Origin: Schaalia odontolytica
GTDB taxonomy: Bacteria; Actinomycetota; Actinomycetes; Actinomycetales; Actinomycetaceae
DNA: 32,000 bases
Direction of reading: 5' to 3'
Assembly (NCBI RefSeq): GCF_005696695.1
Contig: NZ_CP040006.1
Coordinates: forward strand, 1,650,001 to 1,682,000
The notes under the pieces are model-generated. The model was not told where the DNA came from, searched no databases, and saw nothing but the letters and a program-made list of their open reading frames with translations. Positions 1 through 32,000 of the stretch are shown one piece after another. How positions within the stretch are numbered: the first letter of the stretch is position 1; every line of letters begins with the position of its first letter. Both the position numbers and the translations under genes were made by a program.

Positions 1-114
1 CGCTTTCTTCACACATAATGTGTTGAGCTGCATGAGGGTGGTGATCGCGCAGCACATCCCTGTGGGGCGCGATAGGGCGGGCGGAGCGTATGCGGTGCCC
101 GCGTCGCCTTGCGA

Positions 115-157
115 GCGCGCCCGCTCCCCCGGCACGAGTCCGGGCGGGGCGGGCGCG
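115..157 (-). terminator. Possible GC-rich hairpin terminator downstream of the 872-aa surface protein gene
   Basis: Imperfect inverted repeat gcgcgcccgctcccccgg / ccgggcggggcgggcgcg with a 7-nt loop, about 30 nt past the stop at 187. No clear U-tract follows. Confidence 0.3.
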
Positions 158-186
158 ACGCATGGGTAGTCCTTCGGGTCAGCGGG

Positions 187-625
187 TCAGCGGATCAACT
201 TGCCGTTGTCGGCGAATCGGTAGTACTTCCACACGATCCACAGGCGTCCGGTCGCCATCTGGCCGCTGCCGGGCTTGAGGTAGTACCAGGAGCCCTCCTC
301 GTAGTGCCATCCGGTCTTCATCTTCCCGTTGGTGGGGTTCAGGTAGTACCAGTGCGAACCGTCTTCGACCCATCCCGTGGCCATCTGGCCACTTCCGGGG
401 GTCAGGTAGTACCAGGAGACGCCGTCAAGGACCCAGCCGGTGGCCTGCGCGCCGGACAGCGCGTGGTAGTACCAGGCGCCCCGCTCGAAGACCCAGCCCG
501 TGCGCATGTAGCCGTCCGCGTCGAATCGGTAGACCTGGCCGTCGATGGTCTTGGCCGTGTTCGAGGGGTAGGTGCCGTCCGCGTAGCGGTACCACCAGCC
601 GCGAGCGCCCCACGTCCACGTGCCC
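187..625 (-). repeat. About 60-nt periodic coding repeats (cell-wall-binding repeat array)
   Basis: ggtagtaccag recurs about every 60 nt on the plus strand and encodes the WYY(L/H) repeat cores on the minus strand. Confidence 0.75.
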
Positions 626-2805
626 TGAGCGGGAGCGGAGTCGGAGCCGGCCTTGACGGTCACGGTCGCCGAGGTGACGACGTGGGGATCCTGGCGCACG
701 TCGAGGCGCAGGGTGGCGTCGGCGCTGGTCGGGGTCCAGGTGTAGGAGGCGGTGGATGCGCTCTCATCCGAGCTGCCCTGCATCGATTCCCAGTCCTGGA
801 GAACCGTCTCCGTGCCGTCGCCGCTGATCTGCACGACGCGCATCTGGCGTCCGCCCAGAGTGCCGCCCTGCGCGGAGACGTTCACGGTCGTCGGCGTACC
901 CACCGAGGTGGTGAGCGTGTATCCGGGTCCGGCTTCGGTGATTCCGTCGCCTGACACTGCGACCTGCGGGCGGGTGTACTCGAAGAGGTTGGCCGTGTTG
1001 TAGCCGGCGTCCTTCATCGCGGTTTCGGTGAGGGTCCACGCCTTCGACCCCTTGGGGGCGGCGACGTAGATTTCGGTGCCGTCCTTGAGGTCCTGTGCCA
1101 TGTCGGCCGCGAGCTTGATCTCCTGCACGGTCGAGGGCAGGACCAGGACGCGGGGCGTGTCGAACCAGAAGGTGAAGCTGGTCATCCCCTCGCCGAAGTA
1201 GGCGCTGTCGGGGCGGCCGTTGGTGGCCTTGCCCTCGTAGTAGAACTCGCCGTTGTTGCCGCCGCGCACGATGAGGTGGCGCGGGGTGGCGGTGTCTCGC
1301 GGTGTCATCCACAGTTCCGTGACCTGCGAGCCCAGTTCAATCGTGTCCAGGCCGTTGTTGACGAGGCCGCGGGCGACCGTCACCGAGTCGGGGATGACGA
1401 GATCGGTGAGGTTCGCGTCGCCTTCAAAGGCACCGTAGCCGATAGTCGTCAGCCCCTCGGGCAGGACGACGCGACGCAGGAACGTATTGTGCGCGAAAGC
1501 GGTGTCGGCGATAGCGACCGTGCCGTCAGGAACCGTCACGTCAGTGTCCGTCTTCGTGGGAAGGTACAGGACCAGGGTGCGGCCCGCGTTGCCCTTGCTG
1601 TACAGGACGCCGTCTTCGACGGTGTACATCGAGTTGGCGGGGGCGACGCTGAGGGAGGCGAGGTTGTTCGCGGCCACGAATGCGGATTCACCGATGGAGG
1701 TCAGGCCCGAGCCCAGATGCACAGACCGGAGCGCAGCGTTCCCAGCGAACGCGCCCTTACCGATCGAGGTTACCGAGTCGGGCAACGACACAGAGACGAG
1801 AGCCGAACCGTCGAAGGCATAGTCGCCGACCTCGGCCAGGCGATTCAGGTCGGGACGGAAATTCACCTCGGCGAGCGCCTTGTCGTAGCGGAAGGCACTA
1901 TCCGGCAGCATCGTGGCACCACCCAGATCAACGCGCTCCAGCTTGGACATGTACCAGAAGGCCGTGTCATCCATGGACTCGAACCCGTCAGGCAGGGTCA
2001 GGGACGTGATCCGCGATCCCACGAACGCACCCTTGCCGACGTGGCGCAGATGTGAGGGCAGGGTCACGGAGGTGATCTGCGCGGAGGAGAAAGCGCCCTC
2101 GTCGATGAATGCGGTTTCCTCGGCAACGGTGTACGAACCGCCCGCATTCTTCGCCTGCGGGTAGGTCGCCAGGTGCGTCAGGCCCTTCGCGTACAGGACA
2201 CCGTCGAGGCTCTGGTAGTTCTGGTTCGCCGCGTCAACCTCGATGCTCTCCAGGAGCGGGGTGCGCGCGAATGCTGCGAACAGGCCGTCGGCCTGGACGT
2301 TCGGGCCGACGGTGACGGAGCGCAGCTTCGCCATGTCGCTGAAGGTCTCGAGGCCTGCCGTCTTGAGAGAACGAGGCAGGGAAACGCTCTCCAGGGGTGT
2401 GTATGCGAAGGCGCGCTCCCCGATCGTCTCCAACTGCGAGGGGTGTGCGTCGTCGTCCTGGAAGGTCACCTGGGTGAGCGGCTGGCCTGAAAAGACATAG
2501 TCGTCGATTGTGCGCACACTCGCGGGGATCCACACGCTCGTCAGACTCGCGCCATTAAAGGCGTTCGTAGCGATCTCGGTGACACCGTCGGGGATGCGGA
2601 CATCCGTTGCAGTGCCCGTGTACGACACGAGCACGCCGTCGGCGTCGATGGTGAAGCCATCAGCGTCGACTTGCAGCGGGGCGGCTGCGTTCACCCGACC
2701 GGCGGCGCCGGCGTCTGCCGCGAAGGCGGCGGGCACGCTGACCGCGGTCAGGGACAGGGCGCCGGCGAGCGCGAACGCCAGCACCGTTAACTTTCGATGG
2801 GACAT
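187..2805 (-). CDS. Secreted surface protein: BspA-type leucine-rich repeats plus C-terminal cell-wall-binding (CW_binding_1-like) repeats
   Basis: 872-aa ORF with a signal peptide (MSHRKLTVLAFALAGALSLTAVSVPAAFA). It has many tandem LRR_5/BspA-like units (e.g. IPDGVTEIATNAFNGASLTSVWIPASVRTIDDYVF). The C-terminus carries about 20-aa GW/WYY repeats (TGWVxDGxxWYYLxPGSGQMATGW). Confidence 0.85.
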   Translation of the reverse strand: MSHRKLTVLAFALAGALSLTAVSVPAAFAADAGAAGRVNAAAPLQVDADGFTIDADGVLVSYTGTATDVRIPDGVTEIATNAFNGASLTSVWIPASVRTIDDYVFSGQPLTQVTFQDDDAHPSQLETIGERAFAYTPLESVSLPRSLKTAGLETFSDMAKLRSVTVGPNVQADGLFAAFARTPLLESIEVDAANQNYQSLDGVLYAKGLTHLATYPQAKNAGGSYTVAEETAFIDEGAFSSAQITSVTLPSHLRHVGKGAFVGSRITSLTLPDGFESMDDTAFWYMSKLERVDLGGATMLPDSAFRYDKALAEVNFRPDLNRLAEVGDYAFDGSALVSVSLPDSVTSIGKGAFAGNAALRSVHLGSGLTSIGESAFVAANNLASLSVAPANSMYTVEDGVLYSKGNAGRTLVLYLPTKTDTDVTVPDGTVAIADTAFAHNTFLRRVVLPEGLTTIGYGAFEGDANLTDLVIPDSVTVARGLVNNGLDTIELGSQVTELWMTPRDTATPRHLIVRGGNNGEFYYEGKATNGRPDSAYFGEGMTSFTFWFDTPRVLVLPSTVQEIKLAADMAQDLKDGTEIYVAAPKGSKAWTLTETAMKDAGYNTANLFEYTRPQVAVSGDGITEAGPGYTLTTSVGTPTTVNVSAQGGTLGGRQMRVVQISGDGTETVLQDWESMQGSSDESASTASYTWTPTSADATLRLDVRQDPHVVTSATVTVKAGSDSAPAQGTWTWGARGWWYRYADGTYPSNTAKTIDGQVYRFDADGYMRTGWVFERGAWYYHALSGAQATGWVLDGVSWYYLTPGSGQMATGWVEDGSHWYYLNPTNGKMKTGWHYEEGSWYYLKPGSGQMATGRLWIVWKYYRFADNGKLIR

Positions 2806-3165
2806 CTGTGACCCCTTCTATTGACAGTTGGTAAGTGAAGGCTCCGTGTTGCAACCACGACCCCTTGTGTCAAACATATCTCTCAATAGGGTTTTCGGAT
2901 ACCCCCTGAGACACTCCTTCTCAGCATATGTCGCTTGGCGAGACGGCATATTTGCGCGTAGTACCATGCATCAACCCGGACCGATAGAGAGCACTCATCG
3001 GCGACATCACAGCCGCATATCACCCATTTTTTCTAGGGTTTCATGACATCTTTCCATCGAATCTGACAAATCAACCGACAGCCAAGATTTGCGCCATATC
3101 CACCCCTACAAGCAAGCACGCGCGAAGCCATAGCACACGAGGCCCGACCTAGTGGTCGAAGAAAT

Positions 3166-3198
3166 GCCCGCGCCCCGGAGAGTCTCCGGGGCGCGGGC
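3166..3198 (-). terminator. Rho-independent terminator of the S8 protease gene
   Basis: Perfect 13-bp GC stem gcccgcgccccgg / ccggggcgcgggc with a 7-nt loop, 20 nt past the stop (3218). In the minus sense it is followed by ATTTCTT. Confidence 0.6.
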
Positions 3199-3217
3199 AA
3201 ACAGTCTCGCAGCTATG

Positions 3218-3715
3218 TCAGCCGACGAGCTGTCCCGACTCGTTGAAGTAGTACCACTTCCAGCCGATCCAGTGACCGCCGGTGTACATCGCTCCCGAGT
3301 CGGTGCTCAGGTAGTACCAGAAGCCGCCATCCTTCAGCCAGCCGGTGGTCAGCGCGCCGCTGGGGGCCATGTAGTACCAGGAGGAACCATCCTTCACCCA
3401 GCCGGTCGCCATCGCGCCGCTGCCGGGCGTCAGGTAGTACCAGGTCAGCCCATCGAGGATCCATCCCGTCACCATCTGTCCGGTCGTCGGGTTCAGGTAG
3501 TACCAGGAGGAGCCGTCCTTCACCCAGCCGCTCGCCTGAGCGCCAGACAGATTGTGGAAGTACCACGCGCCATCCTCACTCGCCCAGCCGGTGCGCATGT
3601 AGCCATCCGCACCAAAGCGGTACGTGGAGTTGCCGATCTGCACCGTCTGGCTCACCGGGTAGGTGCCATCCGCATAGCGGTACCACCAGCCGACGGAGTC
3701 GCTGATCCACTGGCC
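3218..3715 (-). repeat. Cell-wall-binding repeat array (about 60-nt period)
   Basis: Encodes about 9 GW/WYY repeats (GWVKDGSSWYYLNPTTGQMVTGW...), with the same periodic ggtagtaccag signature as 187-625. Confidence 0.75.
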
Positions 3716-6700
3716 ACCCTGCGGGGCGGGAGCCGGATCGGGCTCAGGCGCCGGAGTCGGGTCCGGCGCGGGCGTCGGGTCCGGCGCGGGCGTCGGGTCC
3801 GGCGTCGGCTCAGGCGCAGGCATCGGATCCGGGGTACCCGGCAGCTTGATCATGAGGGCGCTCGTCAGGTAGGAGGCATCACGCACCTGGACGCGCAGGC
3901 TCACGTCCACGGCGGACGGGGTCCACGGGAAGGTCACGGAGGAGGCCGCAGCTCGGTCCCCGCCGTCCGTCACCGTCGTCCAGTCGCGCACGAGGGTCTC
4001 GGTGCCGTCTGCGCCGATCTGCACGGCTCGGACCTGCTGTGTGCCGGCGATGCCACCGGCAACCGTCGCGGTCACGTCGACCGACGCGCCGACCTCGCCC
4101 GTGTACGTGTAGCTTCCCCCGGCCTCGTTAATGTTGGCACCCGCCAGGGTCATCGACGCGCCCGTGTAGGTGTGCAGGTGGGAGGCGTCGATGCCGGCCG
4201 CCTCGAGGGCGTCCTTGGCGACATTCCACGCCGGCTCACCCTCGGCTGCGGCAACGTAGACGTGGGTGTCATCCTTCTTCTCGTCGCTCAGCTCAGGCTC
4301 GAGGTCGAGTCGGGTGAGCGTGGAGGGCAGGACGAGGACGCGCGGGACGTCCACGCCGAAGGACACGCGGGTCATGCCCTCGCCGAAGTAGGCGCTCTGG
4401 CGGCGTCCGTTCGTCGGGCGACCGTCGTACACGAAGGAGCCGTCCACGCCGCCGCGCACGACGATGCGACGAGGCATGGGAACCCAGCTGCCTTCCATGC
4501 GGATCGAGGTCACCTTGGAGCCGTACTCGACGAGTTCTAGGGAGTTTCCGGTGACGCCGCTCGAGCGCTCGACCGACTCGGGGATGACGAGCTCGGTGAG
4601 GGCCGTGGTGCCCGCGAAGGCGTCGTCGCCGATGACCTTGAGGCCCTCGGGCAGGACGACGCGGGTGAGCGTCTTGTTGTTGGCGAATGCCGTCGCGCCG
4701 ATCTCGACCGTGCCCGCGCGCACCGTGTAGTCGGTGAGCGTGTTGGCGGCCGGGGACAGCATCAGGTGCAGGCCGTCGTCCGCCTTGCGATACAGGACGT
4801 TGTGCTCGGCCGAGTACACCGGGTTGCCATCCACAACGGTCAGCGTCGCGATCTTGCGGTCGTTGTACAGGGCGGTCTCGGCGAAGGAGGTGACGCCCGC
4901 TCCGATGTGGAACGAGGTCAGGGCCGTGCTCTCCGAGAATGCCTGCTCGCCGACCGTGGTCACGGAGTCCGGCAGGGACACCGAGGACTGTGCCGTGCGG
5001 CTAAACGCGAAGTCGCCGATCGTGGTCAGGCGGCCGAGCTCGGGCCGGAAGTTGACGCCGGCCTTGGCGCTCGTGGACTCAAACGCGCTGCCGCCCAGGG
5101 AGATCGTGCCGCCCAGGTCGATGCTCGCGAGCTTGTCGGCGGAGCAGAAGGCGCAGGTGCCGACCGTCTCGAACTTCTCGGGCAGGGTCACAGCGGTGAG
5201 CGCGGAGAGGCGGAAGGCCTCGTCCTTGATCTCGCGCAGGCTGTCGGGCAGCGTCACAGTCGTGATGCCCGCCTTCTGGAATGCCTTGGGCGCGATCGTC
5301 GTGACACCGTCCAGGACCGTGTACGTGCCTCCCGTGTTCTTGGCGGCCGGGTACAGGATGAGGCGCGAGTGGTCCTTGGAGTACAGGACTCCGTCAACGC
5401 TCTCGTAGTTCGGGTTCGCGGGATCGACCTCGACGCTGGTCAGCGCGGCGGTCTCGGCGTAGCCCGAGGTCACGGAGTCGGCGGCGACGTTGGGGCCCAG
5501 CTTGATCGTGGTGAGCGCCGAGTTGTAGTCGAAGACCTCCGCGCCGATCGTCACCACGGAGCGCGGCAGCTCGATGGCCTCGAGGCTCGTGTTCGCGAAC
5601 GCGCGGTCGGCGATCGTGGTCAGCTGGGCCGGGTGGGCCTCGTCGTCGACGAAGGTGATCTTCTTCAGCGAGCTGTAGATGAAGGCCTCCAGGCCGATCG
5701 AGCGCACCGAGGCGGGGACCGTCACGGACTCCACGGTGGAGCTCGCGAAGGCACGCTCGCCGATGGAGGTCACGGTGTCGGGCAGGGTGACCTCGGTGGC
5801 CGAGCCCTTGTACTTGACGAGGACGCCGTCCTCGCTGATCTCGAAGTCGTCGGCATCGGCGGAGCGCACCGTGACGGGGATGGACGCGGTCTTGGCCGCG
5901 CCGGCCTCGGTGGTGACGGTGGCGGTCAACGTTCCGGAGCCCGCGTGATCGCCGGCGGTCAGGGTCGCCTTGCGCGTATCCGTGTCGGCGGCGACCGTGG
6001 CCAGGTCGGCAGGCTCCACGCTCCACGTCACCGCGCGGTCCTTCAGCGAGGGCGCCAGGTAAGCCTTCACGGGAGCGGTCTCGCCCACCTTGACGCTCAC
6101 CTGGTTGTCGGCGAGTTCGATGCCCGCATCCTCGGAGATCGTGCGCACGCGGATCTGGGCGCTGGCCGACAGGGTCGGCTGAGACGCGTCGGTCGCGGTG
6201 ATCGTCGCCTCGCCGGCGGCCAGGGCGCGGACCTCACCGTTGTCGTTCACGGTGGCCACGGCCTCGTTCGAGGACGTCCACACGAGGTCGGTGACGTTCG
6301 CGTTCGCCGGCTCGTAAGAGGGGCTCAGCGTGACCGTCTCGCCCGCGACGACCTCGGAGTCCTGCGGGGTGAGCGCCAGGGAGGTCATCGGGATCGTGCT
6401 GAAGCGGATCACCTGGCGGGCCTGGTTCTTCCCCCAGTCCCAGGCGAACAGGTAGGCGGTCGCCGGATCCGAGGAGTCCGCGCGGTCGATGAGGTCGGTC
6501 CACTTGATCTCGTAGTGCTTCGCGTAGGTGCCGTCGGCCTGACGGTTCGCGCCCACAGCCTCCTTCTCGTCGTAGTAGCGACGAGAGGTCGGGGACTCGG
6601 AGAAGGCGATGCCGGCCAGCGGCGAGTTGTCGGTGACGTCGAAGGACACGACGCGCTCGTCGCCCTCGCCGGTCACCGTCAGGTTGGAGATGACGGGCGC

Positions 6701-9700
6701 CTGGGTGTCCAGGGTGAAGTCCCAGGTCAGCTGCGAGGAAACGCTCGAGGGCGCGACCGAGGCCGCGTCGATCGTCAGCTTGTAGCGGCCCGCGGGCAGC
6801 TCCTTGCCGTCCTTGTCGAAGCCGTCAAAGACCGGGTTGTTGCCCTCCTGGCTTTCGATGGGCTCGACCTTGCTGGCGTGGTAGTTGAACAGGGACTTGC
6901 GGGCGCGCTCGAAGGTGTACTCACGCACCACCTCGCCGGCCTCGTTCGTGTAGGTGTAGGTCACCTTCGGCGAGTTACGCAGCAGGCAAGTGCGCGGCAG
7001 GATGCGCGAGGGGGCCTCGGGCAGCGCGGAGCGGGACATGATGAAGTACGCGGGGTCGACCGCGCGCACGTCATCGAGTTCCTGTCCGGCGAGCGGGTTC
7101 AGGGCGCCCAGGGGCACCTCGGTCGCGGGGTTGATGAGGGTAGAGGAGCAGGCGTGCGCGGTGCTCGTCGTGCCGTCGTACCACTTGCCATCGAAGACGG
7201 CAGGCGCGCCCCAGGAGCCGTAGAAGCCCATGTAGGGGACAGTCAGGTCGGGCTGACCGTCGGCGCTCGTGAAGGTCACGGCGCCGTCGATGAACGTGCC
7301 CTTGGGAGCGTTCTCATTCGCGTACGAGGCGAAGGCACCCTGCGGGGTCACGGTGACGGTCACGGTCGCGGTGCTCTTTGCAGGCACGGTCACCGAGTCA
7401 GCGGAGTAGGTCAGGTCGATGCCCTGCCCCGCCCAGTTCTTGGAGTGCTCGGTGAAGAGGCCCCCCTCGACGATCTCGGAGAGCGCCTGGCCGCCCAGGG
7501 TGTACGTGTGGTCGGCGTCGGAGATGTTCGTCAGGGTCACCTGGAAGGTCCACCCGTTCGTGCCCTCGCCCAGGTCAGCCTTGGGACGCCACGGGTTTTC
7601 CGCGCCCGCGACGCTCGGGTAGACGGTCGTGGTCGTGGCTGCGAGGGCGTCCACCTGGCCGGCGCCCACGCGGCGCGGCGAGTAGTAGGTGCCGTCGTTC
7701 TGGTCGATGTCGAGCAGCGGGTGGGCGGTGCCCATCATGAGGGTGGTGACGATCGCGGCCTTGTCTGCCTCCGACAGGCCGGCGAATGCCGGGTCGTTGT
7801 TGACGCGCTGGCGCACGAGGGTCGCGATGCCCGCCACCTGCGGGGTCGCCATGGACGTGCCCGACATGGAGCGGTACGTGTTGCCCAGGACAGCCGCGAC
7901 AATGTTACCGCCGGGGGCCGCGATCTCAGGCTTGAGCTTGAGGTCGGGCGTGACACCCCACGAGGTGAAGTCGGAGACCGACGGGTTCGTCGAGGCGAGC
8001 TTCAGGCCCGCGTGAGGGTTGGAGATCGTGATGGAGCCGGACTCACTGGCCTTGATAGCCTCGATGAGCGCGTCCTTCTCTTTCTTCGTGATGGTCACGG
8101 TCGGCATCGTGTGGGTGGCCTCGATGGTCGCCACGTAGGGGTTTTCGACCGTCTCGGAGTCACCGATGATGAGGGCGGCGGGCTTGGAGGTCAGCTGGGT
8201 CAGGCCCTTGACCTTGGCCTCGTGGGTCATGTCCGCGCCCGTCGCACTGTCGGAGCCGCCGCGGTCTTCGAGGACGATGACCTGAGAGAGGTCTCCGGGG
8301 TGCTCGGCGACGAGCTTGCTGAGGGCTGCCGCGTCACCGATACCCGCGTAGACGAGGGTGTAGGTGCCCTCGGGGATGTCGAGGAGGCTCGGCACGACGG
8401 CATCCTTGAGGCCGCGCGACTTGCGGTAGACGACCTGGCGGTCCCCCACCGTCAGGTAGGGTAGGGCGTCCTGGTTGTTGACCGAGGCGACGGCCAGGGT
8501 CGAGCTGTAGGACCCGGGCTCGGAGACCGTGCCGGCGTCGGGGTCGGTCGCGTAGGGCTTGTTTCTGCCGCTGTAGTTGGAGTACGCGCTCGAGTAGGAG
8601 TTACCCGCAGCGGCGTTGACCGTCACGCCGGCGGCGGCGAGGTTCTTGTAGACCTCCGCGTACATGGTTCCGGCCTCGGTGCCCATACCCGCGTCCTCGC
8701 CGAGGGAGAGGTTGATCGAGTCGGGCTTAATAACGACCGCGTCGTCGAGGGCCGCCAGAACAGTGTTGTCGGGGATCGATCCATCCTTGTCGGAGGCGAC
8801 CTTGGCGACGATGATCTGCGCGTGGGGCGCGGTGCCCTGCAGGTCGGCCGCGTTGGCGGCAGCGATCGCGGCAACGTGGGTGCCGTGCGACAGGTCCTTG
8901 CTGGACTTGGGCAGCACGTCCGCGTCGTTGTCCGCGTAGTCGAAGACAAAGGGGATCTTGCTGTTGAGGTAGGCGCCGGTCTTGCCGTGCGGCAGCTTGC
9001 CGACGAGGGCCTCGACGTCCCCCTGGCTCAGGCGCACGTCGACGCCATCCATGGAGCCGGAGAACGCCTGGTGGGTGGCCTCGATGCCTGTGTCGATGAC
9101 CTCGACGACCTGACGATCACCCTTCTGGGTGGTCTGGTTGGCGCGCGTCATCTCCAGGGAGGAGGCGTTTTGCAGGGCGGGATCCACGGCCTCGGCACCG
9201 AGTGCGCCCGCGTCCCCCTCGACGACCATGGGCTTGTGGTGGCGCTCGATGAACGCAGCCTTGACGCCCTCGGTCGCCTTGATGGCATCCAGGGACGAGG
9301 CCGGGGCCTGGATTGCGAAACCGTCCAGCGCGTGCGTGTAGTCGCGCACGTCGGTGATGTCCGCACCGGGGACCACTGCCTCGACCGAGGTTTCGATGCG
9401 TTCCTTGACCGTCTCGTGCTTGGTCGAGGACGACAGGCCGAAGACCCGCTGGTACCACGGGATGCCGACCGAGCCGTCCTCGAGCTGGACGATGATCGTC
9501 GTCGGGGTGTCGTCGGCGGGGACGCTCTCGGGGGTGGTGGTCGGGTTCTCGGCCCCGGCCTCGTCGGCGGCTCCCGACTGCGGGGTGCCGGACTGGGCGT
9601 CGACGGACGAGGCGGGGGCGGGGGTACCCGACTGGCTTTCCTCGGGGCTGTTGGCCGCGAAAGCCGCCGGGGTGGTCACGGCGGTCATGGCAAGGGTGCC

Positions 9701-9742
9701 CGCGGTTAGCAGCACCAATGCCGAGGTTGTGCGATGGGACAT
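3218..9742 (-). CDS. Giant cell-envelope subtilisin-like serine protease (peptidase S8) fused to Big_2-like, BspA-type LRR, Pro-rich linker and cell-wall-binding repeat domains
   Basis: 2174-aa ORF with a signal peptide and an I9-like propeptide (TIIVQLEDG...DGFAIQAP). The catalytic triad was verified on the DNA: Asp217 in VIDTG (9092-9094), His286 in SHGTHVA (8885-8887), Ser630 in SGTSMATP (7853-7855). A PA-like insert lies between His and Ser. Two Big_2-like segments follow (VTLSPSYEPANANVTDLVWTSSNEAVATV). The C-terminal half is paralogous to the 872-aa neighbour. Confidence 0.9.
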   Translation of the reverse strand: MSHRTTSALVLLTAGTLAMTAVTTPAAFAANSPEESQSGTPAPASSVDAQSGTPQSGAADEAGAENPTTTPESVPADDTPTTIIVQLEDGSVGIPWYQRVFGLSSSTKHETVKERIETSVEAVVPGADITDVRDYTHALDGFAIQAPASSLDAIKATEGVKAAFIERHHKPMVVEGDAGALGAEAVDPALQNASSLEMTRANQTTQKGDRQVVEVIDTGIEATHQAFSGSMDGVDVRLSQGDVEALVGKLPHGKTGAYLNSKIPFVFDYADNDADVLPKSSKDLSHGTHVAAIAAANAADLQGTAPHAQIIVAKVASDKDGSIPDNTVLAALDDAVVIKPDSINLSLGEDAGMGTEAGTMYAEVYKNLAAAGVTVNAAAGNSYSSAYSNYSGRNKPYATDPDAGTVSEPGSYSSTLAVASVNNQDALPYLTVGDRQVVYRKSRGLKDAVVPSLLDIPEGTYTLVYAGIGDAAALSKLVAEHPGDLSQVIVLEDRGGSDSATGADMTHEAKVKGLTQLTSKPAALIIGDSETVENPYVATIEATHTMPTVTITKKEKDALIEAIKASESGSITISNPHAGLKLASTNPSVSDFTSWGVTPDLKLKPEIAAPGGNIVAAVLGNTYRSMSGTSMATPQVAGIATLVRQRVNNDPAFAGLSEADKAAIVTTLMMGTAHPLLDIDQNDGTYYSPRRVGAGQVDALAATTTTVYPSVAGAENPWRPKADLGEGTNGWTFQVTLTNISDADHTYTLGGQALSEIVEGGLFTEHSKNWAGQGIDLTYSADSVTVPAKSTATVTVTVTPQGAFASYANENAPKGTFIDGAVTFTSADGQPDLTVPYMGFYGSWGAPAVFDGKWYDGTTSTAHACSSTLINPATEVPLGALNPLAGQELDDVRAVDPAYFIMSRSALPEAPSRILPRTCLLRNSPKVTYTYTNEAGEVVREYTFERARKSLFNYHASKVEPIESQEGNNPVFDGFDKDGKELPAGRYKLTIDAASVAPSSVSSQLTWDFTLDTQAPVISNLTVTGEGDERVVSFDVTDNSPLAGIAFSESPTSRRYYDEKEAVGANRQADGTYAKHYEIKWTDLIDRADSSDPATAYLFAWDWGKNQARQVIRFSTIPMTSLALTPQDSEVVAGETVTLSPSYEPANANVTDLVWTSSNEAVATVNDNGEVRALAAGEATITATDASQPTLSASAQIRVRTISEDAGIELADNQVSVKVGETAPVKAYLAPSLKDRAVTWSVEPADLATVAADTDTRKATLTAGDHAGSGTLTATVTTEAGAAKTASIPVTVRSADADDFEISEDGVLVKYKGSATEVTLPDTVTSIGERAFASSTVESVTVPASVRSIGLEAFIYSSLKKITFVDDEAHPAQLTTIADRAFANTSLEAIELPRSVVTIGAEVFDYNSALTTIKLGPNVAADSVTSGYAETAALTSVEVDPANPNYESVDGVLYSKDHSRLILYPAAKNTGGTYTVLDGVTTIAPKAFQKAGITTVTLPDSLREIKDEAFRLSALTAVTLPEKFETVGTCAFCSADKLASIDLGGTISLGGSAFESTSAKAGVNFRPELGRLTTIGDFAFSRTAQSSVSLPDSVTTVGEQAFSESTALTSFHIGAGVTSFAETALYNDRKIATLTVVDGNPVYSAEHNVLYRKADDGLHLMLSPAANTLTDYTVRAGTVEIGATAFANNKTLTRVVLPEGLKVIGDDAFAGTTALTELVIPESVERSSGVTGNSLELVEYGSKVTSIRMEGSWVPMPRRIVVRGGVDGSFVYDGRPTNGRRQSAYFGEGMTRVSFGVDVPRVLVLPSTLTRLDLEPELSDEKKDDTHVYVAAAEGEPAWNVAKDALEAAGIDASHLHTYTGASMTLAGANINEAGGSYTYTGEVGASVDVTATVAGGIAGTQQVRAVQIGADGTETLVRDWTTVTDGGDRAAASSVTFPWTPSAVDVSLRVQVRDASYLTSALMIKLPGTPDPMPAPEPTPDPTPAPDPTPAPDPTPAPEPDPAPAPQGGQWISDSVGWWYRYADGTYPVSQTVQIGNSTYRFGADGYMRTGWASEDGAWYFHNLSGAQASGWVKDGSSWYYLNPTTGQMVTGWILDGLTWYYLTPGSGAMATGWVKDGSSWYYMAPSGALTTGWLKDGGFWYYLSTDSGAMYTGGHWIGWKWYYFNESGQLVG
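3756..3809 (-). repeat. 18-nt tandem repeat x3 encoding the (PAPDPT)n linker
   Basis: gtcgggtccggcgcgggc occurs at 3756-3773 and 3774-3791, with a variant copy at 3792-3809. These translate on the minus strand to PDPTPAPDPTPAPDPTPAPEP. Confidence 0.85.
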
Positions 9743-10057
9743 CTATGGCTCACTTGGTTGACAACTGGGTCAGGGCATGGCCGTGGATACGGCATAACCC
9801 AGCGTCTAGGGTAGGGTTACCTATCCTTACTGAAAAGTCCCGATCAGTTTTCTTCTCACCATCCGTCGAGGGCTTTACGTCCGCGTTTATCCGCCGTAAA
9901 CTATCCCTCTTAGTATCACCTTAGTTACGATAGTCGCCCTTAAATTGCGCTGGTCGCGGCAGGAGACGACAAACCCGCCGAGGAGGGCGCGGACGCGGGG
10001 TCCGCATCGCCTCCTGGCGGGCTGTCAGTCGTGCGCGTTGTGGCGCGCAGGCGCGGG

Positions 10058-10378
10058 TCAGAGAATAACCGCAGTGCCCGTCGCGATGGCGGCGAGCATG
10101 CCGTTGTTGGTGCCGGCGGTGAAGTAGTCGACCTTCACGCCGACGACCGCGTTGGCGCCCATGGCCTGGGCGCGGGCGCACATTTCATTGACGGCGGTTG
10201 CGGAGGCACCGCCGATCTCTTCCTCGTACTGGGAGGCGCGGCCACCGAACATGTTGGACAGGTTTGCACCGAAGTCCTTGAACATGTTGACGCCGGAGAT
10301 CGCCTCGCCGGAGACCATGCCGATGTACTGCTTGACGGGCGCGCCCTCAACGGTCGGGGTCGTCACAACGAGCATCAT
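10058..10378 (-). CDS. YbjQ/UPF0145-family protein (putative heavy-metal-binding domain)
   Basis: The 106-aa ORF has the family-typical pattern: TTPTVEG..V.QYIG.VSGE...G.N.FKD......N.FGGR...YE......A...M...A...GANAVVGV..DY. Confidence 0.8.
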   Translation of the reverse strand: MMLVVTTPTVEGAPVKQYIGMVSGEAISGVNMFKDFGANLSNMFGGRASQYEEEIGGASATAVNEMCARAQAMGANAVVGVKVDYFTAGTNNGMLAAIATGTAVIL

Positions 10379-10593
10379 TCACTCCTTCATAGGGGGTTAA
10401 CGTGGCAACACTACCCGCGATCCCGTGCGTAGGCTAGTAGGCGCTCATCAACTGATTGGCTCAGTTGGTCGCCGCACCCGTTTGCTGCGTTGAAGCGAGC
10501 CCCTTTGAGCCGCCACGGCGCTACCATTCGATTCATCATTCCATCCGGGTGCAGCGGCGCGCCCGGCGACTTGTGCGGAGCGATGCCACGAAG

Positions 10594-10664
10594 ATGCACG
10601 TTTACGGGTCCGTCGGGCAGAAGAGTCCCACCGTCCTCATCATTCACCCGATGCTGTCCTCGGC
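10594..10664 (+). pseudogene. Orphaned 5' fragment of the alpha/beta-hydrolase gene (MHVYGSVGQKSPTVLIIHPMLSSA...)
   Basis: Compare MQLHVYGPCGHDCPTVLIIHPMLSSA at the start of the intact gene (12397). The last 38 nt are identical to 12436-12473. The reading frame runs into low-GC DNA and stops at 10689. Confidence 0.7.
10627..10664 (+). repeat. Left copy of the 38-bp perfect direct repeat
   Basis: cccaccgtcctcatcattcacccgatgctgtcctcggc, identical base for base to 12436-12473. Confidence 0.95.
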
Positions 10665-12435
10665 ATCACTGCCACTGACAAGCCCATAACAACTCAAACA
10701 ACACCACAATTCAGTGAATCTATACATACTACTCCTCCTGATAACACCACTTACCATTCTCATCAATACTCATAGACCAATAAGCCATCTTGGCGATAAT
10801 CTTATCCAAAGCTGTCGAAACATAACTCCGAATACAAGAATCAAAATCAACTTTCGCAACGTGCAACGCAAGAAGCCTAACAATAAGCTTACTAAGATCG
10901 CATACTACAGTAACTTCACGACCGTCCGGAAAACTACCACGACTCGAATGCTTGATAGCGTTATACGTATTTGCAATTGCCCTCGACAAGGCAACCATGC
11001 CACCGAATTCACTCGACAGCTCCAGCTCCAGAACACGCAAACACCGAAAAATACACAATGATACTGGAAGATTCCTTCCCCTACCTTTCAAACATTCCTC
11101 ACCAACACACTCACCAATCAGCTCACCGGCTGCTTCCATACTCATCGCCGTTGAGAGAATGACATCTTCAGCAAATACACCTTCACGACCAAGAACATTC
11201 ACGCTCGGGAGAATAAAACGTTCCCACTTCTCATACTCAGCACTCCATACTTCCATACCTCCTACACCGACCATCTGGAAGTTAGCGAGCGGATCGTTCA
11301 ACTTATCACGACTAGGGACATCACGGACAGAATCGGCAAAAGTCCTAGAACTAATAAGCTGGATACGCGGCTTGATCGGATCTTCCCTACTAGGAAGAGT
11401 AAAAGAAAAGCGTTCATCACGGAGAGCATGACGCCGAATGAACAATTGCCGCCCATACATGAATGTCATTAAATGACGCACCTTCTGCTGCTCACGATAG
11501 TGATCATCAAAACTCCTCGGACCTGAACGAAAAGAGCTAACCAATGACACATCATCAGCAATCAGCACTTTTCGCTGATACCCGTCAGATTCAGACACCT
11601 CTGACCAAATCGATTGAATCCGCATGTTCGTGTCGCCCTGCACCCACTCAAACACTATTTCTGACTTCACCTTTAGCTTAAGCTCATTTGCAATATTCTT
11701 CTCATCTACCAAAGGTTCAATACTCACAGCACTCAAGCCCGACCAGGCATTCAGGCCATCAATCCAGCTATATAGTTCATCTATAACAAGAGGGTCTTCA
11801 AAACACCCATTACGCGATTCAAGTACTGCGACTGAGGGCCGGAGCTTACCAACCGAAGCCTTCCAAGCGCCAAATGGCGCACGATGGCCCAGCCACACGA
11901 TACCAAATAAGCCAACAGCCCCTTCTGGGGTAAGTAGCTCCATATTTGTCGGTGCTTTCCGCGATTCAAACCAGTGTCGAACATGATCAAACTGCCCATC
12001 ATCCGCGCCCTGCAGATATGGCACCTCAACCACAAGACCGCGGCGACGGTCCATCTTTATTGTCGCTCCAACCCACGGCGTACCCTTGACACCATCGGCA
12101 AGTAGGCCACTAATACTGTCCCCAATTTCTAACTGAAAGTCGCTCATACGGAAATCCTACACACATTAACTACTTGTCTGTTAGAAAATAAGCAGATTAT
12201 TTTTGACCACAGTCCCATTACACGAGTACCACCCTTAAACACGTTCCGTGTCAAATCAGATCTACCACAACATATCGCAACATTCTGAGTTCATATAACT
12301 GGAATCACTTAGGAGGGAAAACCATTGACACGCCCATACCTTGTTACACTTATGCCATCCCACTAACTCACGCATATTCATGTCAATTCCATCGCAATGC
12401 AACTACACGTCTACGGTCCTTGCGGGCACGACTGC
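10665..12435. mobile_element. Low-GC insertion cassette (single-gene genomic islet) with no recombinase
   Basis: Composition drops abruptly. Sampled 60-nt lines give about 37-47% G+C, versus about 65-70% in the flanks. The segment lies exactly between the two copies of the 38-bp direct repeat and holds one 472-aa ORF plus 249 bp of AT-rich upstream DNA. Confidence 0.6.
10729..12147 (-). CDS. Hypothetical 472-aa cytoplasmic protein, candidate ApeA-like/HEPN-type defence protein (unverified)
   Basis: This is the only long ORF in the low-GC cassette, with no signal peptide or TM segment. The N-terminal start (FQLEIGDSISGLL...GTPWVGATIKMDRRRGLVVEV) resembles my recollection of ApeA N-terminal domains. 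The C-terminal helical part contains NTYNAIKH, and R-x4-6-H strings occur mid-protein. The assignment is from memory only. Confidence 0.7.
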   Translation of the reverse strand: MSDFQLEIGDSISGLLADGVKGTPWVGATIKMDRRRGLVVEVPYLQGADDGQFDHVRHWFESRKAPTNMELLTPEGAVGLFGIVWLGHRAPFGAWKASVGKLRPSVAVLESRNGCFEDPLVIDELYSWIDGLNAWSGLSAVSIEPLVDEKNIANELKLKVKSEIVFEWVQGDTNMRIQSIWSEVSESDGYQRKVLIADDVSLVSSFRSGPRSFDDHYREQQKVRHLMTFMYGRQLFIRRHALRDERFSFTLPSREDPIKPRIQLISSRTFADSVRDVPSRDKLNDPLANFQMVGVGGMEVWSAEYEKWERFILPSVNVLGREGVFAEDVILSTAMSMEAAGELIGECVGEECLKGRGRNLPVSLCIFRCLRVLELELSSEFGGMVALSRAIANTYNAIKHSSRGSFPDGREVTVVCDLSKLIVRLLALHVAKVDFDSCIRSYVSTALDKIIAKMAYWSMSIDENGKWCYQEE

Positions 12436-13182
12436 CCCACCGTCCTCATCATTCACCCGATGCTGTCCTCGGCCTCGAGCATGAAGGCCTCGCTCTGCGA
12501 TCACATGGGTCCCGGACTGCGTTTCCTCGTGCCGGACCTGTCCGCCCACGGGGACGAGGCCTCGGCCCCCTACGTGTCGGCGGCGGCGGAAGCGGGGGCG
12601 ATCCACGAGTGGCTGGCCTCCCACGGGGTGCGTCGCCTATCGCTGGGGTTCGCGGCGTCGCTCGGAGGGGTGATCCTGTTCGAGCTGCTCCGGTACCCGG
12701 ACCTCTCGTTCGATCGACTGTTCATTGAGGGGGTGAGCTTCTACTCGGGCGGTCCCGTAGCCCGAGTCGGCGGGGCCGTTCTCAGCCGGGTGATGGTCGC
12801 TAAGCACCGGAAGGCCGCGCGGGATCCCGAGGCCGGGGCACGCAAGCTCGCACGCCTCTACGGCGAGGAAGCTGCACGCTCGATGGTCGCTAGTTTTGCA
12901 GCGATGAGCGAGGAGAGCATCCGCGCGATCGTGCACGACTGCTCGCATGTCAGCCTGCCGCCCCTCTCCCCCGCCATCCAGCGGCGCTGCACGTTCGCGT
13001 ACGGGGAGAAGGACTCGGACCTGCGGCTCGCGCGCCGCGTGATCCCTCGCCTCTATCCGGAGGCCGAGCTGCGCGTCTGGCCCGACTGGGGGCACTGCGA
13101 GCGCATGAGCCGGGACTCGGTCGCCTACGGGGCGATGCTGCGGAACGTCGCCCTGGGCTCGGCATCTACTGATCGTTCGTGA
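12397..13182 (+). CDS. Alpha/beta-fold hydrolase
   Basis: 261-aa ORF with an oxyanion-region VLIIHPMLSS, a nucleophile-elbow-like FAASLGG, and a C-terminal WPDWGHC (His of the triad). Confidence 0.75.
   Translation: MQLHVYGPCGHDCPTVLIIHPMLSSASSMKASLCDHMGPGLRFLVPDLSAHGDEASAPYVSAAAEAGAIHEWLASHGVRRLSLGFAASLGGVILFELLRYPDLSFDRLFIEGVSFYSGGPVARVGGAVLSRVMVAKHRKAARDPEAGARKLARLYGEEAARSMVASFAAMSEESIRAIVHDCSHVSLPPLSPAIQRRCTFAYGEKDSDLRLARRVIPRLYPEAELRVWPDWGHCERMSRDSVAYGAMLRNVALGSASTDRS
12436..12473 (+). repeat. Right copy of the 38-bp perfect direct repeat
   Basis: Identical to 10627-10664 and lies inside the N-terminal coding region of the intact hydrolase gene. Confidence 0.95.
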
Positions 13183-13792
13183 AGGAGGCGATCACGCAGG
13201 GAATTCGACCTCGCACGACGCGGTAGGTGACGCCCGTGCAGCCCATACGCTCAAAGAACGCCCGGTAGGACACCGGGTCGAAGTGCTCCTGGAAGTGCAC
13301 GCCGAATCGGGAGATCACCCTCAGGAACATGGTGTGCGCCCGCTTCTTGGGAATCGCGTAGGTGGGCACGATGATCGTGCCACCCGGGCGCACGACCCGC
13401 TTGAGCTCCTTGAGCGCGTCGCCCGGTTCAGGCAGCAAGTGGATAACGTTGCCCGCCACGACGGCGTCAAACGAGTCGTTCGCGTAACGCAAGTCGGTGA
13501 TATCCGCCTGCTCGACGGTGACGTTCGAGTGTTTCGCGAGCTTCTTGCGTGCCTGCTTGAGCATCCCCTCGGAATAGTCGGTCGCGACCACACGCGCACA
13601 TGCGGGGGCGATGGCGGCGCTAATCGCGCCCGTTCCGCACGCACATTCGAGCACGGTGTCACCGGGGCGAATCAACCTGGCAACGGCACCGCCCGTCCCG
13701 TCATACACCCTCCTGTTGAGCGCGTTGACGGCGAGGTCGTAGAGCGGGGCAACTCGATCCCAGAACAATGCTGAACACCTCCGTATTCCCAT
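13166..13792 (-). CDS. Class I SAM-dependent methyltransferase
   Basis: 208-aa ORF with motif I VLECACGTGAIS, followed by VVATDYSEGML and a Methyltransf_11-like core (FDAVVAGNVIHLLPEP...LKRVVRPGGTIIV). Confidence 0.8.
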   Translation of the reverse strand: MGIRRCSALFWDRVAPLYDLAVNALNRRVYDGTGGAVARLIRPGDTVLECACGTGAISAAIAPACARVVATDYSEGMLKQARKKLAKHSNVTVEQADITDLRYANDSFDAVVAGNVIHLLPEPGDALKELKRVVRPGGTIIVPTYAIPKKRAHTMFLRVISRFGVHFQEHFDPVSYRAFFERMGCTGVTYRVVRGRIPCVIASFTNDQ

Positions 13793-13931
13793 GCATCACA
13801 CGAGGCCGACGCTGCTTCGCGCTGCTGGACATGGTACGCCTACGTGTGAGATGCCGGGGCGGAAAGGGGTTCTGTGCACGGGGACATATCCGCGTAGTCG
13901 CCTTCAGCGCGCGAATCGGCCTGTTGCACAC

Positions 13932-14297
13932 CTACATCCGCCGCGAGGAACGCGCGTGGATGAAGGCACCGACGCTATGGGCACCGAAGCCGAGCAGGCT
14001 ATAGCCCACCCCGTAGATGAGCGCGCTGTCGTTGAGGAACAGGTACATTGGCGCCAGGAAGCACACGAAGGGCGCGAGCAACCACAGGAGGCTGAAGCCC
14101 TCCTTCACGCCGTCCCAGGCTCCGAAAGCCATCGCGAGGATTGGCAGGATCGCGAGCAGGATCAGGAACACGAGGCTCTTCACGATCTCCATCGAGTCCG
14201 AGACGCGCGAGAGACTAAACCACGCCGCCGGCACCAGCAGGTAGATGCCGAACAGCACGGCGATACGAATCCACGTTGATTTTGTCGCCCACCTCAT
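13932..14297 (-). CDS. Small integral membrane protein
   Basis: 121-aa ORF with about 4 hydrophobic helices (IAVLFGIYLLVPAAWF, LVFLILLAILPILAMAF, LLWLLAPFVCFLAPMYLF, VGYSLLGFGAHSVGAF). The start codon is uncertain. Confidence 0.55.
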   Translation of the reverse strand: MRWATKSTWIRIAVLFGIYLLVPAAWFSLSRVSDSMEIVKSLVFLILLAILPILAMAFGAWDGVKEGFSLLWLLAPFVCFLAPMYLFLNDSALIYGVGYSLLGFGAHSVGAFIHARSSRRM

Positions 14298-14420
14298 AAC
14301 TCAATGATAGCCGCGTCGCATGAATAAAAAAGCACTTTGACACGTCCACTGTGCGGGCCGCGAAATGGGCGTGAACGAGTCAGCGTCGCGGGGCGCGCGA
14401 CGCTGGCAGTGGGGCGCAGG

Positions 14421-14600
14421 CTACCTGCAGTAACTGCCGAAGAAACCGCGCTTCTTCTCGGCGGCGGCGTACTCCTCGTCGGAATGGTCCTTATCGCACC
14501 ACTGATCCGCGGGAACCTGCTCCTTCACCGAGTCGATGTGCTTGCCGCAGCCCTTCCAGGTGGTCTTTCCGCATACCTCGCAGGTGGTGGGTCGACACAT
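14421..14600 (-). CDS. 59-aa Cys-rich small protein (below the ORF-track cutoff)
   Basis: Hand translation gives MCRPTTCEVCGKTTWKGCGKHIDSVKEQVPADQWCDKDHSDEEYAAAEKKRGFFGSYCR. A GGAGG Shine-Dalgarno sequence lies 5 nt upstream of the ATG at 14600. The paired-Cys pattern looks like a zinc-ribbon. Confidence 0.6.
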   Translation of the reverse strand: MCRPTTCEVCGKTTWKGCGKHIDSVKEQVPADQWCDKDHSDEEYAAAEKKRGFFGSYCR

Positions 14601-14817
14601 GATTGCCTCCTTCGTTGTTGCGCCGCGAATTCGTCAGCGGATCCGCGTCATGGTGTTGCGAGCTTCCGTCCTCCTCAGGCTGGTTGCGCCGTCGCATAAG
14701 GCCAGTCGGAGGACCGAACGCTCGAATTTATCGATCGTTATGCTCTCGGTTTTGACAAGAAATTCTACTGCTTCGAACTGTGACGCGGAGTCGTTTTCGA
14801 GGACAAAATCCTCGGAC

Positions 14818-16494
14818 TCAGCCCTCCCCCTTCACCAGCACGGCCTCGGCCTTCTCTCCGAGCCACGCGCGCAGCGTCTGGATGCCGCCCGACAGCATGG
14901 TGACGTTGAAGCCCGCGTGGCGCACGATGCGGTAGCCGATCCAGGAGCGCACGCCCGCCGCGCACATGACGACGAAGGGCTGGTCGCCGACGTTGGTCTC
15001 GACCCAGGCGCGGACTTCATCGAGGCGGTCGCGAAGCTGGGTGTGGGGGATGTTGAGGGAGTTGGGCATGTGCCCGGCCGCGTACTCCCCCACGGTGCGC
15101 ACATCCAGGACGGGCATGTCCTCGGTGAGAGCGTCTGGGCCAGTCAGGACGAGCTCGCCGGTCAGCACGTTGTGGGCGACCATGCCGGTCTGGTTGACGG
15201 GGTCCTTGGCCTGGCCGTAGGGCGGCGCGTAGGCGAGGTCCAGGTCGATGAGGTCCATCGCGCTCAGGCCCGCTCGCATGGCGGTGGCGATGACGTCGAT
15301 GCGGCGGTCTACGCCGTCGACGCCCACGGCTTGCGCGCCGAGGATCGCTCCGTCCGTACCCACGTGCATGAGGATGTGGACGGGCTTAGCACCGGGGAAA
15401 TAGCCCGCGTGCTGGTTGGCGTGCGTGTGCACCGTGAAGTACTCCGTGCCCGCCGCGTCCAGGGTCGCACGGTTAGCGCCGGTCATCGCGGCTGTTAGGC
15501 CGCCGATCCGAACGATCGCGGTGCCCTGGGGGCTCGGGATGGGGCGCGCGGTGGCCTCGCCGTGCTGCGCGTCAGCGATCACGTCGGCGACGAGGCGTCC
15601 CCCGCGGTTCGCGGGTCCAGCCAGGGCGACGGGGCGGTCGTGATCGCGGCCGACCGTGCCATCACCGACCGCATAGACGTCGTCGGCGCTCGTACGCCCG
15701 TGCTCGTCGACGAGGATGTAGCCGCGGCTGGTCTCGATGCCCACGGCCTCGGCGAAGGCGGTGTCGGGGCGGACTCCGGTCGACAGGACGATGATGTCGG
15801 CAGCCAGCACGGTGCCGTCGGAGAGCGTCACGGAGTCGTGGTCGTCGCCGTGGGTGATGGACTGGGCGGCGACGCCCGCATGGACGTGAACGCCGAGGGC
15901 GCGCAGCTCCTGCGTGACCAGCGTGGCCATCTCGACTTCGAGGGGCGGCAGGACATGTTCGGCGAACTCGACGAGGTGGGTCTCGAAGCCGCGATGCGCG
16001 AGGGCTTCGGTGGCCTCGATGCCGATGAACCCGGCTCCGAGGACGACAGCTCGCGCGCCCGAGGCCTCGCGCAGGGCGAGAGCGTCGTCGACCGTGCGCA
16101 GGGTGTGCACGCGCGGGGAGTCGAGGCCGTCGATCGGGGGCCGGCTCGCGAGGGCACCCGGGGAGAGGATCAGGTGGTCGTAGGTGAGTGTGTAGGCCTC
16201 GCCGGTCTCCGTGTCGGTGACCTGGACGCTATGTGCAGCCGGGTCGATCGCGATGACCTCGGAGTTGATGCGCACATCGAGGTTGAGCGCAGCCTTGAGG
16301 GTGTGCGGGGTGTGGAGGAGGAGCTTGGCGGGGTCTTCGATCTCGCCGCCGACGTAGTACGGGAGTCCGCAGTTCGCGAAGGACACGTACTTGCTGCGCT
16401 CCAGCACGATGATCTCGGCGCCCTCGTCGCGCCTGCGCAGGCGTGCCGCCGCGCTCATGCCACCCGCGACTCCTCCGACGACAACTACTCGCAT
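14818..16494 (-). CDS. CoA-disulfide reductase / NAD(FAD)-dependent pyridine-nucleotide-disulfide oxidoreductase with C-terminal rhodanese domain
   Basis: 558-aa ORF. It has the FAD motif VVVVGGVAGGMSAA, the redox Cys motif SFANCGLPYY, and the NAD motif AVVLGAGFIGIE. The C-terminal rhodanese domain has the active-site loop CAAGVRS. Confidence 0.85.
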   Translation of the reverse strand: MRVVVVGGVAGGMSAAARLRRRDEGAEIIVLERSKYVSFANCGLPYYVGGEIEDPAKLLLHTPHTLKAALNLDVRINSEVIAIDPAAHSVQVTDTETGEAYTLTYDHLILSPGALASRPPIDGLDSPRVHTLRTVDDALALREASGARAVVLGAGFIGIEATEALAHRGFETHLVEFAEHVLPPLEVEMATLVTQELRALGVHVHAGVAAQSITHGDDHDSVTLSDGTVLAADIIVLSTGVRPDTAFAEAVGIETSRGYILVDEHGRTSADDVYAVGDGTVGRDHDRPVALAGPANRGGRLVADVIADAQHGEATARPIPSPQGTAIVRIGGLTAAMTGANRATLDAAGTEYFTVHTHANQHAGYFPGAKPVHILMHVGTDGAILGAQAVGVDGVDRRIDVIATAMRAGLSAMDLIDLDLAYAPPYGQAKDPVNQTGMVAHNVLTGELVLTGPDALTEDMPVLDVRTVGEYAAGHMPNSLNIPHTQLRDRLDEVRAWVETNVGDQPFVVMCAAGVRSWIGYRIVRHAGFNVTMLSGGIQTLRAWLGEKAEAVLVKGEG

Positions 16495-16664
16495 GTGCGG
16501 CTCACTTTCTGGCTCGAGGACGGGTCTTCTTCGACTGCTCTGAGGATACTCCCCCGCGTTTGGATTAGTGCCCCTATGCCAACCTCGCTTGATCTGACCT
16601 TAAACCGAATCGCGGCGCGGATTCATAGGTCGGGACAATGAGCGCACATCACGAACACGGTAAC

Positions 16665-16691
16665 GCCCCGGGCACTAAACGCGTCCGGGGC
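16665..16691 (-). terminator. Possible terminator hairpin after the nuclease-like gene
   Basis: gccccgg / ccggggc 7-bp stem with a 13-nt loop, just past the stop at 16699. Weak. Confidence 0.25.
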
Positions 16692-16698
16692 ATCACCG

Positions 16699-17784
16699 TC
16701 AGGCCCAGCGTTGCGCAGCCTCGCGGATTTGATCCACATACTGATAGATGTCTTCGACCGAGTTGATGTTGTAGCGTTCCTCAGTCTTATCTTCGTTGAC
16801 GAACGCAATCACCTTTCGGCGACCGAAGTAGCACCGAAGAATCGGACGCCGATTATTGTCGTCAGCAAGGACGGAGAAGTAGGAACGCACGTCACGGTAG
16901 GTGATGCGTTCAAACGGCAGTTCAGCACACGCAATGGCCTTCACGATCCGATAAGCAGCGAGCTCCTCCTCGGTTGTTTCAATACCATCTGACACTTCCT
17001 CGACGTGCACCTCTTCGTTAACTTCTTCTTCCACATCATCGGGTACCGGCATCACCGTGTTCACATCCGCACCCAATGCACTCTTCAAGCGATCATTGAT
17101 CCGTTCATTGAGGAACTGGCGAAGAGCTTTGTCCGTGATCACAGTGAACTTCTCCAGGACCTGCTGCGTCACACGCCCTTCGTAGACACGTGAGGCAAAA
17201 AGCCTCACGAAGTCCGCAGAAGGCTCTTTAAACTCCATGCCCACTTCACGCTTGATCGCTCCGAGATACTTGAGCTCCTCCGCAGCACTCACGATCGACG
17301 TCAGATCGAAACGTTCCTTCGTGAGCTTCCTCAGCTCAGGCAGGAAAGTCTCATCAATATCCGCAAGATCCAAAACCAAGAAAGGCCTTGAATCCATGAC
17401 ATTGGGGGCATCAAGGTCCGTGTAGAAGTTATAGACACGGCCGTTGGTGAGCACCGCAATTCGCGCTTTTGTCACTGAGAAGTATCGGTACAGCTGAGCG
17501 GCATGCTCAGGTGTAAGGTCACCGGCAACTTTCTTGCATTCGATGAGAATCCGAACCTCACCACCATCCATGATGGCGTAGTCAACCTTTTCGCCGCGCT
17601 TGGTACCAACATCCGCCGTGAACTCGGGTACAACCTCTTGCGGATCGAAGATGTCATAGCCGAGAACAGTTGAGATGAATGGAAGAATGAACGCGGTTTT
17701 CGTTGCTTCTTCAGTTTCGATGTTCTCCCACTGGTCAGCAACCTTGCCAGCCAGGAGGGTAAGAGCGTCTTCAAAGGCCACCAT
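16699..17784 (-). CDS. Orphan HsdR-N-terminal-type PD-(D/E)xK nuclease-domain protein
   Basis: 361-aa ORF in a lower-GC stretch. The N-terminus matches the type I restriction R-subunit N-terminal nuclease pattern (EEATKTAFILPFI...KVDYAI...VRILIECKK...YFSVTKARIAVLTNG..Y.FY). An acidic linker and an uncharacterised C-terminal domain follow. No HsdM or HsdS gene, and no helicase, is nearby. Confidence 0.7.
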   Translation of the reverse strand: MVAFEDALTLLAGKVADQWENIETEEATKTAFILPFISTVLGYDIFDPQEVVPEFTADVGTKRGEKVDYAIMDGGEVRILIECKKVAGDLTPEHAAQLYRYFSVTKARIAVLTNGRVYNFYTDLDAPNVMDSRPFLVLDLADIDETFLPELRKLTKERFDLTSIVSAAEELKYLGAIKREVGMEFKEPSADFVRLFASRVYEGRVTQQVLEKFTVITDKALRQFLNERINDRLKSALGADVNTVMPVPDDVEEEVNEEVHVEEVSDGIETTEEELAAYRIVKAIACAELPFERITYRDVRSYFSVLADDNNRRPILRCYFGRRKVIAFVNEDKTEERYNINSVEDIYQYVDQIREAAQRWA

Positions 17785-18020
17785 TGACTCCTTGTTGAAA
17801 TACGTGAGCTTCCTCTATAACTCTAATCACACTTTACCTATGTATGTCAAGTAAGCTAGACAGCTCGCCACAGAACCGCTTCGACAGCACGCCATAGCCA
17901 TCACCGCAGTTTGGTAGGGCCCCACACAAAAACTAGGGCATACCTTGGTGTGTGTCACGCACGCGTGTCACGCAGCAAGGCATGCCCCGTTTTACCGCAG
18001 AATCATGCGGTTTTTGTTGT

Positions 18021-18042
18021 GGAGATGGGGGGAATCGAACCG
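18021..18042 (-). other. tRNA/tmRNA 3'-end-like fragment (T-loop plus acceptor strand), candidate prophage att core
   Basis: The minus strand reads GGTTCGATTCCCCCCATCTCC-A, i.e. a T-loop, a T-stem 3' strand and a 7-nt acceptor 3' strand. The upstream 60 nt do not fold into a cloverleaf by hand: the T-stem pairs only 2 bp, the acceptor pairs 5/7, and the best anticodon hairpin has an 8-nt loop. Confidence 0.4.
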
Positions 18043-18108
18043 AAGGCCCCTAATCGCGCCCGAAAGTGCGCGCGCGGGTCATCGTGCGCCACTACAGCAC
18101 CACAAAGT

Positions 18109-18570
18109 TTAGCGGAAAATGCGGCCCCAGCCGCCGGGCTTCGGGGCGGGCTGCTGAGGCATGCCGGTCCAGTGGGCAGGAGCGGGCGGGGCTGCGGGCG
18201 CAGGCTGAGACTGTGCGGCCTTCACGGCGGCACGGGTGTGTGCAACGAAGCGCATCAGTCCATCGACGGCTTTGCGCTCGAAATGGAGAGTCAGCAGCGC
18301 TTGCCGCGTCTCGATCATGAGCCACTTATCCCCGCCGCTCCTCTTCTTCGCAGCAAACGCGAGGATGCCGAGCGTGACGAGGCGCGTCGCAGTCACGCGC
18401 GCCTGCATGGCCTCGCCGTCCTCGACCTCGACGCTGACGACGTCGGTTAGAGGGATCCGCTGGATTGCCTCGCCGCGTCGCTTTGAGTCGTAGAGCAGCT
18501 CGGTGTCGGTGCAGATGATCTCAGCGGGGTCGGATGAGTAGAGGCGGAAAGCGCCTTTAGGGCGGTGCAT
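18109..18570 (-). CDS. Hypothetical protein, co-oriented with the repressor at the prophage edge
   Basis: 153-aa ORF with a strong AGGAGG RBS upstream of the ATG at 18570. It has a globular N-terminal domain and a Pro-rich C-terminal tail (QPAPAAPPAPAHWTGMPQQPAPKPGGW). Confidence 0.65.
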   Translation of the reverse strand: MHRPKGAFRLYSSDPAEIICTDTELLYDSKRRGEAIQRIPLTDVVSVEVEDGEAMQARVTATRLVTLGILAFAAKKRSGGDKWLMIETRQALLTLHFERKAVDGLMRFVAHTRAAVKAAQSQPAPAAPPAPAHWTGMPQQPAPKPGGWGRIFR

Positions 18571-18634
18571 AGCTCCTCCTTTGAGTGCGACCTACCTATA
18601 TGGGCAGTCTACAGCTCGCACGAGGACGTGGAGG

Positions 18635-18937
18635 CTATTCCGGAGAGGCTTCGTCCGCGAGGCGGCGCTCCGCCTCGGCAGCTACATCGGAGCCACTGAC
18701 TCCGAGAGCTTCGCACATCGCACCGAAGTCGCTCATCGTACAAACAGTGTCGCCCGCGAAGATCTTGTAACAGCGCGCGCGAGTGATGCCGGCCCGCTCG
18801 GCCAGGCGGTCGATAGTCAGGTCCAGACTTTGCAGACGCTCCTTGAGTACAGCTAAGACAGCGCGTTCAAAGGGACTCGATTTAAGAGATCTGCTTCCCA
18901 TGAGGTAAGCATATCTACTTTTGTAGACCCATGTCAC
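18635..18937 (-). CDS. XRE/cI-like HTH repressor
   Basis: HTH segment LTIDRLAERAGITRARCYKIFAGD. The gene is divergent from a Cro-like gene. The start is ambiguous: GTG at 18937 or ATG at 18901, with no obvious SD, so the transcript may be leaderless. Confidence 0.7.
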   Translation of the reverse strand: MTWVYKSRYAYLMGSRSLKSSPFERAVLAVLKERLQSLDLTIDRLAERAGITRARCYKIFAGDTVCTMSDFGAMCEALGVSGSDVAAEAERRLADEASPE

Positions 18938-19003
18938 ATGAAAACGAGTTGCAAAATCTCTATTTGTAGACTTATATAGCAGTCATTGGTCTACAAATGT
19001 AGA
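18917..19003. promoter_or_regulatory. Operator-like repeats in the repressor/Cro divergent region
   Basis: TTTGTAGAC occurs at 18920-18928 and 18963-18971, with the inverted copy GTCTACAAA at 18989-18997. The palindrome TCTACA-AA-TGTAGA spans 18990-19003, in an AT-rich stretch. Confidence 0.55.
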
Positions 19004-19016
19004 AAGGAACCATGAG

Positions 19017-19340
19017 ATGACGGTCGCAGCCGTAATCAAGAGCATGGCCCGTGAGCTGGGCATCTCTCAGACAGAGCTTGCTGCCCGCGCTCGTATGAGC
19101 CGCGCGAGCCTGTCCCTCAAGCTCAACGAGCGCCGAGATCTGACCTTGCCGGAAGTTGAGAGGCTCGCAGCAGTGCTCGGCACGTCCGTCCGCGAGCTCC
19201 TCGACCAAGTCGAGCGCACCACCGAGACAGCACCCGCGCCCGATAAATCGCGAGGCTATGCAATCGCCGATAAGGCGACCGGCGTCGTGATCCTCCAGGC
19301 CTCGCACGGAAGCATCTACGACGAGGACATCCCGGCATGA
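19017..19340 (+). CDS. XRE-family HTH protein (Cro/antirepressor-like early regulator)
   Basis: 107-aa ORF with the HTH LGISQTELAARARMSRASLSLKLNERRDLTLPEVERLAAVLG and a GAAAGGA RBS 8 nt upstream. Confidence 0.75.
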   Translation: MTVAAVIKSMARELGISQTELAARARMSRASLSLKLNERRDLTLPEVERLAAVLGTSVRELLDQVERTTETAPAPDKSRGYAIADKATGVVILQASHGSIYDEDIPA

Positions 19341-19522
19341 GCGCCGTCGTCGCAGTGACCATCGGCCTAGTTCTCGCGGTCGCCGCAATACCTGTCATCG
19401 TCTGCGTCGTATACCTCACCGGTATCTACGCAGGGGATGCGCTCGACCGCCTCGTTTGTATGGGCCTCGACGCGGGTGATCGGATCGCCGAAATGATCGA
19501 TGGGGAGGTGCCCGGGAAATGA
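19337..19522 (+). CDS. Small membrane protein
   Basis: 61-aa ORF with an ATGA overlap with the upstream stop and one TM helix (VVAVTIGLVLAVAAIPVIVCVVYL). Confidence 0.5.
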   Translation: MSAVVAVTIGLVLAVAAIPVIVCVVYLTGIYAGDALDRLVCMGLDAGDRIAEMIDGEVPGK

Positions 19523-19740
19523 CCGCCGCTGCACCGTTCGCCCCTGACCGCTGGTACTCAGCCCAGCAGGTTCAGGAAACCCTCAGCCTCTCCCGCTCAA
19601 CCGTCGAGCGCCTCGGAGTCGAGGGCAAGGTCGCCGCAATCAAGATCGGGCGTTCCGTCCGGTACAGCGGCGACGACCTCAACCACCAGTGCCAGAGCCT
19701 CGGCTCCTGCGCCACCGAAAAGAAGAGCTCCCAGCGGTAG
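19519..19740 (+). CDS. Excisionase-family (MerR-superfamily) helix-turn-helix DNA-binding protein
   Basis: 73-aa ORF with WYSAQQVQETLSLSRSTVERLGVEGKVAAIKIGRSVRYSGDDL, the typical HTH_17/Xis pattern, and an ATGA overlap. Confidence 0.7.
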   Translation: MTAAAPFAPDRWYSAQQVQETLSLSRSTVERLGVEGKVAAIKIGRSVRYSGDDLNHQCQSLGSCATEKKSSQR

Positions 19741-19761
19741 AAGCGCTGGGAGCGAGCAGAA

Positions 19762-19775
19762 CCCCTAGAGAAGGA
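19762..19775 (+). promoter_or_regulatory. Start-associated 14-nt motif CCCCTAGAGAAGGA, copy 1
   Basis: Ends 7 nt before the GTG at 19783. An identical 14-mer lies at 22580-22593, 6 nt before the ATG at 22600. The motif contains the GAAGGA RBS. Confidence 0.5.
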
Positions 19776-19782
19776 AGATTCC

Positions 19783-19995
19783 GTGAACAAGACTACCACA
19801 CGCCGCCGCCACCTGCGGCCCTGGCGAACCCTCATCGGAGGCGCCGCACTCGCCGCCGCCCTCACCCTCGGTTTCGCGATGCGCGGCCTCGACAACCCCG
19901 ACGGCCTCCCCGAGTGGACCTTCTTCCCGGCCCTCGGACTCCTCGCGCTCGCGGTCTGCTTGATCCGCGCGGACTGGAAGGCAGGGCGGCTGTGA
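19783..19995 (+). CDS. Small membrane protein
   Basis: 70-aa ORF with a GTG start. It has a basic N-terminus and two hydrophobic segments (LIGGAALAAALTLGFA, FFPALGLLALAVCLI). Confidence 0.5.
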   Translation: MNKTTTRRRHLRPWRTLIGGAALAAALTLGFAMRGLDNPDGLPEWTFFPALGLLALAVCLIRADWKAGRL

Positions 19996-20378
19996 ACGCC
20001 TCGGTCATCGTCACAGTTGTTTTCCTGCTATTCGCAGGCTGTGTCCTGCTGGCCTGGATCGCGGCGCGCGGGGCCTCTCGTGCGGCCTCCATCGAGGAGA
20101 TCGCCGCTCGCATGCAGCGATCCGCGTCGAAGGCCAGGGCGAAGGGCACGACACTGCTTGAGCGCCACGTCGGCTTCGATTACTACGACGTGGACGGCGA
20201 GGCTCCGCTGCCTCATCTGATCTGCCTCGCGACGCAGGACGTCATTATCGAGGCAGAGCTGAATAACTGCTTCGCCCTCGACACGCCAAAGATCGCGGTC
20301 GATCTCGACCGTCAGCAGATCCACGTGACCCTCGAAGTGCTCAGGCTTGATGAGCCGAGCCTGGAGGTGCGGACCTGA
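19992..20378 (+). CDS. Membrane-anchored hypothetical protein
   Basis: GTG at 19992 overlaps the upstream stop (GTGA). The product is VNASVIVTVVFLLFAGCVLLAWIAARG... plus a soluble domain. The longer track ORF from 19689 has an Arg/Pro-rich off-frame-looking N-terminus that overlaps two better genes. Confidence 0.5.
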   Translation: MNASVIVTVVFLLFAGCVLLAWIAARGASRAASIEEIAARMQRSASKARAKGTTLLERHVGFDYYDVDGEAPLPHLICLATQDVIIEAELNNCFALDTPKIAVDLDRQQIHVTLEVLRLDEPSLEVRT

Positions 20379-20578
20379 TGCCGAAGAAGCCGCCGCTCGA
20401 TGTCGAGATCACACGCGCGATCGCCCGCGCTCACATCCTCTACGCGAACCGCCCGCACATAGATGAGCGTGTGCATCGCCTGGTCACGGAGGCCTGCGCC
20501 CGCGCCGCTCACTACCCGGTCGAGGTCAAGCCCTCACGTTCGGCGCTCGCGCCGATGAGGCCTCGCCGATCCGCTTAA
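20378..20578 (+). CDS. Hypothetical protein
   Basis: 66-aa ORF, start overlapping the upstream stop, co-oriented in the operon. Confidence 0.4.
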   Translation: MPKKPPLDVEITRAIARAHILYANRPHIDERVHRLVTEACARAAHYPVEVKPSRSALAPMRPRRSA

Positions 20579-20608
20579 CCACCAACACCAAGAACAGAAG
20601 GAACCACA

Positions 20609-21847
20609 ATGAGTAAGAAGTTCTGGGCAGCAGGCGCTGCCCTCACCCTCGCGGCGCTCGCGCTGCCCTACGGCGCCGCATACGCCGCCGCCGAGGCCGC
20701 GCCGACCATGACCGCACAGGTTACCAAGGCGACCAGTGCCTCACGCCAGACCTCGAGTGAGGTCACCGTCGAGGGAACCTGGACCGCGCCGAAGCTCGCG
20801 GTCGGCCAGCACTTCACCGTTGCCAGCAAGGACGGCGGCTTCAAGTGGTATGCCGGCTTTCCCTTCGTCCTCGACGACGGAACCAAGATCGGCGACTGCG
20901 AGGCCGACGAGGCGACGCTGACCTGCACGGTCACCGAGGTTCCCGCGTCCTACGCGGACAAGACCGACGTGACCGGAAACTTCCATGCCCGCGCGCGTCT
21001 CTCGGACGCCGCAGTCGGCACTGAGGACACGCAGATCGTCGTGAACGGCCAAGTCACGCGCACGCTCGTCTGGGGCGACCGTGACGGCTCGGGCACCTGC
21101 ACGAACGACTGCTCGACGCCCGCGCACTTCGAGTACGCGGCTCCCGAGACGATTAAGTTCGGGTGGACCAACGCGGACCAGTCGATCGGCTGGGGCATCA
21201 AGTGGGTAGTTGAAGCCGGAAAGGCCTACACGCTGACGGACGAGACCAACCAGCTGCCGAAGGCTGTGAAGTGCTCGTCCGGCCCGACCTGGGATCCTGC
21301 GACGACAACCTGGACCGACGGCACGCTCGACGAGTCAGCGCACACGCTGACGTTCACGCCGCCCGCAGGCTCGCTGGTCTGCATCGTCTATCCTGCAGCG
21401 ACCACGCACGTCGAGGGCCAGGACACCTACACCAACCGAGCTACGATCAACGGCAAGAGCCTTGAGGCAACCGCAACGATCAAGGCCTCGGGCGGTACCG
21501 ACGGCGACGGCAAGACCAAGCCGCAGCCCGCGCCGGTCCCCTCGCCTCTCCCGAAGCCCTCGCCGAAGCCGTCCCCGGTTCCTACTCCTTCGGATGAGCC
21601 GCAGTCTGCGCCGTCCCCGATGCCTACTCCTACGACCGCGCCGACGCCGGGCACGGTGAAGCCCGCGCCGAAGCATGAGGCCGTGCCGGCTACTGCTCCG
21701 GCCCCGCAGGAGCGCCTCGCCAAGACTGGCGCGACCTCCAGCGGACTTTTGCTGATGATCGTCGCGATCCTGGGCGGCGCAGGCGCTGGCCTGTTCCTCC
21801 TCCGACTTCTTGAAGGCCCCGCGAGCAAGAAGGGAGAAAAGCTGTGA
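20609..21847 (+). CDS. Prophage-encoded sortase-anchored surface protein (LAxTG sorting signal) with an N-terminal adhesin-like Ig-fold domain and a Pro-rich stalk
   Basis: 412-aa ORF with a signal peptide (MSKKFWAAGAALTLAALALPYGAAYAAAEA). A Cna/collagen-binding-like segment is present (GQHFTVAS...FVLDDGTKIGDCEADEATLTCTVTEV...VTGNFHARA). The stalk is PxP-rich (PQPAPVPSPLPKPSPKPSPVPTPS). The C-terminus has LAKTG, a hydrophobic helix and a basic tail (KKGEKL). Confidence 0.8.
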   Translation: MSKKFWAAGAALTLAALALPYGAAYAAAEAAPTMTAQVTKATSASRQTSSEVTVEGTWTAPKLAVGQHFTVASKDGGFKWYAGFPFVLDDGTKIGDCEADEATLTCTVTEVPASYADKTDVTGNFHARARLSDAAVGTEDTQIVVNGQVTRTLVWGDRDGSGTCTNDCSTPAHFEYAAPETIKFGWTNADQSIGWGIKWVVEAGKAYTLTDETNQLPKAVKCSSGPTWDPATTTWTDGTLDESAHTLTFTPPAGSLVCIVYPAATTHVEGQDTYTNRATINGKSLEATATIKASGGTDGDGKTKPQPAPVPSPLPKPSPKPSPVPTPSDEPQSAPSPMPTPTTAPTPGTVKPAPKHEAVPATAPAPQERLAKTGATSSGLLLMIVAILGGAGAGLFLLRLLEGPASKKGEKL

Positions 21848-22173
21848 AGTTCGAGAAGGCACTCGAAAACCCGGTAACGCTCACCCTCGAAGCAGCCGAC
21901 GTTTTCTACCTGCGCGATTTCCTGTACGAGGAGAGCATCAGTGCCGATGTCGATTTCGACAACGTCGAGACCCTGCACAACGACAGAGCTCGCCAAGCAG
22001 CGAAGATGACACTCAGCCGCGAGCACACGAAGATGACGAAGATCATCGACGCCCTGGACGCAACCCTGGACGCAACCGAGGGTCGCGTTGTCGGCGCAAA
22101 GAAGATCGCGTCCATGACCGACCCCATGCAGGCCGCTAATGAAGTCGGTACCTCGACGGAGGAGGGGAAGTGA
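21844..22173 (+). CDS. Hypothetical phage protein
   Basis: 109-aa ORF with a GTGA overlap with the upstream stop. Confidence 0.5.
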   Translation: MKFEKALENPVTLTLEAADVFYLRDFLYEESISADVDFDNVETLHNDRARQAAKMTLSREHTKMTKIIDALDATLDATEGRVVGAKKIASMTDPMQAANEVGTSTEEGK

Positions 22174-22421
22174 TGACTCGATACATCGCGGTCTATTTCG
22201 ACACCGCTCAGGTGCAGGCTCTGCGAGACGACGCGCAGGAAACGGTCCTCGCCGCTGATGAGGATCTGGAGATCACGAAGCAGCTCAACGACCTCACGGC
22301 CCGCCGCCTCGCTCGAGAAGCGATCGACAAGAAACGCGACCTGTATGTCGAGATCGTCGACAAGCTCCAGGAAGCATCCGAGCGCCTCAACGTCGGTGAA
22401 GGCGACTACATCGACGAATGA
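22170..22421 (+). CDS. Hypothetical phage protein
   Basis: 83-aa ORF with an ATGA overlap. Acidic and helical. Confidence 0.5.
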   Translation: MMTRYIAVYFDTAQVQALRDDAQETVLAADEDLEITKQLNDLTARRLAREAIDKKRDLYVEIVDKLQEASERLNVGEGDYIDE

Positions 22422-22603
22422 GCACACTCCCCGATGAGCGCGGCCAACGGGGAGGCCACCCGCAAACCAAGAAAAAACAGGCGGGGCAGGTAAAGAGATC
22501 GCGCAGCCCGACCAGCAGACCCCCGGGTGCGAGTCCCGGGCGGGCACGAAGCCCGCGCCACGAGCGCGCAGGGCAAGACCCCCTAGAGAAGGACAACCAA
22601 TGA
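22418..22603 (+). CDS. Doubtful small basic ORF (may instead be an untranslated spacer)
   Basis: 61-aa low-complexity Arg/Pro/Lys-rich product. ATGA overlaps at both ends argue for coding. The composition and the start-associated motif at its 3' end argue for a regulatory spacer. Confidence 0.25.
   Translation: MSTLPDERGQRGGHPQTKKKQAGQVKRSRSPTSRPPGASPGRARSPRHERAGQDPLEKDNQ
22580..22593 (+). promoter_or_regulatory. Start-associated 14-nt motif CCCCTAGAGAAGGA, copy 2
   Basis: Identical to 19762-19775 and lies 6 nt upstream of the ATG at 22600. Confidence 0.5.
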
Positions 22604-22953
22604 CCACCATCAACGAGATCAAGGACAGGCTGAACGCCGTGGCGTTCGCTGGCCGCAGCTACGCAGGCGCAGACCGCACCGCGATCGCGAAGGCCTACAC
22701 AGACGCTGTCGCTGCGTTCGACCAGAACGCAGCCGTGGATATGGCGTACCTCCTCGACCGTGTCGATGAGCTGCAGGACGCGATCGCCGTCGCAGCTTCG
22801 GACCTCGCCGACGTAGCAAGCTACGTCGCCGCCAGGTACGCCGGCACACCCGACGAAGCCAGCGAAATCCGCCTAGCAATCGGCGAACCAATCGACGCCC
22901 TAGTCAACGTCTCACAGGGCACACCGATCACACCCGAGGAGGCCGGGGAATGA
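22600..22953 (+). CDS. Hypothetical phage protein
   Basis: 117-aa ORF, preceded by the GAAGGA-containing motif. Confidence 0.55.
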   Translation: MTTINEIKDRLNAVAFAGRSYAGADRTAIAKAYTDAVAAFDQNAAVDMAYLLDRVDELQDAIAVAASDLADVASYVAARYAGTPDEASEIRLAIGEPIDALVNVSQGTPITPEEAGE

Positions 22954-23252
22954 GCGGCGCCGGACTCCTCAGCATCGAGTGGGAGATCGCCAACCAACAT
23001 CTCCCCATGCCTCATATCGTCGCGACGGCCTGCGCCGCGTTCGTCGAGGAAGCAGAACGCCGCGGACTCGTCATCCGCTCCGGACCCTCACCTTCCGTCC
23101 TGCACGAGCTCCGGCTCGTGCGAGTCACCGGCAAGGTCACCCGCCAGGACGACGAAACCCCAGAGCCGCAGCCACCGCACACACTGCGCCGATGCCCGGC
23201 GTGCGGGGTCCACATCTACGACCTCACCGACATCGAAGGAGCCGAGCAATGA
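22950..23252 (+). CDS. Hypothetical phage protein
   Basis: 100-aa ORF with an ATGA overlap. Confidence 0.5.
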   Translation: MSGAGLLSIEWEIANQHLPMPHIVATACAAFVEEAERRGLVIRSGPSPSVLHELRLVRVTGKVTRQDDETPEPQPPHTLRRCPACGVHIYDLTDIEGAEQ

Positions 23253-23491
23253 TCGAAATCAAGCAGGCGCGCAACGTCCCCGGCTTCCGCTTCTGCCCTG
23301 TCTGCCGCACGCGCCTCGCGCCGAAAGGCTCGAACGTTCACGTCACCATCGACGCCGAAAACGAAGCCACCGCAATCGAGCACATCACGCACAAAGCCTG
23401 CGCACAGACGGTCATCGACTTCACCCGCGCTCGCGGCTACACGCCCGCCGAGCTCGTGGAGGTCGGCGTCTGGGCTGAGGAGCAGCGATGA
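23249..23491 (+). CDS. Hypothetical phage protein with a CxxC zinc-ribbon-like start
   Basis: ATG at 23249 overlaps the upstream stop (ATGA). The product is MIEIKQARNVPGFRFCPVCRTRL... The longer track ORF from 22979 is an Arg/Pro-rich off-frame extension. Confidence 0.5.
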   Translation: MIEIKQARNVPGFRFCPVCRTRLAPKGSNVHVTIDAENEATAIEHITHKACAQTVIDFTRARGYTPAELVEVGVWAEEQR

Positions 23492-23877
23492 GGCTCCCGA
23501 TCAGGATTCAGCGCCGCCGCGCTCGCGGCTGGAAGATGCCCGCGCACACGAAGTATGTAGGGCGAGGAAGCCTATACGGCAATCCGTTTTGGGTCGCTCG
23601 GTCGCCGTTTGAGCTTAAATATGGCGGTGCCCTCGTCGTCGCGTCTCGTGCGGAGGCTGTCGAGAAATTTCGTGAGTGGATCAGGCACACGGCAGAGGGT
23701 CGGTTCGTCGCTGGGTGTGCGGCGCGGAACCTCTGGGGCCTCGATCTCGCGTGCTGGTGTCCAGCTGATCAGCCGTGTCATGCGGATGTCCTCTTGGAGA
23801 TCGCGAACCCGCGCGGTGCGAGGGAGTTCGAGAACCCGTATTACCGCAGGTGGGATCGAGACGAGGCCGCAGAATGA
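23488..23877 (+). CDS. DUF4326-family protein
   Basis: 129-aa ORF with VGRGSLYGNPF...F..W...L.G.DLACWCPADQPCHADVLLEIAN, which matches the DUF4326 signature. Confidence 0.7.
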   Translation: MRLPIRIQRRRARGWKMPAHTKYVGRGSLYGNPFWVARSPFELKYGGALVVASRAEAVEKFREWIRHTAEGRFVAGCAARNLWGLDLACWCPADQPCHADVLLEIANPRGAREFENPYYRRWDRDEAAE

Positions 23878-25121
23878 CGACTATCGGCAGTCTCTTTACT
23901 GGCTACGGCGGTCTAGATATGGCAGTCCGCATGGCGCTTGATCCGGATGCGCGCGTCGCATGGACGAGCGATGTAGAGCCGGGGCCGTGCAGGCTGGCTG
24001 AGGTGCGCTGGTCTGGTGTCCCGAATCTCGGTGACATCACGCAGGTCGATTGGTCGGATGTTGAGCCGGTAGACATTATCTGCGGTGGATCGCCCTGTCA
24101 GGATCTGAGCCTCGCGGGTAGGCGCGCTGGCATGGCCTCGGGGACGAGGTCGGGCCTGTGGGAGTCGATGTTCGAGGCAATCAAGACGATGCGTCCGCGT
24201 CTGGTGATTTGGGAGAACGTGAGAGGAGCGCTGACAAGTGGAGCGTTCAGTCTGGTGGAACAAGAATCGCGACTGCTGGGAGACGGAGCAGATGGACCTG
24301 CTCTCAGGGCGGCAGGCCGTGTGGTCGGAGACTTGGCCGGCCTCGGGTATGACGCGCAATGGTGTGTTGTACGAGCTTCCGACGTCGGCGCCCCTCACCA
24401 GCGAGAGCGGCTGTTCCTTGTTGGCAACCCCGCAGGCGAACCTTGGCAGCTGCGGGGGCTCACAGCCTCCACAGAAGCGCAGGGAGGGCGGGCACTCCGT
24501 GAGTCTCGCGGATCAGATCGAGCACCTGGTGCCCTGATTCCGACGCCGACCGCGTCGGACCACAAGGCAGGCCGTCATCAGGAGGGAACGGGCATGAGTC
24601 TGTCGCAGGCAGTACAGATGCTGCCGACCCCGGTCGCGCAGCCCTCGGGCAACTCGCCCGAGGCACACCTGCGTAAGAAGCCAGGCCGCGCGCAGGTCAC
24701 CGACCTAGCGATCCTCGTCGAGAACGGCCTGCTGGCAACGGGAGGTCTCCTACCGACACCGCAGGCGACGAACGCGACGGCATCCTCGACCGGCTACGGA
24801 TCGAACCTGCACGAGGTGGCGAGAGGGATGAAGCCCGGCATCTTCGGCGTCTATGGGCAAGCGATTGCCAGGTGGGAGCAGGTGCTCGGACGTGAGGCTC
24901 CAGCTCCGACTGTCCCGCCGACACGCGAGGGGGGGCGAGCACGCCTCTCAACGAAGTTCGTCGAGTGGCTCATGGGTTTGCCCGAGGGGCATGTGACCGG
25001 CGAGGATCTCGGGCTGACGCGGGAGCAGCAGCTCCGTCTCCTCGGAAATGGGGTCGTCCCGCAGCAGGGCGCCGCCGCTATCTACCAGCTCACCAAGATC
25101 ACCATTGAGGAGGCAGCATGA
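23874..25121 (+). CDS. DNA (cytosine-5)-methyltransferase
   Basis: ATG at 23874 (ATGA overlap). Motifs present: I FTGYGGLD, IV GGSPCQDLS, VI ENVRG, VIII QRERLFLVG, X GNGVVPQQ. The variable region holds three L(I/L)PTPxA modules. Confidence 0.9.
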   Translation: MTTIGSLFTGYGGLDMAVRMALDPDARVAWTSDVEPGPCRLAEVRWSGVPNLGDITQVDWSDVEPVDIICGGSPCQDLSLAGRRAGMASGTRSGLWESMFEAIKTMRPRLVIWENVRGALTSGAFSLVEQESRLLGDGADGPALRAAGRVVGDLAGLGYDAQWCVVRASDVGAPHQRERLFLVGNPAGEPWQLRGLTASTEAQGGRALRESRGSDRAPGALIPTPTASDHKAGRHQEGTGMSLSQAVQMLPTPVAQPSGNSPEAHLRKKPGRAQVTDLAILVENGLLATGGLLPTPQATNATASSTGYGSNLHEVARGMKPGIFGVYGQAIARWEQVLGREAPAPTVPPTREGGRARLSTKFVEWLMGLPEGHVTGEDLGLTREQQLRLLGNGVVPQQGAAAIYQLTKITIEEAA

Positions 25122-25426
25122 CCGGCATCGACCCACTGAAGGACATCCCAGGTGTCGAGGAGTTTCAGGAGCGCGCGATCGTCCGCGCGGTCCGGCTGAC
25201 TCGTGAGAACGCGGAGGCGATCGCCCGCCGCGCGCGCAAGCGTTGTGGCTTCACGCCGGACGGGCGGGTGATGCTCGTCGAGCACACCTACACGATCTGG
25301 GCGCTTGAGGGGGACATGATCGTCGCTCGCCCGGGCAGTATGCGTCTGTCGAACCGCATCCCGGAGGACTTCATAGCCTGGTACACGAAGCCGGGCGAGC
25401 AGCTGACTGAGGAGGATCTCGGATGA
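25118..25426 (+). CDS. Hypothetical phage protein
   Basis: 102-aa ORF with an ATGA overlap. Confidence 0.5.
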   Translation: MTGIDPLKDIPGVEEFQERAIVRAVRLTRENAEAIARRARKRCGFTPDGRVMLVEHTYTIWALEGDMIVARPGSMRLSNRIPEDFIAWYTKPGEQLTEEDLG

Positions 25427-25848
25427 GCGCGCAGCTGGTGTGGGAGTCGCGCGTCTTGCCGCTGACGCGCAGCAAGCTCATCACCGCAAACGACAAATTG
25501 CACTGGGCCGCACGCGCGCGGCTCACGAAGCAGATCCGCCAGTGGGGCTATCTGCTCGGTCGCGAGGGTGAGGGGGTCGCGCGTCTCAGGCTGACGCACG
25601 CTCGAGTGGAGGTTGAGTTCGCGTATCCGGATCGTCGCCGCCGCGACCGTAGCAACCTCGCGCCGACCGTGAAAGCACTCATGGACGGTCTCATCGATGC
25701 CGGGCTGCTGCCTGATGACGCGGACCGCTTCCTCGACGGCCCGCACACGGTCATCGCGGAGCGCCTGGCGGGCAAGCACCTGAACATCCCGATGTACGAG
25801 GTCCGCATCCGCGTGTACGCGGACACAGATAAGAAAGAGAGCAAGTAA
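25423..25848 (+). CDS. RusA-like Holliday-junction resolvase
   Basis: 141-aa ORF with [30 protein letters not shown], matching the RusA D-x-D/N...K...D.L....DD pattern. Confidence 0.65.
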
Positions 25849-26345
25849 TGGCCGGAGAAACCGTCATCACTGTCATCGGTAACCTGACCGCTGACCCCGA
25901 ACTGCGTTGGACGCAGTCTGGCGCCGCAGTCGCAGACTTCACCGTCGCGTCGACCCCGAGAACCTACGACCGTAACGCCGGCGAATGGCGCGACGGCGAC
26001 ACCCTCTTCATACGCTGCTCCGTGTGGCGCGAAACCGCTGAGAACGTCGCCGAGTCGCTGCGCAAGGGTATGCGCGTCATCGTTCAGGGTCGCCTCACCC
26101 AGCGCTCGTATGACACCCAGCAGGGCGAGCGCCGCACGGTAGTTGAGCTGCAGGTCGACGAGGTCGGCCCCTCCCTGCGCCGCGCACGCGCACAGGTCAC
26201 CCGTGTTCAGGCACAGGCCGCGAGCGCACCGTCCGCGAGCGCGTCGGCCTCTGGCGGTGCGGCTGGGTGGGGGCAGGAGACTCCGCAGCATGACCCGTGG
26301 GGTGAGCCTGGCGGGTCGGCGTTCGGGTCTGAGCCGCCGTTCTGA
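25848..26345 (+). CDS. ssb: Single-stranded DNA-binding protein
   Basis: 165-aa ORF with an OB-fold N-terminus ([27 protein letters not shown]...[30 protein letters not shown]), a Gly/Ala/Ser linker and a C-terminal tip ending GSEPPF. Confidence 0.9.
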
Positions 26346-26560
26346 TGGAGCGGTACTGCCCGGACTGCGGCGAGGTTCTCGCTGCAGGGCACGCGCGCTG
26401 TAGGCCGTGCTTCCGCAGGTTTGAGGCTGAGTATCAGAGGAAAACCGAGAGGGACTGGATGCGGCGCAACTTCCCGGAGTTCCGGCCCCGGGACTTGTTC
26501 CCGGAGGACGGCTGGGAGCAGACGGAGATCAAGACAACAAGTATGAAGGAGGGCGAGTAA
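26345..26560 (+). CDS. Small zinc-ribbon protein
   Basis: 71-aa ORF with CPDCG...CRPC and a TGATG overlap. Confidence 0.5.
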   Translation: MERYCPDCGEVLAAGHARCRPCFRRFEAEYQRKTERDWMRRNFPEFRPRDLFPEDGWEQTEIKTTSMKEGE

Positions 26561-27606
26561 TGGCCTGGGTCAGAGTGGGCGACGAAGCACTGAGCCACCC
26601 GAAGCTCATGAGCTTGTACGACGTGGAGGGCGCCGAGGACATCTCGATCGTCGAAATGTTCGGCTTCCTCATGGCACTCGCGACCTACTCGGCCAAGCAC
26701 CTAACAGACGGAATCATCGAGAGAGGTGCGGCGTTCCGCGACGGCGATCGTTCGCGGAGTGCGCACCTGATTGATGTGGCGGTCGGCGCCGGGCTGCTCA
26801 CGTGGGTTGAAGTGGAGGGCAAGCGGAAGCTGCGCCTGTTCACGGACGAGGAGTTTATCCACGTCCAGCCGCGCGAGGAGGTCATGCGTCGCCGTGCGCG
26901 GTCGCGGGAGAATCGCGACCCGAACAAGAAAGCTGCTGTGATTTTCCGCGACGGCGACCAGTGCCGTTACTGCGGGAAGGTCGTGCGGTGGACCGGCCCG
27001 ACAGGTTACAACCTCGGCACGCTCGATCACATTGACCCGGACTCGCTGGGGGACGCCCCGGTCGATGGTCTCGTGGTCGCCTGTCATGAGTGCAACTCCT
27101 CGCGCGGGCACGCGCGGGAGGCGTTCGATGCGGCCTCGCCACTGCGTCCCGTCCCGGCCACGCCCTATTACGGAGTGTGGTCGGCAGAATTCCTCACCAG
27201 GTACGGATATGAAGCCGCGCCGTCCGTGGATCCGGGCACGCCCGTTGACCCCGCCTCAGAGCCGCCCGCGAGGGGCGTGCTCCCGGGCCGAGGGTCCGGA
27301 GCGCCTGTTGACCCCGGGCGCGGCTCCAGCGGCCACGCTGAGGCCGCTGTGCGTGACCCCGGCACACCTGAGCGGTGTGCGTCCGAGGGTCCGCGTATTC
27401 GACCTAGTTCGGACTCAAGTCCGAACCCTGGTCCGACGTCGAAGGGTATCAAGGCGAATACTCTCGGGTCGGGTAGGGACGGGACGGGACGGGCAGGCCA
27501 GGGAAGGGCAGGCACGGGCCAGGCAGGGAAGGGCCAGGCCGGGCACCCGCGAACACCTCAGCAGAAGCAGACAAGCAAGCGGAACCGTAGAAGGAGAAGA
27601 AGGTAA
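26560..27606 (+). CDS. HNH-domain protein with an N-terminal wHTH/DUF1376-like region and a low-complexity Gly/Arg tail (possible replication-initiation-associated protein)
   Basis: 348-aa ORF. The HNH core is DQCRYCGKVV...GTLDHIDP...LVVACHECNSSRGH. The N-terminus reads WVRVGDEALSHPKLMSL...LTDGII. The C-terminal 150 aa are low complexity. Confidence 0.65.
   Translation: MAWVRVGDEALSHPKLMSLYDVEGAEDISIVEMFGFLMALATYSAKHLTDGIIERGAAFRDGDRSRSAHLIDVAVGAGLLTWVEVEGKRKLRLFTDEEFIHVQPREEVMRRRARSRENRDPNKKAAVIFRDGDQCRYCGKVVRWTGPTGYNLGTLDHIDPDSLGDAPVDGLVVACHECNSSRGHAREAFDAASPLRPVPATPYYGVWSAEFLTRYGYEAAPSVDPGTPVDPASEPPARGVLPGRGSGAPVDPGRGSSGHAEAAVRDPGTPERCASEGPRIRPSSDSSPNPGPTSKGIKANTLGSGRDGTGRAGQGRAGTGQAGKGQAGHPRTPQQKQTSKRNRRRRRR
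27471..27543 (+). repeat. Dense G3-tract array (G-quadruplex-forming motif) with short internal repeats
   Basis: GGGTAGGGACGGGACGGGACGGG (27471-27493) has five G3 runs with 2-nt loops. More G3 runs follow, including the duplicated CAGGGAAGGGC(C)AGGC. Confidence 0.6.
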
Positions 27607-27848
27607 TGAGCCAGGAAGAAGAGCTGAGGGGCAAGGTAGAAGATGCCCTCTCAGCACTAGTGCAGGCAGGACACGGAGCCCAGGCATTAACTGGGGCCTG
27701 GGTGGTCTGTGCTGAGGTCATGGTCCCCGGCAAAGAAGAGGTCACCGTCTTTATGCACGACGGGGGCGGCTCGATGCTCGCGCGGCGTGGCCTCATCGAG
27801 TCTGTGCGCGATCAGCTCGCATCATGGGTGGAGGGATACGATGACTGA
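27606..27848 (+). CDS. Hypothetical phage protein
   Basis: 80-aa ORF with a TAATG overlap and a strong GAAGGAGAAGAAGG RBS. Confidence 0.55.
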   Translation: MSQEEELRGKVEDALSALVQAGHGAQALTGAWVVCAEVMVPGKEEVTVFMHDGGGSMLARRGLIESVRDQLASWVEGYDD

Positions 27849-28623
27849 GCATGACGACCGCCGGGTTTGCCCGGTGACGGGTGAGCCTCTCCTCGACGGA
27901 GAGTACCTGTCTCGCGGCGGCGCTGCCCGCGTCCGTGTGGCGACCGCGTCGATGCCAGGACTCATGAGCGACCTCGCCTATGCTGCGTCGCACGGCGTGC
28001 GCACGGGTGAGCAGGTCGGCGGCGCTGGTGTCCCATCGTCGAGGGCTCCTCTCAACCTCGCGCTCATGATCGAGGTTGACGAGATGTGCGACTCGATCCT
28101 GACGTGGGCGACGCTGCTCCTCTCGCACGTGATGGGTCCGTCCTACTGGGTGCGCCCCGGCGATTGGTGGATGGTCGCGCGCGTATTCGACCTGCACGAG
28201 GACAAGCTCCGCAGGTGGTCGGAAGCCGAGCAGTGCGCAGACGAAGTTCTGTACTCGGTCGCGCGCCTTGAGCGTCTCGCCTCCCCCGGCAGACAGCGCC
28301 TCGTCTACGTCGGCTCGTGCAGCCAGTGCGACGCTGATCTTCTCGTCCGCGACCCAGATGAGGAGGCGACGACTTGCCGGGAGTGCGGAGCGGTCGAGCA
28401 GATCGGCGAAGCCTGGGAGCGACTCCTCTCGAAAGCTCGTGAGTCTCTGCTGCCGCGCTCGCGGGCGACCCGCGTCGCGGAGATCCTGGCTGGCACGCAG
28501 ATCAAGGATCCGACTGTCCGGAAGTGGACGCAGCGGGGGCAGCTGGCGCCCCGGGCGAGGAGGGGCGGGGATCGCCTCTACCGGGTCGGGGATATTGAGA
28601 GGCTGGCGACACGCAGAATGTAG
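27841..28623 (+). CDS. Zinc-ribbon plus C-terminal HTH protein, last gene of the early operon (candidate late-gene regulator)
   Basis: ATG at 27841 is preceded by GGAGGGA and overlaps the upstream stop. The product has CSQCDADL...CRECGA and a MerR/excisionase-like C-terminus (RVAEILAGTQIKDPTVRKWTQRGQL...LYRVGDIERL). The track ORF from 27709 is an upstream extension. Confidence 0.6.
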   Translation: MTEHDDRRVCPVTGEPLLDGEYLSRGGAARVRVATASMPGLMSDLAYAASHGVRTGEQVGGAGVPSSRAPLNLALMIEVDEMCDSILTWATLLLSHVMGPSYWVRPGDWWMVARVFDLHEDKLRRWSEAEQCADEVLYSVARLERLASPGRQRLVYVGSCSQCDADLLVRDPDEEATTCRECGAVEQIGEAWERLLSKARESLLPRSRATRVAEILAGTQIKDPTVRKWTQRGQLAPRARRGGDRLYRVGDIERLATRRM

Positions 28624-28634
28624 GCGCGTGTCGC

Positions 28635-28663
28635 TTGCGATAGGGCTTGTCACGGCGTATTCT
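28635..28663 (+). promoter_or_regulatory. Sigma-70-like promoter candidate (TTGCGA-N17-TATTCT)
   Basis: -35 TTGCGA at 28635-28640, a 17-nt spacer, and -10 TATTCT at 28658-28663. It lies in the 167-bp gap between the early operon and the HNH/terminase genes. Confidence 0.3.
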
Positions 28664-28724
28664 CCTAGTGTGGCCCTGAGCGTAAGCGAGGGGCTTCTGC
28701 TTTAACGGCAATCCGCGCACTTGT

Positions 28725-28767
28725 ACTGACCCCCGCTCCTATCGGCCCCGGTGGAGCGGGGGTCAGT
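28725..28767 (+). terminator. Strong 15-bp perfect hairpin (terminator or antitermination target) ahead of the late genes
   Basis: ACTGACCCCCGCTCC (28725-28739) pairs with GGAGCGGGGGTCAGT (28753-28767) across a 13-nt loop. No U-tract follows. Confidence 0.5.
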
Positions 28768-28790
28768 GCATACGGACTGAGGGGGCGGGC

Positions 28791-29096
28791 ATGGCATGGG
28801 AGACATCGGACCGCGCCGTCCGTCTGCCTGATGACTGGGCCGAGCGGCGCGCCTTCGTGCGTGACCGCGCAGCCGGCAGGTGCGAAGCGATGCTGCACGA
28901 CGGCACGCGATGCCCAGCTGCAGGGACAGACTGCGATCACATCGAGCCAGGTGACGATCACCGAGCGGTGAACCTCCAGTGGCTTTGCCGTTGGCATCAC
29001 AAACGTAAGACGCAGCAGGAAGCTGCTGCGGCGCTCGCTGCTGAGCGGAAGAAAAACCAGCCGCGAAAGCGTAAGCATCCCGGCCTCATCGACTGA
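28791..29096 (+). CDS. Phage HNH endonuclease (terminase-associated type)
   Basis: 101-aa ORF with RCEAML.DGTRC....DCDHIEPGDDH...NLQWLCRWHHKRKT, positioned just upstream of the terminase genes. Confidence 0.85.
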   Translation: MAWETSDRAVRLPDDWAERRAFVRDRAAGRCEAMLHDGTRCPAAGTDCDHIEPGDDHRAVNLQWLCRWHHKRKTQQEAAAALAAERKKNQPRKRKHPGLID

Positions 29097-29249
29097 CCCA
29101 CCCACCGGGGACCCCCTCCCCCACACGCTGCACCCACCGTCAAGAGCTGTCGATCTAAGTTTGTACGGGTCTGGGGATTTTGCGAGGGGCACTTTTCGTT
29201 GATGTGCCGCGCGAAACAGCGCATCGGAGGGTGGGTGCTCTGAGGATGG

Positions 29250-29801
29250 TCAGAGGGGCAGGAGTGCCCCGTGCTGGTACACATTGCCGGTAATGGTGAT
29301 GTATCGGCCTGTCGAGTAAAACTCGATCCGCTGGCCCTTCCACTCGCGCTTGAAGCCGCGGCGTGGAGCTGCGGTGCCCCAGATGTGCAAGCCGCGCCCT
29401 GACGGCGAGATCTCGACGTAGGAGCCCTCGTAGTACGCGAGGAGCGTGCGAGTAGCCTCGTTCGGGATGCCGTTCTCGTCGAGGCAGGCGTCCAGGTCGA
29501 TACAGCCGACGCCGTCGCCGAGGACGAAGCCGAGGGGCGCGCCGGTCGCGCTCGCGGCCTCATACGTGCTCCAGGTCGTCGGATCGGTGACGGACGCCCA
29601 CGCGCCCGTGCGAGCGCACAGGGGGCGCTTGTTGATGTGGTTGACCCAGCGGGCGCGGGTGGTCAGCTCGACGGGGAGGCCGGCGGCTTCGTCGGCTCGG
29701 GTCGAGCGGTGATGAGCGACTCGGCAGCGTGTCGAGCAAAAGCGCGCGTCGGCTCGCGCCCAGGCTTTGAGCTGGTGGCCGCATTGTTCGCACGTTTTCA
29801 T
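29250..29801 (-). CDS. Zinc-ribbon plus minimal archaeo-eukaryotic-primase (Prim-Pol) domain protein, antisense to the flanking late genes
   Basis: 183-aa ORF. The N-terminal ribbon is CEQCGHQL...FCSTRCRVAHHR. AEP motifs are DxD (GCIDLDAC), sGxGxH (EISPSGRGLHIWG) and hExYxxxRYhThTG (IEFYSTGRYITITG). There is no helicase domain. Confidence 0.7.
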   Translation of the reverse strand: MKTCEQCGHQLKAWARADARFCSTRCRVAHHRSTRADEAAGLPVELTTRARWVNHINKRPLCARTGAWASVTDPTTWSTYEAASATGAPLGFVLGDGVGCIDLDACLDENGIPNEATRTLLAYYEGSYVEISPSGRGLHIWGTAAPRRGFKREWKGQRIEFYSTGRYITITGNVYQHGALLPL

Positions 29802-29860
29802 GTCTCTTATTGTAACGCTTATTTCGTTGATATTCCGCAGAATGGCTGGGGGTGATCTGT

Positions 29861-30346
29861 GTGGCTGGTCGCGGTCCTGCGCCGAAGCCGGAAGGCTCGC
29901 GCGCTCGTCGGAATAAGGATCCGCAGGTGCTCCGGATCATCACTGCGCAGCCGGTCGAGCAGCCGGCGCTTCCGACTATCGAGCAGGTCGTCGTCGATGA
30001 GTTCGGCGTGCCGAAGAAGAAGCGCTTCAATTGGCCGACGATCACGAAGCGCTGGTGGAAGATGTGGGGCGAGTCGCCGCTATCTGCCGAGTACACCGAA
30101 ACCGACTGGGCGTTCCTCATGGACACGGCTTATCTACATGCCCTGTATTGGAAGGGCGACTTCAAGGTCGCAGCAGAGCTTCGTCTGCGCGTCGCTAAGT
30201 TCGGTGCAACGCCCGAGGACCGCGCGCGACTGCGGATCCAGTTCGCCGTCGCGGACGGCCTGGAAGATGACGGCCCATCCGCTGAGGCATCGCCGGTCTC
30301 ATCGAGGTCGAGGAGGCGAAAGACAGTCCTCAAGGCGGTGCAGTAA
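29861..30346 (+). CDS. Terminase small subunit
   Basis: Starts VAGRGPAPKPEG, then W..W..SP.SAEYTETDWAFLMDTAYLHALYW and FGATPEDRARLRI, which is typical of actinophage TerS. GTG at 29861 follows GGGGGTGA. GTG at 29852 is an alternative start. Confidence 0.7.
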   Translation: MAGRGPAPKPEGSRARRNKDPQVLRIITAQPVEQPALPTIEQVVVDEFGVPKKKRFNWPTITKRWWKMWGESPLSAEYTETDWAFLMDTAYLHALYWKGDFKVAAELRLRVAKFGATPEDRARLRIQFAVADGLEDDGPSAEASPVSSRSRRRKTVLKAVQ

Positions 30347-32000
30347 TGCCCTGGCAGCCAATCGACGAAGAGGACGAGTTTCCCACGCTCGGCTATGACG
30401 TCGCCGACTGGATGACCGCGTTCCTGCTGACGCCGGACAAGGACGAGATGATCCCGTTCGTGCCGACGCAGGAGCAGCTCGACTTCCTCGTCCATGTGTA
30501 CGAGCTGGACCCGCAGACAGGGCGCCGACTCAAGCAGCGCGCCGTCCTCTCGCGCCCCCGTGGCTGGGGCAAGTCCCCGTTCCTCGCAGCGATCTGCTGC
30601 GCCGAAGCGATGGGGCCTGTCCTGTGCGACGGGTGGGATGCGGAAGGCCAGCCGGTCGGTGTACCGTGGTCGACGCGGCGAACGCCGCTCGTGCAGGTCA
30701 CGGCAACGACGGACGATCAGACGGCGAACACATGGGATCCGCTCCTGGAGATGCTTCGCGGCTCGCCAGCTGAGGACGAGTACGGCATCGACCCGATGGA
30801 TAGCTTCGTCGCTCTGCGGCGTGGGCGTATCGAGAAGCGCACGTCCTCGGCAACCTCCGTCAAGGGCGCGAAAGCAGTTATGGCCGTGATGGACCAGACG
30901 GAGACTTGGCTACCCGGAAACGGCGGGCCGAAGCTCGCAAAGACGCTACGGTCCAACGCGGACAAGCTCGGCGGTTTGACGATCGAGACACCGAACGCCT
31001 TCACGATCGGCGAGCGGTCGGTCGCAGAGAACACGGCACGGTTCTATGAGCTGGTGAAGGCCGGGAAGGTCAAGAAGGAAGCCTCACGAGGTCTCTACTA
31101 CGACCACCGGCAGGCGCCGCTCGACACGGACATCACGGACCGGGAATCTCTCATCGAGGGCCTGCGGATCGCCTACGGCGACTCGGCTCGGGATCCGCGC
31201 GGCTGCGCGATCCACGATCCAGAGTGCGAGCCCGGCTGGGTGGACCTCGAGCGCATCGCAGATTCGTTCTGGCACCCGGATAACGATCCGGCGGACATGT
31301 GCGCCGACTTCCTCAACCAGATCAACAGCGCGTCCGACGCCTGGCTCACAATGCCGGAGCTTCGCGCGATCGAGGACCACGGTAAGACGATCTCGTCAAC
31401 AGAGCCGATCACGCTAGGTTTCGACGGGTCGGAAGGACGCAAGATCGGCATCGCCGACGCGACCGTCCTGATCGGCTACTCGATCACGCAGAAGCATCTG
31501 TTCAAGGTGGGTATCTGGACGCAGCCGGACGGCCCTGCGGGTGAGGGGTGGCAACCGCCGCGCCTGGAGATCGAGCAGACCGTGCGCGACGCTTTCGAGC
31601 GATACAACGTCGTCGGCTTCTACGCCGACCCGTCGGCAGGTTGGGCGCAAGACGTTAAGACCTGGGAGGCGAAGTATTCGCGCCGACTGCGGGCAAAGAT
31701 CAGCGCTGCGGAGCCGATCCGCTATCCGCAGCGCAACGTCTCTCAGACGTGCGAGAACTTCGCGCAGCTGCTCTCAGCGATCCACCAAGGACTCATCACC
31801 TACGACGGAGACCCGACGATGACCGCGCACTTCCTCAACGCGAGGAAGTCACCGAGACAGGCCGGATACGTGCTCGTCAAGCCCGCCGACGATCAGGACT
31901 ACTCCAAGATCGACGCGACCTGGGGCGCGATGTTCGCCTATAAGGCTGGCCTTGACGCGGTCGGTAAGGGCGCGGCCAGGCCGACGGCACGCCGCGCTCC
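30346..32000 (+). CDS. Terminase large subunit (3'-truncated by the window end)
   Basis: Open frame from ATG 30346 (TAATG overlap) to the window end, hand-translated. Walker A-like SRPRGWGKS, Walker B-like AVMAVMDQTE, and nuclease-half motifs ITLGFDGS and GFYADPS are present. It is not in the ORF track because no stop occurs in the window. Confidence 0.85.
   Translation, partial: MPWQPIDEEDEFPTLGYDVADWMTAFLLTPDKDEMIPFVPTQEQLDFLVHVYELDPQTGRRLKQRAVLSRPRGWGKSPFLAAICCAEAMGPVLCDGWDAEGQPVGVPWSTRRTPLVQVTATTDDQTANTWDPLLEMLRGSPAEDEYGIDPMDSFVALRRGRIEKRTSSATSVKGAKAVMAVMDQTETWLPGNGGPKLAKTLRSNADKLGGLTIETPNAFTIGERSVAENTARFYELVKAGKVKKEASRGLYYDHRQAPLDTDITDRESLIEGLRIAYGDSARDPRGCAIHDPECEPGWVDLERIADSFWHPDNDPADMCADFLNQINSASDAWLTMPELRAIEDHGKTISSTEPITLGFDGSEGRKIGIADATVLIGYSITQKHLFKVGIWTQPDGPAGEGWQPPRLEIEQTVRDAFERYNVVGFYADPSAGWAQDVKTWEAKYSRRLRAKISAAEPIRYPQRNVSQTCENFAQLLSAIHQGLITYDGDPTMTAHFLNARKSPRQAGYVLVKPADDQDYSKIDATWGAMFAYKAGLDAVGKGAARPTARRA

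Follow-up and report, generated by a model that had tools for sequence, protein, structure and literature searches.

In the 32,000-nt stretch of Schaalia odontolytica DNA analysed here (the window), an 1809-nt unit with a single gene sits in the 5′ end of an alpha/beta-hydrolase gene. In the reading we favour, to which we assign a probability of roughly 60%, it is a minimal recombinase-less accessory cassette in a chromosomal hotspot, exchanged by recombination within a conserved segment of the hydrolase gene. The cassette is inserted at nucleotide +80/+83 of that gene and carries, behind AT-rich DNA, the first ~80 nt of the hydrolase; because it brings its own copy of this stretch, the hydrolase ORF is restored, and what remains on the far side is a stub, the original 5′ end with its presumed promoter.

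The left flanking core gene encodes a 106-aa YbjQ-family protein (10058..10378, minus strand; Pfam YbjQ_1, E=8e-31). It adjoins the hydrolase in empty and occupied loci alike and is the conserved left border of the hotspot. Next to it lies the native high-GC YbjQ–hydrolase intergenic region (10379..10587, plus strand), which is collinear with empty-site genomes, has the empty-site locus L018 as its nearest relative (93.6%), and presumably holds the original hydrolase promoter and RBS, now cut off from the gene body. Reference positions 1-607 of an empty-site genome align unbroken to window positions 10061-10667. The stranded original 5′ end of the hydrolase, codons 1-26 (10588..10667, plus strand), is composed of a variable part (10588-10626) and a core, the left repeat copy (10627-10664), and homology stops at 10667. 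The mobile unit starts at the left junction and stops where the right core stops (10665..12473); in the equivalent form it spans 10627-12435. A non-coding left end, 3′ of the ApeA stop codon (10668..10728, minus strand), is followed by the sole cassette gene, which encodes a 472-aa ApeA-like protein (10729..12147, minus strand; Pfam ApeA_NTD1), by an AT-rich divergent intergenic region (12148..12396), and by the replacement hydrolase 5′ end (12397..12476, plus strand; MQLHVYGPCGHDC plus PTVLIIHPMLSSA), in which the right repeat copy forms the core (12436-12473). The intact 261-aa alpha/beta-hydrolase gene (12397..13182, plus strand) is chimeric, its first 26 codons coming from the cassette and its body from the resident gene; its homologues match Pfam Abhydrolase_6, and one is named 'alpha/beta hydrolase' by NCBI. 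On the right, a class I SAM-dependent methyltransferase gene (13166..13792, minus strand; Pfam Methyltransf_11, E=4e-26) is kept beside the hydrolase in all loci.

A preliminary description of this region had called attention to a perfect 38-bp direct repeat around AT-rich DNA, with a stranded gene start on the left and an intact gene on the right, and each of these observations was confirmed. The window contains two exact copies of the 38-mer CCCACCGTCCTCATCATTCACCCGATGCTGTCCTCGGC (10627-10664 and 12436-12473) and no further copy at ≤3 mismatches, and 0 of 100 shuffles matched. DNA between the copies is 45–48% GC and its surroundings 65–70%, and in the GC profile values of 0.45–0.49 across 10801-12400 compare with 0.60–0.72 for most of the window. 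The left copy ends a gene start that still stands behind native upstream DNA, as judged by collinearity with the YbjQ–hydrolase intergenic region of empty-site genomes, and the right copy opens the 261-aa ORF at 12397-13182. The repeat extends to 71 nt (10597-10667/12406-12476) at 83% identity, and true homology of the two copies runs from the start codon to GGC[A/C]TC, ~80 nt; the 38-mer is the core of a ~80-nt duplication of the hydrolase's first 26 codons. Its perfect identity is no sign of recent duplication, because the core segment, which encodes PTVLIIHPMLSSA, is nearly invariant in all hydrolase alleles; the preceding codons 4-13 are hypervariable. The native hydrolase starts MKMHVYG..., and in the window the first codon of the stub is ACG rather than ATG (10588-10590), a change private to this strain; an ORF from the ATG at 10594 would encode MHVYGSVGQKSPTVLIIHPMLSSASLPLTSP followed by a stop. 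The 5′ end supplied by the cassette is itself a PCGQDC-type hydrolase allele rather than an unrelated look-alike, and it travels with the cassette, showing 0-1 differences among backgrounds. In all cassette-bearing loci the 261-aa ORF is unbroken, which upholds the earlier proposal that the cassette brings a replacement 5′ end for the gene it interrupts.

An insert bracketed by direct repeats might also be a transposon-like insertion with a long target-site duplication, or an assembly artefact; we find either barely credible. Upstream of the core, 12 of 33 repeat positions differ between the copies; because of these differences, and because the left copy changes from one host background to another, the pair did not arise by duplication during insertion. 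Terminal inverted repeats and a transposase are absent, and more than 20 independent assemblies show the same arrangement, among them an isolate genome (L166, GCA_001462375.1) that is identical to the window.

Some 60 related Schaalia/Pauljensenia loci were compared with that of the window. In 13 species-representative genomes the site is empty, and YbjQ lies ~210 bp from the hydrolase. The uninterrupted alleles implied by the preliminary description exist and match precisely: locus L165 minus 1809 nt corresponds to the empty loci L180/L181 at 99.83% identity over 3000 nt, with 5 mismatches and 0 gaps. When the stub 5′ end of L005 was joined to the body of its hydrolase, the reconstructed protein was found exactly in the database (P0167, 13 contigs). 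Core-to-core spacing is exactly 1809 nt in all loci of the window type.

We found the same cassette, with 0–7 differences in 1732 nt, in at least 5 backgrounds whose flanks are 7–29% divergent; the 1809-nt unit is 99.6–99.9% identical across them, and identity breaks off inside the two cores. Between L169 and the window, the cassette differs at 1 of 1732 nt, compared with 36 of 321 in YbjQ, 23 of 209 in the intergenic region and 7–9% in the hydrolase. The last mismatch on the left is at core position 2 (10628), and the first on the right is the first base past the right core (12474). Both flanks of the window are nearest to one empty-site genome, L018, whereas the cassette of the window is 99.7% identical to that of L005; the hydrolase body is likewise nearest to L018 and not to the cassette-sharing loci. 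These comparisons indicate that the cassette has recently moved as a precise unit between strains or lineages about 10% divergent.

Could a single ancient insertion, inherited vertically, give the same picture, with the mosaicism arising from recombination of flanking core genes and strong purifying selection on the cassette? The architecture is old. Cassette relatives down to 66–67% identity all lie at this single locus with the same stub end point, and cassette lineages 93%, 83%, 75% and 66–67% identical keep the architecture, their stubs being progressively decayed in the distant ones; moreover, the hydrolase is a mosaic and the locus recombines heavily. Selection, however, cannot equalise non-coding and synonymous sites, and the cassette differs at 1 of 1732 nt between backgrounds that are 7–29% apart just outside the cores. 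Within one background, the occupied and empty versions are 0.17% apart, and stub alleles vary among backgrounds with the same cassette, those beside identical cassettes being different, intact native alleles. We consider vertical inheritance highly improbable, and these alignments already largely refute it. That the element is decayed, as had been suggested, is also unlikely, the minimal architecture being the same across ApeA versions from 100% down to 66–67% identity.

Where the shared tracts end bears on how the unit is exchanged. In most pairs both tract ends lie within the 38-bp block, and core variants, which are reciprocal in L175, confine left crossovers to the interval from core positions 2/8 to 30. 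Other tracts reach further on one side: L165/L167 and L175/L124 share 450–570 nt of right flank, and L165/L171 share the entire left flank and break only at the right core. Because some tracts of identity run hundreds of bases into one flank, we favour homologous recombination, with RecA-type enzymology as the most likely. Under the exchange model the 1809-nt unit would be gained, lost and swapped among strains by recombination within the 38–41-bp hydrolase segment, by either of two routes. A repeat-to-repeat crossover would loop the cassette out precisely, and Campbell-type insertion would return the circle to a chromosome; alternatively, imported linear DNA would enter by a double crossover in which the core is the first usable homology beside the heterology.

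Some observations sit awkwardly with these routes. Tract ends within the 38-bp block are more precise than random endpoints would give, which speaks against homologous recombination; YbjQ, 98% identical over 321 nt in several pairs, provides far more homology just 250 bp off, and such core-bound tract ends are also what a site-specific recombinase would yield. As for the circle, a non-replicating 1.8-kb molecule would have to pass between cells, which is a difficulty for that route.

In the 185 fetched loci, the junction that a circle or a tandem copy would give (cassette 5′ end–core–cassette left end) was not detected, assemblies being a poor place for rare circles. A short, ~1.9-kb Logan contig (L185) represents the integrated form and ends exactly at the right core end, probably an assembly break at the repeat. 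A metagenome contig scan for the left junction, whose 17 nt are too short for the collection, located the cassette in L124 only among 120 loci screened. No phage match was found; the sole IMG/VR match, considered as a possible phage vehicle, is the same chromosomal locus and not a cassette-carrying phage.

A different enzymology would make the 38–41-bp segment the attB/attP core of a CIME- or satellite-like cassette, served by a recombinase whose gene lies at another site in the genome or on a helper phage or ICE. This enzyme would excise and re-insert an 1809-nt circle, and the element would then retain just its cargo, an att site and the replacement 5′ end. Islands that enter a gene at its 5′ end and repair it have exactly this architecture, examples being the islands and prophages of the dusA-specific integrase family (PMC4482086), where the target is likewise a protein gene. 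The constant unit length of 1809 nt, the fact that most pairwise tracts stop inside both cores, the reciprocal core-variant pattern in L175, the strict use of one locus and the phage or mobile-element genes 6–16 kb downstream in the window all agree with such a mechanism, as does lowered synonymous diversity in the core (0.054 vs 0.183, about the 6th percentile). Core conservation is, however, accounted for as well by the conserved PTVLIIHPMLSSA that the core encodes, and elsewhere in the hydrolase gene there are parts that match the core in third-position conservation. Several tracts reach well past one core and would need extra homologous-recombination events, and on inspection the core has no convincing inverted-repeat core-site structure. 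The cassette has no recombinase gene; nor was one called beside it in annotated related loci or detected in the window ORFs tested (up to 28.6 kb), and the circle junction was missing from the fetched loci. On this evidence we regard recombination by a trans-acting site-specific enzyme, and with it the satellite mobilised in trans of the preliminary description, as the less likely mechanism. The absence of an integrase, transposase or terminal inverted repeat had been noted in the preliminary description, and none is present.

The cassette shares features with several known kinds of element. As in dusA-type islands, a conserved gene is entered within its 5′ coding sequence and kept intact by a new 5′ end that comes with the element, the displaced 5′ end persists as a direct-repeat stub, and empty sites are precise; target-derived direct repeats (attL/attR) around an insert, together with precise empty sites, are features of site-specific integrative elements in general, and the cassette shows both. 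In contrast, dusA-type islands are 10–100 kb long with their own tyrosine integrase next to the att site, and the cassette is 1.8 kb, has one cargo gene and no recombinase, and its tract endpoints are partly variable. CIMEs, satellites and IMEX elements (the last using host XerCD) consist of att-site-like repeats and cargo without a recombinase of their own, functions being supplied in trans; they use tRNA/tmRNA or dif sites and have a demonstrable recombinase partner. The cassette resembles CIMEs and satellites in its att-like repeats and recombinase-free cargo, but its core is neither dif-like nor tRNA-like, and it has no known recombinase partner. Integrase-less satellite islands include the satellite tycheposons of Prochlorococcus (bioRxiv 10.1101/2020.12.28.424599).

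A further kind comprises integrase-free variable regions and defence hotspots, such as the 'minimal mobile elements' of Neisseria (PMC3787668, PMC3082526) and the core defence hotspots of Pseudomonas aeruginosa and E. coli (PMC10250203, PMC10121019), and the resemblance lies in alternative cargos between the same two core genes, the lack of mobility genes and homologous recombination in conserved flanks. Elsewhere the YbjQ–hydrolase spot is either unoccupied or filled by a gene for ApeA, for a 41% identical ApeA paralogue, or for an NYN or a GyrI-like protein, or by a 276+233-aa unknown gene pair, and with this range of contents it is a variable hotspot of oral Schaalia/Pauljensenia (Actinomyces odontolyticus group). 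Of the options in the preliminary description, the data favour a homology-flanked variable cassette in a defence hotspot. The other inserts (ApeA paralogue, NYN, GyrI-like, unknown pair) behave exactly as in those hotspots, and they have no stub and no hydrolase duplication. We tested whether decayed stubs were hidden in the stub-less inserts at this spot and found none, and a second low-GC cassette in the window (16.55–18.02 kb), tested for the same architecture, is not repeat-bracketed. Tract ends of the ApeA cassette vary as they do in hotspot systems, lying at the cores, 450–570 nt to the right or >400 nt to the left. In hotspot systems, however, the cargo is intergenic and comes without a duplicated gene fragment, whereas the cassette interrupts a flanking gene at +80 and carries an 80-nt copy of it; and recombination there takes place in kilobase flanks, whereas the 38–41-bp block used by the cassette would make precise loop-out possible.

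The cassette gene is predicted to encode an ApeA-like, HEPN-type abortive-infection anti-phage nuclease, a function suggested by homology. ApeA, a family first defined in PMC3710099, has been shown experimentally to be a HEPN tRNA-anticodon nuclease acting by abortive infection (bioRxiv 10.64898/2026.01.26.701840). Like ApeA proteins (PMC3710099; bioRxiv 10.64898/2026.01.26.701840, 10.64898/2026.03.20.713152), the 472-aa protein has an ApeA_NTD1 domain above the Pfam threshold and a helical C-terminal domain that matches HEPN_Apea weakly, and its gene stands alone in a variable, AT-rich accessory context. The ApeA_NTD1 match (PF18862; E=4.8e-8) reaches 33.3 bits, above the 25.5-bit cut-off, and all 23 aligned family members match this domain (best 2.4e-12). 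HEPN_Apea (PF18739) is sub-threshold at 14.9–16.5 bits (cut-off 24.4); it is matched at E<0.1 in 5 of 23 relatives (best 2.6e-4), the weak match falling on an invariant motif. A beta-rich N-terminal ApeA_NTD1 domain is followed by a helical, HEPN-like C-terminal domain, and the AF2 model (pLDDT 87.7) has an all-helical C-terminal half. The invariant C-terminal motif is A-x2-Y-N-x2-K-H-x2-R (Y395-N396-x-x-K399-H400, R403). The canonical HEPN R-x4-6-H motif is absent, and a Tyr occupies the position 5 residues before the His in 23 of 23 sequences. The catalytic Arg of canonical ApeA is documented, e.g. R502 of Ec2ApeA (bioRxiv 10.64898/2026.01.26.701840), and its replacement by an invariant Tyr (YNxxKH) sets the cassette clade apart; the Tyr clade may have a variant active site or be non-catalytic. 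The cassette protein, at 472 aa, also appears shorter than the E. coli proteins, in which catalytic Arg residues bear the numbers 502 and 521. It is a distant relative only, with HEPN_Apea below threshold and no ApeA match in PADLOC, where no family matched the window protein at E≤1 and the 23 relatives gave 1 unrelated weak match. NCBIfam returned nothing for the cassette protein. Neither a sequence search of solved structures nor a Foldseek search of the AF2 model against the PDB gave a significant match, the latter returning only weak Hcp/tail-tube-like beta-barrel matches to the N-terminal domain. The missing PADLOC and solved-structure matches, like the Tyr at the catalytic position, weigh against the predicted defence role. 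Plasmid homologues, from Arthrobacter and Pseudarthrobacter, are only 39% and 26% identical.

Conserved features were also found in the non-coding DNA of the cassette. The junction sequence ATCACTGCCAC[T/C]GACAAGCCC is common to the window, L005 and L006, and the left end (10668..10728) faintly resembles (29 nt, 79%) the DNA that lies downstream of the L008 ApeA paralogue. Blocks kept across cassette variants in the divergent intergenic region (12148..12396) are ATCTACCACAACATA.CGCAACA, CTTGTTACACTTG and TATTCAT; no conserved ORF was found in this region. It would carry the promoters of ApeA, leftward, and of the re-capped hydrolase, rightward. A sigma-70 scan returned nothing in 12148..12396, and the sigma-70 and terminator scans were uninformative, falling below shuffle expectation. 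There is no obvious Shine-Dalgarno sequence before the new hydrolase ATG. Rfam identified no RNA gene in the cassette, and ARAGORN no tRNA or tmRNA in the window.

Defence genes turn over fast at chromosomal hotspots, and at many of those that lack mobility genes homologous recombination is just an assumption. This locus provides unusually clean evidence: a 99.9% identical single-gene cassette in genomes about 10% divergent, breakpoints inside a 38-bp conserved coding segment, and an exact empty allele in the same strain background. The spare 5′ end carried by the cassette shows how an in-gene insertion can be rendered harmless, and the resulting direct repeats would permit precise loss and, possibly, re-insertion. 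The divergent actinobacterial ApeA-like clade, with Tyr for the catalytic Arg, deserves a biochemical look. A further proposal, which we put forward tentatively, is that the 1809-nt unit is a truly mobile recombinase-less 'att-plus-cargo' defence cassette, a module complete in itself with a defence gene, a promoter region and an 80-nt mimic of the target gene, that excises as a circle and re-inserts in the 38–41-bp segment of other strains or species via RecA or a recombinase acting in trans. If so, it would represent a minimal class of mobile element whose sole 'mobility function' is a copy of the 5′ end of its target. Should the unit truly cycle via a circle without a recombinase of its own, it would be a minimal model for the movement of defence genes in naturally recombining oral Actinomycetaceae.

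The 38-nt repeat reported in the preliminary description at 10627–10664 (left core) and 12436–12473 (right core) is exact and occurs only at these two sites in the window. Allowing up to 3 mismatches revealed no further copies there, and 0 of 100 shuffled sequences contained a match. Ungapped extension lengthens the repeat to 71 nt at 83% identity (10597–10667/12406–12476). The low GC content of the intervening DNA was likewise confirmed, at 0.45–0.49 within 10801–12400 versus 0.60–0.72 for most of the window. Left of the cassette lies the stub, the stranded original 5′ end of the alpha/beta-hydrolase gene (10588–10667). The native start among relatives reads MKMHVYG..., and in the window strain the first ATG of the stub is replaced by ACG (10588–10590), a private change found at no other locus, near-identical strains included. 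The 38-mer translates to PTVLIIHPMLSSA, which is nearly invariant across all hydrolase alleles and directly adjoins hypervariable codons 4–13 (12406–12435 and the same codons in related loci; variants include GPGGQES, GPCGQDC, GAVGQES, EPGGENS, GPSEEET and GDYGDDS). At third positions, diversity drops from 0.28 over codons 1–13 to 0.054 in the core, with a gene mean of 0.183, and the low core value is not the gene's minimum. Because a nearly invariant 38-mer follows hypervariable codons, 38 perfect bases beside 33 diverged ones are what two alleles of one gene start would look like, and the perfect identity does not show that the duplication is recent. On the cassette side, the start MQLHVYGPCGHDC is close to a natural PCGQDC allele. 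In the window lineage, identity between the two hydrolase-start copies is limited to 38–41 nt. In loci L038–L041, with an ApeA 83% identical, stub and intact copy are identical over ~76 nt with codon 2 as the sole difference, apart from two extra differences in L041, a pattern that points either to gene conversion between the copies or to integration at an allele that already matched.

At every level of identity between 99% and 66–67%, relatives of the cassette protein are all encoded at this same locus beside the hydrolase, and the stub ends at +80/+83 in every relative whose contig reaches far enough. The stub is decayed in distant lineages (78–82% nucleotide identity) and is an intact native allele in the lineage carrying the window's cassette version. 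Judged from these sequences, the cassette architecture is old and locus-specific. In every locus with the window's version, the two cores are spaced exactly 1809 nt apart. We compared cassette and flanks of the window with 13 other loci having an identical or near-identical ApeA. The cassettes differ from that of the window at 0–7 of 1732 nt, and the flanks represent at least five backgrounds other than the window's, differing by 5–18% in the intergenic region, 10–31% in the variable part of the stub and 7–14% in the hydrolase body. YbjQ differs by 11% in one of these backgrounds, and the region further left there by 29%. The sharpest case, L169, has a single difference over 10629–12473, bounded by a last left-hand mismatch at 10628 (core position 2) and a first right-hand one at 12474, directly past the right core. 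Both window flanks are closest to one empty-site genome (L018), and the window cassette matches the one in L005, a locus with different flanks, at 99.7% identity. These comparisons identify the cassette as a discrete, recently moved unit.

Empty alleles were reconstructed by fusing the stub's 5′ end with the hydrolase body from its own locus, and each product was looked up by exact sequence. The protein reconstructed for the L005 background exists in the database (P0167) and is read on 13 contigs; 5 of the 6 P0167 loci shown have YbjQ ~212 bp from the hydrolase and no cassette, and one P0167 locus, L178, has a longer YbjQ–hydrolase gap and a small extra ORF. At the nucleotide level, the empty-site check bore out the insertion proposed in the preliminary description: removal of exactly 1809 nt from L165 yields a sequence 99.83% identical to L180/L181 over 3000 nt, with five mismatches, no gap, and an alignment running straight through the junction. 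The reconstruction for the L167 background is 3 of 261 residues away from a real native-type protein, P0087, with which it shares the rare start MKMNVYGAVGQES, and the P0087 locus (L177) is empty. Since reconstructed empty alleles match real ones, gain or loss of the cassette is nucleotide-exact and recent.

Two families of explanation were considered for a precise, repeat-bracketed unit with no recombinase of its own. Homologous recombination in the conserved 38–41-bp coding segment would move the 1809-nt unit, the core being the first usable identity beside heterology. Crossing over between the direct repeats would release the unit as an 1809-nt circle and leave a native gene behind, giving a predicted circle junction of GCGGGCACGACTGC + 38-nt core + ATCACTGCCAC and an excision site composed of the stub 5′ end, the core and CTCGAGCATGAAGG; insertion would occur by the reverse reaction or by double crossover of imported linear DNA. 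Alternatively, a site-specific recombinase supplied in trans would move the cassette. Left crossovers placed by core variants fall at core positions 2/8 to 30, and in L175 positions 8 and 30 are T and A in the left core, C and G in the right core, a reciprocal pattern which would be expected of a crossover within the core and is predicted by both models. In pairwise analysis both cores are break points in most pairs, but L165/L167 and L175/L124 have 450–570 nt more of the right flank in common, and L165/L171 share the entire left flank, so that their only break is at the right core. Endpoint variability of this kind is the signature of homologous recombination and argues against the trans-acting recombinase, which we regard as unlikely; to homologous recombination we assign a probability of about 0.6. 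No circle junction was seen in the assembled loci, and no phage or plasmid vehicle for the cassette was found. The absence of an integrase, transposase or terminal inverted repeat, noted earlier, held for the cassette and the window ORFs tested. The cassette is exchanged as a precise 1809-nt unit through recombination in the 38–41-bp segment, most likely with no dedicated recombinase involved.

The sole convincing cassette gene (10729–12147, minus strand) encodes 472 aa and matches Pfam ApeA_NTD1 above threshold (33.3 bits; threshold 25.5), as do 23 of 23 aligned relatives. Its AlphaFold model (pLDDT 87.7, pTM 0.86) has a helical C-terminal half, for which a HEPN_Apea match is sub-threshold and centred on the invariant motif A-x2-Y-N-x2-K-H-x2-R. 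Residues 392–403 carry YNxxKH..R, invariant across the actinobacterial ApeA-like clade, where canonical HEPN/ApeA proteins have Rx4-6H; the catalytic Arg position of canonical ApeA is thus an invariant Tyr, and the clade either works with a variant active site or is no longer active as an RNase. For the N-terminal domain, Foldseek gave weak matches to Hcp/tail-tube-like beta-barrels (E about 0.05–0.2). A PADLOC search did not recognize the protein, and sequence and structure searches matched no solved structure. The HEPN protein ApeA is well established as a single-gene defence that works by cutting tRNA anticodon loops and causing abortive infection (bioRxiv 10.64898/2026.01.26.701840; PMC3710099). 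Given the sub-threshold match, the Tyr for Arg and the lack of PADLOC or structural matches, we use the name "ApeA-like" and infer the defence function; the protein is probably anti-phage.

The claim that the cassette supplies a replacement 5′ end was upheld, in that the 261-aa hydrolase ORF (12397–13182, plus strand) is intact in all cassette-bearing loci, so as far as the ORF is concerned the new start is functional. The AT-rich 249 bp preceding the new ATG (12148–12396) include sequence blocks shared by the cassette lineages, with no conserved ORF, as would fit putative promoters directed divergently into ApeA and the hydrolase. The new ATG lacks a clear Shine-Dalgarno sequence. The orphaned, presumed native hydrolase promoter faces the 3′ end of ApeA in antisense orientation.

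The window matches a contig of assembly GCA_001462375.1 (L166) with full identity, and the named relatives are human oral Schaalia, Pauljensenia and Actinomyces. With the hydrolase as anchor, empty-site alleles were found in 13 species-representative genomes; there the distance from YbjQ (10058–10378, minus strand, in the window) to the hydrolase ATG is ~210 bp, equal to the YbjQ-to-stub distance in the window. Other inserts at this spot replace ~140 bp of the intergenic region without duplication: a 41% identical ApeA paralogue with no stub (L008/L017/L031), a 243-aa NYN-domain protein (L027/L029/L030/L042/L184), a GyrI-like protein (L006/L029/L033/L037/L042) and a low-GC pair of 276 and 233 aa with no assigned function (L001, 4125–5969). 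L006 and L042 combine alternative cargo with the stub-type ApeA cassette. These alternatives at one spot make the YbjQ–hydrolase interval a variable hotspot, in which the stub architecture is found only with the ApeA cassette studied here.

Right of the hydrolase lie genes for a SAM methyltransferase (13166–13792, minus) and a CoA-disulfide-reductase-like protein with a rhodanese domain (14818–16494, minus). A sub-threshold Rfam match to V_AS7, a Vibrio antisense RNA (16307–16475, plus; 45.8 bits, gathering score 90, E = 2.5e-6), lies opposite the 5′ end of the pyridine-nucleotide disulfide oxidoreductase gene, on its antisense strand, and is probably a compositional false positive. A second low-GC patch (16550–18016, GC 0.51–0.53) contains a gene (16699–17784, minus) for a 361-aa protein with HSDR_N/PD-(D/E)XK-like nuclease domains. 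The patch is missing from L018 and L038, which have ~97 nt instead, and is present in L041 and L009 at 84% identity. No repeat brackets it, so in contrast to the ApeA cassette it is a variable region of the replacement type. At its right border is a tRNA/tmRNA-like 3′ end, TGGAGATGGGGGGAATCGAACC... (18017–18101, minus), single-copy in the window, with an Rfam tmRNA match of 10.8 bits (gathering score 47) and nothing detected by ARAGORN; it may be a remnant attachment site. A phage or mobile-element-like cluster follows (18635–28623), comprising a divergent cI/Cro-like HTH pair (18635–18937, minus; 19017–19340, plus), a C5 cytosine DNA methylase (23775–25121), an HNH endonuclease (26560–27606) and an HTH_17/MerR-like protein (27709–28623). 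No integrase was detected in the window ORFs tested, and the cluster could belong to a prophage or island with its recombinase beyond the window. At the left end, two very large surface proteins (187–2805, minus, 872 aa; 3218–9742, minus, 2174 aa) carry BspA-type LRR_5 repeats and choline-binding cell-wall repeats, and orthologues of the larger have S8 peptidase, fn3_5 and Big_2 domains as well. The 3′ ends of the two genes have ~270 nt in common at 71% identity, with ten copies of a 60–63-nt repeat.

Overall, the re-capping single-gene cassette is real and its interpretation is supported. Its anatomy, insertion in and restoration of a gene 5′ end, is that of islands such as the dusA-specific ones (PMC4482086), except that it has no integrase. 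Its population behaviour is that of the Neisseria minimal mobile elements, which occupy an integrase-free hotspot between core genes (PMC3787668, PMC3082526), and of the Pseudomonas and E. coli core defence hotspots (PMC10250203, PMC10121019), from all of which it differs by interrupting and partly duplicating a flanking gene. The cassette thus combines features of both kinds.

Follow-up and report, generated by a model that had tools for sequence, protein, structure and literature searches.

The name 'ApeA' covers two things: a protein of ~600 aa whose mechanism was solved in 2026, and a ~470-aa protein of the Pfam ApeA_NTD1/HEPN_Apea type. Ec1ApeA-type proteins belong to the former; they are ~600 aa long and combine helical N and Mid domains with a split HEPN domain (bioRxiv 10.64898/2026.01.26.701840). 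The HEPN motif of Ec1ApeA is RNKITH, and a 467-aa 'minimal' ApeA homologue (Bp1ApeA, WP_076938731.1) resisted transformation (bioRxiv 10.64898/2026.03.20.713152). The catalytic Arg of ApeA is essential, with R521A in Ec1ApeA and R502A in Ec2ApeA each abolishing defence. For ApeA_NTD1, a literature search found no paper. The PADLOC candidate PDC-S58, which is a prediction only, has been listed in S. thermophilus ST55 (PMC11514479). We describe here how a gene for a 472-aa protein of Schaalia odontolytica compares with these systems. Coordinates refer to the window, a 32,000-nt stretch of the chromosome (NZ_CP040006.1, positions 1,650,001 to 1,682,000).

A low-GC cassette in a variable chromosomal slot

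The earlier note on this DNA had described a 472-aa ORF as the sole gene of a foreign cassette. We confirmed the ORF on the minus strand, with an AGGA 9 nt upstream of its ATG, and found the remainder of the 1,738-nt insertion to be non-coding. The features of the locus are as follows.

10058–10378, minus strand: flanking ybjQ-family gene, which bounds the variable slot on its other side
10594–10689, plus strand: 31 codons left over from the 5' end of the hydrolase-like gene, now orphaned (MHVYGSVGQKSPTVLIIHPMLSSAS...)
10597–10667, no strand assigned: left copy of a 71-nt direct repeat that duplicates the hydrolase-like gene at its 5' end
10668–12405, no strand assigned: the insertion itself, a low-GC cassette of 1,738 nt (46% GC) that empty-site assemblies lack
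10729–12147, minus strand: coding sequence of the 472-aa protein, with an ATG start
12148–12396, no strand assigned: AT-rich spacer of 249 nt in the cassette, separating the 472-aa gene from the hydrolase-like gene, which start divergently
12397–13182, plus strand: flanking hydrolase-like gene (261 aa), the insertion target, with its 5' end duplicated
12406–12476, no strand assigned: right-hand copy of the 71-nt repeat, within the intact hydrolase-like gene

The protein is identical to S. odontolytica WP_131726650.1/QCT35817.1, which NCBI calls 'hypothetical protein' and UniRef 'ApeA N-terminal domain 1-containing protein'. The ORF is a real gene and not a chance ORF, since it has 46 homologues at E<=1e-3, a family profile that matches 405 representative clusters, a dN/dS of 0.20–0.21 (against two alleles) and a confident AlphaFold2 model (pLDDT 88, pTM 0.87). 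The product is cytoplasmic, as had been proposed: its acidic N-terminus is unlike a signal peptide, and its most hydrophobic 19-residue window (KD 1.69) includes D, K and R and lies within a predicted long helix, making it unconvincing as a transmembrane segment.

The cassette reached this variable slot of the S. odontolytica chromosome by horizontal transfer. Its boundaries were set by comparison with empty-site assemblies, and the GC content of the islet is 46% versus ~65% in both flanks (47.3% for the gene itself, with a GC3 of 43.8%). Among Schaalia assemblies, the slot between the ybjQ-family and hydrolase-like genes is empty in seven and holds different low-GC cargo in others. For a commensal common in the human mouth, this is a clean case of an islet of one gene that varies between strains, with some alleles empty and others carrying alternative cargo. 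The insertion stranded the 31-codon remnant behind the native promoter of the hydrolase-like gene, whose relatives have weak Abhydrolase_6 matches on record. The two copies of the 71-nt repeat share 83% identity here and are identical in another allele (L025). The AT-rich spacer presumably holds the promoters of both divergent genes; a search of 12148–12396 found no consensus sigma-70 site. The non-coding remainder of the insertion gave no noteworthy Rfam match and no tRNA, and an RNA partner, a tRNA attachment site and an integrase were each rejected after a search of the cassette.

Relatives of the protein are often neighbours of known defence genes (AbiE, Abi_2, TIR and RM). The neighbours of one include AbiEi/Eii, SLFN_AlbA_2 and AAA_21/RloB, and those of another include a YobI-ATPase; a RelA_SpoT gene adjoins one relative and an Abi_2 gene adjoins one. 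Two relatives are plasmid-borne, one beside Dcm/GIY-YIG/AIPR and the other beside TIR/caspase/MTase-DUF262. No defence genes were seen around one further relative, and no relatives were found in the phage genomes searched. Together with the variable low-GC slot, these neighbourhoods support the defence-islet context that had been suggested for the gene. The gene might instead have no part in defence, as selfish or addictive toxin-like cargo or as an unrelated accessory gene in a recombination hot spot. The ordinary neighbourhood of the one relative is consistent with such a gene, as are a cassette devoid of any recognisable mobility or immunity partner and a 472-aa protein that matches no PADLOC model, PDC-S58 included. 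By contrast, defence genes recur beside independent relatives on both chromosomes and plasmids, sister sequences match PDC-S58, a candidate family derived from defence islands, and the slot differs between strains in the presence or absence of cargo and in alternative low-GC cargo. We therefore regard a non-defence role as improbable.

Domain architecture and relationship to ApeA

The AlphaFold2 model divides the protein into two domains, with 16 strands within aa 11–266 followed by an all-helical C-terminal domain. The parts of the protein map to the window as follows.

11350–12147, minus strand: beta-rich N-terminal domain, aa 1–266, from AlphaFold2 secondary structure and conservation
11434–11964, minus strand: match to Pfam ApeA_NTD1 (PF18862), aa 62–238, above the gathering cutoff
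10732–11349, minus strand: all-helical C-terminal domain, aa 267–472, from the AlphaFold2 model and weak HepT/HEPN structural matches
10855–10986, minus strand: sub-threshold match to Pfam HEPN_Apea (PF18739), aa 388–431
10939–10965, minus strand: variant HEPN-type motif, Y395-N-A-I-K399-H400-S-S-R403

The 472-aa protein scored 33.3 bits against ApeA_NTD1, above the gathering cutoff of 25.5, and the family was matched by 64 of 66 relatives (best E 3.7e-19); domain and PADLOC counts throughout are from these 66. Its only other Pfam match was HEPN_Apea, at 14.9 bits versus a cutoff of 24.4 (E=0.037), over a segment that includes NTYNAIKH. HEPN_Apea was matched by 18 of the 66 relatives at E<=1 (best E 1e-4) and was the sole recurrent C-terminal family, with no competing Pfam family found in more than one member. 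An NCBIfam search with the 472-aa protein gave no match. Thus, an ApeA-like N-terminus with a degenerate HEPN domain, as the earlier note had read the protein, holds in the Pfam sense at these two scores. The N-terminal string on which that reading drew, MSDFQLEIGDSISGLL...RRGLVVEV, lies outside the Pfam match; it is present in the protein, as are the other strings quoted (RSFDDH at aa 211–216, REQQKVRH at aa 218–225 and NTYNAIKH at aa 393–400).

Structure searches gave faint matches for both domains. Foldseek with the full-length model found nothing significant in the PDB or BFVD; partial Hcp/tail-tube-like matches spanned ~110 N-terminal-domain residues. When the C-terminal domain was searched by itself, no match was significant (best E 0.5), and HepT HEPN chains stood at ranks 2, 12, 13, 16, 17, 21 and 26 (E>=0.78, TM 0.22–0.35). 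Among these top non-significant matches was HepT structure 7ae8, the closest one to HEPN_ApeA according to the ApeA cryo-EM paper. PDB sequence and profile searches with the 472-aa protein returned chance matches only. The N-terminal domain is presumably a sensor or regulatory domain and the C-terminal domain, as modelled, presumably a HEPN-derived effector domain.

A resemblance to ApeA as described by Gao et al. 2020 had also been noted, but the protein is not that ApeA. The PADLOC ApeA model (PDLC02157) gave no match to the 472-aa protein at E<=10, nor to any of the 66 relatives at E<=1; the positive control, full-length Ec1ApeA taken from an E. coli genome collection, scored 1389 bits. In hhalign comparisons, the family profile aligned to Ec1ApeA with a probability of 0.09% and to an 18-sequence Ec1ApeA family profile with a probability of 0.35%; restricting the comparison with Ec1ApeA to domains gave 1.2% (P=0.04). 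Moreover, Ec1ApeA-type proteins match neither ApeA_NTD1 nor HEPN_Apea. A genuine but divergent orthologue would be expected to work in the same way, as a doughnut-shaped oligomer activated through a small-molecule/RNA pocket and cleaving the tRNA anticodon loop or phage RNA. In its favour are the shared name-giving Pfam families, the single-gene organisation in a defence-type context, a motif in register with RNKITH, and a Glu-rich helix colinear with E378/E389 of Ec1ApeA. However, given the silent PADLOC model, the hhalign probabilities, the different N-terminal fold and length, and the missing Arg that is essential in ApeA, we consider orthology very unlikely. Since no homology is detectable between the ~600-aa and ~470-aa types, transfer of annotation between them under the shared name is unsafe.

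The family is also related to the ~470-aa candidate PDC-S58, whose models were matched weakly by 10 of the 66 relatives; these matches (best E 5.3e-9) are confined to the N-terminal domain. As judged from these sequence matches, the relationship is that of a sister family and not one of membership.

A variant HEPN-type motif without the canonical arginine

NTYNAIKH had been interpreted as an HEPN-like motif with Tyr in place of Arg, and the alignments agree: YNAIKH aligns with RNKITH of Ec1ApeA, placing Tyr at the catalytic Arg position. Among 135 full-length relatives, from which all conservation counts were taken, this position is Tyr in 114, Asn in 16 and Arg in none, and the consensus reads [Y/N]-N-x-x-K-H-x-[D/N]-R. 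K399 and H400, at 134/135 each, rank highest in conservation across the family. N396, which follows the Arg position, is kept in 124 of the relatives; in HEPN domains generally, the Arg is usually followed by N, D or H (PMC3710099). Conservation within the C-terminal domain extends to W301, R310, E327, E338, R368, R403 and R424. E327 (123/135) and E338 (117 Glu and 18 Asp at this position) lie on one helix, and this helix is the one colinear with E378/E389 of Ec1ApeA in alignments. The exact Ex3[KR] motif was sought upstream of the HEPN motif and was not seen. When the word-indexed homologue search was repeated with a profile of 66 sequences, it recovered essentially the same clade and did not reach the Arg-bearing HEPN_Apea members, so Tyr395 is a putative counterpart of the Arg column of PF18739.

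By contrast, the mid-protein strings RSFDDH and REQQKVRH, which had been offered as canonical HEPN motifs, were rejected because they are poorly conserved among the 135 relatives (R211 in 48, R218 in 20 and H225 in 21). The N-terminal domain has near-invariant residues of its own: W59, P66, S127, D130, H216 (134/135), R238 (123/135) and H240 (132/135), with conserved Trp at W59, W168 and W181.

Because the Arg is lost, the HEPN-like domain could be catalytically dead, and the protein could work through the S127/D130/H216/R238/H240 cluster or serve, without enzymatic activity, as a sensor, a decoy or a binder of RNA or ligand. The complete absence of Arg from the family and the near-invariance of the N-terminal polar residues are consistent with this possibility, and HEPN domains that lose the motif can turn into binding domains (PMC3710099). 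The C-terminal pattern argues the other way: the conservation of K399/H400, N396, R403 and R424 resembles that of an active site and not decay, and the label 'inactive' is reserved in PMC3710099 for versions without any conserved polar residues. On balance, we think a dead domain unlikely, though less so than a non-defence role. An Arg-less [Y/N]NxxKH clade, if active, would widen the catalytic repertoire of HEPN RNases.

Proposed role and comparison with known systems

We propose that the gene probably encodes a stand-alone cytoplasmic two-domain protein, ApeA_NTD1 plus HEPN_Apea-like, of a ~470-aa 'minimal' type akin to PDC-S58, horizontally acquired and most likely serving abortive or RNA-targeting defence; this reading is favoured with some, but by no means full, confidence. 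Its most likely role would be single-gene defence against phage or mobile elements. An infection cue would be sensed by the beta-rich N-terminal domain, possibly with help from the domain interface; sensing would free the activity of the helical, putatively HEPN-derived C-terminal domain, which would probably dimerise and is predicted to cleave RNA. The catalytic centre would be non-canonical, retaining H400 and N396 with the Arg swapped family-wide for Tyr or Asn, and the role of the Arg would presumably be assumed by the invariant K399, or by R403 or R424.

More tentatively, the ~400-cluster family, whose members of known organism are all Actinomycetota, may be an experimentally untouched form of single-gene immunity distinct from ApeA, with a HEPN-derived active site rebuilt without the canonical Arg from a K399-H400 dyad and R403 or R424. 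In that case, the N-terminal domain, as an Hcp/tail-tube-like beta-barrel, would control the nuclease and might recognise a phage component directly. The Hcp/tail-tube similarity is faint, and we regard this fuller proposal as possible and not as the expected outcome.

Of the systems that resemble the proposed defence protein, the Arg-less Parep1/8 HEPN-T proteins (PMC3710099) offer a precedent by description: they keep the His and lack the Arg, and other conserved basic residues could compensate. They are, however, archaeal and of unrelated architecture. PDC-S58 is, like the 472-aa gene, a single gene and of the same size, with profiles of 452 and 461 positions and an ORF of 1,416 nt in ST55 (PMC11514479); by contrast with the 472-aa family, a literature search turned up one example alone, in a Firmicute.

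The 'ApeA/BMEI1217' family (PF18862 plus PF18739; Anantharaman et al. 2013, PMC3710099) shares with the 472-aa protein an N-terminal match above cutoff, a mostly beta N-terminal domain of ~270–300 aa with conserved aromatics, a helical C-terminal domain for which HEPN_Apea is the sole recurrent match, and occurrence as a single protein in conflict-system neighbourhoods. It differs in that the HEPN_Apea match of the 472-aa protein is below cutoff, in that Rx4-6H is listed as conserved there where [Y/N]NxxKH is found here, and in the restriction of relatives with a known organism to Actinomycetota.

Compared with ApeA itself (Ec1ApeA/Ec2ApeA; RefSeq 'HEPN family anti-phage protein ApeA'), which forms a decameric or dodecameric ring, has an activating ligand pocket and cleaves tRNA or phage RNA, the 472-aa protein is ~130 aa shorter, has a beta-rich N-terminal domain (AlphaFold2) in place of helical N and Mid domains, lacks the equivalent of R521/R502, as do its 135 relatives, and belongs to a family with no detectable sequence or profile homology to ApeA. 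Nonetheless, both are single genes with a non-catalytic N-terminal region and a C-terminal x-N-x-I-x-H motif in the same register, and the coupling of a sensor to an RNase would be the likely logic of the 472-aa protein as it is of ApeA.

The 472-aa gene and its slot

The 472-aa gene has an AGGA sequence 9 nt upstream of its ATG, and a GC content of 47.3% (GC3 43.8%), as compared with ~65% either side. The protein has 46 homologues at E ≤ 1e-3, its family profile matches 405 representative clusters, dN/dS is low (0.20–0.21, relative to two alleles) and the AlphaFold2 model is confident (pLDDT 88.3, pTM 0.87), indicating that the ORF described in the earlier note is a real gene; all the sequence strings quoted there occur in it. 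Its sequence is exactly that of Schaalia odontolytica WP_131726650.1/QCT35817.1, named "hypothetical protein" by NCBI and "ApeA N-terminal domain 1-containing protein" in UniRef.

We defined the borders of the cassette by aligning the window to assemblies with the same ybjQ gene. The slot is empty in seven assemblies, where the 261-aa hydrolase-like gene directly adjoins ybjQ. In these empty sites the two flank alignments have exactly 71 nt in common, which places the insertion at 10668–12405 (1,738 nt).

Features of the window
10594–10689: 31-codon remnant of the hydrolase start, stranded 3' of the native promoter
10597–10667 and 12406–12476: 71-nt direct repeat on both sides of the insertion, a copied 5' end of the hydrolase-like gene
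10729–12147, minus strand: 472-aa CDS, ATG start
16699–17784, minus strand: CDS of 361 aa with an HSDR_N domain (type I restriction), in a second low-GC trough

The repeat copies are 83% identical to each other in the window and 100% identical in another allele (L025); at 71 nt, the duplication by far exceeds the length of transposase target duplications. The gene is the only one in the cassette, as first supposed: other ORFs of note are absent, an ORF scan of the cassette found none of integrase size, and it contains neither a tRNA nor Rfam matches of note. Alleles with only 83–86% protein identity sit in this slot too, between the same repeats. Other cargo is found there in two further loci. 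L030 (3038–4878, equivalent to window 10451–12405) carries two other unannotated genes of low GC (43–48%), encoding 230 and 275 aa with no PDB sequence match, at an intergenic insertion point away from the 71-nt repeat; L036 (4621–4842) carries a 73-aa ORF. The ybjQ/hydrolase slot is a hot spot for foreign cargo.

The second low-GC trough (52–54%; 16500–18500) lies upstream of a Pyr_redox/rhodanese gene. At the HSDR_N position, other strains have a 1,211-aa YobI-ATPase, an MmeI-type RM enzyme or ABC-2 genes, and this differing cargo marks a second variable, defence-like hot spot ~5 kb away. Past the HSDR_N gene, a cluster of small genes (~18000–22000; compare L020:1–4039) includes HTH_3, HTH_31 and HTH_17 (excisionase-like) genes and an unannotated ORF of 412 aa; an integrative element or prophage may have left this cluster as a remnant. 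Also adjoining the islet (187–9742) are two very large genes for surface proteins: a 2,174-aa subtilisin (S8) with Big_2, BspA-type LRR and choline-binding repeats, and an 872-aa LRR_5/choline-binding protein. Surface-protein lengths differ among strains (2,174–2,222 aa).

Domains, fold and the variant HEPN-type motif

The initial guess of an ApeA/HEPN-like protein held at the level of domains. A Pfam search of the protein returned ApeA_NTD1 (PF18862; aa 62–238) at 33.3 bits, above the gathering cutoff of 25.5, HEPN_Apea (PF18739; aa 388–431, including NTYNAIKH) at 14.9 bits, below the cutoff of 24.4, and nothing else. ApeA_NTD1 is matched by 64 of 66 diverse relatives (best E 3.7e-19) and HEPN_Apea by 18 (best E 1e-4), with any other Pfam family confined to one member at most. 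Ten of the 66 match the PADLOC defence candidate PDC-S58 (best E 5.3e-9) with their N-terminal domain; the profiles have 452 and 461 positions. PDC-S58 is a prediction only, and the sole literature mention we found lists it for S. thermophilus ST55 (PMC11514479).

The AlphaFold2 model consists of a beta-rich region (aa 1–266) followed by an all-helical domain (aa 267–456). Foldseek, which the earlier note had recommended, gave no significant match with either the full model or the C-terminal domain alone. The recurrent top matches of the C-terminal domain, all non-significant (TM 0.22–0.35), were HepT HEPN toxins (8xdj, 8xeh, 7ae8, 7ae6), and 7AE8 is the structure nearest HEPN_ApeA according to the ApeA cryo-EM paper (bioRxiv 10.64898/2026.01.26.701840). 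These HepT matches are suggestive, but only suggestive, of HEPN. Separately, ~110–120 columns of the N-terminal domain match the T6SS tube protein Hcp (5xeu; probability 0.99, TMt 0.49, non-significant E-value), with weaker matches of part of the domain to phage tail-tube proteins; this predicted likeness may simply reflect a generic beta-barrel.

NTYNAIKH (aa 393–400) had been read as resembling a HEPN signature with Tyr in place of Arg, and Tyr does fall where Ec1ApeA has its Arg: the motif is YNAIKH, as compared with RNKITH in Ec1ApeA, the experimentally studied ApeA, where R521A abolishes defence (bioRxiv 10.64898/2026.03.20.713152), and none of 135 full-length relatives has Arg at this position. 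The mid-protein strings RSFDDH (aa 211–216) and REQQKVRH (aa 218–225) are present as quoted; their proposed role as HEPN motifs is not supported, R211, R218 and H225 being conserved in 48, 20 and 21 of the 135. H216, R238 and H240 are near-invariant in the same set, pointing to a second functional cluster within or beside the N-terminal domain.

Residues of the helical domain, counted over 135 full-length relatives
Position 395 (Arg position): Tyr 114, Asn 16, Arg 0
N396: kept in 124
K399: kept in 134
H400: kept in 134
R403: kept in 104
R424: kept in 131
R368: kept in 117
E327: kept in 123
E338: kept in 117

The HEPN residue following Arg is commonly N, D or H; the Parep1/8 family retains the His and lacks the Arg, with further basic residues conserved; and HEPN versions are deemed inactive only if they lack all conserved polar residues (PMC3710099). 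Judging from residue conservation, [Y/N]NxxKH looks like an active site that has been remodelled, not one that has decayed. Some basic residue would stand in for the missing Arg; which one we can only infer.

Defence neighbourhoods and distribution

Known defence genes adjoin independent relatives, in agreement with the defence-islet setting first suggested for the gene. The neighbours are AbiEi/AbiEii, SLFN_AlbA_2 and AAA_21+RloB; YobI-ATPase; RelA_SpoT; and Abi_2. One neighbourhood is uninformative as to defence. One plasmid-borne relative lies between recombinases alongside Dcm, a GIY-YIG nuclease and an AIPR protein, and a second lies alongside TIR, caspase, RelA/SpoT and MTase+DUF262 genes. 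The neighbourhoods have no conserved partner gene in common, indicating that the family is a single-gene unit. Actinomycetota account for all 17 genome loci and for both plasmids, and a search of phage genomes found no relatives.

On a Streptomyces chromosome (L043:5599–9401) and, in an unrelated context, on a Pseudarthrobacter plasmid (L046:5741–8407), the family member has a gene of RelA/SpoT type (GTP pyrophosphokinase) immediately upstream. The family gene in L046 is split into two annotated CDS, and may be a frameshifted pseudogene.

We consider it reasonably probable that the window protein is a defence protein of horizontal origin that acts on its own and combines an ApeA_NTD1 sensor with a HEPN-derived effector carrying the family-wide, Arg-less [Y/N]NxxKH. 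It would function in defence, with a HEPN fold and RNase activity.

Comparison with characterised ApeA

We retrieved Ec1ApeA (601 aa; L018:2501–4303) from the E. coli genome collection as a comparison sequence. The PADLOC ApeA model (PDLC02157) scored 1389 bits with this control and matched neither the window protein nor any of the 66 relatives. Ec1ApeA and 17 homologues match neither ApeA_NTD1 nor HEPN_Apea at E ≤ 1. Since these ApeA-type proteins lack both Pfam families, the ApeA names in RefSeq ("HEPN family anti-phage protein ApeA") and UniRef ("ApeA N-terminal domain 1-containing protein") cover unrelated-looking proteins that have the name in common.

Alignment of the two family profiles with hhalign gave a probability of 0.35%, or 1.2% (P = 0.04) when limited to the C-terminal domains. 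The best path, though weak, is colinear: N396...H400 pairs with N522...H526 of Ec1ApeA, and the helix bearing E327/E338 with the one bearing E378/E389. This is compatible with a HEPN origin shared very distantly. Identity with the ApeA of Gao et al. 2020 was rejected, since every testable sign of membership was negative; the original guess therefore does not extend to characterised ApeA. In the published structures of ApeA, the N and Mid domains are helical, the HEPN is split and the protein assembles as a decamer or dodecamer (bioRxiv 10.64898/2026.01.26.701840). By contrast with the helical N domain of published ApeA, the N-terminal domain of the window protein is beta-rich in the AlphaFold2 model, and the protein is 472 aa long rather than the 601 aa of Ec1ApeA.
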